Virus record (IMG/VR): IMGVR_UViG_3300038463_000730 | Coordinates: 124,001 to 188,000 of that record | DNA length: 64,000 nt | Direction: 5' to 3' (one strand) | Part shown: piece after piece, positions 1 to 64,000 of the stretch | How the letters are laid out: each line of letters starts with the position of its first letter | Position numbering within the stretch: the stretch's first letter is position 1 | Position numbers and translations under genes: made by a program | Notes under the pieces: model-generated | Told to the model about the DNA's origin: nothing | Databases searched by the model: none | What the model saw: the letters and a program-made list of their open reading frames with translations, nothing else

Positions 1-1246
1 CTGGATTGGAAGGAAGTTCTTGAAACGAAAACTGTAGTTCGGTCTTGAACGCCGGGTGAACGGCCGAGAGCGCCGGATTGGCATTTGGATCAAGGAACTG
101 AACGCCTTTCAATGTCAGCGCATTTCCATTCTGATCAACAATTGGAGAATTTTTGAGGTTGAAAATGTTCTCGATCGATGGAACGACTTCTCGTACCGAT
201 GGAATCACTTTCGTTACCGTTACAGAGACCGGGTTGACGTTTCTCCCTAGATTCTTGTACTCATAGTTCGCTACGATGTACGCAATGTTCGTAATGCTAA
301 AGTTCGCATCTGTCAAAACGATATCGTTCAAACGAAACTGATTGCTGGCTAACGTTGCATACGGCGACGCATCCTGCGTATCGTATCTGGCATCAAGAAC
401 TTGGTATCCCAAACCAGCTAGGTTGTACTGGTAGAACGTGCTACCATTTGGCAGAAGCCCATTGTAGAAGAACGTCAAACTTGTCAGTACAATTACGTTC
501 GGGTTTTGAACGGTCAAAATCAAATCATTGGTATTGAATGTACCGACCTGATCGGTTGACCCGGCTTCAAGTCGTTCATCAACAATGCTGATCTGTCGTA
601 ACGAAACAAGTGACGTATCGAAATCGGAAATGGTTATCGCGTTGTTTGCCGTGTACCCGGTTGGGTTTGGCGCGACACGGAGAACTTCGTACGTTCCTTC
701 TTGACCAAGGCGATCGTACGGGCCTGTTCCACGAGTATGAACCTCATCCACGATGCTCTTCGTCAGGTAGTTCTCGTTCCCCATCTGGAGAATTGAGTAG
801 TAGGCCTGAGACAAAAAGAACGCGGCAGTCTGGAGGTAGTTGTAGATGACCGACCCAGGCTCTAGGTTGTAGATGTTGTTTCTTAGATAGTTCGTAAAAT
901 TGGTGAAGACCGGGTTGGCAGGATCATCCGGGCCCAGTACGAGAGTCGAGTTGTTACGCCCGTCCTCGATGAGGAACTGGGTCGCATTGATATCAGAGAA
1001 TCGAGTTGTGGATGTCGAGACGAACGTTACCGTGTACACACCAAGAGGCGTGAGCGGCTGGACCGTAAGCGTCAGTGTCGGACCACTGATACTTGCGAAA
1101 AGTACCGTAGGTACCGGCACAGTTGTTGACTGTGGCGCAATCTGAATGTTTGCAATACCGATCTCTGGATTGAGGTCAGCTGAAAACTTGCACACAATTT
1201 GTGTGCTCGATGGCGTCGTAAGCTGAATGAGCCTTAGATTTCCCAT
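1..1246 (-). CDS. Baseplate wedge-associated structural protein, partial (runs off the window's left edge; at least 415 aa; not in the ORF track)
   Basis: Manual translation from ATG at 1246 (MGNLRLIQLTTPSSTQIVCKFSADLNPEIG...) stays open to base 1. It directly follows the baseplate J-like gene and is beta-rich with an Ig-like N-terminus. Confidence 0.7.
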   Translation of the reverse strand, partial: MGNLRLIQLTTPSSTQIVCKFSADLNPEIGIANIQIAPQSTTVPVPTVLFASISGPTLTLTVQPLTPLGVYTVTFVSTSTTRFSDINATQFLIEDGRNNSTLVLGPDDPANPVFTNFTNYLRNNIYNLEPGSVIYNYLQTAAFFLSQAYYSILQMGNENYLTKSIVDEVHTRGTGPYDRLGQEGTYEVLRVAPNPTGYTANNAITISDFDTSLVSLRQISIVDERLEAGSTDQVGTFNTNDLILTVQNPNVIVLTSLTFFYNGLLPNGSTFYQYNLAGLGYQVLDARYDTQDASPYATLASNQFRLNDIVLTDANFSITNIAYIVANYEYKNLGRNVNPVSVTVTKVIPSVREVVPSIENIFNLKNSPIVDQNGNALTLKGVQFLDPNANPALSAVHPAFKTELQFSFQELPSNP

Positions 1247-1270
1247 ACAATGATATCCTAATAACCACGA

Positions 1271-4200
1271 TTAGGATGAACCTGAAGGCACGACCGACAC
1301 ACTATTTGCAACGAAATATTGATTTTCTTGCGCTGTCAATGTCAGAACTTGACCTACAACCCCATCCAAATTAAATGCTGTAACCTGAACGCTGCTAACT
1401 CCAGCAACTCCCTGGGCGACAGCTACCAATGACGATGAACTTAACGTACCTCCAAGTGTATTTGTATTTATAGCAGCAGTTACGGCATTGTTCACGTTTT
1501 GTAGCACGACAGCTGAACCATTAGCATATGTCGAATTAACAACTATTGCCAATGTGATATCAACAAGCAATTCGGTAGCAGCTTTAATCAAAACATCTGC
1601 ACTAATCGGGCGATTTGGTTCCAATGCAACAGTGGATGTTCCGATCAATCCATTGTAATTGAAGTTGATCGTTATTCTCTCGTTTGGTTGAGGTCCGAGG
1701 TAGTTATACGTGGCCAAATATCGTGAGCTGACAACCGGCTGATTCATAGTCGCAACAGTCAATTTCCCAGTGCTGGTCGTATTGAAACCGCTGCTTACAT
1801 AGATCTGATCGATCAGTGCCCAGCCTTTGTTTCCATAGACTGTTCCATTTCGAGTGAAATAGAGGTTCTCCTGGTCACCAATTGTCGCGATATAGAACGT
1901 CGCCTGCAATGTCTGACCAAGTACGATCGGTGTATTCTGGTTGTTTGTTGTTGCTGGCAACCTGATCTGAAGAGGCCCGAGCGCCGGATTCTCGATTGCT
2001 TCATCAGTATAGAACCGAGACGTCCCGATCTGTGACTGAAGCACGTCGTAGGTATTGATCGTCGATACTACGACTCCTTGAGTCATACTGACGCTTTCGA
2101 GATTAACGATACGACACACCTGGATATTCGACGGGATCTGTTCGGCTGAAGTCAAGCCAAGTGCGTTCCGCACAGCCTCGGAGACATCGATAGCCAACCC
2201 AGAGTTGATCGCAGTAAACGTTCCGCTAACCTGCGTAATGGTAGTTCCGACCGCTGTCAGAATACCTTGGTTGTTGATCTGATCCGTCAATGTAGCACTG
2301 AGCTTAGTAAACGACTGACGTAGATTGACCGTGTTCATGTACAAGACGATTACGTCTTCACCACCAACAAACACATGCTGGACAGATGGCGCGAACTCCA
2401 ACGTTCCGGCACTCTGGTTTACTATCGTTCCAATCGCAGATATTTCAAGACCATCCGAGATACGGAACATCACGATCTGGTCTGGAAGAATGTTCGCTGG
2501 AATGGTTAGCCCGGCCAACGAGAATTTACCTCCGGAGTCCAACCCAACGTGGGAGAACTCGTATGACAGAACGGTTGGCACAAACGTCATCGGTTGCGTT
2601 CTCGTGCTATCTAGTACAGAATACAGAATCATGACGTTGTCATTATTTGCCGGGCTGTTATGACCAGTCAAATTCAACGTGTAGAAATTGCTTGAAGAGA
2701 GGGTTACGGTACCGGCATACCCATCGTTCCAAAGTTCCAGACCATCTGACAATCTGATCACGCTGATGATATTGGATGCAAGCAGAGAGTATTCCGGGCT
2801 AGCGATTGACATGGTGATCGTCGCGGTTGACCCGGAACCAACGACACCCTGGTTCTCATTGCAAATCGACATGCCCGTGTTCGACAGTGAGCTGGATTCC
2901 AACGAATCCCGAACGAACCCGTTCCCTTTGCGAGCCAATGGCAAATCGGTAAGGTTGATGTTGAATAGGTTCTGAACGTTCGCTATGTAGTTGATACGGG
3001 CCGCGAACGATGTTGGAGCGGTCGGGTAGTTGCCGATTGGGATCGTGATCTGATTGTTCGTGAAGTTACCAGTTGTACCGGCAACCGTAAAAATGTCAGA
3101 CTCATTCATCAACACGGTAACAAGATTACCTTCGATGGCCTCCGTGTCACCAGGAAGAATGATCGTGCAAATATAGGTTACCTGGGCACCGACGATTACC
3201 TGGACACTTGAGAATGATCCATTGGCCTGGGCTGTATCGTAGATCTCTTCGTTCGTGTTCTGTAGAACGATGCTATTAATGGAAGTTGGCTGCGTTGTCA
3301 GCCCGGTCAATACGACTGAAAGTAGACCGACGAAGATTCCTGTGGCCGGGACAACCGTTGCGTTGACCGTGTTGAACAGGTTCGCTGTGATTACAGCTGA
3401 GATCGGTTCTGACGTCAGCGCGCTAACATACGAGCCACTCGCATTTTGAGTGAAGGTAACAAGTTCTTGACGAATCGCGTTTGAATAACCCCAGTCAACG
3501 CTATCTTGCACCGCACGAGGATTGTTCTGTAGATATAGACCATCAAAGTCAACGTATGGGTCATAGCTAAGAATCCATGTGTAGTCTACTTGCAGTATGT
3601 CGCTGGTAGAAGGTAGCGTGTTGCCATTGATCGTGACTCGGCCAGTCAGGTTGGTTGTGCCGGTTCCATCAGGGTTCTGAGCCACGACAGTATAGCGCTC
3701 GCCTGTTGTCAAATTAAGTACGCGAGTGACATTCGTTGCTGGAACATGATCAAGAAAGATCTGTGAGTGATCCGTCGTGCTGATCATGCTGTTCTCATTC
3801 GTAATCGAGATGTTCGATTGCGCTGATGAGATATTCTCTACGCTCGGGAAGTTTGTCGGGTCCTGGCTGTTGAACCGGGACTTGATCTTGTTCTCCTGGA
3901 AGTCACGAATCTGATCGTCGATCCAAGCAAACGTATCGAATGCCCAGGCTGAACCAGCGTAGACTCCGGTGTCTTTGATGAGCTTGTAGTTACCAGTGAC
4001 TCGGCCGTATCCATCGACTACCATCAGTTGATAGTTCGATCCGCTGACCGATCCGGTTACCTGCGTCAATTCCTGAACTGGTTGTGCCGGTAGTGTACTG
4101 GCTTTTAGATCATTGATTCGTTTGCTCGTGACAGTCAGTCCAGCATCCGCAGCAATTTGCCCAAGAACGAAATTATTCTGGATTGCAGTCGGATTATTTT

Positions 4201-5086
4201 TATTGGAAGCGTCGTGGTAGATGAACGAATCCACGTACTGAGCAATAGTTGTTCCAAGAACATAAACATCGACTTTACCACCGGTGCCCTCCGACAAAAT
4301 TGTGAACGAACCATCTGGGTTCTGTACGACCTGTGTACCGTCACGAACCATCAACGGATCGCCTGGTCCAACTACGACCGCCGCAATGACGTCAGGATTG
4401 GTTAGGACTTGGTTCTGGTAGCCGAGCGCCGTACCGACGTTCGAACCGCTGAAGACTGCCAGTACGCGGTTACGGAAGCTGTTGTCATCTTCTTGGTTTA
4501 CGCCACCGGTAAATCCGAAAATGTTAGTTGCGTTCGAAACGCCAGAAATAGAAGTGCTAACAATACCATATTGCGAAATGTTGCCAACGACGCCAGGCGT
4601 CGTGGCCTGAACTGCAATCTCGACCGCATATTGATCCGTGATTCCTAGAAATTGTAAGTTCGTACCATAGCGGGTCGCGACAGCACGATACGAGTTAAGA
4701 TTTGTCGGATCAACCGAGATACCGTTCAGAACAGTGAACGATGTTCCATTTGTAGATGATACGAGCGAGCCCTGTGAAATCGGAATAGATGTCGGAATCG
4801 ATGCGAACGTTAACAGCGCAACACCGCTTGCTGGAGCAGCCTGTTTACGGGTCACACCGTAGTTTTGAGCCAATGTGTCCAAATTCGAGCCAACCGACAT
4901 TTGTAATGATGACAAGTCGCTTGTCTGCGAAAGTTGATCATAAAGCAAACTAAGTTGATTGGCCTGAAGCTCGACAAACAAATCTCGTCCTACTGTTCCT
5001 GGCTTTGTATCAAGATTCGGCTGTTTGATTCTTAAGAAATCAAGCAAATTCTGAATAAGTTGGTCTGCATTTAGTATATTTACCAC
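1271..5086 (-). CDS. Baseplate wedge protein (P2 gpJ / T4 gp6-like) with large insertions, 1271 aa
   Basis: Baseplate_J hallmarks: LDTLAQNYGVTRKQAAPASG, VQATTPGVVGN, FTGGVNQEDDNSFRNR, and C-terminal LSSSSLVAVAQGVAGVSSV. Lies downstream of the gp25-like gene. Confidence 0.9.
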   Translation of the reverse strand: MVNILNADQLIQNLLDFLRIKQPNLDTKPGTVGRDLFVELQANQLSLLYDQLSQTSDLSSLQMSVGSNLDTLAQNYGVTRKQAAPASGVALLTFASIPTSIPISQGSLVSSTNGTSFTVLNGISVDPTNLNSYRAVATRYGTNLQFLGITDQYAVEIAVQATTPGVVGNISQYGIVSTSISGVSNATNIFGFTGGVNQEDDNSFRNRVLAVFSGSNVGTALGYQNQVLTNPDVIAAVVVGPGDPLMVRDGTQVVQNPDGSFTILSEGTGGKVDVYVLGTTIAQYVDSFIYHDASNKNNPTAIQNNFVLGQIAADAGLTVTSKRINDLKASTLPAQPVQELTQVTGSVSGSNYQLMVVDGYGRVTGNYKLIKDTGVYAGSAWAFDTFAWIDDQIRDFQENKIKSRFNSQDPTNFPSVENISSAQSNISITNENSMISTTDHSQIFLDHVPATNVTRVLNLTTGERYTVVAQNPDGTGTTNLTGRVTINGNTLPSTSDILQVDYTWILSYDPYVDFDGLYLQNNPRAVQDSVDWGYSNAIRQELVTFTQNASGSYVSALTSEPISAVITANLFNTVNATVVPATGIFVGLLSVVLTGLTTQPTSINSIVLQNTNEEIYDTAQANGSFSSVQVIVGAQVTYICTIILPGDTEAIEGNLVTVLMNESDIFTVAGTTGNFTNNQITIPIGNYPTAPTSFAARINYIANVQNLFNINLTDLPLARKGNGFVRDSLESSSLSNTGMSICNENQGVVGSGSTATITMSIASPEYSLLASNIISVIRLSDGLELWNDGYAGTVTLSSSNFYTLNLTGHNSPANNDNVMILYSVLDSTRTQPMTFVPTVLSYEFSHVGLDSGGKFSLAGLTIPANILPDQIVMFRISDGLEISAIGTIVNQSAGTLEFAPSVQHVFVGGEDVIVLYMNTVNLRQSFTKLSATLTDQINNQGILTAVGTTITQVSGTFTAINSGLAIDVSEAVRNALGLTSAEQIPSNIQVCRIVNLESVSMTQGVVVSTINTYDVLQSQIGTSRFYTDEAIENPALGPLQIRLPATTNNQNTPIVLGQTLQATFYIATIGDQENLYFTRNGTVYGNKGWALIDQIYVSSGFNTTSTGKLTVATMNQPVVSSRYLATYNYLGPQPNERITINFNYNGLIGTSTVALEPNRPISADVLIKAATELLVDITLAIVVNSTYANGSAVVLQNVNNAVTAAINTNTLGGTLSSSSLVAVAQGVAGVSSVQVTAFNLDGVVGQVLTLTAQENQYFVANSVSVVPSGSS

Positions 5087-5098
5087 TGTTTCTCCATA

Positions 5099-5530
5099 TT
5101 AGAACGGCGTCACACTAAATACCGCAGTAATCGGTGTATACGCTTTCGTAATAACGGATATCTCTACGTTGAATTGCCTCAGGTCATTTGGGTCACGATA
5201 CACGTTGATATTTTTGATGGCCGCGATCTGCTCAGCTGCCGTTAACGGGACCTTACCCTGAACTTGTCTAACCTGCATCGTTTGCAGAGCACTAATGGCT
5301 GTTTGAAGCTGCCCTTGGGCAGCGTTGACGATAATGTCATCTGACAATACCGAGCCGATCAATGTGTTCGATATCAACGAACCGTACCACGGTTGATATG
5401 GGTTCGTACCAACCTGTGTAATCGCAATTTTAAGGATATCTTGAAGTAATTTATTCGAGCTGGTGACCTGAGCCAAGTCACCATTCTGAATTACCAAATC
5501 CCCGCCAACCAGCTGTAGATCAAACGCCAT
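5099..5530 (-). CDS. Baseplate wedge / sheath initiator (T4 gp25 / P2 gpW-like)
   Basis: 143 aa; DL..GGDLVI..GDL, KLLQDILKIAITQVGTNPYQPWYGS pattern; immediately upstream of the J-like gene. Confidence 0.85.
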   Translation of the reverse strand: MAFDLQLVGGDLVIQNGDLAQVTSSNKLLQDILKIAITQVGTNPYQPWYGSLISNTLIGSVLSDDIIVNAAQGQLQTAISALQTMQVRQVQGKVPLTAAEQIAAIKNINVYRDPNDLRQFNVEISVITKAYTPITAVFSVTPF

Positions 5531-5579
5531 GGTGCCTCACTTTATACCTATATACGGCAAAAGTGATAACTGGAGGCCG

Positions 5580-7211
5580 TTATCCGTTGTTTATCTTGGA
5601 CTTCAATAGAGCGTCGATTATGTTGTAAACTTCCTTCACCTTCGTCTCAAACGTGGTGAGGGTTGTTGTACCATTCGGCAATGTTGTTGAGCCAATTCGA
5701 GCCTGAACAGCTGGGCATTGAAGACTTGAATAGGTACTGATCCGCTGAATCGCGTCGTTATCGAACATATTCACGAACGTTGTCAAATCTACGGCCCACA
5801 AAGCCGCATAGATCGCGTACATATCGATCAACCCGAACCCACTCGTATCACCCATGATGATGGCGATATTCTGAAGTGCCGTGCTGGCCCGATTGCCAAG
5901 ACCGGCACGCTTCGAGTTGATTCCTAGAATTCGTTTGTCGTACAACTTCGGGATATTGCTAAGTGTCGCTCCGAATGCGATTGAATCGAGCGAAGACATT
6001 GCATATCCACCCACAGTTCCATTCGTAAGTGCCCCGAGATCATTTTTGATGATATCGATTTCACTATCATTGATCTGCTTCAATGAATAAAGCCTGTTCA
6101 ATTCATCATCAAGAGACCTTCCGAGTGGATCGTTGAAGATAAAATCGGCTGATGTCACTCCCTCTTCAACTCCAAGCGCGTTCGGAACAGGTTGCCAATG
6201 AATTTGCAACGATGTTTCGTCAATCGTCTGAATAGACTGGTACAGGATATCTGTCAAAATATCGAATACGTTTAGGAATGTGTCGAAAACATATGAGCTA
6301 GAGCGATAATACTGGGTGACTCCACCTGAAAAATTGATCAGCTGAGAGTCGGTGATTTGCCCATTCTTTTGAATGTCCGTTGCCAACTGAGCCAAGTCAG
6401 GGAAGTCCGCTTCATTGTTCGACGTGTTACATCGCACCCGAGCTACATTTTCCAGGCTTGGTCTGGTGTAAAGTAGTTGATCAGTAAGTTTTCGCTGTGA
6501 GTCAAGCAGGAATGGTACAGCGATACGATTACGTACCGGGAACACCGTAAAATCGATTCTCGGATCCGGCATAAACGGCTTCAACAAATGGTTTAGCGTT
6601 GTTGGCACGGTCGCCGTGTTACCATCTTCATCAGCTGAGTAATAGTTCAGGACTTCTGTGCGTTCGGTCACGGTGAACGTTTGTGGATCCGGATCCAACG
6701 GCCCGGACGTCGTGATAATTCCGGTAACGGGGCGCAGGTACTTCAATGAGAAGGCTAACGCGGAAGCATTGTCATCCTGGTTAGCTAGGATTTTCAGTTC
6801 CCTATTCGGAAACGACTCACGAAGATTCAGGATGTTCACCAGCGCAGTGTTGCTTGTGATCGTGTTGGCAATGCTGAACTGATTGTTCAACACAGTTGTC
6901 GTTTTCCCATCCGGGCGATATCCAGGATTGTAGAAACGCCCATCCGCACCAACTACCGGTAGTCCAAGCAATCTGTAGAATGCATTGCAACGGCTTTCTT
7001 GCGGGACGTTTTGCAACGAGGCACGACTGCCATTGATTACGTTCTGAAGGACCGTTGCACTAAGCTGCTTTAGATTGATCTGGTCCGGTGTCGCGAAGCA
7101 ACTGCGGACCGCGTCGATCTGCGAAACGAACGCTGAGTATAGAGACTGTAGGTCGTACGAGATATCTTGCTGAGTGTAGAATGTGCTTTCATCAACTGTG
7201 TTATCAACCAT
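5580..7211 (-). CDS. Hypothetical baseplate-region protein, 543 aa
   Basis: Long ORF abutting the upstream gene (7212) with no gap; no recognisable motif. Confidence 0.65.
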   Translation of the reverse strand: MVDNTVDESTFYTQQDISYDLQSLYSAFVSQIDAVRSCFATPDQINLKQLSATVLQNVINGSRASLQNVPQESRCNAFYRLLGLPVVGADGRFYNPGYRPDGKTTTVLNNQFSIANTITSNTALVNILNLRESFPNRELKILANQDDNASALAFSLKYLRPVTGIITTSGPLDPDPQTFTVTERTEVLNYYSADEDGNTATVPTTLNHLLKPFMPDPRIDFTVFPVRNRIAVPFLLDSQRKLTDQLLYTRPSLENVARVRCNTSNNEADFPDLAQLATDIQKNGQITDSQLINFSGGVTQYYRSSSYVFDTFLNVFDILTDILYQSIQTIDETSLQIHWQPVPNALGVEEGVTSADFIFNDPLGRSLDDELNRLYSLKQINDSEIDIIKNDLGALTNGTVGGYAMSSLDSIAFGATLSNIPKLYDKRILGINSKRAGLGNRASTALQNIAIIMGDTSGFGLIDMYAIYAALWAVDLTTFVNMFDNDAIQRISTYSSLQCPAVQARIGSTTLPNGTTTLTTFETKVKEVYNIIDALLKSKINNG

Positions 7212-9416
7212 TTACTCTCCCGTCACGTCTCGGGCGACATCACCCTCGTTACGGCGAGGCTCGCCAACGTTCGTAACCGTGCTGGTATTGACGAATTGGT
7301 AAGTCAATTCAGTGTTCGCAACCGATACAGCTGTTCCAACGATGCTTACCGTACTGATGAAATCATTGTTATAGGCAACCTGTAACGTTCCGCCACCGGA
7401 ATCCGTACTAGTAATGTTAGCGTTGAAGAACGCCGAGCCATCATAGGTGAATGGCCCGATGACTCCGAACGTGATCTCTGGAGCCAGTTTGGCCGCAATC
7501 AGTGTAGCGACGTCGGTTGGAATACCGTCGCAAAGGTTTGACCCGTTTGCATCGTTCAATGTAACAGTCACGACGATCGGCAATGTTGTGAACTGCACAA
7601 TCGTACTCTCAACAAATACGCTCGATGTTGCCGATACACCAGCGTCCACCGCAAGATTGATCACGTTACTGCAATCAGCAAGCACCCGATTCAAACATAC
7701 GTTCGTGCTGGCCTGGAATACTGCAATCGATGCTGGATTGATATTGGTACGCATCGTTGTCAATGCGTTGTTTAAACATGCGACCGCGCCAGGGTTCGGT
7801 ACACCGTTCGGTGGTGGACTGGTCGTATTACCTGCCGCTCCGGCGCCTGTTCCGGTAATGTTCGGTAGCGCGTTGGTCAGTTCTGTAATTTGAGCAGCCG
7901 TTACCTTCGGTCCATAGATCGAGTTGATCGTGTTCTTGGTCAACGCTACATCAGGCATACACCCGACCGTGATCAATGTTTCAGCAACCAAGATTGGATA
8001 GTTGACTGAGAACGTGTAGGTAACGTTGGAGAACACAACTGGATTGTCAGGAGCATTCGCATCAACGATTTCGATCGGGTTATGAATCAACGAATTTAGA
8101 GTTGCCTGATTGCCAGCGATAGTGATCTTCGTAATACCGTCATCCTCGAAAGCCTGTCCACCGGTCAAGTACAGCACACCGTTGGTTGGTCCGACCGGTT
8201 GTCCGTTCCAACCTGTAGCCTGGGTTGGAGGAGTCTTCGTAACGATGCAATTGTTAATTTGGATGAAACGTGCTCCGGTATACCCATCACTATCAGGCGG
8301 TACCAACGGTAACGGTGTATAAGTGAATTGAGTAGGGTTGTACAGCATACGAAGGTTAATCGTATAAGGGGCCTTACCTGGGTTCGTCCCGGCATCGTAT
8401 GTCTGACCGGCAGGAAAGAACGTAAATCCTGCTGGAGCATCGATAGCTGTCGTGATGTTGTAGAATGCGTTCGTGCCAGTCAGGGTAGCGTCATAGAACT
8501 GCCAGCTCTCTTGGCGAACGGCGCTTTGCTGAGCAAAGATACTTGCAAATCCTGGTGGGAACAATGCGATGGTCGATGCCGATACTTCCAGTCCGGCGTC
8601 ATTCAAATACTGGAGTGTTCCGGTCGTCGCACCGGCCGGTGGCCCGCCGTTCTTAATGAATGCCGGGCATACATCCGGAGTACAACACTGGCTATTCACT
8701 CCTGCCTGATCCGAACACGGAGGTATCGGGAACGATAGCTTCAAGATATCAACGATAACCTGGAGCAACAGTGCAATGACCTGGAGAACGGCAAACAAGT
8801 TGCTGAAGTAGCAAAGGAGCGAGCCGATCTTTCGAAGAGCCGTAAGTGCTGACCTGGTATCCTGGCGAGCAATAATCTTTTGCAATAGAAACACGTTCTT
8901 TAGCAATTGAAGAATGATTCGGAGGATTTCTTGAATAATATACTTGACCAAAGCAATGATTAGCTTTATCAATGATATTATCATCAAGATGATAGCGAAG
9001 ATCGGGAACAACGCCAAGAAGTCCGGGATACACTGTGTGAATAGCTTCGAGATTGCGGGGCCGATCTTGAATGGGCTTATCAATGCACACAATACCTCAA
9101 GGATACAGAGGATCATGTTCAGAATCGGGAGGATGAACTTGTACATCGAAAGAAACGGCGTCAACACATCCAATAGCTTTAGGATCGGAGCAATTAGTTT
9201 CTTATCGAGATCGGGATTCAGGTTCGGAGTATACTTCCCTCCTGGTAATAGCAGCGAGATCGCGTTAATCAGTGCTAGAATATCTTCCGGAAAGCCTGCC
9301 GGGATAGGTAATCCGGGGATATTGATGTTTGGGAATGTGAATGACGGAAATCCAGGCAAAGAAGGGCCCGGAGTAGAAGGCATATTTACGGTGTTATTAC
9401 TAGGATCACACGGCAT
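7212..9416 (-). CDS. Baseplate/spike-associated protein with long hydrophobic N-terminal helices, 734 aa
   Basis: Residues ~75-225 are Leu/Ile/Phe-rich helices with cysteines, followed by beta-rich domains; located between spike and gp25-like genes. Confidence 0.6.
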   Translation of the reverse strand: MPCDPSNNTVNMPSTPGPSLPGFPSFTFPNINIPGLPIPAGFPEDILALINAISLLLPGGKYTPNLNPDLDKKLIAPILKLLDVLTPFLSMYKFILPILNMILCILEVLCALISPFKIGPAISKLFTQCIPDFLALFPIFAIILMIISLIKLIIALVKYIIQEILRIILQLLKNVFLLQKIIARQDTRSALTALRKIGSLLCYFSNLFAVLQVIALLLQVIVDILKLSFPIPPCSDQAGVNSQCCTPDVCPAFIKNGGPPAGATTGTLQYLNDAGLEVSASTIALFPPGFASIFAQQSAVRQESWQFYDATLTGTNAFYNITTAIDAPAGFTFFPAGQTYDAGTNPGKAPYTINLRMLYNPTQFTYTPLPLVPPDSDGYTGARFIQINNCIVTKTPPTQATGWNGQPVGPTNGVLYLTGGQAFEDDGITKITIAGNQATLNSLIHNPIEIVDANAPDNPVVFSNVTYTFSVNYPILVAETLITVGCMPDVALTKNTINSIYGPKVTAAQITELTNALPNITGTGAGAAGNTTSPPPNGVPNPGAVACLNNALTTMRTNINPASIAVFQASTNVCLNRVLADCSNVINLAVDAGVSATSSVFVESTIVQFTTLPIVVTVTLNDANGSNLCDGIPTDVATLIAAKLAPEITFGVIGPFTYDGSAFFNANITSTDSGGGTLQVAYNNDFISTVSIVGTAVSVANTELTYQFVNTSTVTNVGEPRRNEGDVARDVTGE

Positions 9417-9984
9417 TAGTTACTCCGTGTCGAACACGAGTGACACCATCAATCATGTTTTGTTTGGCCGAATAAGGTCGTAAATTACTAAGTCTCCAGC
9501 ACATTATGATCTCTTCCGCTGTTTTACACAACGATCGAGGAGAGAGATGATCGATCTGCCACACCCAAGTAGAAGGATCCGTATCAATCCATGTTTTCTT
9601 TTCGTATTTACCGTAATTGTTCCAATTCATCCACGAATCAAACTGTGTTTCTAGATGTTGTTTAAGTTCATCAACACTATAGCTAAGCAATTTATTCCAA
9701 CGACCATTTTTAGAAGCGCCTATGTGTTGAAACATATGTCTTACCATTCTAGAAACATTCGCATTCAATTTGAATAACTCATCTGTTTTACGCAGTTCCC
9801 TTGCTCGTATCGTTCGACGCTGTTTAATCAACTCTTTGTTCGTTTCACGATATTTTCGACACCGATCGCGTTCAATTTCGATGTTCAGATGATACTGTTC
9901 CTTACCACGAACCAGGATTTCGTCCTTGTTCGCTTCATAATAGCGCTTTTGCGTTGCTTCTCTTCCACCTGAATATGCTGGCAT
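9406..9984 (-). CDS. HNH-type homing endonuclease
   Basis: Basic helical N-terminus, then ELKQHLETQFDSWMNWNNYG...WQIDHLSPRS...CWRLSNLRPYSAKQN, a His-Me finger pattern. Confidence 0.8.
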   Translation of the reverse strand: MPAYSGGREATQKRYYEANKDEILVRGKEQYHLNIEIERDRCRKYRETNKELIKQRRTIRARELRKTDELFKLNANVSRMVRHMFQHIGASKNGRWNKLLSYSVDELKQHLETQFDSWMNWNNYGKYEKKTWIDTDPSTWVWQIDHLSPRSLCKTAEEIIMCWRLSNLRPYSAKQNMIDGVTRVRHGVTNAV

Positions 9985-10006
9985 TGTTCTTCTCTATATA
10001 TCCAGG

Positions 10007-12055
10007 TTACAAGATCGAGCTACCGCTACGCTGAACAACTCGCAATGCATTTGTATCATTTGAGTAGAATACAATTTCCTCTGCATCGATACATACTTGC
10101 CCACCAGCTTTTAACATCAAATCTTGACCAGCTACCATTGAAATATTAGTCGGTGTCAGGAATGTTAATCCGAACTGATCTACTCGAACAACTGCAAATT
10201 CACCTGTCTGCTGATAGATTCGGAAGTCTACCGTGCCGGGACGCATGGCCAAATTAGCTCCCTTACTCACAAACCTTGGATCCGAGATATTATTCGTCAT
10301 CGGACCTGACGGAGCCATTCCAGCATCCGGTCCTCCTATTGTTACGAGCAAATCTCCAGTCAACGACAATCCTACGCTGATCCCGTTCAAATCACGCCCG
10401 ATTTGACCAAGTAGCGATCCCTGCGTATCGAGCCAGATTGACTGTTTATCAATCGTATTGGCACCGACATTCATTTCGATCATTCCGTCGAATGTCAATT
10501 GACCTGAACGCCCACCGGCATTCGCACTTGTACCAGACACATTGATAGCTGTGCTAACAAACGTTGTAGGATACGTGATCGTACTGATCTGTGTGTTGAC
10601 AGGCTGATACTCATAGGTGACCGGGCTACGTTGCGCCGCGCATATTTGCGTGATGTCATGATAGATCGTTCCATGCTTGATCGGCTGGTTAGAAAGGCGA
10701 TCCATCGGTGTCGCGAACCCGGTTGTATTGTCCGGGTCATTGATCGAGATCGATCCACCATTGAACGCAATCGTGTCGAGATACAAGTCACGACGTTGGA
10801 ATCGGTTCTCTGAAGGCTGACCGTCGAACGTAAACTGATTCACATCATCGCTGTTCTGCACAGCTGAGATCGTGCTGGAGTTTGTGGCCCGTACGGTCAA
10901 CGGAATGTTACCTTTTTCGCTCGATGCCGGAACGTTGAATTTGAACTGTCCCTCTTTATCTACATCGAAAAAGAACTGACTACGATCCCTAGCGAACCCT
11001 TTGTTTGTCGTGATGTCGGGTAGCGGTGGAAGAGTCGGGTTCTTTGGCTGGTTGCCCTGTGAATCGGGCGGGTTGCCTTTACGTGCATTGATCTCGAAGT
11101 GATACGCGATGCTCTTGCGCTCAGCCTCACGGATGCGAACGTAGGCATCTTCTTTGTCCGTATTAGTGATAAACGATAGGTTCTTTTCTTTACCGGCTGG
11201 AAGAATGTTCCGATTTAGATCAAGGATGTTGCCATAGATATCGACTACCGTTCCCTTGACCGTCTCCATCAAGTAGTTCGGCTCGAACTGGGTCAAGCTG
11301 AGAAGATCAGTTCGTGCTTCACGACGATTGTAGAAATACTCGTCCTCTGGCAACTGACCGTTCTGTATGATTTGAATTTCTTGGGCGTCGGTAGAGAAGA
11401 AGGTTGAGTGAGCGAACTCGTACACCAACTCGCGCTTCTCAACGAACTGTGGGTTCCGCACAGCCGAACTGCTTGTCGTCAAGCTCGGAATCGAACTCGG
11501 ATCAAAACAGATCTCTTTCAAGTCATCGTCGAACTCGTGCCCATCACGACGAACAGAGAAGTCATTAAGGTTCGGGAACATGTCACGACGAACAATCCCA
11601 TCGACCTGAATCGAGGCATCGTTGAATGAGTAGTTCCCGCCAAAGTTGTTTGACAGGATACCGCGCTTCGCATCGACGCGCAGTGAGTTTACCTGGTCAC
11701 CGATCGTTGTGTATGTATCTGGGTCAAGCCTGACCGTGTTGTACTGATCACTCGATACAATCAGCTCATCACCATCAAACGAGATGGTTTGGTACGGACT
11801 TAGTAAGATGGCAATGATGTAGTACAACCCACCGTCACCCTGGAGCACCAAGACAGGCGTCCCCTCTTGCATCTGACCACCGATGAAATGGCCATTCGCA
11901 CCGTTGTACGCAGGGTAGTAACTTGCTTTAACTTTGACACCGGTCGTGTCGAGCGAAACCATCACCTGCGAACTTGAAACGATACTCTGCACCGTGCCCT
12001 TCGTGGCAATTCCCGGTACCTTGTTGATTATCTTTTGTTGTTGCGGTGCGTTCAT
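10007..12055 (-). CDS. Baseplate central spike (gp5/gpV-like), 682 aa
   Basis: N-terminal OB-fold-like segment (KGTVQSIV...EGTPVLVLQG...YYIIAIL) and C-terminal beta-helix-like repeats (NISMVAGQDLMLKAGGQVCIDAEEI); translationally coupled to the hub gene by TAATG. Confidence 0.7.
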   Translation of the reverse strand: MNAPQQQKIINKVPGIATKGTVQSIVSSSQVMVSLDTTGVKVKASYYPAYNGANGHFIGGQMQEGTPVLVLQGDGGLYYIIAILLSPYQTISFDGDELIVSSDQYNTVRLDPDTYTTIGDQVNSLRVDAKRGILSNNFGGNYSFNDASIQVDGIVRRDMFPNLNDFSVRRDGHEFDDDLKEICFDPSSIPSLTTSSSAVRNPQFVEKRELVYEFAHSTFFSTDAQEIQIIQNGQLPEDEYFYNRREARTDLLSLTQFEPNYLMETVKGTVVDIYGNILDLNRNILPAGKEKNLSFITNTDKEDAYVRIREAERKSIAYHFEINARKGNPPDSQGNQPKNPTLPPLPDITTNKGFARDRSQFFFDVDKEGQFKFNVPASSEKGNIPLTVRATNSSTISAVQNSDDVNQFTFDGQPSENRFQRRDLYLDTIAFNGGSISINDPDNTTGFATPMDRLSNQPIKHGTIYHDITQICAAQRSPVTYEYQPVNTQISTITYPTTFVSTAINVSGTSANAGGRSGQLTFDGMIEMNVGANTIDKQSIWLDTQGSLLGQIGRDLNGISVGLSLTGDLLVTIGGPDAGMAPSGPMTNNISDPRFVSKGANLAMRPGTVDFRIYQQTGEFAVVRVDQFGLTFLTPTNISMVAGQDLMLKAGGQVCIDAEEIVFYSNDTNALRVVQRSGSSIL

Positions 12056-15000
12056 TATTGACCCGATGGCGCCTGGGTTGATCCCTGAGCTGTCGTTGCT
12101 GGGTTATTGTAGGTTATCCATAGATCTATAACGCCTTCTGTCAATTGTACTTGAATGGCTTTTGTCGAAGCGCCAGGTCCGGCAAGATTCAGAGCATAAG
12201 TCCAGGCTTTGTCCGATGGCCCTTTTGTCGTGGTTGGTGACACCATATCTAGAGATGAGATGACCGATACTTGATTTGCAGGCAGTGCGTTGATCTGTAC
12301 GTTGCTGTTGGATGGAGCCAAGACCGATCCTGACGAACCTTGTTTGGTCGTAAGAGCAGCCTTCAATTGGTTTGCGATGGTTTGCAACGTGCCGCTAGCT
12401 GGTTCGTTGGTGTCATAATAGTACGTTCTGATCTCAAGTTTCGAATTGCTTTGGCTACCTAGTAATCCATACGCTACTTGCGCGATGTTCGTAATCGCAT
12501 ACTGATTAGCGTTACCATATTTGTCATCATTCAAACAGTCTTGCAGACTCGTAGCTGGTTTTGTCGTCGGAATAACAATCGCGCCGATATTCTGCTCGCT
12601 CTGCGAATTGACGTTACGTAGAACGACATGGTTCATGTTCTGACGATTCTTGAACATCACTTTACCAATCGTATCGAACGCTGTCGGTATGTAATGTCCG
12701 GCGTGATGACCGTAGGAAAGCTTAAGTGTCGTAGTGAATTTGCCTCCAAACTCGAACGAATGACTTACTTTCTCAACGTAATACAGCATGTTCTCTGGTT
12801 CGATGAATACGACCTCTCCAACCTGCATAAACTCGTTACCAGCGATCGTAATCGTACCGTTTAGAATCTGTCCACGAGCACGGTTCAACAACGACACTGC
12901 ATACGGAGCAAGCTGGGTATCCGGATCAGATAGGAACGGAACGTTGACCGCGTTCGCTGCACGGAATCCGTACATTCTCCACAAGTCATAGTCAGCTGCA
13001 TAAGCCGTGGTCAACGTGTTACCACCGCCTGGAAGGTTCAACCCGTTCGGGCCAGTTAGTAGATCCAGCCCTTCGCCTTGAGCAAAGATGCCATTGACTT
13101 GAACGAAGTTGAACTGAGGTGGTGTTTCGGTAATGCTATAGCCAATGATCTGATTAGCCTTGATGATGTAACGCGAACCCGAGCCTGGCCCGTAGTCATC
13201 GTACGTCTCATCCTCAATCATGTGCTCCAGAACATCCGGAACATTCCCGTCGTACAACCCAGGGAATGCAATCGTGTTAGCATCCAAAGTATTCAACGGA
13301 TCATTCGGACTAATCTGGTTCTGCGCGGCTGCTGTTAGCGTATCGAGTAATGCCGAGGCAGACTTGATTTGAATCTGTCGCGAACTGATAGCTTTGGCAA
13401 TCTGATTCGTTATGCTCAGTACATCCGCCGCACTCGCAACGCCACCTGTACTGGTCGGGAACAATGACTGAAGGTTCGCCGGAGCGATACCGGTATCAGC
13501 AAAGATAGCGTTTGAAACAGTTGTGTACCGAGATGTCAGTGCCGGATCATTCGAATTGGCAATCGGTATATTTTTCGGATTACCAACACCGGCATTGAAC
13601 TTCTTGACAATCAAATTGGCTTGGGTCGCTGTAGTAAATGCAAACTGTACGTTCGAAGCTTGATCAGCTACGTTATCCGAAAAGCTTGCCAAATTCGATA
13701 CAGACTGATCATCAGGATTGGTGAATACTTTTAGCAAATCGATATTCGTTATTTTGCATGTCTGCGAATTAGACAAGAAGGCGAACTCTCCAATAGGAAG
13801 ATTAAGTTTGTAGATGATGTCGTTATCATTACTGATACCCAACGCCAACGCATACAAACGAATCTGGTTCTCCATCGTCTCGATCGTTTGAATGGCGGCT
13901 GTGACCTGATTGCTATAGAGGTTCTGTAGAAACTGCGGGAAGATCTGTATACCGGTTGTTTCCTTGTAACGTAGCATGTTCAAGAACACACTGTTTGGAA
14001 CTCGATTGTATTGCGGAACACGTGCCTGAATATGACCTTGTGTATCGGCATAGACTTCGAGATCAAGTTTCTCTGCAACAGCCTGAATCTGATGACCAAC
14101 GACATCATATTCATTAGCGAATAGGCTGAAGTCATTTCCAATAGCTTTGGCGAAAGCCTGGATATCCATGTCATTATCGTACGTATTGTCTACGATGAAA
14201 TAGTTCTGGTCTTGATTTGCCTTGACACGATAGAACAATCGACGAGCTAGGAAGTTTGTTTTTCTTCGAAGGTCTCGACGTACATTCGGATCAGTTAACG
14301 TACTAGCCGGATCCTGTGTACCGGCTGAAGAGTTGTTATCGAACGATACATCGTTTCCAATAACTAGAACGTTATTTGATTGGTATGAAGAGTTTAGATT
14401 TGTCTGAAGCTGTTGAATATTAGCATCAAGCCCATTCAGCTGTTGCTGGAGAAGGGCTGTCGAAGATGTTGCAGCCGTTGTCGATGCAACGTTATTAGGT
14501 TGCGTTCCGGCCGATGACAGCCCGGCTCCGGATGCCTTTGTAAGCTGATCAAAAATGTTTGCACGCTGTGAAAGCAATGACTGTAGGTTCGATGTCTGTT
14601 GTACGACATTCGAATAGCCCATCATTTGCTGAGCGTTTGCCTGGTCGCTCATGTTCATGGATTTGAACGGTTGGAAGTTACCCCATAGGCTGTTGTTCTT
14701 CTTGATGTTCGAAAGAAGCTGATTGTAGAAGTTCGGATCCTTGAAGAAATCCGCTCCAGGAGAGAGGGCTCCGGCCTGTTTGATCAATGTTTGATAAAAC
14801 GTAGCGAAGTTGTAAGCTTGTCCCGTAACTAACAGAGACAGCACATTCATGATGTCTTGCCCAGAGAATGCGTCAGTAGTAAGCTTCGGTACATTCTGTG
14901 ATGGGATCGACGTGTTGAAATCGTTACTGTACGAGTTCTTCGTAAACGTCAACGAAGCAATTCCTTCTTTCCACCGATACCGCATGCCATTAGGCATGTA

Positions 15001-16896
15001 ATAGACCTGAGACAAACTACCGCTCGCGACAGGTTGATTGTCTGAGTCTTGGTGAACGAAGTTAGCTTGTGTAACGATCTGGCCCTGGTATGGTCCCGAC
15101 GTATACCGTGGCATCATTTGCTGCACGAATGTCTGGTTCTCACCAAGCAATTGTGGAGGCTGATTCTGTTTTCCACTAACTGTATCAAGGTGCAGTTCAA
15201 ACGGTGTCAATGGATCATAGATCGGTCCATTGAAGTTGGTCAATGCCGGGTTCTCATTCACAACGCTTAGATCAAAATACTTCGTGTTATCGTAGCCGGT
15301 TACGTTGACAGTAAACTTGCCGCTACCCCAACCCTTTGTTACCTGTCCGACCAACCCAGCAAACACGTGTGTTCCGGCTTTGTCAGTTACGAACTGGTTA
15401 CGTACGAGTTGCCATAGGTAATCTGGGAAATCGTTACCTACAAAGGCAGCCTTCTCGATCTGAACCGAATTGTTATCAGGGTTGAACGCCGTGTTGATCT
15501 GTGTAGACAAGTCAGCAAGGCCTTGACTCATCTGTCCTTGCAGATTGAAAGCCGATGTCGGATCGAAACTTTCATCCAACCCATTCGCTACCCTTCTGTC
15601 TACAAGGTTCCGACTCATCATATAGATGTGGACCGAGTCCTGTGCCGAGATGAACGGTTTGTCACCGTAGTGCAACGTCATCTTGTTGCGAACATAATTC
15701 GATTTCGCATTGTCGCTACGTAGCTGTCCCTGAGTACTGCTGTCGAGTGAGAACAGACTGTCCATCAGATTCAAGATTGACTGAATGTAGTTTTGCTCTT
15801 GACCGTTGACACCTTGATTACCTAGTTCGGCTGATCCGAACAAAGCCGAAGCATCAAGAGTAATGTTCGAACCGCTCAGGATGGCGGAAGGAGCAAAGCT
15901 CAATGGCGCGTTGTACTGTATTTCAAATCCGAGACCATCGATCGTCAACGTTACACGGTTTCCTGGAAAGGAGGCCGGGTTGATAATGAAGTTGATGATG
16001 TTCGCACCACGCGAAGTTCGAAGCTGGTTTAGTAGATTCTGGTTACTCGTGACCTGAGTCTGTGCCAGCGACCGAGCCGTTTTCACAGCCGAGCTTTGAT
16101 TGAATATGTTGAATGCAGCCGAGATCGCTACCTCGATATCATTCGGTGTAACGATGCTAAGTCCGTACGGGTCTTCGAGTGTGAAGCTGAACCCTCCACC
16201 ACCCCATTTCAACGCCACGTCCGTATTGACACGAGACACGGTAGTCAACTCCATAACGCCTGTGCCGGTCCCGTACGTGTTCTGGTACAATGCGTTCGGA
16301 TCGGTTGTCCACGTCGTTGTTTGCTGTGGCTGACTGAAAGCAACGATATCTCGAATGAGTGTCATGGCATTCGTAAACGAAGCGCTGAATATCGAACCGC
16401 CACCGTTAAACAATCCACCGATACCGTTGGCCGTATCGTACAAACTGAGCAATGTCGGAAGGACTCCGTAGTCAACCTGGTTCGACTGTGAGGTGATTGT
16501 GTCGAGCTTGGATAGTCTTTCGTACGTAGCGAACTGATCACATTTGTTCTGAAACAGAATAGAACTAGCGGTCATGAAGAACGAGTCCTGCTCGTCTTTG
16601 AACTCTGGAATATTGTTCTGAGACAGAGAGGCGAATTCTTTTTTCTTGATGACAACCGTAACATCTGGTTGCGCCATCAGAATCTCGAACACCTTTGGCG
16701 AACGAGAGTAGGCAGTGAACCCTTCTTCGAGGTACCTGCGTTCCGCCGTTCTATCGAATTGCCCCGAGATCCCACCCATCCCGCCTGTAGCACCGAATAC
16801 ACCATCGGCTACTTTGTCTTCAGCATTTCGGGTTGTGTTACCATCACCGAACTGTGAAGCAATCTTCTGACCTAAACTATACAAAAAGTCTGACAT
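12055..16896 (-). CDS. Baseplate hub protein (T4 gp27 / Mu gp44-like) with large insertions, 1613 aa
   Basis: FSFTLEDP, HVFAGLVGQV...TVNVTGYD, LEVYADTQGHIQAR.P.YN and GTITIAGNEFMQVGEVV...YYVEKVSHSFEFGGKFTTTLKLSYG motifs; position after tape measure and tube initiator. Confidence 0.8.
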   Translation of the reverse strand: MSDFLYSLGQKIASQFGDGNTTRNAEDKVADGVFGATGGMGGISGQFDRTAERRYLEEGFTAYSRSPKVFEILMAQPDVTVVIKKKEFASLSQNNIPEFKDEQDSFFMTASSILFQNKCDQFATYERLSKLDTITSQSNQVDYGVLPTLLSLYDTANGIGGLFNGGGSIFSASFTNAMTLIRDIVAFSQPQQTTTWTTDPNALYQNTYGTGTGVMELTTVSRVNTDVALKWGGGGFSFTLEDPYGLSIVTPNDIEVAISAAFNIFNQSSAVKTARSLAQTQVTSNQNLLNQLRTSRGANIINFIINPASFPGNRVTLTIDGLGFEIQYNAPLSFAPSAILSGSNITLDASALFGSAELGNQGVNGQEQNYIQSILNLMDSLFSLDSSTQGQLRSDNAKSNYVRNKMTLHYGDKPFISAQDSVHIYMMSRNLVDRRVANGLDESFDPTSAFNLQGQMSQGLADLSTQINTAFNPDNNSVQIEKAAFVGNDFPDYLWQLVRNQFVTDKAGTHVFAGLVGQVTKGWGSGKFTVNVTGYDNTKYFDLSVVNENPALTNFNGPIYDPLTPFELHLDTVSGKQNQPPQLLGENQTFVQQMMPRYTSGPYQGQIVTQANFVHQDSDNQPVASGSLSQVYYMPNGMRYRWKEGIASLTFTKNSYSNDFNTSIPSQNVPKLTTDAFSGQDIMNVLSLLVTGQAYNFATFYQTLIKQAGALSPGADFFKDPNFYNQLLSNIKKNNSLWGNFQPFKSMNMSDQANAQQMMGYSNVVQQTSNLQSLLSQRANIFDQLTKASGAGLSSAGTQPNNVASTTAATSSTALLQQQLNGLDANIQQLQTNLNSSYQSNNVLVIGNDVSFDNNSSAGTQDPASTLTDPNVRRDLRRKTNFLARRLFYRVKANQDQNYFIVDNTYDNDMDIQAFAKAIGNDFSLFANEYDVVGHQIQAVAEKLDLEVYADTQGHIQARVPQYNRVPNSVFLNMLRYKETTGIQIFPQFLQNLYSNQVTAAIQTIETMENQIRLYALALGISNDNDIIYKLNLPIGEFAFLSNSQTCKITNIDLLKVFTNPDDQSVSNLASFSDNVADQASNVQFAFTTATQANLIVKKFNAGVGNPKNIPIANSNDPALTSRYTTVSNAIFADTGIAPANLQSLFPTSTGGVASAADVLSITNQIAKAISSRQIQIKSASALLDTLTAAAQNQISPNDPLNTLDANTIAFPGLYDGNVPDVLEHMIEDETYDDYGPGSGSRYIIKANQIIGYSITETPPQFNFVQVNGIFAQGEGLDLLTGPNGLNLPGGGNTLTTAYAADYDLWRMYGFRAANAVNVPFLSDPDTQLAPYAVSLLNRARGQILNGTITIAGNEFMQVGEVVFIEPENMLYYVEKVSHSFEFGGKFTTTLKLSYGHHAGHYIPTAFDTIGKVMFKNRQNMNHVVLRNVNSQSEQNIGAIVIPTTKPATSLQDCLNDDKYGNANQYAITNIAQVAYGLLGSQSNSKLEIRTYYYDTNEPASGTLQTIANQLKAALTTKQGSSGSVLAPSNSNVQINALPANQVSVISSLDMVSPTTTKGPSDKAWTYALNLAGPGASTKAIQVQLTEGVIDLWITYNNPATTAQGSTQAPSGQ

Positions 16897-16934
16897 CTAA
16901 CCGGCCTTTACTGTAATATATCGAAACTAACCAG

Positions 16935-17855
16935 TTAGAATTGAACACTTACATCTACCGGCACTCCTCCGATGTTTAGCCCGTTCTGATCTGTATTCGA
17001 AGTATTGTTTACAGCTAGTAAACGACCTGGATTCATTAGATTGGTCGCCTGTGCTGTTTGCTGAAATGTCAACGGAATACCGCCATAACCGTTATTGCTC
17101 GGGCCCAACGTCGGAGTACGCTGCCATGGCATATTATTCGTACGATATCCACGACGCTGTGTTACGACGAAGTGAATAGTGTAATCAAATCCACCGACGA
17201 AATTGGTACTCTCGGTCCAGTTCATACTGGTAAAGTAACCGCGAAATACCCATCCATTAAAATACATCTCTACGCCAAGCGCCATGCTTACCAATGTCGT
17301 GGTGTTCTGTGGTAATGCGCCACCAAACGTTGCATCAGCATCCAAGATGCCGCCACCGATCGCACTACCGATTGATCCGAGTACAGATGTCGAGCTACCG
17401 CCTGTTCCGGCGCCCGAGAGAGCAGAACCGGCATCTCCTAGAATCGAACTGAGTCCCGAACTGGTTTGAGCCGTAGCCAAGTTCAGCCCGACTGCGTCAA
17501 AACTAAGTTGCTCGGCACGGTAGACCTCATGAAGAAGATTCAGCCCTTCGACACCGGATGAACCGGTCGTGCCACGCATATCAATCTCGGTCAGATCTTC
17601 TCCCCAGTATTGGATTAGGTATCCACCTTTTGTGAGTTGTTTCGAGATGATCTTTTTGTTGTTGTATTGAATCGACTCCGGGCTGACATACATCGCAACA
17701 ACGCCGAATTCCGGCACAAACCAATTTACAACAGAGCGTTTCTGATTGGCCGCTTTAATACCATACGGAATGCTCTGGTATGGTAAACCCTGAGCACCTG
17801 AATTGGCCCCGTTCGCAAATGACGAGCCTACGAGTGAACTATCGAGATAAGTCAT
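16935..17855 (-). CDS. Tail tube initiator / tube-like baseplate protein
   Basis: MYVSPESIQYNNKKIISKQLTKGGYLIQYWGEDLTEIDMRGTTG and FRGYFTSMNWTES...FDYTIHF; located between tape measure and hub. Confidence 0.75.
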   Translation of the reverse strand: MTYLDSSLVGSSFANGANSGAQGLPYQSIPYGIKAANQKRSVVNWFVPEFGVVAMYVSPESIQYNNKKIISKQLTKGGYLIQYWGEDLTEIDMRGTTGSSGVEGLNLLHEVYRAEQLSFDAVGLNLATAQTSSGLSSILGDAGSALSGAGTGGSSTSVLGSIGSAIGGGILDADATFGGALPQNTTTLVSMALGVEMYFNGWVFRGYFTSMNWTESTNFVGGFDYTIHFVVTQRRGYRTNNMPWQRTPTLGPSNNGYGGIPLTFQQTAQATNLMNPGRLLAVNNTSNTDQNGLNIGGVPVDVSVQF

Positions 17856-17869
17856 ACACAGATGCCAAA

Positions 17870-20110
17870 TTAGGCATTGCGATTGGCTCCGCCCGTGCGA
17901 TTCATGATTTGACGGTTCTCTGTCATCGCCGTAGCAGTAGCAGCAACATTATCAACCATCGTCTCTTGCTGACACTTGATGCAAACACCCTTGATCTCAC
18001 CCGTTACAGCGATCGTCGTTTGTGCCGGTTGTGCCGCTGGAGGGGCTGCTTGCTGAGCTTCGGCGGCAGTACGGACATTGCTCGCTGTCGGACCTACCGG
18101 GCTAGCGGCAGCCGTTGCGGCAGCAATCCGTTCATGAACGGCGCGGTTCTGTTCATCTGGAGATACTCCAATAGTTCGTTGCTCGTCTTTCGCCTTACCA
18201 ACAGAAGCTTCGATCGCTTTGGTTATGTCAGGTGCATTGGTAGCTGTTGGAACGGGAGTGGATGTCGGAGGTGGTGGAGGCGGACCGATGAACGGAGCCG
18301 GTGGCGCTGGAGTCGATGTCGGAACAGAGGTCGGTGTAGCTCCGGCCGCTGTCTGCATCTGGGCAAGCTTAGCCGCAGCCGCTTTATCATCTGCTTCTTT
18401 CGCAGCATCTTGATCAGAAAATGCTTTTACAGCACCAGTAGCAAGATTTTTGGCATACTCTCCTGCTTCAATTAGTTTGTTTTTAACTAGTTCATCTGGA
18501 GACAATCCGGAACCACGTTCTATTGCTGCCGCATTACCTTGAGCATCTTTCGAATGCTTTGCGATATCGGCCCCGGTTAGTTGCTTGTCTTTATTAAGTA
18601 TCGAAATACCAAGCTGGATATCCTGGGCCGCAGCAATTGCGTTGACCGCATTACGAATCTCGGTCACAGACGTATGCATTTTGTCTTGGACCGACGAGCC
18701 TTGTTCAGCAGTTTTAGCAACTGCTTTATCACCAGTTGGTGGCTCTAGTCCTTGACCTTCAAATCGTCCTTCTTTCATTGCCTGAAAGACCTTCGCCTCT
18801 TCACCTTTATCTAGTTTCTTTCCTGTGATCTTTTCCCACATCTCACGCTGTTTCTCGTATTGTGAAGCGGCCTGACCCGAGATATCGGCTGCGGCTTCAG
18901 CGCGTGTCACGATCTCTCCTCCAACGGAGTCTTTCATCGTCTTCATCAGGTCTTGTGCAGCGCCCTTCTTATCATTGGCAAGTTTCTCTTCGAACGCAAA
19001 TACACCTTGCAGGCCTCCGGCTCCACCGGATGTCGTACTGATGTACGACTCGGTTGCATCACTCAAGCCTGACATCGCTCCCATGATATCGCCGAACACT
19101 TTCGTAGCTTGGTGCCCGGACAATCCTACACCTTCCATTGCAGGGATAAACAATCCCATTGCCTTAACTGTATCATCAACATTGTCTGACATCATAGCGA
19201 ATTGACCAGCTACACTCTGGACAGCATCACGAACGTCTCCCATCGGCAACTGGAGAGACTGTTGCGCAGAAGCCAAGTTAGCTGAATATTGGATTTGTTT
19301 TTGAAGGTCTCCACTTAAATTTTCATAAGCGAAATGAGCATCTTTAATAACCTGTGATGTCTCCTGCATCGACCCAGCAGCAATTTTACTAATAGCCGTT
19401 AACGTGTCCATCGATTCACCAGCTACTTTCACATTACCACTTAGCGCAGTAGGAATAGTCGAAAGCTCAGTGAGTGACTTCGAGATCTCTTTCGGAGCCA
19501 TACCGGTTGCACTAGCAATCTGCTGCATCTTCTCATTGAAAGACGCCATTTTACTATCAATGTCCGTTAATCCACGATTATCATCGAACACGTTTTTAAA
19601 GTCGCCACCGGCAACATTCAACGCCATGAACCCTTTTTCTAATTGCTGAGTTCGTTCGGCTGCACCGATAGCGTTATCACCTATATTTTTGAAAGCGCTG
19701 ATCAACATGTCTGCGCCAGGGATCTTTCCACCAAGTTTTTCTGCTATTGTTATTACATTAGCGACATGTTCTTTTAATGCTTTCGCAGCTTCGCTAATAG
19801 AAGAAGCGCTTGTTAATGCTGAGCCACCAAGTTGATCGAAACCTTCAGCGGCACCAAGCAAATCCAATGTAACATGTTCTAGGTTAGAACCAAGATTGAT
19901 AGCGCCGGTCCCGAATGCATTTAGTTTCTCAGTTAATGATCCGGCAGTATCTTTGAATCGTTCGGCTGCTGGCATGAGCGATTTGAACTGTTCGAAAAAG
20001 TGTCCAAGATTGGTAGTTATTGAAGGCAACGTACCGGCAAGACGCTCAAGAGCGTCTACTGCCGGACCAACACCTTCTAGTAATTTACCTGCTTCGTCTG
20101 CTACTGCCAT
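17870..20110 (-). CDS. Tape measure protein, 746 aa
   Basis: Ala/Gly/Ser-rich helical protein directly after the frameshifted chaperone pair; Pro/Thr-rich stretch near the C-terminus. Confidence 0.75.
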   Translation of the reverse strand: MAVADEAGKLLEGVGPAVDALERLAGTLPSITTNLGHFFEQFKSLMPAAERFKDTAGSLTEKLNAFGTGAINLGSNLEHVTLDLLGAAEGFDQLGGSALTSASSISEAAKALKEHVANVITIAEKLGGKIPGADMLISAFKNIGDNAIGAAERTQQLEKGFMALNVAGGDFKNVFDDNRGLTDIDSKMASFNEKMQQIASATGMAPKEISKSLTELSTIPTALSGNVKVAGESMDTLTAISKIAAGSMQETSQVIKDAHFAYENLSGDLQKQIQYSANLASAQQSLQLPMGDVRDAVQSVAGQFAMMSDNVDDTVKAMGLFIPAMEGVGLSGHQATKVFGDIMGAMSGLSDATESYISTTSGGAGGLQGVFAFEEKLANDKKGAAQDLMKTMKDSVGGEIVTRAEAAADISGQAASQYEKQREMWEKITGKKLDKGEEAKVFQAMKEGRFEGQGLEPPTGDKAVAKTAEQGSSVQDKMHTSVTEIRNAVNAIAAAQDIQLGISILNKDKQLTGADIAKHSKDAQGNAAAIERGSGLSPDELVKNKLIEAGEYAKNLATGAVKAFSDQDAAKEADDKAAAAKLAQMQTAAGATPTSVPTSTPAPPAPFIGPPPPPPTSTPVPTATNAPDITKAIEASVGKAKDEQRTIGVSPDEQNRAVHERIAAATAAASPVGPTASNVRTAAEAQQAAPPAAQPAQTTIAVTGEIKGVCIKCQQETMVDNVAATATAMTENRQIMNRTGGANRNA

Positions 20111-20125
20111 TCAGATACCCCGTAA

Positions 20126-20440
20126 TTATCCAACTACCTTTTTCTTCTTACGACGACGACGTGGACCAGAGTTGCTCTGGCTGTCTTTGTCCAAGTTCGC
20201 CTGGTGAATTCGTTGCGAAAGGAGTTCGAACTCCGTATCATCAGATGCGTAAGTATTAGCCTCGGCATCAAGGATACGTTTGGCTGCTTCTGGGTTGGTG
20301 AATGATCCAATAAACAAAGCAAGATGCCGTTGGCTCTCAGCTTTTTCTCGACGATCCTGAACCCACTGCTCAAACAAATACAGTTTCTCAATTGGCTCAA
20401 GATCTTCGATCATTGGATCGTTAGGTTTACAACGCCACAT
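20126..20440 (-). CDS. Tail assembly chaperone T-segment (C-terminal part of the GT frameshift product)
   Basis: Its frame is open back to 20485 and is the -1 frame of the slippery A7 at the end of the upstream gene. Confidence 0.8.
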   Translation of the reverse strand: MWRCKPNDPMIEDLEPIEKLYLFEQWVQDRREKAESQRHLALFIGSFTNPEAAKRILDAEANTYASDDTEFELLSQRIHQANLDKDSQSNSGPRRRRKKKKVVG

Positions 20441-20457
20441 TTTACAAAGTGACCATA

Positions 20458-20491
20458 TGAACCGGTGTTCCGGTTCAGCGGCTATTTTTTT
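20458..20491 (-). other. Programmed -1 ribosomal frameshift signal (A AAA AAA, 7-nt spacer, 8-bp hairpin)
   Basis: Minus strand reads GCA AAA AAA TAG CCGC TGAACCGG-AACA-CCGGTTCA. The -1 frame reads IAAEPEHRFIWSLCK into the 20126..20440 ORF. Confidence 0.85.
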
Positions 20492-21234
20492 GCGTCTTCA
20501 ATAACCTCTTTCAACTGTGCATCAGTCTTGATCGCAAAATTGTCACGAGCTTGATTATCCATCGCTCCAAGTTCAGCATGCAAATACTTCTGTAAAGAAA
20601 GGTCAAGGTCTTCAACCCATTCGAGTCGTGCTTCAAAATCTTCTGTACCCAATACCTGATCAATCGGTACTCCGTCGATACGATAGATGGCGTAGGCAAG
20701 TTCTTGGCGTCTCGCTTCGAATACGATCTCAAGTTTCGGCACATTCGTTACGGCTCGCACAGCTTCACGCATCTCACGTGCTTTTAACGTACGTAAGGAA
20801 AAAACAGTCGGGTGGTCTCCACCTTGAACCGTAACATCTTTTTTGATGCGGCCTAGTCCGGCGAGATACTCCATCCGTTCACGTCCAAAAGACGAAATCG
20901 GGATATTGCCGGAAGTCTTCTGACGACGAAGCGCAGACATCTCAGCTTCAATACGCGCAGTTTCCTCCGAACGATTCACCATCTCTTGCTGACGACGTTG
21001 ACGATCGTGCTCTTCACGATATGGATTAACCGGCTGACCTTGAGCCTGCTGATATTGGGGCTGCTGATAAAGCTCGGACCCCTGCATGTCACCATACTGA
21101 GGAGGAGCCCCGACAAATCCACGTTGCGGGGGCTGCTCAGACGTAACATCGGGAACTTCGAATGTACGATGTTCCCGACGAGGTCTAACCTGTTGCTGAG
21201 GATTATTGATCGAGCTGTTAATTCCTGGTGGCAT
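20482..21234 (-). CDS. Tail assembly chaperone (G-like), 250 aa
   Basis: Between tube and tape measure genes; FSLRTLKAREMRE...LAYAIYRIDGVPI; ends EDAKK-stop on a slippery site; Gln/Pro-rich disordered N-terminus. Confidence 0.8.
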   Translation of the reverse strand: MPPGINSSINNPQQQVRPRREHRTFEVPDVTSEQPPQRGFVGAPPQYGDMQGSELYQQPQYQQAQGQPVNPYREEHDRQRRQQEMVNRSEETARIEAEMSALRRQKTSGNIPISSFGRERMEYLAGLGRIKKDVTVQGGDHPTVFSLRTLKAREMREAVRAVTNVPKLEIVFEARRQELAYAIYRIDGVPIDQVLGTEDFEARLEWVEDLDLSLQKYLHAELGAMDNQARDNFAIKTDAQLKEVIEDAKK

Positions 21235-21267
21235 ACTATTCCTTTATTCTTGAGACTTACTGAGCAG

Positions 21268-21276
21268 TATATATCG
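21268..21276 (-). promoter_or_regulatory. Representative copy of recurrent intergenic motif (C/G)G(A)TATATA, candidate phage late promoter
   Basis: Similar copies at 5549, 9995, 16915, 41571, 44113, 53050, 55993 and 63563, all just upstream of start codons. Confidence 0.5.
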
Positions 21277-21298
21277 CCGGGTATAACTATGTTCTTAC

Positions 21299-21952
21299 TT
21301 AGAACGCTCCGCCTAAGAATGCATTGATCAAACCTGGGGCATCCATCGAGCCACGACGTCCACCGACGTCTGTAGACTGCTCAATTGGATCCTTGAAGAA
21401 TGTCAAGTTACGTGTTCCACCATCTGCAATTGCCGTGTTACCACCGACGAAGAAGCTCTTGATAACTTCAGCTTCGAAGCTCATATCCTCGATGATGATA
21501 AAGTCAGTTGCGCTGTATGTTACACCAGTGCTGGTAATCCATACGTTTGAAACCTTCGTTACAATCGTTGCTGGATCATTCAGTGGGTCGGTGCTATCTG
21601 ATGGCGCGTTCTGTGTGTCGATGATTTCGATATCGAACGGGTATCGCTGCGAAGCCACGTGGACATAGCCACGGCTGAACGCCTCGGCAACACGCAAGCG
21701 GTCCAAACGGACACGTTTGCAAGTTCCCTTGATATCGACCGATTTCATTGGAGCTGAGTCGATGTGACCATCTGTTCCAACTTCATCAATCATCTTGACC
21801 GAACGAGTTTCGTTGATCGTAATGCTTTGCAATGCTCCTACAGCCTCAACCCCAACCTTGATGATGATGTTAGTCGAGAGTGATACCTGAGTACGATTCG
21901 TACCTCCTGGTCCACCAATTGGAGTGCCTGTTTGCGGGTATTGTCCAGCCAT
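21299..21952 (-). CDS. Tail tube protein
   Basis: 217 aa directly after the sheath; IIIKVGVEAVGALQSITINETR...YPFDIEIID...NVWITSTGVTYSATDFIIIEDMSFEAE. Confidence 0.85.
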   Translation of the reverse strand: MAGQYPQTGTPIGGPGGTNRTQVSLSTNIIIKVGVEAVGALQSITINETRSVKMIDEVGTDGHIDSAPMKSVDIKGTCKRVRLDRLRVAEAFSRGYVHVASQRYPFDIEIIDTQNAPSDSTDPLNDPATIVTKVSNVWITSTGVTYSATDFIIIEDMSFEAEVIKSFFVGGNTAIADGGTRNLTFFKDPIEQSTDVGGRRGSMDAPGLINAFLGGAF

Positions 21953-21978
21953 TTGTTAATCCTCTAAGTTATACCTGT

Positions 21979-24795
21979 TTATCCAGAAATTGTTCCGACG
22001 CTTGTCTGAATGTAGATCCAATTTACTGGGTAAGTTGGCTGGACCTGCACTGAAATATCCCACTGACGTGGTTCAACCGGATCACGCTTGACAATCAAAC
22101 TTGCAAATTTTGTAATCAAACCCTGTCCGATGAACGATGTTAGGAGACCTTCTGCTCGCGATGTGAGCGATGCGAGCAACGATGGATCTTCTGGCAATCC
22201 AATGTATCCCTGGAAGCCTGTACGTAGAGACTTCGCAATCGCATCACGAATGAATACGATCGACATCTCCTGCTCTTCTGGGAAACCACTGTTCGTAGTT
22301 GTCAATCCCTGGACAATCAATCCACCGCCCGATACTGGCTGAGCCAAACAGATTCCCGCAGTAACCAACTCGCGTTGAATGACTGGAGAGTACATGTCCG
22401 TGCTCGCAATCGTGAATCCGGACAAAACCTTGTTTGTCAACGGCATCGCGACATTTGGTGTACCGGAGTAGAAACCACCGGCCGCAGCTGCCATATAGAA
22501 TCCGTGAACCTGATTGAGCGATGTTCCGGCCTGGACCGTGATCGTATCAGGATAGAAATATTGGCAACGGAATGTGTCTCCAAATGCTGCATCGACTGAG
22601 TAGTTAGCTAGGTCGGAGATATCACCGTTCAGAATCTCTGTTACAGTGTTACCATGGATACCTTCCAAAACTCCCAAGCTCTCAACTGCCGCAAGCGTAT
22701 TTCCAAGAACATTGTCTACTGTCAAACCGGAGATAGCTCCGATCAACGCGACACGCTCATGCTTGTTCAGAATGTTGCTCTGTGTAATACAGTGAACAAC
22801 CGTGTTCTGGAAAATTGCAGAAATGGTCTGGTTTGGTAGTGGCACGACGATATCAACATCGACCGTTTCCAAAGAAGCCAAAGCGTTAATCCAACCAGCA
22901 TCGTAGAACGAAGCATCGCGTGCATCGACAATCGTAACTCGTAGTCCGTAACCGTTCGGTACGACCGACTGGTTGATCAAGATCTCAGAAGACGTGCTGC
23001 TCGTATCGACCACCTCGAACGTAACCTGTGTCTCGTCGAGGAAGAACTTGCTAATCTTTACAACCGATGTAGACGTGAACGCCGTAATCAGGAATGTACC
23101 GTTGTTACCTGGGTTAGTTGCATCCTGAATCACGACGTACTTACCAACCATTCCGCTGGTAAATGGCGCAGATGGCGCAGTCAACGTTGCCGTTGTGTAT
23201 GTCCCGTTGACAAACGGTGGAGCATCCTGATCCTGAGCACCGCGTGTAATCGTTACCGTACCGGCTCCGAATGGAACCGTCGTACCACCTAGGGTAGCAA
23301 GTGTTGCGCCGTTGATGAGTGGGTTTGTTTCGTTAACAAAGTCACCCGCTGTGATATACAGTTCACCGTTCAGTACTCCACCGACGAAGTATGTTCCAAT
23401 GTTCGAAGCATTGGTTGTGTCGAAAATATTAACTTCGTTCAATCCGCCGTTGTAATCGAGCTGCGTGAACAAGAATGTTCCGCTGCTGAGAGTCGCGACA
23501 CCAGGAATGTTGATCGAAGCTTCGAGGACACCGTCCTGTGCGTACTTCGTTACTTCTGGCTCTTCGATAACGGTATAGTCGTATCCGAAATCCGTTGTAT
23601 CGAAAACAAACTGACTAACAGTTGGGTCAGATCCGACCGTGTAGTACTCTACCTTGTTCGGGATGATCTGCTTCTCAACACCCGTTGTCGGATTCGTTAC
23701 GAAGAAGTGAATGTCTGAATTGAAATCCGGCACAACTCCTGTTGGAAGTGGGAAAAGATAATCTTCAACATTTGTGCTCGTCGCAACAACCTTATCCGAA
23801 AGGATGTACGATGTACGACGTGGGAGTGCTGGCGCGGTCTGCAATGCCATAACGCCTGGTGTGCCGTTTGCGAATGCAAGCTGAGCACCCATCGATAGAG
23901 CATTGTTCACGACAATTGAATCGGAGATATTTGCAGCCGGAGTGACACTTGGCGTACCGCAGTTCGCCGTGACATCCTTCATGCTTGTATAGAAAACTGG
24001 ATTATTGATGTCCGAGACCGCGATATAGCTAGCAGTCAACGAATCATTCTTGATTAGTGAACCACTCTGTACCTGGACCGTAAACATATCACCCTGAATA
24101 AAATCAGGGGCGCTGAGTGTCATGTCCTGAGCAATAGCGAATGACAAGATTCCGTTCGTTACAACGACACCGTCTGACAACCAAACAATCGGGTTGCCGT
24201 AACCGTCTAGTGGTGATCCGCTGATCGTACCGAAAGCTAGGAACCGTGCAGTCTGTGGGACCGGGTTACCGTAACCGTCACGCTGAACCGAGATGCACTT
24301 GATCGACCAAGTTTCGGTCGGTGCGTTCGTGTCCACAACAGCTAAGTTCTGAAGCGTGCCTTCACCTACGTTGATTGCTCCGGCTTTGTAGAACAAGCCA
24401 CCCTGGTCAACCAGGTAAGCTTGCTGCAACTCAATCTCGCCCGTGGTCGGGTCGAGACGATAGTCGAATGCATCACTAAATGTCCCGGAGTCAATCTTCT
24501 CTTCGATACCCTTGAGAAGGACTCCATTACGAAACAACTGTGTGCGATTAGCAATCTCTGGAAAGAGACTCAATAAGAAGTGTCGTCCATCCGCTCCCGA
24601 TACTGATGTATAGGTTGCGTTTAGTCCATCGTTCCCACCGCCGATAGCTGATGAAACGATAACTTCACTTCTCTGACCTTCGCCCATTATTGCGACGATT
24701 CGTGCGCCACCAGGAACAGAAACGCCTGTTGTCAGTGTTTCTACCTCTACATAAACGCCTGGTGTTGCATTACTTGCGCCTGGTATGTTAGCCAT
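21979..24795 (-). CDS. Contractile tail sheath protein with inserted domains, 938 aa
   Basis: N-terminal PGVYVEVET; C-terminal HERVALIG, PLTNKVLSGF, VQGLTT...EEQEMSIVFIRD, DISVQVQPTYPVNWIYI. Confidence 0.93.
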   Translation of the reverse strand: MANIPGASNATPGVYVEVETLTTGVSVPGGARIVAIMGEGQRSEVIVSSAIGGGNDGLNATYTSVSGADGRHFLLSLFPEIANRTQLFRNGVLLKGIEEKIDSGTFSDAFDYRLDPTTGEIELQQAYLVDQGGLFYKAGAINVGEGTLQNLAVVDTNAPTETWSIKCISVQRDGYGNPVPQTARFLAFGTISGSPLDGYGNPIVWLSDGVVVTNGILSFAIAQDMTLSAPDFIQGDMFTVQVQSGSLIKNDSLTASYIAVSDINNPVFYTSMKDVTANCGTPSVTPAANISDSIVVNNALSMGAQLAFANGTPGVMALQTAPALPRRTSYILSDKVVATSTNVEDYLFPLPTGVVPDFNSDIHFFVTNPTTGVEKQIIPNKVEYYTVGSDPTVSQFVFDTTDFGYDYTVIEEPEVTKYAQDGVLEASINIPGVATLSSGTFLFTQLDYNGGLNEVNIFDTTNASNIGTYFVGGVLNGELYITAGDFVNETNPLINGATLATLGGTTVPFGAGTVTITRGAQDQDAPPFVNGTYTTATLTAPSAPFTSGMVGKYVVIQDATNPGNNGTFLITAFTSTSVVKISKFFLDETQVTFEVVDTSSTSSEILINQSVVPNGYGLRVTIVDARDASFYDAGWINALASLETVDVDIVVPLPNQTISAIFQNTVVHCITQSNILNKHERVALIGAISGLTVDNVLGNTLAAVESLGVLEGIHGNTVTEILNGDISDLANYSVDAAFGDTFRCQYFYPDTITVQAGTSLNQVHGFYMAAAAGGFYSGTPNVAMPLTNKVLSGFTIASTDMYSPVIQRELVTAGICLAQPVSGGGLIVQGLTTTNSGFPEEQEMSIVFIRDAIAKSLRTGFQGYIGLPEDPSLLASLTSRAEGLLTSFIGQGLITKFASLIVKRDPVEPRQWDISVQVQPTYPVNWIYIQTSVGTISG

Positions 24796-24938
24796 ATTCT
24801 AATTCCTCTGAAAGTTAATTCAACTAAAATGTCTTGTTATTGCCTGATCCCGATATTTTGAGGCGTCGAAACGAAGTCGAATTCCAGGCGTAATGAAAGA
24901 GAAGTCTATCCTAGATACTAGAAATTTGATATTTCGAC

Positions 24939-25733
24939 TCAAAGATTAGATAGTATTTCTACCAAAGTCTGTTGGTAATTGATTTCTAGTCCAGGAGCGA
25001 CCTGTGAATTGGGGTTCGATAGGTCCCTGAAGTCGATGACAAAATTAAGAACTTCCAATACGTTCCGGATCGGGATATTACGTCTCCATTCCGAACGATA
25101 CGTAATAGACACAGTCTGCTTGAATAGCTTGTCGTTACGATCTTCGGTTTCCGTGCCAGCCCCCGCCGATACACCCTTAACGAAGAAACCTGCATTTTGT
25201 AGGTTTCCACGTTCAACGTCCTCGAACAAAATCGTAACCAGTTCGATCAGATCATCCCGAGATCGGAGACTTCGAGTCATGATATCGATCGTAATCGTGC
25301 CTTCGTAGCCTCCAGCATAGATAAACGACTGTGGAACCTTAAATGTCTTAATGTTCCCGAAGTTGTCTTTGTATACGTCCCAGTCCCATTGAATACTTGA
25401 CCGCTCGTTATTGAAAGATAGCGGTACGAACCTGGCTCCACCGTGACGAACGATGATCGCCGGGTAGAACACAACGTCGTAGCGATAGCTCTCGCCTATG
25501 AAGAGACGTGTCGAACGATCGTCGTGGTAGCCAGCATCCTGAGGAAGATCGGTTTGATCAGGAGTCTTAGGGAAGCCGTACTCGTCGTAGACGAAATGGT
25601 AGAATGAATCCTTATTAAAGAACTCTCGTAATGTCGCGACGACGATTTCCTTCGGGAACACAATCATGCTGTTCTGCATGATGTAGTTCAACCCAGGAAG
25701 ATCCGAACGATAGAAGTTATTTGTGGGGCACAT
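24939..25733 (-). CDS. Tail terminator / tail completion protein
   Basis: Directly upstream of the sheath; LFIGESYRYDVVFYPAIIVR, GTITIDIMTRSLRSRDDLIELV. Start moved to the ATG at 25733 (ORF track start 25760). Confidence 0.65.
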   Translation of the reverse strand: MCPTNNFYRSDLPGLNYIMQNSMIVFPKEIVVATLREFFNKDSFYHFVYDEYGFPKTPDQTDLPQDAGYHDDRSTRLFIGESYRYDVVFYPAIIVRHGGARFVPLSFNNERSSIQWDWDVYKDNFGNIKTFKVPQSFIYAGGYEGTITIDIMTRSLRSRDDLIELVTILFEDVERGNLQNAGFFVKGVSAGAGTETEDRNDKLFKQTVSITYRSEWRRNIPIRNVLEVLNFVIDFRDLSNPNSQVAPGLEINYQQTLVEILSNL

Positions 25734-25839
25734 CCTTATTTGATGCAAGAAAAGTAGCATCCGTCAGGATTGGCTTATTCAGTGCTACTTTAATTCCAAC
25801 TATCTTTTACGAGGCTCGTTCATAATCGGATGCTTTTAG

Positions 25840-25867
25840 TTGACATGTCGGAAAGTCGATCTACTCT
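25840..25867 (+). promoter_or_regulatory. Sigma70-like promoter for the lipoprotein gene
   Basis: TTGACA (25840-25845), 16-nt spacer, TACTCT (25862-25867); GGAG ribosome-binding site before the ATG at 25923. Confidence 0.6.
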
Positions 25868-25922
25868 ATGACGACGACCTCGAAACTGACCAAGCTATTC
25901 AACCAAGGACAGGGAGCTAGTC

Positions 25923-26597
25923 ATGCGACATGTAGCGAAATTCACTGTGATCTCGTGCCTTCTGAGCGGAATCGGGTGCGGCGGCACTCCTCAGACCACG
26001 GAAGTCGTCGTAAACAACCCCGGTTCCAGTGGCGGAACGGATGGCGGCTCTGGCTCCGGCTCTGGCTCCAGCTCAGGCGGCTCCGGCTCTTCTAGTGGCT
26101 CGGGGTCGGGGTCAGGCTCGGGCTCGTCGAGCGGCTCTTCCAGCGGTGGAGGGTCTGGTTCCAGCTCGGGCGGAAGCGAAGATGCAGGCGTTGACGCAGC
26201 CTGCCAAGGTCAGTTCGAATGTGGAGCGGCCGATACCAAATGTGGCACGTTCACTGACAACTGCGGCAACCCGGTCGTGTGCTCGTGTCAGGACACAACC
26301 TTCACGTGCGGAGCACCTGGGATCGTTGTGAACGATGCCGGAGAAACAACGGGTATTGCAACGAGCCCGACCCAGTGCGGGCTTGATTGCACCCAACATT
26401 TCGGGGCCGGTGGAGTCTGCCCAGGTCTAAGCTTACCGAACGCCGGAACGTCGTACTACTGCAACGACGGGCCGTACTACCTGACGTTGACGTTTACCCA
26501 GCGCTATCCGAATTGTAGCTACTACTCTTCGACGAGCCAATTCGTCGAGCACGACGCAGGAGTCCCGAGCGGACAAGCCGTGTTGTGCTGCGAATGA
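25923..26597 (+). CDS. Myxobacterial-style Cys-rich lipoprotein with Gly/Ser linker (moron)
   Basis: Signal peptide with lipobox-like LLSGIG|C, then a GSGSSSGG linker, DAG motifs and a Cys-rich domain; opposite strand to its neighbours and visibly more GC-rich. Confidence 0.8.
   Translation: MRHVAKFTVISCLLSGIGCGGTPQTTEVVVNNPGSSGGTDGGSGSGSGSSSGGSGSSSGSGSGSGSGSSSGSSSGGGSGSSSGGSEDAGVDAACQGQFECGAADTKCGTFTDNCGNPVVCSCQDTTFTCGAPGIVVNDAGETTGIATSPTQCGLDCTQHFGAGGVCPGLSLPNAGTSYYCNDGPYYLTLTFTQRYPNCSYYSSTSQFVEHDAGVPSGQAVLCCE
26022..26177 (+). repeat. Low-complexity Gly/Ser-coding repeat
   Basis: Degenerate GGCTC(T/C/G) hexamers encoding GSGSGSGSSSGG. Confidence 0.8.
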
Positions 26598-29500
26598 TTA
26601 CATCCGTGTTGGATCTAGATTGTAGATCGACACGTTGATAATCGGCGCTGCCCAAGAAGCGTAAGCCAATCCGGACGGATCAGGAGACTGAATCTGAAGG
26701 ATATAGCTAAAACTCGAATCGTCCAGCACAAGGCCGCCTGGTATGGTGCATACATATGTACCAACGCTCGGTGTTGTCCCGCTCCAAGAGAACGTGGCTC
26801 CTTGTGCTGTATTGGTCGCTCCAGGGCCATTTATGGATAGAGTAATCGGCGTAGATGCTCCCTGGTTATTCGGGTACGCATAGAGCGAAATAGACGGACC
26901 AGCGGTCCATGGTTTTCCAGGATGTCCTAGTGCGTAGGTAATGTTAAAGCTATTCATCGTAGATCCATTCGGGAATCTCGAAATAGCAAGCTGCATTTGC
27001 CCTGCGCTACCTGCCGTACCGTCAAGCGTTGAGAACAAAGTCGTTCCCGGTCCTCCAGCGCCAAGGTTTCCGCTGTAACCGTAGGTGACGGAAGCACCAC
27101 CGACATAACCGCCCCAGATAGCTGGCTGGCATATGTTCCGCACAACCGGAACAATCAACGGTGGAATGTTTTCAGAGTAACTGTGCAGGTTGGCAAGATT
27201 TGAACGAATCAACGATGCACTGTTGCTGTAGACAACCAATGTATAGTTGGAAGCGCCATCTACCGTTTCTGAATCGAAGAAGTTGCCAGTAACACTTACA
27301 AGTCCTGACGAAGACGTAACATTAATGTAAGACGCGATTACATTCGTGTAACGATAGAATTGGTTACCCGTAATCGTGCATTGACGTCCGTTGACTCCGT
27401 AATATGTGATGAACGTTCCGGTGCCGGATTGGTTGAGGCAACCGTCGAACGTGTTATCCGTGATCGACCCACCCGGAGCCATGAATACACAGTTGTCGTA
27501 ATAGTAAATCGTTTGTGGCGTTAGAGTGTTGTCCGTGTGAGAACCGACGAAGAACATGTTTCCACTGATTTTCACGTTTCCAACGTCTCCGCCCGAACCT
27601 GAGTTCGCATCGCAACGAATAGCCGAATTCGATGGAGTTCCACGATCCTCTAGAGCGTCTACGTTTCCTATGTAGTTCCCAAGGAACGTCGTCGAGTAAG
27701 CCAGGAATCGATTATTCAATATCTGGAGTGTCGTGGCGTGCGTCGAGAGCGTTGTCGTATCATTATTGCCGATTTGCGCCTGAACCCAGTTAACCGTGTT
27801 CTCGCGAATGATAGTCGAGCCGATCCAGTACGTTCCGTCGCCACCAGTCTGGTAGCGGTGAAGACCGTCCTCGCAGGCCGTAGCAATCAAGTGACACGAG
27901 TTACCTGCGATGATCAGCGTCTCGTCCTTGTCACGAGTTAGCTGGCTCAAGTTCGGTGTGTTGCGTGGATAATCGAGCTGGTGCCAGTACAGAATCGCAC
28001 CGCACACGTTATTTTCGATGTGAACGTTGATCATTGCGGTAGATGATCCGGGAGACGAACCGTTTCGCTGTGCGCCCAAGAAAATCATCTGATTCTTGTC
28101 ACAATAGTTTTTATTGATGTGACAGTTGATAAGTTTCGGAGCTTCGTTGCCGCTCGTATACCCGGCCGGGTGACCAGTTAGAAGCGCAAACGCCGGAGCC
28201 AAATCATCTACCGATGTCGTAGATATGAACTGATTATTCTCGATGTAGAAGTTCGACAGAAATGTGTCAGCCGCAGCATTAGCTTGAACGGCGTAGAACG
28301 AGATTACTGGGTAACGATTGACCGTTGTCGTTGTAAACTTACAGTTACGAATATAGATGTTCTGAATGGTTTGGTCTGAGAACAAACCAGCGATTGCTCC
28401 ATACGTAGCCGAGCTAACAGTGGGAGGAGGTGTCTGAGGCGATGATGGACCGGTGCAGTTGACTAGGTAAGACGACGACCACGTTGCATCATTTGTTGCA
28501 TCGTAATTGTACGTGATGTTACATCCGTCGAACGTTGTGTTGCTTTTAACATTGAAACCAGTCTGACCGTTCACAGTTATTGTGCAACCCTTGAAGCTTG
28601 CAAAAGACCCGGCAGCAAAAGATAAGAACGCTCCAGGGGCAAGGCTCATCGTGCAGCCATTGAACGCCATCGTCATGCCAGAAGATATCGTGATTGTGTT
28701 TACAGCTGCAAAGATAATGTTGCAATTATTGAACGTTACGTTGCCACCGTTGGTAAGCATCGCCAACGTGGTACCGAAATTAAACGTACAGTTATTGAAC
28801 GTTACTTGCCCACCTTCAAAGAAGTTGATGCCGTACCCGTCATTGAAAGTACAGTTATTGAATGTTGATACGCTTCCTGCCTGGAAAGCTAGACCGGTGA
28901 ATCCGCCACCAAGGAATGTAAACGTTATGTTTTCAAAATTGGCAACTGAAAACATATCAAATAGTGAGTTTGCCTGAAAAACAAAGGCCCCAGCTCCATC
29001 ACCAATAAAATCAACTGGTTGAGGATAACTCAGTGTCAAAGCGCCAAGAATTGAATTGCTGCCTTTTACTTTGATGCGAGATTCGTAAGACGAATTGTAT
29101 TTGAGATACGCATTAACCACTGCAAACTGTGAGAAGTTCCCAGTGCTCGGGTCCGCGCTCAACACTGGGGAGATGTTCTGATCCGAGTTCCGAATGAATT
29201 TACGAACGTCGGTCACAAACGCCGATGCGCCCTGCTGATTGAATAGATAGAGTGGTGTCAAATCTTTGCGTGTATTGAGCAAAGATGAGAATGTTGTTGA
29301 ATCAACCGGGTACGATACAAGTGTCGTTGGATTGTAAAGAGTAAGCAATCGACCAGGATTGTTTATCGCATTGACCGTAGTGTCGTAGTCCGTAATAGGA
29401 ATGGTCTGAATCTCTGCTTTTTGGTTAACACAGATAACCCAGTTCACACCGTTGATTGGCGTTCCGCCGTTGTTGTCTTGAACAGCCGGGATATTAACAG

Positions 29501-32474
29501 TGAAGTTGTTGATTTCCTTAACAACTCCATTGACCAATACTGCTCCGCCCTGGAATGTTGCCGCGAGCGCCGTATGGCTATTTAGAGCAAGTCCACGAAG
29601 GACACCATTCTGACTTACGTTAGCTGGCGCAGCCGCAATGTACTGTAGAGCCGAGGTCGATAGTTCATTCTCGGTCACACCACCAAACTGGCGTCCATCT
29701 TGGATAAACGTAATTTGCTGATTTGAGCCGTTTAGTTGTCCGGCGCCGAGGTAGAAGACCTGACTGTCGAGACGCAACGATGGGAACAAATCGATGTTCA
29801 ACTGAACTGGCACAGACGGTGGATTGAACGAGATCGGAACTGTCAATGCATCGTAATCTGCCAGATTTACGATCATATCGATGTAATCAATACCCGTTTC
29901 ATCGTAGAAACGAACAACTTCGCCCTGTTTCCCGGTGATCGTTGCACCAAGATTGGAAGAAATCGTGTTGCACAGATTGCCCGAGAAGATACCGGTTGTT
30001 GCATTCCATGCTGTTAGATTAAATAGGATTGATGTTGATGAATTGGTTAGATTATCAATGTTGTTGGAATAGCCACGCAATTTCGGCCCAACGCCAATAA
30101 TGTTGAATCGAACTAGGTTGGCATCACCGGTTGTCAAATTGACACGCGCACGCTCTGAACTGAACGTATGTCCGGTCGAATCAACGAAGAACTCGAAGTA
30201 TCGTTTGAACGAGCTGCCATCATTTGTCGCATTGACAAGGTTCAACGCATCAAACCCAATAGAGTTCTCAGAGTAGTATATGGCTACATTGATTCCAGTA
30301 GATGAAACCGATACCGGAGTCCCAACAGCGTAGATGCAGCTGTAAACTTCGATTGTTGTTGACATGATAACCGAATCACATGTTGTGAACGATATACTGT
30401 CAATAATAAAACGTCCGTAATCAGTGTCGTTATACGCCGGAGAACTAAACGGTAGAAGCGGCTGTATCAAAATAGTTTTGCCAGGTGTCAAACCATATTT
30501 AGATAGGTCCTGGTTAACATTGTATGTTGCTCGGACCGTGATACCTGGCGTGATCGTCTTTGAAATGATCGAGCCCATCCAGTAACCGTCGCCGTTTACG
30601 TCAAAATAACCATCCGCTGGTTCAATCGTATTGAGGCTAGATTTGGCCTGACCATTTACGTAGTAATTCTTGTTTACTAGCGGTAAGAATATCTGCGTAG
30701 GAAACTGCGCTTGCTGAATAGATGCAAAACTGCTCTGATACGGTGGGCTTGCTACGTTAGCATTGCTTTTCCCTAATCCTAATGGATCAGGTCCGCCTAG
30801 AGCGTCACCGATTACGTTATTTGAGAACGAACCGGCACCAAGAACACCTCCGGTAGAAACCGTTCCGTTAATAACTGAGAAACCAGCTCCATTCGTTGCG
30901 TCGGTCATCGCAATACCGAAGTTTCCGTCGTGCTGGTATGCTATGAAACGATAGTTGTAGCCAGGAGCAGCGAATGCATCGTTTGTTGCGGCAATGATCG
31001 TATCGATCGTATAGGCACCGGGAGTCGTGCCCTGGTTTCCGGTCACGTCGATTGGTGGCATGGTCTGCACACGGTCAGTCGGGTTACCAGTTGGATAGAC
31101 AGCTAGATACAAATTGTAGTTTGTTGGTCCGAACTCAGAGGCGGTAAAATCAATTCCTAATGCACTGGCCGCGCGTGGATCCGATACCGTTACGCTTGGC
31201 AATGCGTCGAACGTGTTGTTCGTCTGAGCCAATGCCATAACGCCTGACGTTGCCTGCACTGCAATTGGCGCATCGATACGAGCAACGGCTGTAGACGAAT
31301 CAATGATGTTTCGACCGTTGATACGCACGTAGTAGGAACGGTTAGGTGGAGAGTAACCGTCGTAAGATGCTCGTGCTGACTCAATGATGTATTGAGCCTG
31401 AACTGTTCCATAGTTGACCGTTATGATCTGTCCTGGTTTGACAGAAGAAAACATCGAGTCAAAATTGAATGTCGGATCCTGTGGCGGAATGAACTGAATA
31501 ACGTCGTCACCGTAGGTATTGTTGTCTACCGGGCTACCAGCGTTACCACCTGAACCATTATCGTGCAAGAACGTCTTGCATAATGTGAATGGAACGATCT
31601 CCTGGCTTGAACCGGTGTATCCGTCATCAGTCGAATTGAGCAACGTTCCACGACATGTGCGCGGAATGTTGTTTCCGTGTTCATCCTGTTGGTGGATCGT
31701 CAATCCGATGAAACTTGTTGTATCAACGAAGTTAGCGAACTCTTGAACGTTCTCAACTGTTTTCGGAATGACTACGAAGTTTGTCGAGTTTAGCGAGATA
31801 CCGGCACCGACGTGTCCGTATTGGTTTGGAATGTTGCCAGTGTGAACATTGCCATCGGCAAGTTCGTGGCTAACCAAGTCCTGATTGATGTTGAAAAGGA
31901 ACAAGGCGAGATTCGATCCGCGCAATAGACCATTGCGATCGGTCGGAGCGTGGCCACCTGGCCATGTGAAGCTCGGGTCTCGTGGATCGGTAGGTGCAGC
32001 ATTGATATCGATGTGAGAAACAACGTGGCGACCCGATTCGCCACCTGAGAGCGGCCCGACACCGGTAATGTGCTTGATGAAATCTAGTTGGGTTGTGCTG
32101 GCAAGCGTCTGAACAGCATTGATCTGTGTTCCGAGTACCTGGATATCGTTGTAGAGCGACTGTGTTGAGTAAGCCAGCGCGATCTTCGATTCCTGAATTC
32201 CGGCACCGGGAGCAATCTGTGCATCAGTAAACTGCGTTACACTGATTGCGTGCAATATAGCAGATGGCCTTAGATAACCGTACGGATCGATCGATACTTC
32301 TAGGCGAGCTGCGATTGATCCAACCGCTCCCGAACCTCCGATTCCGATTTCGTTTTCGATGGCAAAAATAGCCGATCGACATTGATCAATAGCCAACCCT
32401 CCGAGTTGTGTGACGTCATCGTCTACTCGAATAATTGTCGAATCATCATCTAGAGAAAATGGGTAATTGCTCAT
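26598..32474 (-). CDS. Large tail fibre/spike protein with C-terminal parallel beta-helix, 1958 aa
   Basis: Virion-attachment-type N-terminus (MSNYPFSLDD...AIFAIENEIG); repeated (V/S)TFNNC(T/N) and I.GN.F beta-helix rungs in the C-terminal ~40%. Confidence 0.75.
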   Translation of the reverse strand: MSNYPFSLDDDSTIIRVDDDVTQLGGLAIDQCRSAIFAIENEIGIGGSGAVGSIAARLEVSIDPYGYLRPSAILHAISVTQFTDAQIAPGAGIQESKIALAYSTQSLYNDIQVLGTQINAVQTLASTTQLDFIKHITGVGPLSGGESGRHVVSHIDINAAPTDPRDPSFTWPGGHAPTDRNGLLRGSNLALFLFNINQDLVSHELADGNVHTGNIPNQYGHVGAGISLNSTNFVVIPKTVENVQEFANFVDTTSFIGLTIHQQDEHGNNIPRTCRGTLLNSTDDGYTGSSQEIVPFTLCKTFLHDNGSGGNAGSPVDNNTYGDDVIQFIPPQDPTFNFDSMFSSVKPGQIITVNYGTVQAQYIIESARASYDGYSPPNRSYYVRINGRNIIDSSTAVARIDAPIAVQATSGVMALAQTNNTFDALPSVTVSDPRAASALGIDFTASEFGPTNYNLYLAVYPTGNPTDRVQTMPPIDVTGNQGTTPGAYTIDTIIAATNDAFAAPGYNYRFIAYQHDGNFGIAMTDATNGAGFSVINGTVSTGGVLGAGSFSNNVIGDALGGPDPLGLGKSNANVASPPYQSSFASIQQAQFPTQIFLPLVNKNYYVNGQAKSSLNTIEPADGYFDVNGDGYWMGSIISKTITPGITVRATYNVNQDLSKYGLTPGKTILIQPLLPFSSPAYNDTDYGRFIIDSISFTTCDSVIMSTTIEVYSCIYAVGTPVSVSSTGINVAIYYSENSIGFDALNLVNATNDGSSFKRYFEFFVDSTGHTFSSERARVNLTTGDANLVRFNIIGVGPKLRGYSNNIDNLTNSSTSILFNLTAWNATTGIFSGNLCNTISSNLGATITGKQGEVVRFYDETGIDYIDMIVNLADYDALTVPISFNPPSVPVQLNIDLFPSLRLDSQVFYLGAGQLNGSNQQITFIQDGRQFGGVTENELSTSALQYIAAAPANVSQNGVLRGLALNSHTALAATFQGGAVLVNGVVKEINNFTVNIPAVQDNNGGTPINGVNWVICVNQKAEIQTIPITDYDTTVNAINNPGRLLTLYNPTTLVSYPVDSTTFSSLLNTRKDLTPLYLFNQQGASAFVTDVRKFIRNSDQNISPVLSADPSTGNFSQFAVVNAYLKYNSSYESRIKVKGSNSILGALTLSYPQPVDFIGDGAGAFVFQANSLFDMFSVANFENITFTFLGGGFTGLAFQAGSVSTFNNCTFNDGYGINFFEGGQVTFNNCTFNFGTTLAMLTNGGNVTFNNCNIIFAAVNTITISSGMTMAFNGCTMSLAPGAFLSFAAGSFASFKGCTITVNGQTGFNVKSNTTFDGCNITYNYDATNDATWSSSYLVNCTGPSSPQTPPPTVSSATYGAIAGLFSDQTIQNIYIRNCKFTTTTVNRYPVISFYAVQANAAADTFLSNFYIENNQFISTTSVDDLAPAFALLTGHPAGYTSGNEAPKLINCHINKNYCDKNQMIFLGAQRNGSSPGSSTAMINVHIENNVCGAILYWHQLDYPRNTPNLSQLTRDKDETLIIAGNSCHLIATACEDGLHRYQTGGDGTYWIGSTIIRENTVNWVQAQIGNNDTTTLSTHATTLQILNNRFLAYSTTFLGNYIGNVDALEDRGTPSNSAIRCDANSGSGGDVGNVKISGNMFFVGSHTDNTLTPQTIYYYDNCVFMAPGGSITDNTFDGCLNQSGTGTFITYYGVNGRQCTITGNQFYRYTNVIASYINVTSSSGLVSVTGNFFDSETVDGASNYTLVVYSNSASLIRSNLANLHSYSENIPPLIVPVVRNICQPAIWGGYVGGASVTYGYSGNLGAGGPGTTLFSTLDGTAGSAGQMQLAISRFPNGSTMNSFNITYALGHPGKPWTAGPSISLYAYPNNQGASTPITLSINGPGATNTAQGATFSWSGTTPSVGTYVCTIPGGLVLDDSSFSYILQIQSPDPSGLAYASWAAPIINVSIYNLDPTRM

Positions 32475-32593
32475 GTTCTGGCACCTGTTATCCTATCACA
32501 CTTCGTGTTTGAATGCGGAGCATGACTACTTCTCAAATGGCAAAATATTCATGCCAGATGGAAAATAAGAGCCTAGATTGTAATGTGTCGAGC

Positions 32594-32857
32594 TTACAGA
32601 ACTTTTTTGACTTCAGTAATGATCTCGCTCGGGTTGAAACCGGGTCTCTGCACATTGTTGTTCGCGTCGTTCATGTTCTCTTTGTGCTGAGTCCAGCAAT
32701 AGATCGAACCGATCACCGAACACGCTGCTGCGAACCCGTTACCATCCATCTTTCCTAGAATGGTAGCTGCCGTAGCACACGCCAGGATCAATACACACAT
32801 GATCCCTTTTTCATCACCCATTAAGTTTACTGTACCTTGAACTATTTTCCACATCAT
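32594..32857 (-). CDS. Small two-TM membrane protein (holin-like)
   Basis: 87 aa; hydrophobic segments GIMCVLILACATAATIL and GFAAACSVIGSIYCW; polar C-terminus. Confidence 0.5.
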   Translation of the reverse strand: MMWKIVQGTVNLMGDEKGIMCVLILACATAATILGKMDGNGFAAACSVIGSIYCWTQHKENMNDANNNVQRPGFNPSEIITEVKKVL

Positions 32858-32861
32858 ACCC

Positions 32862-33311
32862 TCACTTTAATCTTGCTACCAACAATCGAACATTCAAATA
32901 GTTTGGTGGACCGAGCGCTTCTAGACTTGGAACATAATAGTTGTGAAAATCAGTAGCAATTGTAATAAATGTTGTTGAAGGAGAGCCATATACCGTTCTA
33001 TTCCATGGAAAAGCCATGATCTCATTCAAGTACATATAGTAAAGATGAATACTATATGAACTTTTCAACATGTCTAGTTTGTATCGCACGGTGCCAGAAA
33101 TGTCTGTAGGGAATCTGCGGTTAAAAATGTTCGAGTAGTAACCGTCCCGTATATTAGCTAATCCGATGTAGAACTCAGGAGTGATATAGTCATCAAACCC
33201 TTTGCAGTATCCATCTATAAAACCGCTCTGTAAGCAGATCTCTTTCCATGTTACGTGACCATAACCATCATCCGCTGTTGCAACTTCGACAAAACTTCTA
33301 AATTCTAACAT
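32862..33311 (-). CDS. Hypothetical protein with three DGY motifs
   Basis: 149-aa ORF with AGGA ribosome-binding site, in the fibre gene cluster. Confidence 0.7.
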   Translation of the reverse strand: MLEFRSFVEVATADDGYGHVTWKEICLQSGFIDGYCKGFDDYITPEFYIGLANIRDGYYSNIFNRRFPTDISGTVRYKLDMLKSSYSIHLYYMYLNEIMAFPWNRTVYGSPSTTFITIATDFHNYYVPSLEALGPPNYLNVRLLVARLK

Positions 33312-33319
33312 ACGTTCCT

Positions 33320-34588
33320 TTAACTAGCAGTGATTATTACTATACCAGGTAACCCGAGGTCTCCGTGGTAACCTGAGCCACCGGGTTGATTATTGCTTCC
33401 GGCAAAGCTTGCACAGCCTCCGCCTCCACCAGGGCCACCAATGCCACCGGCGCCGTAACCTGTTTGAGTCGCCGTGCCATCAACCCACATTCCAATCGCT
33501 TGGAATGAAAGTGGAGCGTAATTTGGCGTTAGCCCTGGGTTCGTTCCACCATCCGAGCCGCCAAGCCCTAGAAACTGACCGCTATGAGAATTGATGTATG
33601 GCATTTTTATTGGGCTGCCAGTTGAGTAAACGTTGAAATCTAAGCCAACCATATACAACGGAATCGGATTGAGTAATGACATGACGCCACCACCGCCACC
33701 GCCATTGTAACTAAAATGATTTCCTGTAGATGTGTATGCACCGGTCACAGAAGAACTGGTGTATGACAAACTCGCATCAATAACCGTGTTACCAGTGATC
33801 CATGTGGGCGCGCTGCCAAAAGGACCGTAATATTGATCAACAGTCGGATAAGGAATGATTGATGCCGATACGTCAGTATAGATCTTGTAAATATAGTACA
33901 GTCCTCCGATGAATCCACCGGCCGTTGAGAATGTTGGTGATGCAATCTGAATAGGAGTCGCGTGATTATTCTCGCCACCAGTACCACCACCAGAACCCAT
34001 TCCTCCTAATCCGGCTTGTGAACCATCACTTCCGGTCGGATCAGCTGGGTAAGGAGCTGGGTAGCTAAAATCGAATCGTTGACTAAATCCCATTGTGTTG
34101 GCGCTCGCTCCACCAGATCCGACAGCGTCGAATCCTGAGCCACCGCCAGGACCACCGACACCATTCGATCCTCCTGTAGCAAATAACTCTAGCCCGTTAG
34201 GGAACGTAAATGAAGAGCCTATCCCGGATGTTCCGTTACCTCCAATACCTCCACCACCTAGCCCAGTAACGTTACCAAATGCTCCAGCAGCTCCGCCCGT
34301 GCCACCGCCACCGACGTTAATTTGGTACGAAACACCCGGTGTGACAGGTATCTTCTTGGCATTAACCAAGTTTCCACTTACCCCACAACCACCAGACGCA
34401 CCGCCGCCGCCACCATTCGAATAAAAATAGTTTCCGGCTCCGCCTCCACCACCGCCGCCTCCACCACCGCCGCCACCGATCAACATGATATCAACGTAAT
34501 TGATATCAATAGGACAAGTCCATTGATACGTTGTGTACGATCCTGACGTATAGTTGAAAATATATTTCTGAGATGGATTGTAAGACAT
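33320..34588 (-). CDS. Glycine-rich fibre/receptor-binding domain protein (paralog B)
   Basis: WTCP...VDIMLIGGGGGGGGG...IPVTPGVSYQINVGGGG...GLPGIVII, a typical phage Gly-rich domain. Confidence 0.8.
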   Translation of the reverse strand: MSYNPSQKYIFNYTSGSYTTYQWTCPIDINYVDIMLIGGGGGGGGGGGGGAGNYFYSNGGGGGASGGCGVSGNLVNAKKIPVTPGVSYQINVGGGGTGGAAGAFGNVTGLGGGGIGGNGTSGIGSSFTFPNGLELFATGGSNGVGGPGGGSGFDAVGSGGASANTMGFSQRFDFSYPAPYPADPTGSDGSQAGLGGMGSGGGTGGENNHATPIQIASPTFSTAGGFIGGLYYIYKIYTDVSASIIPYPTVDQYYGPFGSAPTWITGNTVIDASLSYTSSSVTGAYTSTGNHFSYNGGGGGGVMSLLNPIPLYMVGLDFNVYSTGSPIKMPYINSHSGQFLGLGGSDGGTNPGLTPNYAPLSFQAIGMWVDGTATQTGYGAGGIGGPGGGGGCASFAGSNNQPGGSGYHGDLGLPGIVIITAS

Positions 34589-34597
34589 TGTGCTCTA

Positions 34598-35818
34598 TTA
34601 CCTATGTGAAATCATTACCAAGCCTGGTAATCCGTTGTCCCCGTGGTAACCATTTCCACCAGCATAAGCTGTTGGATAGTCTCCGGCCGCTGCGCCTCCA
34701 CCTCCAGGACCACCAATACCACCGCCACCGCAGAAGCCCGTTACGGCAGTTGCCGTTCCATCTCTCCACATCCCAATGTTAGAACCGCTTGGTGTATGAC
34801 CGACACGACTACTCGATGCCGAACCGCCATTACCAAGACCAGTACTGTTGAAAGAATTGATGAGTGGTAATTTTAGCGTATTTGAACTTGAAAATTGATT
34901 AAAGTCAACACCGATCATGTATAGCGGAATAGGATTAACTAGTGCCATCACTCCTCCGGCGCCACCACCCGAAATAGCAAATCCAGAAACGTTAGCACCT
35001 CCGGCCGCTCCGGCTCCAGGCTGGGTGAAATCAATTGGGAAATTGGTATCGATCAACGTGTTGCCTAGAACGTTAACAGGTGGATATCCAAATGGACCCC
35101 AGTACTGATTTACCGGTGGATATGTAAGTACCGACCCGTCAACATCCGTGTAGATCTGATAAATTGCGAAATTGAAATTCTGAGGAGTGTTTACAGAGTT
35201 AATACCAACTTCTCCACCCTCCAATCCAGCTTGAGATCCGTCACTTCCAGTCGGATCAGCTGGATATGGAGGGATCGGATTGTAAACGTAATCGTTGTAT
35301 CCGAGTAAATTGGATGACGTTCCGCCCACACCTTGAATACCTAAGTTACCACTGAATTGCCAAACACCAGCTTGACCACCGTTACCACTGGTTCCACCAG
35401 GGCCACCCGTTGCTACAAAGCTAACTCCATTTGGGAGCGTAAATTGTGATACCGTTCCAGCAGTACCGGCTCCACCGTTAAACCCATCAGTATAGGGATT
35501 ACCAGCTCCACCATTTCCGCCCAAACCATTTACTCCTACAACAATGTTGTAAGTGACACCAGGAGTTACTTGAACACTCTTGACATTCACAAGGCTGCCG
35601 CTCAATCCACAACCGCCCGAAGCCCCTCCTCCACCGGCAGCACCAACATTGTTACCCGTTCCTTCGAATAGAGCGCCCGTTCCTCCGCCACCGCCACCGC
35701 CACCGCCACCACCGCCGCCAACAACTACGATATCAACATGGAACACGTTGACAGGGCACATCCATGAGAAAGTGCCTGGAGTATTGAAAATGTATCTTGA
35801 TGCTGGAGCAAATGACAT
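34598..35818 (-). CDS. Glycine-rich fibre/receptor-binding domain protein (paralog A)
   Basis: FNTPGTFSWMCP...VDIVVVGGGGGGG...VTPGVTYNIVVG; shares PYPADPTGSDGSQAGL and NPIPLYM with 33320..34588. Confidence 0.8.
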   Translation of the reverse strand: MSFAPASRYIFNTPGTFSWMCPVNVFHVDIVVVGGGGGGGGGGGGGTGALFEGTGNNVGAAGGGGASGGCGLSGSLVNVKSVQVTPGVTYNIVVGVNGLGGNGGAGNPYTDGFNGGAGTAGTVSQFTLPNGVSFVATGGPGGTSGNGGQAGVWQFSGNLGIQGVGGTSSNLLGYNDYVYNPIPPYPADPTGSDGSQAGLEGGEVGINSVNTPQNFNFAIYQIYTDVDGSVLTYPPVNQYWGPFGYPPVNVLGNTLIDTNFPIDFTQPGAGAAGGANVSGFAISGGGAGGVMALVNPIPLYMIGVDFNQFSSSNTLKLPLINSFNSTGLGNGGSASSSRVGHTPSGSNIGMWRDGTATAVTGFCGGGGIGGPGGGGAAAGDYPTAYAGGNGYHGDNGLPGLVMISHR

Positions 35819-35825
35819 CTTAACC

Positions 35826-38090
35826 TTAGATTAGGAACCAGTTGCCACCAATACTTGCAATCAATGTAATTGCTGTAAATGGTGTTACGACAGTAAGTGT
35901 GTCACCATAAAAATTGGGCGAGCCAGAGCCAACAGGTGTTCTGCTGAGTCCTGCCTCAAACTGTTCTCCTGGTTGTGTATAGATGGTAATTGAATGCGTA
36001 AGGCTAGCCTTACCAATATCCTTAATAATCAATATTCGTCCTGAATTGCTTGCGGCCATTGGTAACACAAACACACAAGCTCCAAGTATCGTTGGAGCGA
36101 TCATACAGTAGTCTTTGAGTGACCCTGAATCAACAACATAGGTTGTCGTGCTAATTGACGTGTTTAGATTCTGTCGAATCTGACCGGTAGAAAACAGAGT
36201 AGAATTGCTAAATATCTGGTTGTTGAAAGTGGCCGTTCCAGCAAATGATGAAGAGTTATTAGCGATAAACACTCCGTTTGCCGTTGTGGTTCCAGTTATC
36301 GTTGCTCCGCCGCCACCAATATTTGCCGTAGTAATGTTACTTGTGGTAACGTTTTCAGTTGTGATGTCTGCCACGCCAAGAGTTGTAAGGCCCGTTACAA
36401 CAGCCACTCCGGTCACATCAACAGAAGCTAGCGATACACCTCCCGTAGTAACGGACAACGCCGGAGCCGGGGTAGCGCCGGTTGTATTCACCGTGACGGT
36501 GAACATGTTCAACCCGCTCTTGTTTCCGTATTCCATCCAAGACAAGTAATTCAAAATCGACCCAGTCAATGTTGAATTGATCTCAATTGGGTAGAATGAT
36601 AGAGATGTATTGGTTGATTTACTGACAATGATGTCATTGCCTGACACGATCATTTTTCCACGAGCTTGCAACGCAGGAATAGGTCCACTCACAACGTTCA
36701 TGACAAACACACCACGAGCAATGTTAGTGCTGTTACCATACATCGTGTTATCATGAACGTTAGTCATGCCATCATTCACAACTATGAAGCAGTTGTTCTG
36801 ATCCGATCCTGATCCAGCATAATTTCCAAATGCACGGATCTTAGAGTTCGATACATCAAGATAGTCGTTGCTACCAGCGTTGCCTTGCCAAATGATCGGC
36901 ACAGCAAAACCATCTATTGTACAATCTGTAACTTTAAGTGTTGATGAAGACGGAAACGCAGTATTCAAAAATACGGCCGTTCCAGTCAAGTTTGAATTAG
37001 CTCTTCCAATAATGAGGACATTGTCAAGAATAAGACTTGAACTTGTTTCCTGTTGAATCAACGCTGCTGGATACAGAACGGTAGATGACGTATAGTTTTG
37101 AGCAAGAGTGTAGTTCGTGTCCGGCACATGTGGTGGCTCGATGAAATGGTCACCAATCACCATGTTCGTGATTTTGCTTTCACGCACGAAACTGAATCGA
37201 TTTGTGTTTCCAGCCACAATTGCGTCGTCATTAAGAGTTCCGAGGTCGGTAGGCATAATTAAAAACACTGGTTTGATAGGAAGAACGAATCCTCCCGATT
37301 CAGAACCGGTAGCTGCTACCGCAACAGATCCGGCCAAGCCTGGCCCGGCGAATCCATATGTCAGGTTGAATGTAGTATTACCGCCTAAGTTAACAACATT
37401 ACCAGCAATGAATTGGTATTGAGGCTGAGTATTGGCAGCACTATTTCCAGATACACCGTATACATTGACGATATCTCCGGTTGCCAAATTAGGAATAGCT
37501 CCCGTTGTGATCTGAACATGGCCACCCGCATTCGGGAATGCAGTTATTGCGTACCCGGCACCACCGTTAATTTGAGTTGGTGGCTCGGTCTGATTCAAGT
37601 TAGTGGCATTGATGATTTTCGTGCCAAAACCCTCGCCCATCAACGTAATTCCAGGTGGAACGTTGATCGTTTGTTTCACAATGTACGTTCCTGCCTTGAT
37701 AATAACAAGTCCACCGTTCTGAATACGCGAAAAATCTGGTGGAAGAGGCGTACCATTGTAGATTGCTGTGAAAATAGGATTCAATATCGTATCGAGCGAT
37801 GGAATGGTCGGATCGTATGGAGCGAATGCCGTGCTGTTTGGACCAGCCCATGTATTGTACCCGTCACCAACCGTGATGAACCCTTGCCCGATCGACTCCA
37901 ATTGATTAATCGTATCGTTGAAACTATTCAACGTGCTCTGAATAGTCGTCGCTCCAGAAACGATCGCTGGATTCATATCCACTTCGTCAGCCGTGTGACG
38001 GAAATTCGCACCATCAACGTGAGCTTGGAAATCGTAACGATTAACTACAAGCTGAGCTGTTCCTGGTTTATTTGGATCAAAGTTTGCCAT
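35826..38090 (-). CDS. Tailspike-like protein with pectate-lyase-type beta-helix, 754 aa
   Basis: GGLVIIKAGTYIVKQTINVPPGITLMGEG beta-helix cap; C-terminal fibre module (FVLPMAASNSGRILIIKD...TLIASIGGNWFLI). Confidence 0.75.
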   Translation of the reverse strand: MANFDPNKPGTAQLVVNRYDFQAHVDGANFRHTADEVDMNPAIVSGATTIQSTLNSFNDTINQLESIGQGFITVGDGYNTWAGPNSTAFAPYDPTIPSLDTILNPIFTAIYNGTPLPPDFSRIQNGGLVIIKAGTYIVKQTINVPPGITLMGEGFGTKIINATNLNQTEPPTQINGGAGYAITAFPNAGGHVQITTGAIPNLATGDIVNVYGVSGNSAANTQPQYQFIAGNVVNLGGNTTFNLTYGFAGPGLAGSVAVAATGSESGGFVLPIKPVFLIMPTDLGTLNDDAIVAGNTNRFSFVRESKITNMVIGDHFIEPPHVPDTNYTLAQNYTSSTVLYPAALIQQETSSSLILDNVLIIGRANSNLTGTAVFLNTAFPSSSTLKVTDCTIDGFAVPIIWQGNAGSNDYLDVSNSKIRAFGNYAGSGSDQNNCFIVVNDGMTNVHDNTMYGNSTNIARGVFVMNVVSGPIPALQARGKMIVSGNDIIVSKSTNTSLSFYPIEINSTLTGSILNYLSWMEYGNKSGLNMFTVTVNTTGATPAPALSVTTGGVSLASVDVTGVAVVTGLTTLGVADITTENVTTSNITTANIGGGGATITGTTTANGVFIANNSSSFAGTATFNNQIFSNSTLFSTGQIRQNLNTSISTTTYVVDSGSLKDYCMIAPTILGACVFVLPMAASNSGRILIIKDIGKASLTHSITIYTQPGEQFEAGLSRTPVGSGSPNFYGDTLTVVTPFTAITLIASIGGNWFLI

Positions 38091-38125
38091 TTATTCTCCA
38101 CCTAATTCAAGTAGATACTGTATTA

Positions 38126-39718
38126 TTATCGTTCCTTGGTGAAAATGATTTCGTGTTTATGTCCCAATACTTCCTGCACCTCGCCATCAACAATCATGTG
38201 TTCATGGCCTGCCGAACTTCCGGTCACCTGGTTTATCTCTCCAGGATGCGTGCATTTCTTGCTAACGACAACAGTATGACTGTGTGGCAACAAACCAGGT
38301 ACCTGAGCCACCGACGTACGCAAATTGGTTGGCATTGGTGAAGCGTTACTGAAGACCCTTACATGATAAATCGGATCCGTCTTACGAACACGTTGGATCT
38401 TGAACTTCTGTCCGCCCATCATGCTCTGAAGTAAACGATTACGAGTGACAGACAGTACTTCGTACCGATACTCTTCAATACCGTTCTGATCGTATCGAAC
38501 AATCATGTCGCGATCTTTGATCGTCGGAACAGTCAAGCTCCAGCAATCAAAATTGCTTTGCGACTCCAATCCGGCATCACCCATTTTCAAGTCATCCTCG
38601 ACCGGTCCGAAACGTACCATGATTCGACGGTCTGCTCGACGTGGATTGAAGTACTGTTTCCAACCGATAACAAAGCCTGTTCCAAAACACTTTAGGCACC
38701 GGTCATCCGGATACTCACTCGATGGCAAGTAACAACTACAGATCACGCCTGTACGTTGACGATTGAGCAACACGATCGGTTCGCCCGTTACACTTAGCAA
38801 TATCTCTTGACGTTGTTCATTCTGTTCTTGCAAGGACAATCCCCTAACAACCATGCCTACTCCTGTAGACGGGTCTGCGTAATACTCTTCTCCACCGATA
38901 TAGCTACCTACGTTTCCACCTGTTAGCAATGTCAACGGATCCGTACGGTGCCATCCGGCAAAGTCGTACGACTGGAAACCAACATTCGATTCATCACTCG
39001 TTGCCAAATCAACGGTCAGAATGTCTTTGCGACGCTCCTTGTAACCATCGCGTGGATTGTAAGCGTAGTGGTCAATGTCGAACCGACACTGGGCCTCATA
39101 CGTATGACCGTTAAACTCTTCTGTTCCGACATACAACACTACGAATGGGTCCTGGTATCCATCACTACAATACCCATCGATGTTGTGAAAACTCTGAGGT
39201 GAATTGAGATAGCCACGGTAAGTAACGTTCGGTAGCGTAACGGAGTTGGCCGTTCGAGCATTGAATCGAATGATTTCGCCAAATAGATATCCTCCGACTC
39301 GTAGCATGCCGCTGGTTGGAAAGATGACCGAATCGATCAGCGGAATAGTCAGATCGTTGGCGCCGATATTGCGTAGTAGCAACGATATTGGCATCATGTA
39401 CAAATCTTTTGATGCCGATGGTAGTGAGCTTAGGTCCGTGATCGTAGGATCATACTCAACCGCATGCACGCCGAAGTGATAGATCTGACCTGGACGCAAG
39501 AACGGGATATCGATCTTCGTAATCAAAGACGTCGTGATGTACTTAGGGCCTTCGGCCCAGACGTGATCTTTGTTCTCAGCGTAATAGATGAGGTAAGCAA
39601 CTGAGTTGGAGGCCGTGTTAGGAAATGCCCGTGACCAATACACAGTAATGCTATAGCCATCGTTATTTGCGATAGCCTGATAGCAGCCATTGTAGATCGG
39701 GTTCATGTAATAGGGCAT
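38126..39718 (-). CDS. Neck / head-closure protein with FN3-like N-terminus, Cys cluster and His-rich tail
   Basis: LRPGQIYHFGVHAV (FN3-like); CSC...CLKCFGTGFVIGW; TIKDRDMIV...RYEVLSV; C-terminal HSH/HEH/HKH repeats. Confidence 0.65.
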   Translation of the reverse strand: MPYYMNPIYNGCYQAIANNDGYSITVYWSRAFPNTASNSVAYLIYYAENKDHVWAEGPKYITTSLITKIDIPFLRPGQIYHFGVHAVEYDPTITDLSSLPSASKDLYMMPISLLLRNIGANDLTIPLIDSVIFPTSGMLRVGGYLFGEIIRFNARTANSVTLPNVTYRGYLNSPQSFHNIDGYCSDGYQDPFVVLYVGTEEFNGHTYEAQCRFDIDHYAYNPRDGYKERRKDILTVDLATSDESNVGFQSYDFAGWHRTDPLTLLTGGNVGSYIGGEEYYADPSTGVGMVVRGLSLQEQNEQRQEILLSVTGEPIVLLNRQRTGVICSCYLPSSEYPDDRCLKCFGTGFVIGWKQYFNPRRADRRIMVRFGPVEDDLKMGDAGLESQSNFDCWSLTVPTIKDRDMIVRYDQNGIEEYRYEVLSVTRNRLLQSMMGGQKFKIQRVRKTDPIYHVRVFSNASPMPTNLRTSVAQVPGLLPHSHTVVVSKKCTHPGEINQVTGSSAGHEHMIVDGEVQEVLGHKHEIIFTKER

Positions 39719-39720
39719 CG

Positions 39721-40269
39721 TTACTCCGTTGATTCAACTTTTTCGGTAAGTTCCTCTTTCTTTTCCTTCTTCTCGTTTCCTTTTAGGTCATGATAACTCA
39801 GCATATCATCCACATATTCATCTGACTCTTTGTCACCAAACGTTTCAGCAATCCACTCGATTTGGTTCTGGAAGCCTTCTACTTCATACTCATTATCTAG
39901 GTACGAACCGTCATCCGCGCCCTTGGTAGGCTGAGTTCCGGTTGTTTGCTGGAGGTAGTGTGTAATCTCGTGAACGCCGTAGCCAAAGTCACGATAGAAG
40001 TCACCATCACAAAGTAGCCGGTAGTTGAAAAAGATGATTCCGTGCTCGGTTCGGGCCGAAACATCGATATCATCGAACGCCATCGGGATTGTCGCGATCT
40101 CATCGATCGGTACATCGTAGTCTTCAAAGACCTGAAGCATGACTTTATCAGTCTTCAGATACTCACGAAGCCTTCCGATAATCTTGTTCAACAGAACTGG
40201 AGAAAACTTCTTGACCTCTTCGAGACCGTATTTTTGCTTGTGTTCGGTCGGAGGATTTGTTTCCGGCAT
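39721..40269 (-). CDS. Putative zinc metallopeptidase (HExxH)
   Basis: GVHEITHYLQQ followed by YLDNEYEVEGF (candidate third-ligand Glu). Confidence 0.65.
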   Translation of the reverse strand: MPETNPPTEHKQKYGLEEVKKFSPVLLNKIIGRLREYLKTDKVMLQVFEDYDVPIDEIATIPMAFDDIDVSARTEHGIIFFNYRLLCDGDFYRDFGYGVHEITHYLQQTTGTQPTKGADDGSYLDNEYEVEGFQNQIEWIAETFGDKESDEYVDDMLSYHDLKGNEKKEKKEELTEKVESTE

Positions 40270-41228
40270 TAGAAATACCTTCTTGCTCTTAGGTGCCGTA
40301 GGCGCATAATGTTAGGATTGGTTGTGCTGATCGTGAGTGTACCGAGTCCCTTCGGGGCTGGACGAAACTGCTGCTTGATATATTTCAGTTGTTCAAAATA
40401 CTGAGCAAACTGTGTATTGTACTGTGAGCTAAGCATCTCCGCGACCGTTGGTGGCGTGAATGACAATCCGTTGTCCGTGATCTGGAATTCACGACCCTTC
40501 TCAAGCAATGCCTGAGCAGCCAACGCATACAAGCGGGCTCCCTTGACCAAGATGGTCAAGAACTGGTCAACGAACGGTGAATCCTCGAATGTGAACATGG
40601 TGAAAAACGGCGTCTCGTTGAAATCGCTTAGTGAAAGAGCACAGTACGTAACAAGCTGGTCCACCGTGAAAATATCACCGTCAACCCAACGCTCTTCGCC
40701 GTACTTATCGCGCATCTTGATTTTACCCTGACTCTTCAAGCTCGCGCGTAGGCCTTTGATAATTTTGTCAATGTTGAAGATTGCGGTCTGGGTATAGTTG
40801 AATCCAACGTCATCTCCAAGGTGAGCCCGCTCATCCGTCGTGATTGACTGAAGCTGAGTGTTTGCCACGACGAAGTTAAAAGCGCCTTGAATCGGGAAAC
40901 CGTTGACGAGCCCGGTCCACTGATCTGTGTAAACACCAATCGGGCCGTTGATATCGACGGTGTAGTCAAACCCGTAGACACCTGGTTCGACATGGTAAAC
41001 GCCGTGGCTACTCTTGCCTTTCGTAACTAAACCAGAAGGTTGAGTAATACTTACCATTGGGAATGAATCAAGACGGATCGGTTCCTTCGAACCATCCTTG
41101 AACTCTGCTCGTAATTGAACGGTATCAGTAACTTGTACCGTTTCTGAACGGCGACGCATTTGTGTCATCATGCCTCCTATTAGGCTCGGCTTACGCAGGG
41201 GATATGCTAAAGTTACCGAACGAAACAT
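40269..41228 (-). CDS. Head-tail adaptor / neck protein with N-terminal Ig-like domain
   Basis: Ig-like N-domain (GVYGFDYTV...GVYTDQW) plus helical C-domain (LSLSDFNETP...FQITDNGLSF...YFEQLKYIK). True start may be one of the ATGs near 41170. Confidence 0.6.
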   Translation of the reverse strand: MFRSVTLAYPLRKPSLIGGMMTQMRRRSETVQVTDTVQLRAEFKDGSKEPIRLDSFPMVSITQPSGLVTKGKSSHGVYHVEPGVYGFDYTVDINGPIGVYTDQWTGLVNGFPIQGAFNFVVANTQLQSITTDERAHLGDDVGFNYTQTAIFNIDKIIKGLRASLKSQGKIKMRDKYGEERWVDGDIFTVDQLVTYCALSLSDFNETPFFTMFTFEDSPFVDQFLTILVKGARLYALAAQALLEKGREFQITDNGLSFTPPTVAEMLSSQYNTQFAQYFEQLKYIKQQFRPAPKGLGTLTISTTNPNIMRLRHLRARRYF

Positions 41229-41535
41229 TCACTACGATTTCAATCAATTCGTTCGTCATAAGATCGGTATCGGGCAACGGCCATTGTGCTATCACGGCAT
41301 AGCTACCAATCGAGCCAGGACCGGTAGGCAATTGGAACATGTACTGATATACGCCAGTTGTAACTAGCTTCATTGTTTGTGGGAAATGAGCTGCCGTGGC
41401 ACCATTTGGTAAGTACACAGCTAGAATCTGTGGAGCCGAGCTTGGCGCGACAAGCAAGCCGTAACCATCCGTCACACCAACCGTGACGGTAGCTGTTTGA
41501 CCTGGACTATATTGTAGGATAGTGTGCATCAACAA
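41191..41535 (-). CDS. Small Ig-like virion protein
   Basis: PGQTATVTV.VTDGYG...GVYQYMFQLP..GSYAVIAQW; resembles the N-domain of the next gene. Confidence 0.65.
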   Translation of the reverse strand: MLMHTILQYSPGQTATVTVGVTDGYGLLVAPSSAPQILAVYLPNGATAAHFPQTMKLVTTGVYQYMFQLPTGPGSIGSYAVIAQWPLPDTDLMTNELIEIVVNVSFGNFSISPA

Positions 41536-41581
41536 AATACGCTAATAAGCATAGTTCCCTGGAATATCCAGGTATATACCT

Positions 41582-42055
41582 ATGAAGAAGGTTCCCGAAT
41601 TTAACACGAGTGCTAGAGCGGTTTCGATCCCGGCTTCTGGCCCGGAGGCATTACCGGTAACGGAGGCCGCGTCGAATGAAGAGACGTTTTGGATAACGAA
41701 TATTTCGAACCGAAATGTTAGTTTGGGTGACCTTAACCTCACAGTAAAAGCTTACATGACGGTCAATTTACTTGATTCTCGGCACTATCATTTGACGTCT
41801 GCGCAGCTTCACAAGTCTGCCAAGAGCGGCTCGATATATGCTAAACGAAACATGATTTTCGTACGGCTTATACCGCCAGAGAAGAACAAGATCCAATCAA
41901 TTTTGACCCAAGAGAACTGGATACCGAGCCGCGCTCGTTCGGCTATCCCGACAATTCAGCCGAACTATGATGAACTGAATTTGTCAGATGAGGCTTTCGC
42001 TGAAGAAGCATCCGAATTAGTTGAGAAAGACCGTAAACCACTTATCTCAAAGTAA
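41582..42055 (+). CDS. Hypothetical protein, 157 aa
   Basis: First of three tandem plus-strand ORFs; preceded by the palindrome GGTATATACC. Confidence 0.7.
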   Translation: MKKVPEFNTSARAVSIPASGPEALPVTEAASNEETFWITNISNRNVSLGDLNLTVKAYMTVNLLDSRHYHLTSAQLHKSAKSGSIYAKRNMIFVRLIPPEKNKIQSILTQENWIPSRARSAIPTIQPNYDELNLSDEAFAEEASELVEKDRKPLISK

Positions 42056-42080
42056 CCCGAAGCTGCGCTCAGGAGAATCG

Positions 42081-42257
42081 ATGTCGAAACCAAAATACTC
42101 AAATGATAAAATTCCAATGTTCATTGACTTTGATGAAATGGGAGAAGAAAAGGTTCAACATATACGTAAAATCTTGAAAAACTATAGTGAACTTAACAAG
42201 CTAATGGATCTCTGTCTAAAGAAAATAGAAGTAAGGGCTGAGGTCAAGAAGAAGTAA
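42081..42257 (+). CDS. Small hypothetical protein, 58 aa
   Basis: AGGAG ribosome-binding site before the ATG at 42081 (ORF track uses an upstream TTG at 42021). Confidence 0.6.
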   Translation: MSKPKYSNDKIPMFIDFDEMGEEKVQHIRKILKNYSELNKLMDLCLKKIEVRAEVKKK

Positions 42258-42283
42258 CGTAAGAAGCAACGAAGAAAGTAACC

Positions 42284-42733
42284 ATGCCAGACTATCCAAG
42301 AAAGCCGCCAGTGCCGGGTCCAGGAGCAATCGTTCCTCAGCCTCGACAGTCACAATCGAATGAGTTCCCAACGCCTGCGGGCCAGGAGTTCGGGCTGCTT
42401 ACTGTCCAGGATGTGAATAACATCTTAGAGGTCAACCAAAAGGCATTGACAATCTACCTAGAAGTAGAGAAGCAGAACGAAGATATCATCGATCACCTTG
42501 AGCGTGAAAGTGAGAAGCTGGATAAACTTGATCTCGTGCTATCTGAGCTACGTGATATCAAGGTTAAACAGAACGAGATTATCAAAACACTATCTGATCA
42601 GGCCGATGCGATCGAAGAGATCCATTCAAAAACAGGCGATTTGGACAAGAATTTTTTCCGTCTAATCATCATCCTTGGTTCGGCCGGGATCGGTACGGTA
42701 ATCACCGTTATTCAAGCGATTCTGCACCACTGA
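42284..42733 (+). CDS. Coiled-coil protein with C-terminal transmembrane helix (possible lysis/holin-type)
   Basis: Heptad-rich middle followed by FFRLIIILGSAGIGTVITVIQAIL. Confidence 0.6.
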   Translation: MPDYPRKPPVPGPGAIVPQPRQSQSNEFPTPAGQEFGLLTVQDVNNILEVNQKALTIYLEVEKQNEDIIDHLERESEKLDKLDLVLSELRDIKVKQNEIIKTLSDQADAIEEIHSKTGDLDKNFFRLIIILGSAGIGTVITVIQAILHH

Positions 42734-42967
42734 GCCTTGCGACTCTTCGAGTCGCTTGGCTATAACTGATCGAGTACTGGGCGGCCACGCATCTGGTTCA
42801 GGTTCGATCCAGTCTAGTTTACGCACGATCAATTCGACCAATGCGTGTTTGCACTGGTCACATAGGCAAAGCTCGGGCTTCTTGGATTCTATTCCAATGA
42901 ACCGTGCTAAACGCACGAGCCCTGTTGCTTCAGCACGGCTAAGTGTCTGGCGTGTAAGCCGGAGCAA
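42662..42967 (-). CDS. Hypothetical CxCxxCxH protein, in frame with and just after the csp stop codon
   Basis: TTG start with weak ribosome-binding site; fills the gap between csp and the plus-strand gene, which it overlaps by 72 nt. Confidence 0.4.
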   Translation of the reverse strand: MLRLTRQTLSRAEATGLVRLARFIGIESKKPELCLCDQCKHALVELIVRKLDWIEPEPDAWPPSTRSVIAKRLEESQGSVVQNRLNNGDYRTDPGRTKDDD

Positions 42968-42985
42968 CTTACTTGCGCTTTGCGG

Positions 42986-43219
42986 TCACTGAAGTGCCTG
43001 AACGTCAGTAGCTTTTGGCTGCCCTTTTTTATTCAACCCGAGGCCAAACGAGACGCGCTGATCTTTCTTGAGCGTCTTGAACCCCTGCGACGTGATATCG
43101 CTGAAATGTACGAATAAATCAGGTTGACCGTTGTCGCGCTGAATGAATCCGTAGCCCTTGCGGGAATCGAACCACACCACTATTCCGTTATATCTTGTAG
43201 GCGTATTTACTGTATTCAT
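42986..43219 (-). CDS. csp: Cold-shock domain protein (CspA family)
   Basis: [15 protein letters not shown] (RNP1), DLFVHFSDI (RNP2), [13 protein letters not shown]. Confidence 0.95.
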
Positions 43220-43809
43220 GCCGCATTCCTCTTGCTCATAAGTTTCAAAAAATCCTCTGGCATCTTGTTATTTTTAGTCAAATTACAAGACCTGCAAGAA
43301 GGACGAACATTATCAAGCGTATGTTCACCGCCTTTTGATAACGGAACATAGTGATCTATGTGCTCGAACGCTCCGCCACAATATACACATTCATTACCGT
43401 ATTTCTCAACAATATCGCTGTGCGTAAAATCATTTACAACAGCTGTTTTTTTTAGCGCCAATCTTTTATTAGAGTACATCCTATATTGATCAGGGTGGTC
43501 CAATTTATATTTTCGGACTCTCTCTTGTATAACAGGTTTGTGCCTTAGATAGTGGTTTCTTTTGATATTGTATAGAAGTTCTTTATTGTTGATCGCATAT
43601 ACCTTGTGTTTCTCGGCAAGAATTTCATAATTGATTTCGTGATAACATTTATCTGACTCAGCTTTATACTCTTTGTATCCTGGCTTCTGCCGATAGCTAT
43701 CCATGTATTGCTTAGTGCAATCACGACATTCAGTTGCCAGACCATCAGGCTTCGACTTATTCTTGTTGAAGTTATCTGATGGATTTTTGCACTTACTACA
43801 TGTCTTCAT
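43216..43809 (-). CDS. HNH endonuclease with N-terminal zinc ribbon
   Basis: CSKC...CRDC; [36 protein letters not shown]. Confidence 0.92.
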
Positions 43810-44105
43810 TAATCATCAACTTTCTTACCGTCAATCTCCAACACGTCGGTTCTCTTCGAGCTACCGGCAAAAAGCCGGTCCAACATCAAGATACCGAACT
43901 TCTGAATTTCGGCTCGTTCCTGTTCGTTGTCGCATCGAGCGAGTAACCGATCGGTTTGCTCAAGGATTCGACGAACATCCATTTCACAACCACAGTTGCG
44001 TGCAGTTTGAAGCAAAATTGCCCGTGTATCGCCTTCAGCCATAACAGGATGGGAATTTCCATCAAGCCCCTTAACATATTTGACTATTTTGGAGTTTCTT
44101 GCCAT
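43809..44105 (-). CDS. Hypothetical protein, 98 aa
   Basis: Coupled to the HNH gene by TAATG; preceded by CGATATATA. Confidence 0.65.
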   Translation of the reverse strand: MARNSKIVKYVKGLDGNSHPVMAEGDTRAILLQTARNCGCEMDVRRILEQTDRLLARCDNEQERAEIQKFGILMLDRLFAGSSKRTDVLEIDGKKVDD

Positions 44106-44145
44106 TACACTTTATATATCGATGTATTCGTAGTTATTGCAGCAG

Positions 44146-44457
44146 CTAGATGGCGAAAGATTTGTTCTTGAAACTAACCATCGGAACGTCGATTCCTTCG
44201 ACGTTTCGCTTTCCATCAAGTTCGTAGACCAGGATCCGATTATTTGGTGGAATAGTGGCGGGATAGACACCGATGATTCGTAATCTTCCGGCATGAACGA
44301 GTTCATGGTGGTTCGCACAGATAATAGCGAGATTGTAATTATGATTCGTTGTATTCTGTTCGGTACGCTCGATAATATGGTGCAGATGCAAAGCGTTCGG
44401 GTCGGTCATGCCGCAACCATCTATTTCGCAGCGGTTTTTGATCAATCGGGTCTTCAT
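44146..44457 (-). CDS. Small HNH-fold protein
   Basis: CEIDGC...LHLHHIIER...NLAIICANHHELVH. Confidence 0.8.
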   Translation of the reverse strand: MKTRLIKNRCEIDGCGMTDPNALHLHHIIERTEQNTTNHNYNLAIICANHHELVHAGRLRIIGVYPATIPPNNRILVYELDGKRNVEGIDVPMVSFKNKSFAI

Positions 44458-44500
44458 AACCGTCCATATAACGTCTGCCGAACGAAGTTACGTTAGCGCC

Positions 44501-44839
44501 TTACTGTTGAGCCCAGGCCTGCCAAGAAACGACGATCGACCCTGCCGATTGCAATCGAAGCCACACGAGCGGCGCAATCCGATTGTTGAACATCATATTC
44601 ACCGTCGTATCAGCCGAGTTTGTCTGACCATGTACCGTCACACCATCGAACGAGTATTCGACAATGCCAGAACCAAGATTGACGACCTGGAAGCCAGCCG
44701 TAGAAAATGGAATAACCAAGTCAGGCCCGTAACCATCCGGGGCTCCGCCACCGAACGTCGTCCAGGTAACAGTTGTCTTAGAGAAATAGTCTCTCTTAGG
44801 TCCATGTGTTTTTTGTGCAGGATAAATTACGAATCCCAT
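44501..44839 (-). CDS. Small beta-rich virion protein (contains DGYG)
   Basis: GGAG ribosome-binding site; VVNLGSGIVEYSFDGVTVHG. Confidence 0.7.
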   Translation of the reverse strand: MGFVIYPAQKTHGPKRDYFSKTTVTWTTFGGGAPDGYGPDLVIPFSTAGFQVVNLGSGIVEYSFDGVTVHGQTNSADTTVNMMFNNRIAPLVWLRLQSAGSIVVSWQAWAQQ

Positions 44840-44866
44840 GTTGTCTCCAAGTAATATGCTGCGAAA

Positions 44867-45364
44867 TTAGCTTAAGCGTCTAAAGTCTTTGCCTTCGCTA
44901 CATATAGTAAATAAATCGGGCGGCATGACATCAGCCGGATCGAGCCCATCGAATTCCGGTATTTTGTTTTGTGAATCTAACTCGATAATAAACTCAGAAC
45001 AAACCTCGGCAGACTTCGAATAGAATGGGTTATTGATTCCCATTTTCAATTTTCTACCAAGCAGAACTGGAATGTACCCGAATAGAGTAAGGACATCATA
45101 TCCTTGTCCTACGCGCTTTTCAGCCAACGCGACCTCATCACCAAGATCCGGAATGATCTCGAACTCCGCAACCATCGTGTGTGGAGCAACAAGCAACGCC
45201 TCTCTCGGGACGATCGCTACTCCTCCCCAAGCTGCATGTAGAAAGGATGGTGCGCCGTTGTACGTAATACCAATAGCAGAGTGTGCGATCGGGCTACCCT
45301 CGACCCACTGTATCATCCTGGAGAACATGTTTGTTGACGTGAATAAAGCTATTGTAACCATCAA
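44867..45364 (-). CDS. Permuted papain-like NlpC/P60 (YiiX/YaeF-type) enzyme
   Basis: His before Cys: SPIAHSAIG...VGQGYD...EVCSEFI...VMPPDL. Confidence 0.75.
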   Translation of the reverse strand: MMVTIALFTSTNMFSRMIQWVEGSPIAHSAIGITYNGAPSFLHAAWGGVAIVPREALLVAPHTMVAEFEIIPDLGDEVALAEKRVGQGYDVLTLFGYIPVLLGRKLKMGINNPFYSKSAEVCSEFIIELDSQNKIPEFDGLDPADVMPPDLFTICSEGKDFRRLS

Positions 45365-45371
45365 GACCTCT

Positions 45372-46346
45372 TTACATTCCTACCGTTATTTGTCTCGATA
45401 GAGTTAGTGCCCACACCAATTGCAAACCATTATGGCCTGAATTGTTCACTTGAACCTGGTGTACCCACTGTGGAAGTACTTTTTTTGGTAAGATAGCTGG
45501 AACGGACAAATCCATGTAGTTCGAGCCTAACAATGGATATTGAATAATGAAGTCTGCTAATGTTATCCGCATTGCGTATAGATTGTATGCGCCAGTTCCG
45601 GTAAGATTAGGCGTAATCGTTCCGACGCTAAGATTGTTGGCAGCCGGTGTCCAATTCCAATACCCTGTATTAGTAGGGCTCGGAACCGGCACAGCCGTTG
45701 CCATATTTACTTCGTAATTGGTATTTGCGCCTGGCACGATCACAACACCGCTAACCAGGTTAACATTGCCATATCCATCAGAGCCCGTGACAGCTGTTGC
45801 CGGAGCATACACCGAGTAACTTACCGTATCACCGAGAACAGCCCCATTGTATGTCATGTGGCCACCTGACAAATAGATCCAGTCATTGAACCCGAATGTC
45901 ACAGTATGTAATGTAGGACCGTATCCATCGTCATCACTGTGGTGTTGGAATAGCATTCCTCCACCAATTCCGTATTCCGGATCATCAGCTGCGCCAGCAA
46001 AACACAATTGCATCGTGTCTGGGAATAGGTTTGGAAGATTGCTTTGTCTGCCATCTGAAGTTTTTGGTTGAATTGCGGCATTACCATTTGCCTGGTATAC
46101 CGCTTCAAAATCAGCCGTATCGGCATCATTCTGTTCCTGCGTGTATCCGCCATCAATGATATCTTGTGGAACGGGTATCTGCCATAGTTGGCAAATATTC
46201 ACTTCTGGTCCATCATAGAACCATATTTGAGTAATTTGACCTTGTGAGTTGTCCCATTGCGGAATTCCGCCCTTCAGGATAAGGGCCGCTTTCCATGCTT
46301 GATATGCGTAATAACGCTGAGCCATAGTTTGAGGGAAAATAACCAT
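45372..46346 (-). CDS. Virion structural protein (two DGYG motifs)
   Basis: TAATG coupling with the upstream fibre gene places the start at 46346 (ORF track 46367); beta-rich. Confidence 0.7.
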   Translation of the reverse strand: MVIFPQTMAQRYYAYQAWKAALILKGGIPQWDNSQGQITQIWFYDGPEVNICQLWQIPVPQDIIDGGYTQEQNDADTADFEAVYQANGNAAIQPKTSDGRQSNLPNLFPDTMQLCFAGAADDPEYGIGGGMLFQHHSDDDGYGPTLHTVTFGFNDWIYLSGGHMTYNGAVLGDTVSYSVYAPATAVTGSDGYGNVNLVSGVVIVPGANTNYEVNMATAVPVPSPTNTGYWNWTPAANNLSVGTITPNLTGTGAYNLYAMRITLADFIIQYPLLGSNYMDLSVPAILPKKVLPQWVHQVQVNNSGHNGLQLVWALTLSRQITVGM

Positions 46347-49300
46347 TATGTCGCATCCTCTGTCCACTCGATGAATCCGCTTACCGATCCGCCCGTGACT
46401 GTTATTGAGTTCAAATTAATAGCGAGATTTTGCGCGACACCACGAAGCACAATTGGTTTATTATTCCTGATACCAAACTCCCAAATAATAACACTGTCTA
46501 ATACGCCAGTTAATGGGAATACCATTTTAGTAGATCTTATTGTTCCAACCGCTGCGCCAAGTCCTGTTGGATTAGCTGTGTATGCCGAAACAACAGCCGT
46601 TGCAGCTGCATCGTTAGCATCATGTGGGATAGCTGTTGCTGTGGTAGATGTTCCGCCAGTATCGGCGGCCGAACGTTTGATAAGAAGAATAGGAGTTGTT
46701 ACAGCAGTGGTCGCCAGACCAGTTAACTCAATTTTAGTTACACGAACTACTGTACTGGCACTTCCAATAATAGTTGCAATATCAGTAGCCGTTGCAGCCG
46801 TGGCAACTGTAAATGAAGCTGAGTATGTTTTACGAAGATGCTCTGCATTCTGTACTTGAAGCGATTGAACGGCATTGACCGGATTCGTGATCAACGTGCG
46901 AGCATCCGTTCCATCAGATGCACCCATCAAAACCGGGTTACCTGTTACGGCGGACCCTGAAGCGGCTGCACCGGTTGCAGTAAAACCATTGTTTGGACTG
47001 ATCGCTACTACAATAGCAGTATCGCCCGCAACTGCCGCCGTGCTACCAGCTTTAACAGTAGCGGTATTGTTACCATCTGTAATCTTCTGAAAACCAGGAC
47101 GCAAGATGGCGTCCATGGTTGGCATCAGGTTGGATCCGTCAGTGATTCTCTGAAAACCAGGACGCGAAATGCTGTCCATGGTTGGCATCAAGTTAGAGCC
47201 ATCCGTAATCTTCTGGAAACCGGGACGCAGAAGACCATCCATCATCGGCATCAGGTTCGAGCCATCGGTTATATGCATGTAACCGGCTCTTGTCGCGATA
47301 TCCATGGTTGGCATCGTGTTCGAACCGTCTGTTACTTTGACGGGCCAGGCATTAGATAATGTGTTTGGCGTGCCTTGTGAAAAACCATTGTTTGGACTGA
47401 TCGCTACTACCAGCGCAGTATCTCCCGCCACTGCCGCAGTGTTTGCTCCCTTGATAGTTGTAACGTTGCTACCGTCTGTAATCTTCTGAAAACCAGGACG
47501 AATAATGTTGTCCATGGTTGGCATGGTATTCGAACCATCCGTGATCTTCTGGAAACCGGGACGGATAACGTTATCCATCATTGGCATCAAGTTAGAGCCA
47601 TCGGTTATATGCATGTAACCGGCTCTAGTAGCGATGTCCATAGTAGGCATCGTGTTACTGCCATCCGTAATCTTGACTGGCCAACCGTTAGCTAACGTAT
47701 TAGGAGTGCCTTGGTTCGTCGCGCTTACTGTTACGGACAGAGCTACCGGTAACGGCGAGCCACCAATGGCACCGGCATTCCACTGAATGTTGGCAGTACC
47801 AGATGTATATGCAGAGGCACGAACACGCACTTGTGTAAATCCACCACAAGAAATGCCCATCGTTTGGTTAGTCGTAATATTTGAGACTAACGCTTGAGAG
47901 TTAAAGTTCCATGCCTGTAGCGCTACCCACGTACCATCACCGTTAGTTCCTTCGAACACGAGGGTTTCAGACCACGTTCCCAACACGTCAAATGTAACGG
48001 TTGAGCAACCTCCGGTTGTTGCGACAACCGTTCCGTTAAGAGCTGCGATACTGCCCGTTCCAGATTTATCAACTGAATTGAACGGGAGCGGTTCACCGTT
48101 AAAATCTTGATCAATTTGCACACGATCGATATTCTGGAAGAAAATATAATCGATATCAAAAGTCGTGCTAGATGCTGGAGCAGTTGCACCGTTAACGCTA
48201 CCTGCCGTAATATACAGAACTGTATACGGAGAAGGAATGTGGACAGAGTTTATCGCAACAACAATTCCATCAATTGATAGAGTAGCTTGATTCTGCGAAA
48301 TATCAATTTTGTATAGGTGATAAGTCGCGGTCGTGCTGCCGTTTGGAATTGTTACAAGAGTAGTTTGAGTGTCAGATGCCGTGTTAGCATAACACGTTAC
48401 AAAGTTTACTTGAGTGTTGGTTGTTCCTGAAAACTGTACCGTTACTTGCTGATTAGGAGTTAGTCCAACGACATCTTGAAAACCCATATAGAATGTCTGA
48501 TTTGCAATTCTCTGGCTAACCGCAACGTAAAACTGAACGCTATACGGTAGGAAATCCCCAAGACTTCTAATAGAAGTAGCCGAGTTAGCGGTCGTTCCGG
48601 CAGTCCAAGAAAAAATAGAAGATGCGACCGATAGAGTTGTACCGGTTCCGGTTACAGTCTGCCAGTTACTAACTACGCTGGCCGCTCCACCCGATGTTCC
48701 AGTGTAATTACTGTCTAACGTAAGTGCTGTATCGGACTCGATCGAACTTACTTGAACATAAAGTGTTTCCGAATCCGCCGTTTTCTTGATATACTGACCT
48801 ACATTCACTTGGGTTGTGAACGCAGTACCGGAACCAGTAACGGCAGTAGACCCGTTCGTAAACGTAACCGTTCCGGTAAGAGCAGTAGTTAGCGCGCTCC
48901 CAGTAAAGTCATCACGCAACGAACCTTCGTCTGTTAGAACGGTGCCGCGAGTTTGAAGATTTCCAAATGCGTCAATCGTTGGCGAACTAGTTCCAACAAT
49001 TACTGATGATGGATCTGGGTAGGAAGAATTGGTAAGCTGATCTGATTCTGTAACCGTTGCATTTGAATTTGGTGAAACGGTAACAACAAGCGCTGGATCA
49101 GTAGCAACGGCAGCTGTCGATGCTGGCTTGATGCGCACAGTTTGAATATTTGTGCCATCTGAACCACCAAACTGAGTAGCATAAAGTGGTGTTGCGGTAC
49201 CGATCGCAGCCGATGTTAGCGTTGATGGATCACTTATGTGCGAGCCACGTATTGTGCCGTTAGCCGTTCCACTTGTATATGCGGAAACCCTAACTCTTGT

Positions 49301-50086
49301 TTCGCCAGCTCCACCTACACCGATAATAGTCGCAGCAGTCGCCGTATTAGCCGATGCAAATACAATTGTTGTGGCGATGGCACCGTTTGTAGGATTGAAA
49401 TAGGTAGGGTTCCAAGTTGTGCCACCATCAAATGATGTTTCAGCAACTAACGTTCCAATCAAAGTACCGGCAGCAAGTTGCAAACCGATAGTCGTCTGAC
49501 CAGGATGAGTTAATGTTATCGCAGCATTCAACGCTCCCAATGCTCCGGTTGCCGTAACATCGGCAGCAGAAGTACTCAGAGAGTTGTTTGGCGAAATGGA
49601 AACTACAAGTGCAGGGTCGGTAGCAACGGCAGCGGTAGAAGCGGGCTTGACAGCGGCCGAGTTTCCACCTTGGTTGATTGTTGCGAGCCACGGGGTAGTG
49701 TTCGCCGTATTACCTGGCTGCACCGTCCACGTACCAGATTGGGTTGCTGCCACAGTGCCGGTCACGGTTGCATTCAAGTTTGCTGCTGTCGCCTGAACAA
49801 CAGTAAATGATCCTGTTCCGGCGTTAGCTGTGACAGTTCCGCTGACGGGCAAAGCAATACCGGCAGTTGCACCTTGAACAGTCAAAACACCACCAGAGCC
49901 GGTACCTGCTGTACCAGCTCCGACGATAACTTGCTGTCCAGAGGTATTTGTGCTGATGAAACGGGCATCCGTTCCATCATATCCTGCTACCGTAATAGCA
50001 GAAGTAGGAGCGACAGCGCCGTTGGTTGTTGCCAAGGCGTTGCCGCTCGCGTCGTACAATACTACATCTGGTGAAGAACCACTCAT
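46346..50086 (-). CDS. Long Thr/Ala-rich fibre protein with nested repeats and a lectin-like domain, 1246 aa
   Basis: Fibre motif GTVTFTNGSTAVTGSGTAFTTQV; YHLYKIDI...LSIDG (ConA-like); ITDGSN repeats. Confidence 0.75.
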   Translation of the reverse strand: MSGSSPDVVLYDASGNALATTNGAVAPTSAITVAGYDGTDARFISTNTSGQQVIVGAGTAGTGSGGVLTVQGATAGIALPVSGTVTANAGTGSFTVVQATAANLNATVTGTVAATQSGTWTVQPGNTANTTPWLATINQGGNSAAVKPASTAAVATDPALVVSISPNNSLSTSAADVTATGALGALNAAITLTHPGQTTIGLQLAAGTLIGTLVAETSFDGGTTWNPTYFNPTNGAIATTIVFASANTATAATIIGVGGAGETRVRVSAYTSGTANGTIRGSHISDPSTLTSAAIGTATPLYATQFGGSDGTNIQTVRIKPASTAAVATDPALVVTVSPNSNATVTESDQLTNSSYPDPSSVIVGTSSPTIDAFGNLQTRGTVLTDEGSLRDDFTGSALTTALTGTVTFTNGSTAVTGSGTAFTTQVNVGQYIKKTADSETLYVQVSSIESDTALTLDSNYTGTSGGAASVVSNWQTVTGTGTTLSVASSIFSWTAGTTANSATSIRSLGDFLPYSVQFYVAVSQRIANQTFYMGFQDVVGLTPNQQVTVQFSGTTNTQVNFVTCYANTASDTQTTLVTIPNGSTTATYHLYKIDISQNQATLSIDGIVVAINSVHIPSPYTVLYITAGSVNGATAPASSTTFDIDYIFFQNIDRVQIDQDFNGEPLPFNSVDKSGTGSIAALNGTVVATTGGCSTVTFDVLGTWSETLVFEGTNGDGTWVALQAWNFNSQALVSNITTNQTMGISCGGFTQVRVRASAYTSGTANIQWNAGAIGGSPLPVALSVTVSATNQGTPNTLANGWPVKITDGSNTMPTMDIATRAGYMHITDGSNLMPMMDNVIRPGFQKITDGSNTMPTMDNIIRPGFQKITDGSNVTTIKGANTAAVAGDTALVVAISPNNGFSQGTPNTLSNAWPVKVTDGSNTMPTMDIATRAGYMHITDGSNLMPMMDGLLRPGFQKITDGSNLMPTMDSISRPGFQRITDGSNLMPTMDAILRPGFQKITDGNNTATVKAGSTAAVAGDTAIVVAISPNNGFTATGAAASGSAVTGNPVLMGASDGTDARTLITNPVNAVQSLQVQNAEHLRKTYSASFTVATAATATDIATIIGSASTVVRVTKIELTGLATTAVTTPILLIKRSAADTGGTSTTATAIPHDANDAAATAVVSAYTANPTGLGAAVGTIRSTKMVFPLTGVLDSVIIWEFGIRNNKPIVLRGVAQNLAINLNSITVTGGSVSGFIEWTEDAT
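46982..47713 (-). repeat. Nested tandem repeat: 63-nt (21-aa) units inside a duplicated larger block
   Basis: (K/H/R)(I/V)TDGSN(T/L)MP(T/M)MDxxxR(P/A)G(F/Y)(Q/M): three full copies in block 1 and four in block 2; each block ends TAAVAGDTA(L/I)VVAISPNNGF. Confidence 0.9.
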
Positions 50087-50103
50087 CTTACCTACTTACT
50101 AAA

Positions 50104-51636
50104 TTATGGCGTGAGTTCTGTTACCAAAGCGTTTCCAGTTACACCGTTTGCCCAAGCAGCCTGAACAGCACCAGTGTAATCAACTGGAAGCTCCCAATAC
50201 ACATCCTGCATTAGCAAAGTTGTAAAGTTAGATGACGATGCAGTTCCGGTTCCGAGCAACACGTACATGTTCTTGTTTGTGTTGTTGTAGATTGCTGCGA
50301 ACTGACGGTTGGCGTTCGATGCCAAGATCGACGTAGTCGATGTTGCACCGGCTACCGTCGTGACAGCTGATGTGTTTGCCTTGTTCTGTGTGACCGATAC
50401 TGGGGTCATGCCAGAGATACCCTGGATCGTGACGACACCCGAGTTAGCTGTTCCAGCTGTACCGGCACCGATGACTGTTGCGTTCAAGTTTGCTGCGGTT
50501 GACTGAACTGCCAATACACGCAAGTTACCTGATGTATCCAATGACAACGCGCTCATCTGACCCGTTGTGTAGGTCGGAGCCGCAGTCGTTACCGAACCTG
50601 CACTCAAATTCGCATCCGCACCCGGTGCTGCACCGGTTGGATAGACACCGTCTACACGAAGCAATCCGCCTGTTGTCAATGACAATGAATAGATGTCGTT
50701 GTTAGTCAGACCTGATTCAGCAGCAGTCGTTACCAAACCACCTACATACGTAATCGAAGCTGGTGCCGCAGCTGCCGTTGCGCTTACTGAGGCGTTATTG
50801 AAGTTACCAGTTCCGGCGTTTGCCGTTACGGTTCCGCTGACTGGCTGAGTTACGTTTGAACCATCGACACGGAGCAATCCTGCCGTTGTCAATGACAACG
50901 CATACAGATCACCGCTAGTCAATCCTGATTCAACCGCAGTTGTAACAAGACCTCCAACATAGGTCGCCGAACCAGGAGCCGTTGTCGCTGTCGTGCTTAC
51001 CGAAGCGTTCGTTGCCGTAACAGTTCCGCTGACTGGAACCGGGGTTCCGGAAGCGTTACCTTGAATTGTTACCAGTCCCGAGCTAGCGCCGGAACCAGCT
51101 GCCGTTGTTCCAACAACTGTTGCGTTCAAGTTTGCAGCAGTAGCTTGTGCAACAGTGAATGAACCAGTTCCGGCATTCGCAGTAACAATTCCGCTGACCG
51201 GCTGTGTAACGTTTGATCCGTCAATACGGAGCAATCCAGTTGTAGTTAGTGATAGTGCATACAAATCACCGCTGGTCAAACCTGACTCGGTAGCTGTCGT
51301 AACTAAACCACCAACGTATGTTGCTGATCCAGGAGCAGCTGTTGCGGTCGTACTAACAGAGGCATTGTTTGCCGTTACAGTTCCGCTGACCGGGACCGGA
51401 GTACCGGAAGCGTTACCCTGAATGGTAAGCACGCCTCCAACACCAGTTCCGGCTGTACCGGCACCGACCAGCACTACACGACCTGAGGTATCAACGGTAA
51501 TGAAACGTGAATCTGTTCCATCCGAGCCTTCAACAAGAAGGCCGCGGTTACCAGTTGGTATTGAGTTGCCATTGATCGCGGCAAGCTCATAACCATCTGA
51601 GCTATATAAAACTGAGGCTGGTGATAGACCTGACAT
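50104..51636 (-). CDS. Repeat-containing fibre protein, paralogous N-terminus to 46346..50086
   Basis: Shares DGTD.RFI...GAGTAGTG.GGVLT.QG, PVSGTVTAN and ATAANLNATV with the neighbouring gene. Confidence 0.75.
   Translation of the reverse strand: MSGLSPASVLYSSDGYELAAINGNSIPTGNRGLLVEGSDGTDSRFITVDTSGRVVLVGAGTAGTGVGGVLTIQGNASGTPVPVSGTVTANNASVSTTATAAPGSATYVGGLVTTATESGLTSGDLYALSLTTTGLLRIDGSNVTQPVSGIVTANAGTGSFTVAQATAANLNATVVGTTAAGSGASSGLVTIQGNASGTPVPVSGTVTATNASVSTTATTAPGSATYVGGLVTTAVESGLTSGDLYALSLTTAGLLRVDGSNVTQPVSGTVTANAGTGNFNNASVSATAAAAPASITYVGGLVTTAAESGLTNNDIYSLSLTTGGLLRVDGVYPTGAAPGADANLSAGSVTTAAPTYTTGQMSALSLDTSGNLRVLAVQSTAANLNATVIGAGTAGTANSGVVTIQGISGMTPVSVTQNKANTSAVTTVAGATSTTSILASNANRQFAAIYNNTNKNMYVLLGTGTASSSNFTTLLMQDVYWELPVDYTGAVQAAWANGVTGNALVTELTP
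50646..51420 (-). repeat. Three copies of a ~50-aa module
   Basis: NASVS.TA..AP.S.TYVGGLVTTA.ESGLT..D.Y.LSLTT.GLLR.DG occurs three times. Confidence 0.85.
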
Positions 51637-51651
51637 TGTAGTATCCTTGGT

Positions 51652-52398
51652 TTACGAAATGCTTCTTGTTCGAGTAGTTTCGAAGATAAAGTTTTCGTAA
51701 GTAATGTTATCGCTTACAGTATGGGCTATCGTGACACCATCTGTATTGTATACCTTCCAAGTGATAGTTGTTGGAACAATATTTGACCACACAATGTCCT
51801 GTTCTACTATCTTTTTAGCCATTGTATCATCAACATACCAAATTACGGACGTTGGAAACATGATACCTGGCGGCGAAATGACTTTGTACGCTCCGGACAC
51901 AAACCCGTCAGCCGGACCTTCATCGATAAAGTGAATAAGTTGACGGAGCGTTTCGTGTTCAGCCGGATTGATTAGATTCTTATCAAGATCACTAATCGCA
52001 CCTTGAACATTCGTGCTAGTAATATTGATTGACTTAGTCGGATCGAAACCGACCTGACCTGCTCCGGCTGGCCAGATAAAATTGACAAAACCACCGGTAG
52101 ATGAGTTGATCGGCTCAACCGTTGTGAATGTTGTGCCGTTCAGAACCGCATCAATAGTGAAATAGCCATCTGCTGACCCCGTTCCATAGAATTGGACTCG
52201 GTCGCCGGATTCAACCGGATGGTCACCAGATGGCCAAGTCAGATCTTGGTCATCGACAAGTGTAATGACGACAATGTTACTAACAGATGTCGTAGATATG
52301 AGCGGAACGGCTGCTAAGTATACACTATAGCCATCAGAGGCTAGTCTAGGTACCTCGGCAATTTCTGCTTCTAATACATCTGATTTCGCAATTGCCAT
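51652..52398 (-). CDS. Virion structural protein (two DGY motifs)
   Basis: ITSTNVQGAISDL (fibre-type motif); HETLRQLIHFIDEGP. Confidence 0.7.
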   Translation of the reverse strand: MAIAKSDVLEAEIAEVPRLASDGYSVYLAAVPLISTTSVSNIVVITLVDDQDLTWPSGDHPVESGDRVQFYGTGSADGYFTIDAVLNGTTFTTVEPINSSTGGFVNFIWPAGAGQVGFDPTKSINITSTNVQGAISDLDKNLINPAEHETLRQLIHFIDEGPADGFVSGAYKVISPPGIMFPTSVIWYVDDTMAKKIVEQDIVWSNIVPTTITWKVYNTDGVTIAHTVSDNITYENFIFETTRTRSIS

Positions 52399-52401
52399 TC
52401 A

Positions 52402-52806
52402 TTACTTCTTTTTCTTTCCCTTACTGCCAGATTTCGCCTCTGGAGCAGGCTCGGAACCAGCAGTTTCCGGATGAGAAGCGATGTATGCTTCTTTCTCCTT
52501 GTTTTCCTCGGCAATCCGAAGTGCTTCGGATCTCTCTACTTCAGCAGCATGAATGAACCCACTCAGCACGTTGTACACGATACTGTTGGTTGATGCGAAA
52601 GCCGAAGCTTGCCCATCAAGCGTAGCGGCTTGCTTCCGCAAATTCTCAGCCTGAGAAGCACAATTCTGACGATTCTTCTCAGCATCATTCATGATCTGAA
52701 TAAGAATTGCTTCTACAGCAGCCTTATCATCATCACCTACTACACCGACCGATACCGCATCCACCATCCGTCTACGTAACTTATGTAACTCTTCAGCGTA
52801 CGACAT
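52402..52806 (-). CDS. Coiled-coil hypothetical protein
   Basis: 134-aa helical ORF with basic C-terminus. Confidence 0.65.
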   Translation of the reverse strand: MSYAEELHKLRRRMVDAVSVGVVGDDDKAAVEAILIQIMNDAEKNRQNCASQAENLRKQAATLDGQASAFASTNSIVYNVLSGFIHAAEVERSEALRIAEENKEKEAYIASHPETAGSEPAPEAKSGSKGKKKK

Positions 52807-53044
52807 TCTTTCTGGCCTTTCTCTTCAATTGTTTCTGCTGATCCGCCATCCATTTTGCAATGATTACACATGGCTCACAATAACATCCTTGGATGTCACC
52901 AGATGCCTCATAGAATTTAGTTGGCTCTTCCAAACCGTCAGCAGACAATACTCTCTTGAACGTTTCAGGAGCGCGGTGCCCAGATGAGCACCACCTACTG
53001 GCTGGCGCATCAACTATACGGAATGTTATTTCAGCATCCATCAC
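52793..53044 (-). CDS. Small putative zinc-binding protein
   Basis: WCSSGH...CYCEPC. Confidence 0.6.
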   Translation of the reverse strand: MMDAEITFRIVDAPASRWCSSGHRAPETFKRVLSADGLEEPTKFYEASGDIQGCYCEPCVIIAKWMADQQKQLKRKARKNVVR

Positions 53045-53066
53045 ATACCTTATATCTGCTTAATTG

Positions 53067-54569
53067 TTACTTGACGAAATAGTCGATGTAATCGCCTTTC
53101 TTATTCGCTTTGTAGAATGTAATGCTCGTTGTGTTGGTTTCAGTATAGTCAGCAAATGCTGATGCTGCTCCTGGGTGCTGGATAACTCCACGAACGTATA
53201 CCCATAGATATTGACCGTTTCCGGTACCATCCAATGTGTAACTGATCGAACCAGGCAACGTGTGTGCAGTTCCGGCTGGAAGATTTGCTGACAATACTTC
53301 AATCGTGCGTGTAACAGTCGAGTTACTAATCGAGTTTGCCAAAACCTGAAGAGACGCCGTAATGGTCTGACCTGATGTCAAAAGCCCACCGGTATACGTA
53401 CGGTTACCAATCTGTGTGTTCAACGTGTTCAACGCATCGACGACAGTTGGTGTTGCGTTTGGAAGGTTGTAGAACGGAAAATATGATCCAGTGTTGGTCA
53501 ACAATCCATTTAGGTTCTGATCCGAGCTGATCGTCCCGATCGTATCAAGAATGTTGTTGATATCGTTGACCAGTGCCGCATCGGTCAAGATACCAAGTGC
53601 CGGGACCTCACGGAACGCATTCTCATCCATCGCATCAAGACGCTCGTTGTAACCATAGAGTAAGTTGATAACGTCAGGTTGACCAGCTTCCCATGTATAC
53701 GGCGTATAGTTAAGCGCGTAGTTCAGATTCCACGGCGATGAGTAGAAATGGACCTCGACCGAGTTTGGTGATGTGCTCGAACCATTAAAAGTGAAACCGA
53801 AAATACGCTCCCCAGCGTGTGGTCCGGTTAGAACGGACAATTCACCACCAGAGCTATATCCGTCCGTGATGTGGACGTAACAAGCATTCGGATCACCTGC
53901 GAACGGGCCAGTGTCGAATACTGGGATACCCAGTCGGTTAACGCTGTCAGCGTGCTTCAAGTTACCAGCCGAGCTAACCGTTACGAGAGTATTACCCGTC
54001 GCCACAGCCTCTCCGAAATAGGCCGCGTTGATAATGTACGCAACGGCATCGGTTGTCTTCGTCGCAATATGCGAAAGGTCAGCCGGAAGGAATGTTCCGA
54101 TTGCATTTGGCTGCTGGTACGTCGGGATCGCCGCATCGTATCCGACACCCTTGATTCTTGCACGATCGGTACGTGCGTAGTTCAAGTCCGCAAGCAATGT
54201 ATAGTCATAACGCTCGATCCAGCTGATCGCTCCGTTGTTCGCATCACCCGCAACTGCTGCCGGGTTAACAACCGTCACAGATGTTGGGCTAATGTACGAA
54301 TCGATCAAGAACGTACCGTTGTTACTACCCGAGGCTGCCCCGGAAATAGTCAACCAGTTAGTTACGTCCGCAACCGTCATACCAGTTAGTCCAGTAATGG
54401 TTACATCCGATCCGCTCACAGTCGTGATCGACGCTGTAGACCCGGCCTGGCCAGTAAGCGGCACACCGAGCATATTGCCTTCATCGGCAAGGTTAAGGTT
54501 CGACACTTGGACGAGCGAACCTGCGATATTTAGTGCTTGATCAAGCATACTAAGACGAATGGATGGCAT
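53067..54569 (-). CDS. Virion structural protein (head/neck fibre-like), 500 aa
   Basis: LTISGAASGSNNGTFLI module; TVVDALNTLNTQIG coiled segment; C-terminal VYVRGVIQ...DYTET..TSITF. Confidence 0.7.
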   Translation of the reverse strand: MPSIRLSMLDQALNIAGSLVQVSNLNLADEGNMLGVPLTGQAGSTASITTVSGSDVTITGLTGMTVADVTNWLTISGAASGSNNGTFLIDSYISPTSVTVVNPAAVAGDANNGAISWIERYDYTLLADLNYARTDRARIKGVGYDAAIPTYQQPNAIGTFLPADLSHIATKTTDAVAYIINAAYFGEAVATGNTLVTVSSAGNLKHADSVNRLGIPVFDTGPFAGDPNACYVHITDGYSSGGELSVLTGPHAGERIFGFTFNGSSTSPNSVEVHFYSSPWNLNYALNYTPYTWEAGQPDVINLLYGYNERLDAMDENAFREVPALGILTDAALVNDINNILDTIGTISSDQNLNGLLTNTGSYFPFYNLPNATPTVVDALNTLNTQIGNRTYTGGLLTSGQTITASLQVLANSISNSTVTRTIEVLSANLPAGTAHTLPGSISYTLDGTGNGQYLWVYVRGVIQHPGAASAFADYTETNTTSITFYKANKKGDYIDYFVK

Positions 54570-54625
54570 ATTTTTTTTCTGCTAAAACTGTGAAATTAAG
54601 TTTCTTACTGAATGGCCCATTATTA

Positions 54626-55249
54626 TTAGATCGTTGCAATTACATAAGAAGCTTCAAGGATTGATCTGCCGGGCAGTGGCGTTTGATACAAGTTCACCGT
54701 GTCGTAACCTGATCCAACGCCTCCCGATTCAGAGATTGTGAAGTTTCCATTCGTCGGATTCGTACCAAGCACCTGTAGTTGTCCGTTCAGTGTAACGTAG
54801 ATGTGAAATATGTTACTATCGTACGTGCCTTCTAGAAATTTATCAGGAGATGGGACCTTGAATGTTCTATTCACACCATCGATCGCGCCAATCAATGGCT
54901 GACGCTGACGAAGTAGATAATTTGCATTTCCACTTGGAATAGTAAGACCATTTACGATGCCAGCGCCTTGCAAGAATGCCAACTGTGCCTCGTTGAACTG
55001 AAGCAAATCGACGTCTGAGCATATGACAACAATATCTTCGTACAGAATTTTGTGTTGCAACTCACCTTTTAGAAGACTAGAACGAATATCACCCTCTGCT
55101 ACCCCAGGTATCGCCAACAAATCACGAGTGTGGCCGTACCGAATAGGATAGTTGAAGATGCGAATCGTTTTACCGATTTGCTTACAAATATTCATCACTA
55201 TAAAACACCCGTTTATTTTAAGAAACGGAGCAAAACTATCCATCCCCAT
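54626..55249 (-). CDS. Virion structural protein, 207 aa
   Basis: GAIDGVNRTFKVP...VTLNGQLQ module typical of large-phage virion proteins. Confidence 0.65.
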   Translation of the reverse strand: MGMDSFAPFLKINGCFIVMNICKQIGKTIRIFNYPIRYGHTRDLLAIPGVAEGDIRSSLLKGELQHKILYEDIVVICSDVDLLQFNEAQLAFLQGAGIVNGLTIPSGNANYLLRQRQPLIGAIDGVNRTFKVPSPDKFLEGTYDSNIFHIYVTLNGQLQVLGTNPTNGNFTISESGGVGSGYDTVNLYQTPLPGRSILEASYVIATI

Positions 55250-55256
55250 ACGGACC

Positions 55257-55985
55257 TTAACTTTCCTTGGTCAGATTCGGTTCCACCAACTTGTCATTGA
55301 TCGTGATCGTAACAGACCGTTGAACTTCTTTGTTGTCTTTTGTAGCTTTCACATCTCCAAACAACTTATCAATCAGATTATCAGGTCCCTTCACCATACC
55401 GGGTGATGCGGCTGTTGTCTTGGTCTGTCCACCCAAATTGCATGCGCGGTAGATTGATTTGTGAAGTAGTTTTTCATCACGATCTAGCAGAATTTGCCTT
55501 ATTTCAGGCTCTCCAAGACGATTGATATCTTCCGGACGCAGCCGATAACGCAAATACATTAGCTCCTCAAGATAATCCATCTGAGGCTTGAAAAAATCCA
55601 TATCTTTCTGTTCTATACGTAACGTACGATCCAAAGATGCACTCAGTATTCGTGCGTAACTATCGAACCAGTCCGGATCGCCCAAGTAGTCATCTTTTAT
55701 CGTATCGACCGCCGTTTTCAGTTTGATAAATGTCTTAAGCTTCTCCGAAGCATCCTTATCAATGTACTGTGCCGAACGATGGTACGTTTGCAGGTTACGT
55801 CGAGCGATGTAGTCAGTTTCTTGATTGATATACCGAGTATCGAACGCCTGCTTTACCATTTCGTTGCTATTTTGAGCTAATTTCTGCCAATATTTTCTGC
55901 GTAACGCCATCGCATCAGCGTGTCTTTCGTGAGATGCATCAACTTTACAAACAATCTCATAAACCTGTAAAAAGTGCTTATTCAT
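55257..55985 (-). CDS. Helical hypothetical protein downstream of the capsid gene
   Basis: 242-aa ORF with AGGA ribosome-binding site; carries KLAQ, KQA and KTA motifs. Confidence 0.7.
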   Translation of the reverse strand: MNKHFLQVYEIVCKVDASHERHADAMALRRKYWQKLAQNSNEMVKQAFDTRYINQETDYIARRNLQTYHRSAQYIDKDASEKLKTFIKLKTAVDTIKDDYLGDPDWFDSYARILSASLDRTLRIEQKDMDFFKPQMDYLEELMYLRYRLRPEDINRLGEPEIRQILLDRDEKLLHKSIYRACNLGGQTKTTAASPGMVKGPDNLIDKLFGDVKATKDNKEVQRSVTITINDKLVEPNLTKES

Positions 55986-56031
55986 CGGTTTCCTATATCA
56001 GTTATGCAAGATTATGAACGGGCAGCGTAGC

Positions 56032-56068
56032 AAAACAGAAAGGGCATCGAATTACTTCGACGCCCTCT
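56032..56068 (-). terminator. Rho-independent terminator after the major capsid gene
   Basis: AGGGCGTCGAA-GTAA-TTCGATGCCCT (11 bp, one G-U, GNRA loop) followed by TTCTGTTTT. Confidence 0.8.
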
Positions 56069-56136
56069 CACTGCCCTTATTCATGACGCCCTAAGGAGCT
56101 GGGCTCGACCGATTAAGGTCAGTATCCTAGTCTAGA

Positions 56137-57153
56137 TTAGACTCCTGGTAGAACAGACTTGCGTCCTGCCGAGACTCCGCGTGGGTTCACGATACCGAGA
56201 CCGATGATCTCGCTCACAACCCATCCTAGCTTCAACTGCTTTGGCTCGTCCGCTGGGAGAACCTCGATGTCCTGACGAACTGGCATAACGCCTACGAACT
56301 CTGGATCCGCTGCCGCGTAAACCGTTCCTGGTGGAACGATCTTGCTGACCATGATGTCAGCTCCCCACAAGTGAGCGTAGAGACCCGTCTGGAGAATCTC
56401 GCGCTGTGTGACTGGATCAACCTCGCCACCGCCTACGCCCTGTCCACCGCCGCTACCCCACTTGAGGATATCTGTGAACTCGTTAATGTTCATGAAGTAC
56501 TTCGTTGTGACCAAGTCCCAACGATCGATCTGCGCCTTCAACTCAAGCAAGTCGCGCTTCAACATACCGGCATCGGTAATGTCCTGTAGCGTGTTCTCAC
56601 CCTGGCTCGCGTTATCGAGTGCCGCGAAGATGTTGGCGTCTTCCTGAGCCATAATCTCCTGACGTGCCTTCTGAACAGCACGGTCGATAACATTGAAACG
56701 ACGACGCTTCACTTCAGCAATACGAACCGTTGGGTTCGCGAAAAGCTCGAACTCTGGAACAACGACGCGGTCTCCGAAGATACGCGACTCTGGTCCTGAA
56801 CCGTTTGAGCTGATTACAACGGCCGCGACATCAATATCGCGATCGTATGTTGGCATTGCTCCCTGTGGAAGTGGGTCAACCACTAGCGCACGACGGGCAA
56901 TTCCATGGTAGTCCAAGTTACGACGAATTGGGTTCGCCATGGCCTGCGCCAAAGCTACTTTTCCGTCCTGGGTTAGGATTGCGCGTGAGATCAAGTCGTC
57001 ACGGCGGTCTTCTGACATCCCAACCTGGCCTGCAAGGCCGATATTTGATGGCTGGTTCTCTTCGAGAATCGCAGCGTACTTCGAGATAACCATCATCGCG
57101 TCTTTCAAAGACGATGCGTTAATCTCTCCCTGTGGTGAAAATAAACTATTCAT
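56137..57153 (-). CDS. Major capsid protein (HK97 fold), 338 aa
   Basis: LAQAMANPIRRNLDYHGIARRALVVDPLPQG, VPEFELFANPTVRIAEVKRRRFNVIDRAVQKARQEIMAQED, G.LWGADIMVSKIVPPGTVY, GWVVSEIIGLGIVNPRGV. Confidence 0.93.
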   Translation of the reverse strand: MNSLFSPQGEINASSLKDAMMVISKYAAILEENQPSNIGLAGQVGMSEDRRDDLISRAILTQDGKVALAQAMANPIRRNLDYHGIARRALVVDPLPQGAMPTYDRDIDVAAVVISSNGSGPESRIFGDRVVVPEFELFANPTVRIAEVKRRRFNVIDRAVQKARQEIMAQEDANIFAALDNASQGENTLQDITDAGMLKRDLLELKAQIDRWDLVTTKYFMNINEFTDILKWGSGGGQGVGGGEVDPVTQREILQTGLYAHLWGADIMVSKIVPPGTVYAAADPEFVGVMPVRQDIEVLPADEPKQLKLGWVVSEIIGLGIVNPRGVSAGRKSVLPGV

Positions 57154-57201
57154 TTGTTTGTTCCTATATGAGAAATACTTGCCAGTTGCCTAGCTTTGGC
57201 G

Positions 57202-57244
57202 AATAAAACAAACAGTTGGGAAAGTCGCCGCTTTCCCAACTGTT
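57202..57244 (-). terminator. Perfect 14-bp hairpin with U-rich tail between decoration and capsid genes
   Basis: AACAGTTGGGAAAG-CGGCGA-CTTTCCCAACTGTT followed by TGTTTTATT on the minus strand. Confidence 0.6.
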
Positions 57245-57257
57245 ATTAGAACGAAAC

Positions 57258-57974
57258 TTAGAAGCTACCCTTCCAGGTAAACACGGCCATATACATCTGG
57301 GCCTGTGCTGCTCCACCGAGTGGTCCCGATGGTGACGCGAATCCAGACACCAACGTGTTAGGAGTCGTGACTAGTGAGCCAGTTGTCTCGAACGTTAGGA
57401 AGCGACCGATGATCGCTGCGCCGTTCGCTGTACCAGCCGATACGTTTGGTGTGAGCAAGCCCGCTGGGGTTGCATACAACGGTGCGCCCGTTGTGATTGT
57501 GCTGTTCGTTGGGACGAGGCCAGTTGTGCTGGTCGTATCAACGTTGTCGAGCGTGACACCGTAGACACCTGGGTTGCCCCATAGTGTTACTTTGCCAGAA
57601 CCGAGCGCCGTGCTTGGTCCGAGGATAGCGCCTGTATAGCTACCTGGAACGTTGAACTGCTGACCGACTGTTCCACCAACGACTGCTCCGAAGAGTGTTC
57701 CGTAGTGAAGGATACCGTCGTCCGTTAGGAAGAAGGGACCGCTGTTGGCCGCTGTTGGCAACGTGATCGTAATAGCTGGACGAACCTTTGTGGTCGTACC
57801 GGCATATCCGTCTTCCTGTACGTCTGCCGCACTGAGGTCTGTTCCGCCGTAAGCAACTGGGGTAACGCCCGTAAAGGTCGCAACCTCTCCACCCTTGATA
57901 GACGACAGCTGTGAATCAAGCATGTCGAACTGTCCGAATGGACTACCATTGTTATTTTGAAGTACTAAAGCCAT
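57258..57974 (-). CDS. Head decoration / cement protein
   Basis: Immediately upstream of the capsid gene; STALGSGKVTLW..PGVY...GAPLYATPAGLLT beta-tulip-like pattern. Confidence 0.7.
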   Translation of the reverse strand: MALVLQNNNGSPFGQFDMLDSQLSSIKGGEVATFTGVTPVAYGGTDLSAADVQEDGYAGTTTKVRPAITITLPTAANSGPFFLTDDGILHYGTLFGAVVGGTVGQQFNVPGSYTGAILGPSTALGSGKVTLWGNPGVYGVTLDNVDTTSTTGLVPTNSTITTGAPLYATPAGLLTPNVSAGTANGAAIIGRFLTFETTGSLVTTPNTLVSGFASPSGPLGGAAQAQMYMAVFTWKGSF

Positions 57975-58089
57975 TGTGAAATCCTGTTATGTGCTGAACT
58001 TGTCAGCGGTCTTACGTCGGGTCTTACTTTGAAATCTGTAACGAAATATGATGATATTCCCAGATCACTGAGAAAAAAGTGATCCGATG

Positions 58090-59292
58090 TTAATTTTTGT
58101 TTGGGTGAGGTTTATATCCTTCACCCTTCATCCAATATGCAAGAGCAAATGGGTTATCAAGTTCCTTGTGTTTCTTCATCTTCTCAACCGTCTTGCCCCA
58201 GCCTTTCGGACTGACATCATTTTGGTCAGAAGCAGACGATACATTTGCAGTACGCCCAGCACTAACTTGTTGCAAAATCTTCTCGTATTTATTGACTATT
58301 ACTTTCAATCCATTAAGAATGGTTCTTTCTTTTGAACCGACTTCATATAGAGCTTGTAGTGCGTCGAACTGATCTAATATGTCACTTACATCCTGAGCCT
58401 GAGGAGCATAAACCATATCAGATGCTTTTGTTACAGCCCACCATAGTTCATGCTCTTTGGTACCAGAACTAGTTGATTGAGCAAAAGTTGATTCTTTTAA
58501 TTTTTTAAGCGTTTCGTAAACATTGTTTTCGCGACACCAAGCTGTCCATGCATCCACAGCTGCTAACATCTCATCATCACTTAATGGATTCGAATCACCA
58601 ACGGCCGATACGAACGAACTCTCTTCCGGCGCCGGAACGGTCATTCCCTCAAGAGGGTCTCCAGCTGGATCCCAATCATCATCTTCTGGAGTAAGCTCTG
58701 ATATAAGCTCACGACCCTCATAAGATGGTTCTTTTGATAGTTCGGTCAGCTCTTCGTCTTCGAAATTGGCCAATCTCTGCATACACGAATCCGCAAGAGC
58801 CCGAAGCTCCTCTTCATTCGTATTGTCAAGATGATTACCGACACGAACAAGCTCCATCATCAATGCACGCTGAGCAAGCTTACGATAGTTAGCGTTACCG
58901 GTCGGGTTACGACTTAGTATGTTGATAATGATCTTCTGACGCTCGATGTTGTTCTCTACCAAGCCGTTGATGCGGTCATACGCCGGAGCAATGACGACTG
59001 ACTCAGGGTGAGCCTGTTCCATCATGTTTTTCAGGCCATTTTCGATGTCTTTGTTCGGCTTAACACCATAGAATGCTTCCGGAGCACTGATGTCACCAGT
59101 GTCCCAACGCATCCATGAATCGGCACCGTTGTTCGGGTTGTCGATCACTCCTGGAGTCTTGCTGGTTGCCCCGCCCATGTTTCTCTGAGCAGTCTTAGTC
59201 TGCAACCTGACCTGAGACTCCGGAGCAACGAGGCCCATCTTCTCAGCTACCTTCGCATACTCTTCAAATACTTCGCTTCTACGTTCGCGCAT
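58090..59292 (-). CDS. Putative internal head protein, 400 aa
   Basis: Helical and acidic; AHP...PTG module shared with 61858..63510; basic C-terminal GWGKTVEKMKKHKELDNPFALAYWMK. Confidence 0.6.
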   Translation of the reverse strand: MRERRSEVFEEYAKVAEKMGLVAPESQVRLQTKTAQRNMGGATSKTPGVIDNPNNGADSWMRWDTGDISAPEAFYGVKPNKDIENGLKNMMEQAHPESVVIAPAYDRINGLVENNIERQKIIINILSRNPTGNANYRKLAQRALMMELVRVGNHLDNTNEEELRALADSCMQRLANFEDEELTELSKEPSYEGRELISELTPEDDDWDPAGDPLEGMTVPAPEESSFVSAVGDSNPLSDDEMLAAVDAWTAWCRENNVYETLKKLKESTFAQSTSSGTKEHELWWAVTKASDMVYAPQAQDVSDILDQFDALQALYEVGSKERTILNGLKVIVNKYEKILQQVSAGRTANVSSASDQNDVSPKGWGKTVEKMKKHKELDNPFALAYWMKGEGYKPHPNKN

Positions 59293-59293
59293 G

Positions 59294-60415
59294 TTATTCC
59301 TTCTTTAATGCTGGTTGTTGCGTAGACTGCTGTTCTGGCTCCGGCATCTTACTAGCAACATCTCCAACAAATAAATCAACCAACTCTTTTCTGCTGTTAG
59401 CAGAGTATTGGCCGAATTGATGTGGCATCCATGTGATGGATGGATAGTGATTCTCTGAGTTCTCGCTCTTGATTACGTTAACAATGGTTTTCAACATCGG
59501 TGACGAAGCTAACTGACCACGCTGCGGTCCAAGCTGCGGATAGATCTGAAGCGCCCAATTAACCAACGTGTCACCAATCGTGTTGAGTGGAACATCTTCC
59601 TCCCATATTGCACGCGGGTCCTGGTTTTCCGTGCCGAACCCGGATGGCTTGAGCCAAGCCGGTACTGCTGGTGGTGTCGGAATGGCTGATTGCTGAGCCG
59701 GTTCCCCCGCAGCAGGTTTGGTATCTCCGCTAAACGTCTTCTGGACCAGCTTGCGCTTCACGAACATCGAACATGCGCCCAAAATAGTCTGAAACAACCA
59801 TTTAAAGAAGCGACCAATCCAACCTTTGGCAAGATTCTTACCCATGAGTTTTTCGATAATGCTTTTACCCGGTCCTTCAGCAAGCCATTTGATACCACTT
59901 TGAATTGGCGCTGTTAATGCCGCTTGTTTGATTATCGTTGCCGCGACACCGACACGTTCCCAGGCTTCACGGATCTGATGATCATCTGCGTTTGAACCAC
60001 CAAGATGTTGATCAACAGCTGTCTTGACAGTATTGCTATCAATCGTCCCGCCAGCTCGCAATTTCTCAACAAGTGAGTCCTTGATACTTTTGAAAATTGC
60101 AAACGGCTTTACATTGAAGCCTATTTCGGCGATCAAATCAACCAATGTGATAAACCAACCTCCATAGACACCGATCACGCCTTCAAACGCCAACTCAGCA
60201 AATGCCGCAACCCAATCATCTTTGGCTTTCGCTATTTCATCTGTTACGAACTGCGAGATCGCTCCAGCAACGGTTCCAAGAAATGACGATACCATCTCTG
60301 ACAGATCAGCAGTCTTATGCAGAGGTAAACGGATACGTCCTGCCAACGAATCAGGCATCAAGTACCGATCCATCATCATCGTATCTTCTAGGTATTGTTT
60401 ATCTATGATTGCCAT
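59294..60415 (-). CDS. Putative internal head / ejection protein with hydrophobic helices
   Basis: AAFAELAFEGVIGVYGGWFITLV and GWIGRFFKWLFQTILG segments; KTA and KQA motifs. Confidence 0.55.
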   Translation of the reverse strand: MAIIDKQYLEDTMMMDRYLMPDSLAGRIRLPLHKTADLSEMVSSFLGTVAGAISQFVTDEIAKAKDDWVAAFAELAFEGVIGVYGGWFITLVDLIAEIGFNVKPFAIFKSIKDSLVEKLRAGGTIDSNTVKTAVDQHLGGSNADDHQIREAWERVGVAATIIKQAALTAPIQSGIKWLAEGPGKSIIEKLMGKNLAKGWIGRFFKWLFQTILGACSMFVKRKLVQKTFSGDTKPAAGEPAQQSAIPTPPAVPAWLKPSGFGTENQDPRAIWEEDVPLNTIGDTLVNWALQIYPQLGPQRGQLASSPMLKTIVNVIKSENSENHYPSITWMPHQFGQYSANSRKELVDLFVGDVASKMPEPEQQSTQQPALKKE

Positions 60416-60427
60416 TGATTACCAGCG

Positions 60428-61858
60428 TTAGTATAGTAACTGTGCTATCTTGTTAAATCGCCCAGTCCAAGTGTTTGCAATTTGCTGCTGTTGCGAAATC
60501 ATCGTATTGGTAAGTCCCAATGCTTGCAATATTTGGATTACCAAACTTAATACTTCGTTAATCATGATTGCGCAGTTACGCCCATCAACATCTTGCATGC
60601 CTGACTTCATAACTCGCTCTTTGAAAACGGTTGCAGGGTTGGAACCACCCATGCCACCGGCATCATCTGCATTGATCGTAGTCTTCTTGACCCATGTGTT
60701 ACGAATCTGGTCTAGTTTGTCGCGAGCTTCACCGACCGTCTGGCTTAGTTCGTTAAGTCTGCGTTGAATTACCGGATTGGACTCACCCGGCTTCGTTGCG
60801 GCTTTCGTATTGTAAATAGCAGCTAGATTCTGCACCATTTGATCGTTGTATTTGACCAACCATCCGCCTTCTCCTCCAACGAGGTTGAAGAACTGTTCGA
60901 TTCGGTCCAAATACAACGGATCCCCAAGCGGGGCTCCGCCGATAGCCGAGATAACAGCTTCGGTCATCTTAGTAGATGCGTCGCCTTGACCCTGGTTCTG
61001 GCCCTGGTTACCGCCCTGCTGAGCCGGTTCACCTGATCCGGGCTGTGCCGGTTGGGCTGGTTGTCCTTGCCCCTGACCCGTTCCACCCGCAGCCGTTCCA
61101 GCAGCTTGGTTCGCATTCGGATCCGCATTGAAACGGTTGATCATATCCATGATCTCGCGAATATACTTTTCCATCACTGGAGCAAGTTTCGGAAGGTCCG
61201 CCTTTTTCCAATCCTTTGGAATCTGAACGGCGAAACTGTTTAGTTCTTGATAATTGAACTTACCAGTGTCGATCTTGTATTGGTCAGCCAATCTAAGTAT
61301 CGCCGAGCCAATCTGCGAAGCATAACCTAGTGAGCGATTGGTTTTATCTTCCCACATACCATCGGCTTTCGTCTCATCACCGCGACCTGCGTTTCTGCCG
61401 AGATGGCGCATCTGTTCGATGTATTTCTTACCTTCATCCGACATCAACACGCCAAGAGCATGTGTCTTCTGAACAGCTTGGTTTTCAAGCAGATCTACCA
61501 GTTCGATAATAGCATTTTGCATGCTTACTACCGATGGATTCTTCATTACATTAGTCGCTTCTTGTGGCGAACGATGTTCTGCTCCGGGCGAATTTGGAGC
61601 ATACTCCGGGTCACCGGTTGCAGCATACATATCCGCTCGTTCTTTATCTGCTGGTGTTTGTTGAGCCGGTTGAGCCGGTTGCCCAGTTGGTTTTTGTTCA
61701 AGACCAATCAGATCACTATTGTCCATATTGATCAAATCGCTGTTATCTGTATCAGGCTGTTTGACAACGTCCTGATTTGGCATAAGCTTCTTAGCTGGCG
61801 CAGCCTTCTGTGCTATTGTAACCAGCTCTCGAACTAGTTTATCGCTAAAAACAGACAT
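60428..61858 (-). CDS. Putative internal head protein with degenerate peptidoglycan-binding-like motif
   Basis: SVVSMQNAI...ADGMWEDKTNRSL; Gln/Pro/Gly-rich linkers. Confidence 0.55.
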   Translation of the reverse strand: MSVFSDKLVRELVTIAQKAAPAKKLMPNQDVVKQPDTDNSDLINMDNSDLIGLEQKPTGQPAQPAQQTPADKERADMYAATGDPEYAPNSPGAEHRSPQEATNVMKNPSVVSMQNAIIELVDLLENQAVQKTHALGVLMSDEGKKYIEQMRHLGRNAGRGDETKADGMWEDKTNRSLGYASQIGSAILRLADQYKIDTGKFNYQELNSFAVQIPKDWKKADLPKLAPVMEKYIREIMDMINRFNADPNANQAAGTAAGGTGQGQGQPAQPAQPGSGEPAQQGGNQGQNQGQGDASTKMTEAVISAIGGAPLGDPLYLDRIEQFFNLVGGEGGWLVKYNDQMVQNLAAIYNTKAATKPGESNPVIQRRLNELSQTVGEARDKLDQIRNTWVKKTTINADDAGGMGGSNPATVFKERVMKSGMQDVDGRNCAIMINEVLSLVIQILQALGLTNTMISQQQQIANTWTGRFNKIAQLLY

Positions 61859-63510
61859 TACTTAATCCCGCGCTTTGCTAAAAGCGCCAATATCTTTGTT
61901 TTATTGTCCTCCGGATCACCATTCATCGTGGTAACCTGCCCGGCTTTGATTTTTGCCACAAATGCCTTGGTTTGCTCAAACCACGCAGTAAGTGCTGAGT
62001 CATTCTTTGCTGCAATAGCTGGCGCTTTTGGAAGTATTTCCTTCGTAAACCAATCAGCGAAACCAACTAGTGGACTAGTAGTATTCGATTGTGCTCCAGC
62101 TTCACCGGTCGGACCCGGCCCGACTTTTTCTTTAATTTCACCTAGATACTTAAGAGCCGTATCCTGGTTCTTGCTAAGAACGTTCATTAGATTCTGGGTA
62201 GCTTTCTCTACATCGCCCCAAGCGCCCCATCCACGAAAAACGTTCCCATACTGTTGCGAAATATGTTCCCCAACAATCATATAAATCGAGTTAGCTAGTT
62301 TCCAACCTTCACGACACTTATCAGCTGCATCAACTAGCTGCTGAGCAGTAGAATTGGGTGAAAGATTACATGCCGCCGCGATCCCTGGCAGTTGAGCCTT
62401 CAATTGCTCAACATAAAACCACTGACTACGATCTTCTTTGTTTGGATTGTTGCCTAACTCAGGAGCCTGACCTCTTGTGTCCTTCTGGAATTCCTCTTTT
62501 AGATCTTCCGCTTCAGCTACAACGGCATTACCGGCCGCTTGGATCTTCTCTTGCGAATACCACATGTTCATTAGTAATTGGGTTGACCCTCCACCGAGAA
62601 TGCCACCGATCGCGGCCCCCAATGCCCATGTCCCAAGACCAATGGCAGCAATCGTTGATCCAATTCCTCCCCCTCCGGCCGCAGCTCCACCTCCGGCAGC
62701 GGCAGCACCGGCCCCAGCACCGGCAGCAGCCGGAGTAGTAGCGGCAGCCACACCACTATTCGCAATGAACCAGTCCGCTACTTGCGGAGCACCCCTTTGC
62801 GCGAGCATTTTTAGTACTTGCTCTTCGGCTTCTTTCTGAGCAATGCCTTTGGCCGTGCGACTAGCAATCATTCTCTCGATTTCTTGCATGATCGCACCAG
62901 GATTCTTATCCGGCACGGTCTTCGTGAGTTGGTAAATGGCCTTTACCAGCTGACCCATGATTTTGTCAGCTGCGGGGCCGAAAAAAGGGATAGCAGTTTT
63001 CTGCATTTCCTCCTTCTCTGCCAAGATCGTCTTCAATGCAGCCAATACCATTGTCTTCGACGCTAGTTTGCCGGTCGGTTCTTTCTCTACGACGTCTTTG
63101 ATCATTTTGTGTTGATCAAGTTTGTCTTCAACGACGCCAAGCTTGTCATGAGCCTCAGCCATTTCGACCGAACCAGCAGGGTGAGCGAATTCAAGCAGAG
63201 CTTCTCCGGTCTCCCCGTCCGTACCGTACATACGTACATAGTTCTGAGCCCTGACGTTCATGCGGAACTTCTCTTCCACACGCTCTGCCTCGGCAACGAG
63301 CCCCTTTACACGTAAGCCGAAACACAAACGAAGGATATCCTGGTTTAGGTTATCCGATGGAGCCAAACTAACATGACGTGGTGCCCTGGATAGGTTCCGC
63401 GCGGCTCGTTCTAGTCCGGATTCCTCTTTGATTAAATTCTTTTCTTTGGCGAGTTTGGTAAATTGCTGCATTACCTCACTCTGGCTTTCTGAAATGTGCT
63501 TATAAGTCAT
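61858..63510 (-). CDS. Putative internal head / ejection protein with glycine-zipper segment
   Basis: ATG at 63510 with GGAG ribosome-binding site (ORF track start 63534); GIGSTIAAIGLGTWALGAAIGGILGGG. Confidence 0.6.
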   Translation of the reverse strand: MTYKHISESQSEVMQQFTKLAKEKNLIKEESGLERAARNLSRAPRHVSLAPSDNLNQDILRLCFGLRVKGLVAEAERVEEKFRMNVRAQNYVRMYGTDGETGEALLEFAHPAGSVEMAEAHDKLGVVEDKLDQHKMIKDVVEKEPTGKLASKTMVLAALKTILAEKEEMQKTAIPFFGPAADKIMGQLVKAIYQLTKTVPDKNPGAIMQEIERMIASRTAKGIAQKEAEEQVLKMLAQRGAPQVADWFIANSGVAAATTPAAAGAGAGAAAAGGGAAAGGGGIGSTIAAIGLGTWALGAAIGGILGGGSTQLLMNMWYSQEKIQAAGNAVVAEAEDLKEEFQKDTRGQAPELGNNPNKEDRSQWFYVEQLKAQLPGIAAACNLSPNSTAQQLVDAADKCREGWKLANSIYMIVGEHISQQYGNVFRGWGAWGDVEKATQNLMNVLSKNQDTALKYLGEIKEKVGPGPTGEAGAQSNTTSPLVGFADWFTKEILPKAPAIAAKNDSALTAWFEQTKAFVAKIKAGQVTTMNGDPEDNKTKILALLAKRGIK

Positions 63511-63593
63511 AAGACGGGCTCCGTTCGGGGACAAAATCGATATTGATAGATCCGGGTCTTCCTATATACGTCAAATATAGCAGTTATGATAAG

Positions 63594-63956
63594 TTACTTG
63601 GCATTTTCACGCCGTATGCGAAGAATCACCTTCTCAGTTACTCCAAAATCTTTACCTACCTTACCGGCACCTCTTGGATCTGTCATGATTTGTTTAATCT
63701 GTTCATCGGTGAATACATGTTTGTTCGACGGTGCCTGTCCGATCGTGCGATGTGGAGGTAATGTTTCGAGCGTTCCGTTGCGCTTTAGACGCTGTCCATG
63801 CTTCATGCAATATAGTTCACCTTGGTATCTTAGATAATCCCGACCTCCACCAACCACATCACAATCAGGCGCATGGCACTTTCGCTTGCCTTCTGCAATT
63901 TCTTTCTCATGACGTTGTTTGGTTGTCTCTGCGATTGACTGAATACGTTTTCCCAC
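63594..63956 (-). CDS. Small DNA-binding protein (HNH-associated zinc finger plus HTH-like C-terminus)
   Basis: CHAPDC...LYCMKHGQRLKRNG and FTDEQIKQI...VGKDFGVTEKVILRIR; no HNH catalytic motif visible. Confidence 0.55.
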   Translation of the reverse strand: MGKRIQSIAETTKQRHEKEIAEGKRKCHAPDCDVVGGGRDYLRYQGELYCMKHGQRLKRNGTLETLPPHRTIGQAPSNKHVFTDEQIKQIMTDPRGAGKVGKDFGVTEKVILRIRRENAK

Positions 63957-64000
63957 AGTTTCTTCTGATTGAATACGACCGGTAAATACTTCTGAGAACT

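What the first reader, a model, noticed from the sequence alone, without database searches (positions are those of the whole stretch)
55257..63510. Complementary K-x-A motif in candidate internal head proteins: possible prohead protease cleavage code
The DGY-free helical proteins flanking the capsid gene repeatedly carry K-[TLQIV]-A, often followed by Q and often at apparent domain boundaries: QKLAQ, VKQAF, LKTAV (55257); AKVAE, TKTAQ, RKLAQ (58090); HKTAD, VKTAV, IKQAA (59294); NKIAQ (60428); TKLAK, GKLAS, QKTAI (61858). T4 and phiKZ prohead proteases are known to cut internal proteins at short motifs ending in Glu; a K-x-A specificity would be different. Together with DGY this suggests separate 'inside' and 'outside' peptide codes. 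KxA is also common in helical proteins, so caution applies.
Basis: inference. Interest (0 to 1): 0.6.

Follow-up and report, generated by a model that had tools for sequence, protein, structure and literature searches.

The report
Conserved K-x-A tag on megaphage head proteins
In a 435-kb uncultured "megaphage" related to Bacillus phage G, the little-known proteins encoded next to the capsid gene share a short conserved peptide (hydrophobic-x-Lys-x-Ala, mostly near their N-termini). It is most likely the mark recognised and cut by the phage's head-maturation protease, which would be a cutting rule different from those known in T4 and phiKZ, but no protein data yet show the cut.

Summary
The motifs exist: all 13 listed instances plus two more, 15 K-[TLQIV]-A in 2,049 aa. 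Counting in this genome alone is not convincing. The count is 15 against 5.0±2.2 on shuffling, but 74% of shuffles give some equally frequent a-[5 residues]-b motif.

In 160 related metagenomic loci, K-x-A is the most frequent conserved i/i+2 dyad with a variable middle residue: 9 sites against 1.2 expected, next best 4. All nine lie in p242, p400, p373, p558 and the protease-scaffold protein.

The real motif is [LFIM]-x-K-x-A, often followed by Q. It usually lies in the first 15-50 residues. In this genome 11 of 18 head-module ORFs carry it there, against 37 of 467 elsewhere.

One conserved instance (p400 K138) sits inside a confident helix bundle, not at a domain boundary.

The protease lies about 3 kb beyond the window. 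It is the N-terminal domain of a 1,140-aa protease-scaffold protein, 36% identical to phage G gp19, and it carries many conserved K-x-A sites itself.

Best reading: a P5-P3-P1 cleavage and targeting code (confidence 0.5). The main rival is a docking helix that is not cut. No proteomic evidence exists.

The parts
61858..63534 (-). p558. Head-module protein whose N-terminal ~180 aa are paralogous to p400. It has a glycine-zipper-like hydrophobic segment at residues 291-315. The true start is probably Met9.
   Evidence: hhalign p400 vs p558 gives 98.1% probability, E 7.5e-14. The family consensus starts at query residue 9. Hydropathy scan. [LIFMV]-x-K-x-A is 3.2x over composition in 58 homologues.
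63448..63456 (-). p558 K27-L-A29 (F-T-K-L-A|K), the N-terminal tag site.
   Evidence: [KR]-x-A in 29/31 homologues, Ala 100%. Part of the motif shared with p400, S-E-[IV]-[FM]-x-x-[FL]-x-K-[IVL]-A-x-E-K-G-L.
63061..63069 (-). p558 K156-L-A158 (T-G-K-L-A|S).
   Evidence: Lys kept in 97% of homologues, with A, S or T at the third position. Lies in the region that aligns with the stretch of p400 around K138; this correspondence is inferred from the alignment ranges.
60428..61858 (-). p476. Fast-evolving Q/G/P-rich protein with one hydrophobic segment (residues 428-454).
   Evidence: Only 2-5 detectable homologues. ORFs in the same position in related loci carry an N-terminal helix ending in hydrophobic-x-K-x-A, followed by a Pro/Ala-rich linker.
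61799..61807 (-). p476 K18-A-A20 (I-A-Q-K-A-A-P), in the N-terminal tag MSVFSDKLVRELVTIAQKAAP. The following Pro argues against cleavage exactly here.
Evidence: Sequence. Analogous N-terminal tags.
60443..60451 (-). p476 K470-I-A472 (F-N-K-I-A|Q), four residues from the C-terminus.
   Evidence: Present. Conservation cannot be tested because homologues are too few.
59294..60415 (-). p373. Very divergent head-module protein with a hydrophobic segment at residues 77-99.
   Evidence: Mean column identity 0.18. Hydropathy scan. 17/18 homologues have hydrophobic-x-K-x-A in the first 50 aa.
60308..60316 (-). p373 K34-T-A36 (L-H-K-T-A|D), the clearest isolated linear motif.
   Evidence: K in 29/29 and A in 28/29 sequences, while the middle residue varies (K, N, T, Q, E, S) and the flanks are unconserved. 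L, I or F at K-2.
58090..59292 (-). p400. All-helical head-module protein and paralogue of p558.
   Evidence: AF2 model with 47-sequence alignment, mean pLDDT 60, all helices. hhalign. No Pfam or PHROG family.
59245..59253 (-). p400 K14-V-A16 (E-Y-A-K-V-A|E), at the end of the N-terminal helix 7-18.
   Evidence: K-I-A in 40/48 homologues. 34/38 homologues have the motif in the first 50 aa. Helix 7-18 followed by a break.
58873..58881 (-). p400 K138-L-A140 (Y-R-K-L-A|Q). Conserved, but probably a structural residue pair rather than a cut site.
   Evidence: K-Y-A in 40/48 homologues. Lies inside helix 134-157 of the confident core (pLDDT 82-94).
57258..57974 (-). 238-aa Gly/Thr-rich protein in the position of the phage G decoration protein gp26. 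Serves as a negative control: it has no K-x-A.
   Evidence: Gene order as in phage G. 0 K-x-A. The family shows 0.69x of expectation, and 2/52 have an N-terminal motif.
56137..57153 (-). Major capsid protein (HK97-fold family), with a 45-aa N-terminal extension that phage G lacks.
   Evidence: phrog_2522 E 1.7e-73. 52% identity to phage G gp27 over residues 46-328. Alignment with the phage G, Tunturi_5 and Rctr197k capsid proteins.
57073..57105 (-). Capsid-protein N-terminal extension carrying S-L-K17-D-A19 and V-I-S-K25-Y-A27|A. These are candidate propeptide cut sites.
   Evidence: K25-x-A27 in 58/58 and K17-x-A19 in 51/58 homologues, but the whole protein is 84% conserved. K-D-A is kept in Rctr197k at 33% identity.
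55257..55985 (-). p242, a conserved protein just downstream of the capsid gene.
   Evidence: 51 homologues, mean identity 0.36. Hydrophobic-x-K-x-A is 6.3x over composition. No known family.
55845..55853 (-). p242 K45-Q-A47 (E-M-V-K-Q-A|F-D-T-R).
   Evidence: K and A invariant in 51/51 homologues with a variable middle residue (L, V, N, M, I, Q). F at K-2 in 42/52. The site starts a conserved block.

Best explanation
What is there. The window lies in the head-assembly module of a 434,688-bp uncultured megaphage whose capsid protein is 52% identical to that of Bacillus phage G.

In transcription order on the minus strand, the module runs as follows:
- portal;
- several unknown proteins, one with a phosphatase domain;
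- a 1,140-aa protein whose first ~250 residues are the head-maturation protease and whose remainder is a long helical, scaffold-like extension;
- four small unknown proteins;
- p558, p476, p373 and p400;
- a decoration-like protein;
- the capsid protein;
- p242.

The portal and the protease lie just beyond the window's right end.

The motif. Many of these proteins carry a short linear motif, [L/F/I/M]-x-K-x-A, with G or S sometimes replacing A and Q favoured next. It usually lies 15-50 residues from the N-terminus. In several of these families (p400, p373, the protease-scaffold protein and the positional analogues of p476) it sits at the end of a short amphipathic helix, just before a Pro/Gly/Ala-rich linker.

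Proposed mechanism. This is inference; no step has been shown experimentally.
1. The N-terminal helix carrying the motif targets the protein into the assembling prohead.
2. After shell assembly the protease cuts after the Ala, with hydrophobic at P5, Lys at P3 and a small residue at P1.
3. This removes the tag and chops the protease-scaffold protein into pieces at its linker junctions.
4. The pieces can then leave, or stay as mature internal or ejected proteins.

The geometry matches the P3-x-P1 rule of T4 gp21 (I/L-x-E) and phiKZ/SPN3US (S/A/G-x-E). The residues differ: basic P3 and small P1. A small P1 recalls the Ala|Ser sites of herpesvirus assemblins.

p373, p476 and p558 each carry one membrane-like hydrophobic segment, so they may be ejected, membrane-active proteins.
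For: Identity of the module.
- Capsid protein phrog_2522, E 1.7e-73, and 52% identity to phage G gp27.
- tblastn with phage G proteins finds the portal and the gp19 protease upstream in the same genome.
- The protease domain hits phrog_18299 'head maturation protease' (E 1.3e-15) and NF045541 (E 1.3e-7).
- His133 and Ser184 are nearly invariant.
- The weak structural matches with the longest alignments are T4 gp21 and herpesvirus proteases.

The motif is real.
- K-x-A is the top conserved dyad with a variable middle residue across 21 family alignments: 9 sites against 1.17 expected, P<2e-4. All nine lie in p242, p400, p373, p558 and the protease-scaffold protein.
- It is specific to spacing and order: 21 at i+2, against 5, 6 and 13 at i+1, i+3 and i+4, and 5 for A-x-K.
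- L/I/F/M/V occupies K-2 at 63% against a 26% background. Q after the Ala is 4-fold enriched.

Restricted to the head interior set.
- In homologues, with the query excluded, the motif is 3-6x over composition in p242, p400, p373, p558, w65235, the protease-scaffold protein and w74756.
- It is 0-1.4x in seven of the nine tail-side, decoration and other families (w53067 2.2x and w71051 2.4x are the exceptions).

N-terminal bias.
- 71% of 113 ORFs upstream of the capsid gene in related loci have it in the first 50 aa, against 8% expected. By family: p400 34/38, p373 17/18, p242 39/44. Tail-side families score 0/18, 0/17, 1/28 and 0/26.
- In this genome the figures are 11/18 against 37/467, Fisher 5e-8.
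- Non-homologous ORFs in the position of p476 show helix-hydrophobic-x-K-x-A followed by a Pro/Ala linker.

Sites in the protease-scaffold protein.
- Conserved sites lie just after the protease domain (family position ~265).
- Others lie before the repeated YFQGGG linkers, where K is at P3 in at least 86 of 98 tallied copies and A, G or S is at P1.
- Others lie before a Q..PP linker (636) and ~40 aa from the C-terminus (1098, K-E-A|S).

Distant cultured relatives.
- Phage G gp19 has 8 K-x-A against 2.4 expected, including L-E-K-V-A-S and L-L-K-I-A-S in its C-terminal tail.
- Tunturi_5 gp332 has 16 against 5.6, and gp328 has 19 against 8.8.

Precedent from the literature.
- T4 gp21 cuts at I/LxE (PMC12991175).
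- SPN3US gp245 cuts after A-X-E at P3-P1, mostly releasing N-terminal propeptides (PMC10052503).
- T4 capsid-targeting sequences are 10-20-residue propeptides, and paralogous ejection proteins share identical tagged N-termini (PMC5694885).
Against: - No peptide-level evidence exists. Neither cleavage nor the virion location of any of these proteins has been observed.
- The scissile bond (after Ala, or after Lys) cannot be read from sequence.
- Some conserved K-x-A pairs lie in structured helices: p400 K138 in a core with pLDDT ~90, and capsid K65. These are more likely structural.
- Two sites are followed by Pro (protease L-K-K-I-A-P, invariant; p476 K-A-A-P). Pro at P1' is normally uncleavable.
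- The query itself has lost the Lys at several family-conserved sites: p558 positions 42 and 94, and protease positions 35 and 483. No single site is therefore indispensable.
- Phage G and Tunturi_5 capsid proteins begin at the equivalent of residue ~44, not after K25-Y-A27.
- The protease model is poor (pLDDT 59). No S1 or S3 pocket could be examined, and the fold assignment is inconclusive.
- The tendency for the motif to precede P/G-rich linkers is modest overall (0.116 after, 0.078 before) and absent in p242, p558 and w74756.
- The refinement of the motif (hydrophobic at K-2, N-terminal window) was made on the same data.
Confidence: 0.5

Rival explanations
1. Targeting or docking helix only. 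The conserved hydrophobic-x-K-x-A lies on an N-terminal amphipathic helix that binds the scaffold, portal or capsid interior and brings the protein into the prohead. The protease does not cut at this motif. It cuts elsewhere, or these proteins are not cut at all.
For: - In p400 and p558 the motif is embedded in a longer conserved helix, S-E-I-F-x-x-F-x-K-I-A-x-E-K-G-L-I, predicted helical with pLDDT ~80.
- Hydrophobic at i and Ala at i+4 would lie on one helix face.
- Several conserved sites are in structured helices or are followed by Pro.
- The same block recurs weakly in the C-terminus of the protease-scaffold protein (hhalign E 3.7e-4). That is where HK97 and herpesvirus proteases carry their capsid-binding tails (established knowledge; PMC4498786 for herpesvirus).
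Against: - A binding helix would be expected to conserve a whole face. In p373 and at several scaffold sites only K and A (plus the hydrophobic residue at K-2) are conserved, within otherwise unconserved sequence.
- The motif recurs many times inside the scaffold at linker junctions, where docking makes less sense.
- In T4 the targeting sequence and the cut site are the same element (PMC5694885), so the two readings do not exclude each other.
Confidence: 0.27
2. Chance and composition. K-x-A is simply common in Lys- and Ala-rich helical proteins and has no specific function.
For: - Plain K-x-A in the five proteins is not among the top dyads relative to their own composition.
- 74% of shuffles yield some equally frequent a-[5]-b motif.
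- About half of the listed instances are not conserved.
- [LIFMV]-x-K-x-A is 1.36x over composition genome-wide (208 against 153).
Against: - Conservation test with within-family permutation: 9 against 1.17, P<2e-4, and look-elsewhere P=0.004.
- Specificity of spacing and order.
- Clean split between head-interior families and tail or decoration families.
Confidence: 0.06
3. The conserved Lys is the target of something other than a protease. Examples would be a covalent modification or a cross-link directed by a short consensus, in the way that hydrophobic-K-x-E directs sumoylation in eukaryotes.
For: Lys is the most conserved position (91% across 34 sites). A hydrophobic residue lies close before it, so the form resembles known Lys-directed consensus motifs (own knowledge).
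Against: No modifying enzyme was identified in the module. The only enzyme-like protein there besides the protease is a phosphatase-domain protein. Ala two residues later is equally conserved. The N-terminal and linker-junction positions fit processing better.
Confidence: 0.05

Closest known systems
T4 gp21 prohead protease with capsid-targeting sequences (I/L-x-E cleavage)
   Same: - A short P3-x-P1 recognition rule.
- N-terminal propeptides of 10-20 residues on internal head proteins, which both target the protein to the prohead and are cut off.
- The protease is encoded in the head module and processes itself (PMC12991175, PMC5694885).

Here the tags are about 15-47 residues long and end in hydrophobic-x-K-x-A.
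   Different: - P1 would be Ala (or Gly/Ser), not Glu.
- P3 would be Lys, not Ile or Leu.
- An extra hydrophobic preference appears at P5.
- The protease is fused to a ~890-aa scaffold-like extension.
- Sequence similarity to gp21 is undetectable. Only a weak structural match was found (Z 4.9).
- Nothing here has been shown experimentally.
phiKZ gp175 / 201phi2-1 / SPN3US gp245 (S/A/G-x-E, A-x-E)
   Same: - A giant phage with many head proteins.
- Paralogous internal or ejection proteins sharing a tagged N-terminus, as with SPN3US gp53 and gp54. Here the pair is p400 and p558.
- Multiple motif copies within propeptides (PMC5694885, PMC10052503).
   Different: - All of those proteases cut after Glu.
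- The present phage belongs to a different lineage: phage G-like, with a small HK97-type capsid protein of 338 aa.
- The proposed P1 is a small residue.
Herpesvirus assemblin (UL26/UL80): protease-scaffold fusion with R- and M-sites cut at Ala|Ser
   Same: - An N-terminal protease domain fused in one polypeptide to the scaffold.
- A site releasing the protease and a site near the C-terminus (PMC4498786). Here conserved K-x-A sites lie at family position ~265 and at residue 1098 (K-E-A|S), ~40 aa from the end.
- P1 is Ala. The consensus (V/L/I)-x-A|S is established knowledge and was not re-checked in a paper here.
- The top weak Foldseek hits are HCMV and HSV proteases.
   Different: - P3 is Lys rather than a hydrophobic residue.
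- P1' is most often Gln rather than Ser.
- There are many more sites.
- The host is bacterial.
- Homology rests on PHROG/NCBIfam naming and weak fold matches only.
Bacillus phage G gp19 head-maturation protease
   Same: - The protease domain is 36% identical over ~210 residues.
- It occupies the same position between portal and capsid genes.
- It carries the same N-terminal L-V-K-T-A..V-V-K-I-A-P-K block and two hydrophobic-x-K-x-A-S sites in its C-terminal tail.
   Different: - gp19 is a stand-alone 300-aa protein without the scaffold fusion.
- The phage G capsid protein lacks the 45-aa N-terminal extension.
- p242, p400, p373, p476 and p558 have no tblastn-detectable homologue among the phage G head-module proteins tested.
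- I found no published cleavage specificity for gp19.

Membership tests
Head-maturation (prohead) protease of the HK97 / T4 gp21 / herpesvirus assemblin kind (N-terminal domain of the 1,140-aa protein, outside the window) | Sequence similarity to proteins annotated as head-maturation proteases | tested here: met
   phrog_18299 E 1.3e-15. NF045541 'prohead protease/major capsid protein fusion' E 1.3e-7 over residues 126-245. tblastn with phage G gp19 gives 36% identity, E 6e-32. No Pfam family matched.
Head-maturation (prohead) protease of the HK97 / T4 gp21 / herpesvirus assemblin kind | Conserved catalytic His and Ser | tested here: inconclusive
   D132-H133 and S184-M-G are nearly invariant in 25 diverse homologues and are also present in phage G gp19. 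Their assignment as catalytic residues is by analogy only.
Head-maturation (prohead) protease of the HK97 / T4 gp21 / herpesvirus assemblin kind | Assemblin-like fold | tested here: inconclusive
   AF2 model has mean pLDDT 58.9. Best Foldseek hit is HCMV protease at E 0.04, with T4 gp21 and HSV-1 protease also among the top 32, none significant. VIA-align gives T4 gp21 Z 4.9 (121 residues aligned) and VZV protease Z 4.7, not above unrelated rows.
Head-maturation (prohead) protease of the HK97 / T4 gp21 / herpesvirus assemblin kind | Encoded between the portal and major capsid genes | tested here: met
   Portal at L003:12255-14105, protease at L003:2695-6117, capsid protein at window 56137-57153, all on the same strand.
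Prohead-protease cleavage motif of the T4 / phiKZ type (x-E) | Short motif with fixed P3 and P1 and a free P2 | tested here: met
   K and A are conserved with a variable middle residue at 9 strict and 19 relaxed sites.
Prohead-protease cleavage motif of the T4 / phiKZ type (x-E) | P1 = Glu | tested here: not met
   The conserved last residue is Ala (90%), then Ser or Gly. The site therefore does not belong to the Glu-specific class.
Prohead-protease cleavage motif of the T4 / phiKZ type (x-E) | Mature N-termini mapped immediately after the motif | not testable with these tools
Capsid-targeting sequence / N-terminal propeptide of internal head proteins | Motif within the first tens of residues of proteins encoded in the head module | tested here: met
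   11/18 head-module ORFs against 37/467 elsewhere. 71% against 8% expected in related loci.
Capsid-targeting sequence / N-terminal propeptide of internal head proteins | Protein is present inside the mature head, or is ejected | not testable with these tools
   Only gene position, paralogy and hydrophobic segments bear on this.
Herpesvirus-type protease-scaffold polyprotein | Protease domain and scaffold in one reading frame, with one site after the protease and one near the C-terminus | tested here: inconclusive
   One uninterrupted 1,140-codon ORF. Family-conserved K-x-A at ~265 and at 1098. The query itself has K-S-L rather than K-x-A at ~265. The scaffold function of residues 250-1140 is inferred from the helical, repetitive, linker-rich sequence.

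The most novel reading that the evidence does not exclude
A whole lineage of megaphages uses an assemblin-like head protease with a specificity not described for any phage: Lys at P3 and a small residue at P1, with a hydrophobic residue at P5. The lineage includes hundreds of environmental contigs of 200-480 kb and reaches to the cultivated phage G and Tunturi_5. In this reading, an N-terminal helix ending in hydrophobic-x-K-x-A is a portable 'pack me into the head, then cut me' tag. The packaged, and possibly ejected, proteome of uncultured megaphages could then be read directly from sequence.
Probability: 0.4. Interest if true: 0.7.

Novelty: new variant of a known kind. Interest (0 to 1): 0.58.

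Why it matters
Megaphages are almost entirely uncultured, and most of their genes have no known function. A sequence-readable tag marking the proteins that are loaded into the head and trimmed by the maturation protease would have three uses.
- It would give a first functional label to a set of fast-evolving orphan proteins. Some of them have membrane-like segments and may be injected into the host.
- It would extend the known range of prohead-protease specificities beyond 'cut after Glu', towards the Ala-specific herpesvirus enzymes that share the fold.
- It is directly testable in phage G, which can be grown and whose protease carries the same motif.

Recent work shows that bacterial CBASS immunity senses prohead proteases through decoy loops matching their cleavage motif (PMC12991175). 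Knowing a new specificity therefore also predicts what host sensors against such phages might look like.

Tried and rejected
- Near-identical DNA search in the phage collection found nothing.
- Pfam and PHROG scans of the five proteins found no family. There were only sub-threshold noise hits.
- ESM Atlas look-ups of p400 and p242 gave no usable relatives, and the Atlas models have pLDDT 0.43-0.47.
- A PDB profile search of the protease domain and of the p400 family gave only coiled-coil noise.
There is no docking evidence either way.
- Fold searches of the protease model were inconclusive because the model is poor.
- 'All listed K-[TLQIV]-A are sites' is rejected. Five are unconserved. The middle-residue set [TLQIV] has no support, since Y, E, K, N and S are equally frequent at conserved sites.
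- 'p400 K138 marks a domain boundary' is rejected. It lies within a confident helix.
- A general helix-to-linker junction rule holds only modestly, and only in p400, p373 and the scaffold.
- Literature searches for a published cleavage specificity of phage G gp19 or its relatives found nothing.
- The reads tools and the large protein searches were not used. They would not bear on protein processing.
- Caveats on method. Gene calls came from a simple longest-ORF caller, so some N-termini are a few residues off. For example, p558 probably starts at Met9, and w74756 probably starts at its residue 26.
- My first two large MAFFT runs timed out. The biggest families were aligned with the faster FFT-NS-2 mode.

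Full report
SETTING

The window is bases 124,001-188,000 of a single 434,688-bp IMG/VR virus record. The ORF at 56137-57153 (minus strand) is the major capsid protein. It matches phrog_2522 at E 1.7e-73. Residues 46-328 are 52% identical to gp27 of Bacillus phage G, the only long-cultivated megaphage.

tblastn with the phage G head-module proteins finds two more homologues in the same genome, both upstream on the same strand and just beyond the window's right end:
- the portal (32% identity);
- the gp19 head-maturation protease (36% identity).

The protease is not a free-standing protein. It forms roughly the first 250 residues of a 1,140-codon ORF at L003:2695-6117, window-equivalent 66695-70117. 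It matches phrog_18299 'head maturation protease' at E 1.3e-15 and NCBIfam NF045541 at E 1.3e-7.

Asp132-His133 and Ser184-Met-Gly are nearly invariant in 25 diverse homologues.

The AF2 model is poor (pLDDT 59), so fold searches are inconclusive. Even so, the weak Foldseek list is headed by HCMV protease and includes HSV-1 protease and T4 gp21. In the exhaustive VIA search, T4 gp21 (Z 4.9, 121 residues aligned) and VZV protease (Z 4.7) have the longest alignments.

The remaining ~890 residues are helical, repetitive and linker-rich. This architecture recalls the herpesvirus UL26 protease-scaffold fusion (PMC4498786).

The five proteins in the finding are p558, p476, p373, p400 and p242. The first four lie between this protease gene and the capsid gene; p242 lies just after the capsid gene. 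A 238-aa Gly/Thr-rich protein occupies the position of the phage G decoration protein.

None of the five has a Pfam or PHROG family, an Atlas relative or a PDB relative.

CHECKING THE OBSERVATION

That makes 15 K-[TLQIV]-A and 21 K-x-A in 2,049 residues, with no DGY.

Tests within this genome alone:
- The genome-wide rate of K-[TLQIV]-A is 1.62 per 1000 aa, against 7.3 in these proteins.
- Shuffling each protein gives 5.0±2.2.
- The motif was defined after looking at the data. Allowing any a-[five residues]-b motif, 74% of shuffles do as well.
- Plain K-x-A is not notably above what the proteins' own Lys/Ala-rich composition predicts.

On this evidence alone the observation would be unconvincing.

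INDEPENDENT TEST BY COMPARISON

Two scans of IMG/VR, one with the capsid protein and one with the protease protein, returned 160 related loci.

The capsid proteins there are about 84% identical to the query. The flanking proteins are only 15-45% identical, so conservation in them is informative.

I built alignments for 21 gene families of the module. I then asked, without reference to K-x-A, which residue pairs at i and i+2 are conserved (at least 80% each) while the middle position varies.

Results:
- K-x-A ranks first with 9 sites. The next best pair has 4.
- Permuting conserved residues within each family gives 1.17 expected. P(>=9) is below 2e-4, and P(any pair >=9) is 0.004.
- At looser thresholds the lead grows to 19 against 6.
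- The signal is specific to spacing and order. Conserved K..A pairs number 21 at i+2, but 5, 6 and 13 at i+1, i+3 and i+4. The reverse pair A-x-K numbers 5.
- All nine strict sites lie in p242, p400, p373, p558 and the protease-scaffold protein.
- Across 34 sites with K and A each at 70% or more, L/I/F/M/V occupies K-2 at 63%, against a 26% background.
- Gln is 4-fold enriched right after the Ala. The middle residue is free: Y, L, I, E, Q, K, T, N and S all occur.

The refined motif is therefore [L/F/I/M]-x-K-x-A, often followed by Q. Before the scaffold's repeated YFQG linkers the last position is A, G or S.

- Clearly conserved:
  - p242 K45 (51/51);
  - p400 K14 (about 83%);
  - p400 K138 (about 90%);
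  - p373 K34 (97%, in otherwise unconserved sequence);
  - p558 K27 ([KR]-x-A in 29/31).
- Partly conserved:
  - p373 K163;
  - p558 K156 (Lys 97%, with A, S or T at the third position).
- Not conserved: p242 K35 and K90, p400 K33, p373 K131, p558 K179.
- Untestable: p476 K470.

The query has itself lost the Lys at several sites conserved in its relatives. These are p558 positions 42 and 94 and protease positions 35 and 483.

WHERE THE MOTIF IS, AND WHERE IT IS NOT

In homologues, with the query excluded, the motif's ratio to composition is as follows:

| Family | Observed / expected |
|---|---|
| p242 | 6.3x |
| p373 | 4.2x |
| Protease-scaffold | 4.1x |
| w65235 | 3.9x |
| w74756 | 3.8x |
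| p558 | 3.2x |
| p400 | 3.0x |
| Capsid protein, portal | about 2x |
| Seven of the nine tail-side, decoration and other families | 0-1.4x |
| w53067, w71051 | 2.2x, 2.4x |

The motif is strongly N-terminal:
- Among 113 distinct ORFs lying up to 7 kb upstream of the capsid gene in related loci, 71% have it within the first 50 residues. Composition predicts 8%. Other 50-residue windows of the same proteins score 15%.
- By family: p400 34/38, p373 17/18, p242 39/44.
- Tail-side families score 0/18, 0/17, 1/28 and 0/26. The decoration family scores 2/52.

In the query genome itself, 11 of 18 head-module ORFs carry the motif in the first 50 residues, against 37 of 467 elsewhere (Fisher 5e-8).

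ORFs in the position of p476 in other loci are too divergent to align. Nearly all still begin with a short helix ending in hydrophobic-x-K-x-A, followed directly by a Pro/Ala-rich linker. The N-terminus of p476 (MSVFSDKLVRELVTIAQKAAP...) is of that type.

STRUCTURE AND RELATIONSHIPS

- p400 and p558 share a homologous N-terminal domain of about 170 residues (hhalign 98.1%, E 7.5e-14). This includes the N-terminal motif S-E-[IV]-[FM]-x-x-[FL]-x-K-[IVL]-A-x-E-K-G-L. A weak similarity links this domain to the C-terminal region of the protease-scaffold protein (E 3.7e-4).
- The AF2 model of p400 is all-helical. K14-A16 lies at the end of helix 7-18. K138-A140 lies inside a confident three-helix core (pLDDT 82-94), so that pair is probably structural and not a boundary.
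- p373, p476 and p558 each have one membrane-like hydrophobic segment.
- In the protease-scaffold family, conserved sites lie at four kinds of position:
  - just after the protease domain (~265);
  - before the one or two YFQGGG linker modules;
  - before a Q..PP linker (636);
  - about 40 residues from the C-terminus (1098, K-E-A|S in the query).
- P/G content is about twice as high after the motif as before it in p400, p373 and the scaffold. This does not hold in p242, p558 or w74756.

DISTANT RELATIVES

- Phage G gp19 has 8 K-x-A against 2.4 expected. These include the homologous N-terminal block and two hydrophobic-x-K-x-A-S sites in its C-terminal tail. Phage G gp20 has L-K-K-T-A at residue 10.
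- In the cultured Tunturiibacter phage Tunturi_5, the protein after the protease (gp332) has 16 K-x-A against 5.6 expected. The annotated DNA ejection protein gp328 has 19 against 8.8. Most are [S/T]-K-x-A-[S/K].
- The capsid proteins of phage G and Tunturi_5 start at the equivalent of residue ~44 of the query. The 45-residue extension here is therefore lineage-specific. Rctr197k has a much longer extension and keeps T-K-D-A-L, equivalent to L-K17-D-A19-M of the query.

INTERPRETATION

The pattern has four parts:
- a tiny motif with fixed first and third positions;
- shared by unrelated proteins of the head module only;
- concentrated near N-termini;
- repeated along the protease-scaffold protein.

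This is what is seen for the substrates of T4 gp21 (I/L-x-E, with 10-20-residue capsid-targeting propeptides) and of SPN3US gp245 (A-x-E at P3-P1). In SPN3US the cuts mostly release N-terminal propeptides, and paralogous ejection proteins share a tagged N-terminus (PMC12991175, PMC5694885, PMC10052503).

The main rival is that the element is a docking helix that is not cut there (0.27). It is supported by the longer conserved helix in p400 and p558, by the sites followed by Pro, and by the sites inside folded helices. The two readings are compatible, as in T4.

Chance (0.06) is disfavoured by the comparative tests. A Lys-directed modification (0.05) has no supporting enzyme.

Whether the bond cut is after Ala, as with herpesvirus Ala|Ser sites (established knowledge), or after Lys cannot be decided from sequence.

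NOVELTY

I found no report of the cleavage specificity of phage G gp19 or its relatives. If confirmed, this would be a new variant of a known kind of system, not a new kind.

Noticed in passing
L151:10001-14767 and L131:3742-7824 (relatives); possibly also L120:10001-14722: The protease domain of some related megaphages is interrupted by an intein. Hint and Hom_end_hint Pfam hits reach E 2.3e-11 in 2 of 25 aligned members. The protease-protein match in these loci is about 0.7-1.3 kb longer than in the others.
   Followed up: partly
window 26598-32474 (-), 38126-39718 (-), 32862-33311 (-); also genome 74385-80255 (+): The DGY tripeptide occurs 72 times in the genome against 18 expected from composition. 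It is concentrated in a few giant ORFs, with up to 13 copies in one. Its cause, such as a repeat domain, was not examined.
   Followed up: partly
L003:7051-8262 (-), window-equivalent 71051-72262: A 403-aa protein with a tyrosine / dual-specificity phosphatase domain (Pfam Y_phosphatase3 E 3e-9, PTP-SAK, Tc-R-P) sits inside the head module between portal and protease. It is a candidate packaged enzyme. It begins M-I-K-T-A.
   Followed up: no
L003:2695-6117 (-), residues 385-440 and 478-533 of the 1,140-aa protein: The scaffold part carries one or two copies of the module K-x-[A/G/S]-[Y/F/W]-[F/Y]-Q-G-[G/A]-G-G-x-N-E-P...K-Y..D-P-L-N-E-K...G-D-K-Q-M-E-G-Q. Two copies are present in 33 relatives and one copy in 32. 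The Y-F-Q-G core resembles a TEV/3C-type site, but no such protease was seen.
   Followed up: partly
window 59294-60415, 60428-61858, 61858-63534 (-): p373 (residues 77-99), p476 (428-454) and p558 (291-315, glycine-zipper-like within a long Ala/Gly tract) each have one hydrophobic, membrane-like segment. They may be ejected, membrane-active proteins.
   Followed up: partly
window 57019-57153 (-): The capsid protein has a conserved 45-residue N-terminal extension that phage G gp27 and Tunturi_5 gp334 lack. Rctr197k has an extension of about 168 residues that is Gln-rich.
   Followed up: partly
genome 202131-203753, 210461-211201, 213895-215529, 215553-216062, 222122-223120 (all -; beyond the window): Further ORFs just upstream of the portal carry [LIFMV]-x-K-x-A in their first 50 residues. 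The 544-aa ORF at 213895 has 5 copies against 1.0 expected. These are possible additional packaged proteins.
   Followed up: no
L004 and L084 (contig IMGVR_UViG_3300034065_000050, 40,820 bp): A separate IMG/VR contig is 100% identical at protein level to the window's capsid and protease genes. The same phage is therefore present as a fragment under another record. The 434-kb record is labelled 'provirus' by IMG/VR although it looks like a complete megaphage genome.
   Followed up: no
window 63534 (start of the 61858-63534 ORF) and L003:10756-12243: Start codons are probably called too far upstream. The p558 family begins at the query's Met9 (M-T-Y-K-H). The 495-aa protein's family begins at its residue 26 (M-Q-K-T-A-Q).
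   Followed up: partly

What the first reader, a model, noticed from the sequence alone, without database searches (positions are those of the whole stretch)
58090..63510. Shared N-terminal module in two otherwise different head-region proteins
58090..59292 has SEVFEEYAKVAEKMGLV...EQAHPESVVIAPAYDRINGLVENNIERQKIIINILSRNPTG...KLA. 61858..63510 has SEVMQQFTKLAKEKNLI...EFAHPAGSVEMAEAHDKLGVVEDKLDQHKMIKDVVEKEPTGKLA. A conserved AHP..D..G.VE..PTG module ending in KLA and followed by unrelated C-termini looks like a cleavable capsid-targeting or scaffolding prodomain carrying different cargo.
Basis: partly seen in the sequence, partly recalled or inferred. Interest (0 to 1): 0.6.

Follow-up and report, generated by a model that had tools for sequence, protein, structure and literature searches.

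The report
Shared N-terminal module, huge-phage head proteins
Two neighbouring head-region proteins of a 435-kb peat phage share a real, strongly conserved 150-175-residue N-terminal module that marks a large unannotated protein family of huge phages, and it is probably the part that brings both proteins into the assembling head, though neither that nor its removal has been tested.

Summary
P0001 (58090-59292, minus strand) and P0002 (61858-63510, minus strand) share an N-terminal module. The evidence is BLASTP E 5e-7, a family HMM at E 3.6e-11, and a profile-profile comparison at 98.7% probability and E 2.6e-16 over 128 columns. The module does not stop at 'KLA'. It spans about residues 1-175 of P0001 and 1-165 of P0002.

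The two proteins belong to two ancient paralogous families, A (P0001-like) and B (P0002-like). These genes bracket a tightly packed cassette, B-M1-M2-M3-A, which lies between a prohead-protease fusion gene and the major capsid gene. All 49 related viral contigs with enough flanking DNA carry exactly one B and one A.

A profile search found 1,784 cluster representatives. In nearly all of the 150 listed hits the module begins at residue 1. There is no Pfam, PHROG, PDB or isolate-phage match.

The module is three to four times more conserved than the C-terminal regions, which differ between A and B and have sometimes been replaced, as in both window proteins. AlphaFold models show no compact fold.

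The best reading is a head-incorporation or assembly module, possibly trimmed by the prohead protease. Cleavage, targeting and virion association remain untested.

The parts
58090..59292 (-). P0001, the family-A protein (400 aa). It has the N-terminal module, an acidic linker, a helical region and a basic C-terminal tail.
58768..59292 (-). Module in P0001, about residues 1-175. Its elements in order are helix 7-18, a variable linker, a conserved core, helix 115-127, a P-x-G turn and a helical hairpin at 136-177.
58927..59076 (-). Most conserved core of the module in P0001 (residues 73-122). It holds Y75, the invariant A94-H95 with P96, and L-V-E113-N. Mean column identity across the family is about 73%.
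58105..58215 (-). C-terminal basic tail motif of P0001 (residues about 360-396). It recurs at 64-86% identity in otherwise unrelated phage proteins that lack the module.
61858..63510 (-). P0002, the family-B protein (550 aa from ATG 63510). It has the N-terminal module, a variable region, a Gly/Ala-rich hydrophobic segment and a C-terminal domain.
63016..63510 (-). Module in P0002, about residues 1-165. It holds the invariant A109-H110, P111, V-E128 and the P145-T-G-K-L-A150 motif.
62551..62745 (-). Gly/Ala-rich (58%) hydrophobic, glycine-zipper-like segment of P0002.
60428..61858 (-). P0003 (476 aa), a member of the M1/M2 family of the cassette. It has no module. Its start overlaps the stop codon of P0002.
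59294..60415 (-). P0004 (373 aa), a member of the M3 family of the cassette. It has no module and ends 1 nt before the start of P0001.
57258..57974 (-). Conserved 238-aa protein between A and the capsid gene. It occupies the position of phage G's decoration gene, but no homology to that gene was detected.
56137..57153 (-). Major capsid protein (338 aa). It is 52% identical to phage G gp27 and has a conserved 45-residue N-terminal extension.

Best explanation
**What the two proteins are.** P0001 (family A) and P0002 (family B) are the two ancient paralogues of an unannotated protein family. The family is confined to a clade of huge phages with contigs of 350-500 kb. This phage is from peat. Their capsid protein is related to that of Bacillus phage G.

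**The shared part.** The constant part is the N-terminal 150-175 residues. It consists of, in order:
- an amphipathic helix;
- a linker of variable length;
- an extended, very conserved core of the form L-Y ... hydrophobic-x-E/D-x-A-H-P ... V-E;
- a helix, a P-x-G turn and a long helix.

**Gene context.** The two genes bracket a co-oriented, tightly packed cassette, B-M1-M2-M3-A. In this window the cassette is B-M-M-A. It lies between a gene for a 1,140-aa prohead-protease fusion and the genes for a conserved 238-aa protein and the major capsid protein.

**Most likely mechanism.** The module probably docks both proteins onto one common, highly conserved site inside the assembling prohead. That site could be the shell, the core/scaffold or the protease. 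The differing C-terminal regions would then act as scaffold-like, internal or ejected head proteins. The module may afterwards be cut by the prohead protease at its conserved hydrophobic-x-Glu sites.

**Shown:** homology, N-terminal position, strong conservation, synteny, differing C-termini and the lack of a compact fold.

**Inferred:** head incorporation, the binding partner and cleavage.
For: **Homology.** all support it.

**Family size and position of the module.** 1,784 representatives scored at E<=1e-3 and 622 at E<=1e-30. In nearly all of the 150 listed hits the module begins at residue 1.

**Synteny.**
- All 49 viral loci with at least 6.5 kb upstream of A carry exactly one B, 3.6-5.5 kb upstream.
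- The layout B-M1-M2-M3-A recurs across loci.
- B+M1 fusion proteins of about 1,080 aa exist in some loci.

**Head context.**
- The capsid protein matches phrog_2522 at 1.7e-73.
- The protease domain matches phrog_18299 at 1.3e-15 and phage G gp19 at 5e-28.
- A portal gene lies upstream.
- No terminator-like hairpin lies between B and A on the coding strand.

**Conservation.** Mean column identity is 45-73% in the module, against 8-30% in the C-terminal regions.

**C-terminal regions.** They are unrelated between A and B and have been replaced in some lineages, including both window proteins.

**Structure.** The models have mean pLDDT of about 70 and pTM of 0.32-0.35, with the same order of secondary-structure elements in A and B. 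No structural match was found.

**Precedent.** T4 internal proteins carry an N-terminal capsid-targeting sequence. SPN3US paralogues gp53 and gp54 carry N-terminal propeptides of 125 and 137 residues that the prohead protease cuts several times (PMC5694885, PMC10052503).
Against: - There is no direct evidence that either protein is in proheads or virions. No cultured phage carries the module.
- No conserved acidic residue marks the boundary between the module and the C-terminus in family A. Conserved hydrophobic-x-E/D sites are just as common in any conserved protein, such as the capsid protein, so they discriminate nothing.
- The protease's family and specificity are not established. It has no Pfam match.
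- A module of 150-175 residues conserved this strongly could equally be a retained functional domain.
- 54 of 69 A proteins have a transmembrane-like helix directly after the module. This is not typical of scaffold proteins.
- The single complex prediction, capsid protein plus module, gave no answer.
Confidence: 0.45

Rival explanations
1. The module is a retained oligomerisation or structural domain. A and B would be two subunits of one scaffold, core or inner-body-like structure that co-assemble through the shared N-terminal domain. The domain would be the working part rather than a removable tag.
For: - The module is the best conserved part of both proteins.
- It contains confidently predicted helical hairpins, with pLDDT of 90 or more.
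- Exactly one A and one B occur per genome, which suggests a fixed stoichiometric pair.
- Most A proteins, and most B proteins, keep their own family-typical C-terminus.
- The C-terminal halves of A proteins resemble long helical bundles or coiled coils, with profile hits against PDB at E of about 1e-4.
Against: - No homo- or hetero-oligomer was tested.
- The conserved core around A-H-P ... V-E is predicted to be extended with low confidence, which fits docking onto another protein better than self-association.
- C-termini have been replaced in several lineages while the module was kept.
Confidence: 0.3
2. The proteins are not internal head proteins. They would be membrane-associated assembly or infection factors, for example anchoring the prohead initiator at the inner membrane. 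The hydrophobic helix after the module would act as a true membrane anchor.
For: - 54 of 69 family-A proteins have a hydrophobic stretch of 19-30 residues directly after the module.
- P0002 has a Gly/Ala-rich glycine-zipper-like segment.
- T4 proheads start on a membrane-bound initiator (established knowledge, summarised in PMC5694885).
Against: - P0001 itself lacks the hydrophobic helix, as do most B proteins.
- The gene position between protease and capsid genes is typical of scaffold or core genes.
- Hydrophobic glycine-rich segments are also common in packaged ejection proteins.
Confidence: 0.12
3. The module is a small enzyme or a metal- or cofactor-binding domain. It would use the invariant His and the near-invariant Glu and Asp.
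For: A-H is invariant, and P96, E113 and D106 are nearly invariant, across 57-149 sequences.
Against: - There is no compact predicted fold (pTM 0.32-0.35) even with alignments of 57 and 149 sequences.
- There is no Pfam, PDB or Foldseek match.
- The conserved residues lie in a low-confidence extended segment.
Confidence: 0.06
4. The similarity is due to chance or to compositional bias.
For: Pairwise identity is only 32% over 62 residues.
Against: - Reciprocal profile searches and profile-profile comparison are highly significant.
- The paired arrangement is conserved in all 49 informative loci.
Confidence: 0.01

Closest known systems
Capsid targeting sequence (CTS) of phage T4 internal proteins IPI-III and Alt
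   Same: It is an N-terminal element shared by otherwise different head proteins. It directs them into the prohead core and is then removed by the prohead protease (PMC5694885, PMC10052503, citing Mullaney and Black 1996).
   Different: The T4 CTS is about 10-20 residues long and ends at a defined L/I-x-E cleavage site. The module here is 150-175 residues, has several conserved blocks and helices, shows no sequence relation to the CTS, and has no demonstrated cleavage or targeting.
Paralog family A of phiKZ-like giant phages (SPN3US gp53/gp54; phiKZ gp93, 94, 95, 162, 163; Pfam PF12699)
   Same: These are paralogous, abundant internal or ejection head proteins of jumbo phages. They carry long N-terminal propeptides (125 and 137 residues in SPN3US) whose extreme N-termini are more conserved than the rest and which the prohead protease cuts at several sites (PMC5694885, PMC10052503).
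   Different: There is no sequence relation, and PF12699 is not hit. In that family the whole proteins are paralogous. Here only the N-terminal module is shared and the C-termini are unrelated. The phage clade is also different, with a phage-G-type capsid protein.
Scaffolding proteins and protease/scaffold pairs that share a targeting domain (lambda C/Nu3; the C-terminal tail of the HK97 protease; the coat-binding helix-turn-helix of P22 gp8)
   Same: The genes lie between the protease and capsid genes. The proteins are largely helical and not globular. Two different head-assembly proteins carry a common segment that brings them to the same place (my own knowledge of these systems, not tested here).
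   Different: In those systems the shared or coat-binding part is C-terminal. No sequence or profile relation was found to the likely scaffold genes of phage G, Tunturi_5 or LR745208.
N-terminal cargo-loading domains of family 2 encapsulins
   Same: These are long, largely disordered N-terminal domains with short conserved motifs that load different cargo proteins into an HK97-fold shell (my own knowledge, a functional analogy only).
   Different: That is a bacterial nanocompartment, not a virus. There is no sequence relation, and nothing was tested here.

Membership tests
T4-type capsid targeting sequence | A short (about 10-20 aa) N-terminal peptide | tested here: not met
   The module spans about 150-175 residues with several conserved blocks.
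T4-type capsid targeting sequence | Ends at a prohead-protease cleavage site (L/I-x-E) that is cut during maturation | tested here: inconclusive
   Conserved hydrophobic-x-E/D sites lie inside the module (I-M-E92, L-V-E113 in A; L-L-E, V-V-E in B). None lies at the module boundary in family A, and such sites are equally common in the capsid protein. Cleavage itself cannot be tested with these tools.
T4-type capsid targeting sequence | Sufficient to carry a foreign protein into the prohead | not testable with these tools
   This needs an expression or packaging experiment.
phiKZ_IP / Pfam PF12699 (SPN3US gp53/54, phiKZ inner-body proteins) | Sequence match to PF12699 | tested here: not met
   The Pfam scan of P0001-P0004 at E<=0.1 gave no PF12699 hit. 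tblastn against 50,697 phage records gave no match.
phiKZ_IP / Pfam PF12699 (SPN3US gp53/54, phiKZ inner-body proteins) | Present in virions as processed C-terminal fragments | not testable with these tools
   No cultured member or proteome exists for this clade.
Phage scaffolding protein | Gene between the prohead protease and major capsid genes | tested here: met
   The gene order is protease fusion (L006:3695-7117), B, M, M, A, a 238-aa protein, then the capsid protein.
Phage scaffolding protein | Elongated helical or coiled-coil protein without a compact fold | tested here: inconclusive
   The module models have pTM 0.32-0.35 and are mostly helices plus extended segments. The C-terminal halves of A homologues give weak coiled-coil or helical-bundle hits in PDB. 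Atlas models of the whole proteins have pLDDT 0.41-0.47.
Phage scaffolding protein | Sequence or profile relation to a known scaffold family, or to the scaffold-position genes of relatives | tested here: not met
   There are no Pfam or PHROG hits. hhalign against phage G gp21, Tunturi_5 gp332 and the LR745208 508-aa ORF gave probabilities of 1.5% or less.
Phage scaffolding protein | Present in proheads and absent from mature virions | not testable with these tools
   This needs particle proteomics.

The most novel reading that the evidence does not exclude
The module would be a new capsid-loading domain specific to huge phages, roughly ten times longer than the T4 capsid targeting sequence. 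It would dock onto a conserved site inside the prohead and would be sufficient to load different payloads. These would include membrane-active ejection proteins. The module would then be degraded by the prohead protease. The obligatory A/B pair would nucleate an internal core or inner-body-like structure in capsids that hold 350-500 kb of DNA.
Probability: 0.25. Interest if true: 0.7.

Novelty: new variant of a known kind. Interest (0 to 1): 0.5.

Why it matters
How capsids that hold 350-500 kb of DNA are built and filled with proteins is known only for the phiKZ/SPN3US group and for T4. The module defines a large family (at least 1,784 clusters at 50% identity) that has no name in Pfam, PHROGs or any annotated phage. 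It also marks a conserved five-gene head cassette in an uncultured clade of huge phages.

If it is a loading domain, it would give three things:
- a direct handle for annotating internal and ejected proteins in metagenomic huge phages;
- a testable model for core assembly in phage-G-type capsids;
- a possible tag for packaging proteins into very large phage heads.

If it is instead a retained scaffold domain, it still names the likely scaffold or core genes of this clade.

Tried and rejected
**Searches and predictions that found nothing useful**
- Complex prediction of the capsid protein (alignment A3) with the module (A2) gave no answer, with a score of 0.01. This is evidence neither for nor against binding.
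- Foldseek against PDB found nothing at E<=0.001.
- Foldseek against BFVD found only an uncharacterised family member, A0A6J5RU48 (E 1.7e-9). The next hit, A0A6J5RM37 (E 0.36), may be the A-type paralogue.
- VIA-align against 48,161 PDB chains found only generic helical hairpins, with Z of 6.4 or less, over residues 47-96 of B.
- The ESM Atlas gave no usable hit.
- The profile search against PDB sequences gave only coiled-coil noise on the C-terminal halves.
- Pfam and PHROG scans of all cassette proteins, and of ten long B proteins, found nothing.

**Ideas tested and dropped**
- A short N-terminal signal shared with the other cassette proteins. An HMM of helix 1 alone ranked P0003 third in the genome (E 0.17). 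Across 80 loci, however, the M1, M2, M3 and capsid families show no enrichment, so this is chance.
- Conserved hydrophobic-x-E/D sites as markers of cleavage. They are not discriminating.
- Homology of the cassette proteins to the scaffold-position genes of phage G, Tunturi_5 and LR745208. None was found.
- Homology of the 238-aa protein to the phage G decoration protein gp26. None was found.

**Host and naming searches**
- A search for a host by looking for the A-core motif in 185,579 prokaryote genomes gave no match.
- Cluster look-ups gave no names.

**Read data**
- Two short contigs from one peat RNA library are identical to parts of P0001 and P0004. The tool warns that DNA may be present in such a library, so this is not counted as proof of transcription.


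Full report
**1. What is there**

The window is bases 124001-188000 of a 434,688-bp IMG/VR virus record. The region of the finding lies on the minus strand, in a run of closely packed genes:

| Gene | Coordinates | Length | Note |
|---|---|---|---|
| P0002 | 61858-63510 | 550 aa | |
| P0003 | 60428-61858 | 476 aa | start overlaps the P0002 stop |
| P0004 | 59294-60415 | 373 aa | |
| P0001 | 58090-59292 | 400 aa | starts 1 nt after P0004 ends |
| conserved 238-aa protein | 57258-57974 | 238 aa | |
| major capsid protein | 56137-57153 | 338 aa | |

- The capsid protein matches phrog_2522 at 1.7e-73 and is 52% identical to Bacillus phage G gp27.
- Upstream in the genome lie a GIY-YIG homing endonuclease, three small genes, a 1,140-aa protein and a portal gene.
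- The N-terminal part of the 1,140-aa protein matches a head maturation protease (phrog_18299, 1.3e-15). It is 36% identical to phage G gp19.
- Downstream lie tail genes, including a sheath gene and a fibre-like gene.
- The two proteins therefore sit between the prohead protease and capsid genes, which is where scaffold and core genes usually lie.
- On the coding strand the scan reports no terminator-like hairpin in the gaps between the four genes. Its only hit within the block (58321-58338) lies inside P0001 and has a 5-bp stem. Strong hairpins flank the capsid gene.

**2.

The quoted peptides are present. The similarity is well above chance:

- BLASTP gives E 5e-7.
- The N-terminal 175 residues of P0001 have more than 55 metagenomic homologues whose C-terminal parts do not align with P0001.
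- An HMM of those N-termini finds P0002 residues 17-162 at E 3.6e-11, and nothing else among 3,350 ORFs of the genome.
- hhalign of the two family alignments gives 98.7% probability and E 2.6e-16 over 128 columns, starting at the N-terminus.

ATG 63510 is the correct start for P0002.

It begins with an amphipathic helix at the N-terminus. It runs past the P-T-G-K-L-A motif by about 15-20 residues in P0002, and by about 40 residues in P0001, up to a conserved LADSC helix.

**3. Two families, one cassette**

A scan of IMG/VR returned 80 related loci, many on contigs of 350-470 kb.

- Each locus has one P0001-like gene (family A).
- With a second HMM built from the upstream copies, every one of the 49 loci with at least 6.5 kb upstream of A has exactly one P0002-like gene (family B). 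It lies 3.6-5.5 kb upstream.
- The usual order is B-M1-M2-M3-A.
- M1 and M2 are paralogues of each other and include P0003. M3 includes P0004. None of them carries the module.
- In a few loci, B is a protein of about 1,080 aa whose later part matches the M1 profile. This is a gene fusion that ties B functionally to the cassette.
- The capsid protein of these phages is 71-87% identical to the window's.
- The module was not detected in the capsid-gene regions of phage G, Tunturi_5 and LR745208.
- P0001 and P0002 have no tblastn match in 50,697 deposited phage genomes.
- The A-core motif has no match in 185,579 prokaryote genomes.
- A profile search of 1.84 billion cluster representatives found 1,784 proteins at E<=1e-3 and 622 at E<=1e-30. 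Among the 150 listed hits, lengths are mostly 360-650 aa and the module starts at residue 1 in nearly all.
- No member has a name.

**4. Anatomy**

- The residue pair A-H (A94-H95 in P0001, A109-H110 in P0002) is invariant across both families.
- S6, Y75, P96, E113 and G132 (P0001 numbering) are nearly invariant.
- Mean column identity is 45-73% in the module, against 8-30% in the rest of the proteins.
- AlphaFold models of the A module (57 sequences) and the B module (149 sequences) have mean pLDDT of 70 and 72 and pTM of 0.32 and 0.35.
- Both models show the same order of elements: an N-terminal helix, a linker, a short helix before A-H-P, two tiny strands across the A-H-P ... V-E stretch, a helix, the P-x-G turn and a long helix.
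- B has an extra, confidently predicted helical hairpin in the linker. Two representatives have a 115-residue insertion at the same place.
- No known fold matches.
- This pattern fits a segment that takes up its structure on a partner, rather than a free-standing domain.

**5. The C-terminal parts**

- Full-length profiles of A and B align only in the N-terminal part.
- 54 of 64 A proteins share one C-terminal region. 54 of 69 have a transmembrane-like hydrophobic helix directly after the module.
- In the 80 loci the B C-termini fall into many BLAST clusters. Among the top 150 representatives, however, 128 of 147 are linked by single-linkage BLAST clustering.
- Both window proteins are atypical.
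- P0001 has lost the hydrophobic helix. Instead it carries an acidic linker (pI 4.05), a helical part and a basic tail. Its C-terminal region is a singleton among the loci.
- P0002 belongs to a nine-member C-terminal cluster and has a Gly/Ala-rich hydrophobic segment.
- The accurate picture is therefore two paralogous families with a common N-terminal domain and occasional C-terminal replacement. It is not a universal tag attached to arbitrary cargo.

**6. Mechanism**

The best-supported reading is that the module is the part through which both proteins enter or organise the prohead interior. Five observations support it:

- the gene position;
- the lack of a compact fold;
- a conservation level close to that of the capsid protein;
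- the fixed A/B pairing;
- the precedents in T4 and in SPN3US/phiKZ.

On the precedents: different or paralogous head proteins in those phages share conserved N-terminal propeptides, which target them to the core and are then cut by the prohead protease, in SPN3US at several sites within propeptides of 125 and 137 residues (PMC5694885, PMC10052503).

Both families keep a hydrophobic-x-E/D just before A-H-P and a V-E about 20 residues later. This would fit a Glu-specific T4-gp21-like protease. Such sites are too common to count as evidence, though. The protease's family is known only through a PHROG match and BLAST hits to annotated proteases.

Cleavage, the binding partner and virion association are inferences. 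The retained-domain rival, in which A and B co-assemble through the module, is nearly as likely.

**7. Comparison and novelty**

The module is not a member of PF12699 or of any Pfam or PHROG family. At 150-175 residues it is not a T4-type capsid targeting sequence. It works, at most, like those elements. I rate it a new variant of a known kind: a new, large, clade-specific N-terminal module family in head-assembly proteins of huge phages.

**8. Habitat**

Identical sequence occurs in contigs of peat metagenomes from several studies. One peat RNA library holds two short identical contigs, which does not prove transcription.

Noticed in passing
window 58105-58215 (-), P0001 residues about 360-396; also P0062, P0063, P0064 and L089:8001-8864: A basic motif of 35-40 residues (S-P-K-G-W ... 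D-N-P-F-A-L-A-Y-W-M-K ... G-Y-x-P) at the C-terminus of P0001 recurs at 64-86% identity in otherwise unrelated metagenomic phage proteins that lack the module. In P0063 it is N-terminal, and the gene lies 5 kb downstream of an HK97-type capsid gene. It looks like a second small mobile element. From memory only, it resembles a scaffold-type coat-binding helix-turn-helix.
   Followed up: partly
L006:3695-7117 (-) = G000 190695-194117: This 1,140-aa protein has a prohead-protease domain at about residues 100-250. It is followed by a long, low-complexity, partly helical extension that contains two copies of a repeat of about 38 residues (Y-F-Q-G-A-G-G-V-N-E-P ...). It may be a protease-scaffold fusion. 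The homologue in L004 is 1,129 aa.
   Followed up: partly
window 63594-64000 (-), continuing to G000 188475 (L006:594-1475): A GIY-YIG homing endonuclease gene (293 aa) is inserted in the head gene cluster just upstream of P0002. A homologue occupies the same position in the related phage L004.
   Followed up: partly
L006:8051-9262 (-): A 403-aa protein with a dual-specificity or tyrosine phosphatase domain (PF13350, PF03162, PF22784) lies between the portal and protease genes.
   Followed up: no
window 56137-57153 (-), residues 1-48 of the capsid protein: The capsid protein has a 45-residue N-terminal extension that the annotated phage G gp27 lacks. It is almost as conserved as the rest of the protein. 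It carries conserved hydrophobic-x-E/D sites at residues 31/32 and 48, the latter exactly where the alignment to phage G gp27 begins. It may be a propeptide.
   Followed up: partly
window 57211-57244 (-) and 56038-56069 (-): Two strong 14-bp stem-loops with T-runs flank the capsid gene. One lies between the 238-aa gene and the capsid gene, and one lies after the capsid gene. They may act as an attenuator and a terminator, or as RNA-stabilising hairpins.
   Followed up: no
L045:2115-5375, L072:1877-5110, L079:5619-8927, L080:5702-8917: In some related phages the B protein is about 1,080 aa and its later part matches the M1 family profile. This looks like a B+M1 gene fusion. Those loci have only one gene between B and A.
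   Followed up: partly
proteins P0199 and P0203: Two B-family representatives have an insertion of about 115 residues between the N-terminal helix and the rest of the module. This shows that the linker tolerates large insertions.
   Followed up: no
whole record G000; runs X1-X12: The phage occurs with identical sequence in peat metagenomes from several independent studies. The same protein also lies on a 502,994-bp contig. IMG/VR labels the record 'provirus', yet the module motif is absent from 185,579 prokaryote genomes.
   Followed up: partly
protein P0108: A 2,783-aa repetitive protein scored high in the profile search through 21 weak repeated matches to module positions 38-77. This is most likely a low-complexity false positive.
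   Followed up: no
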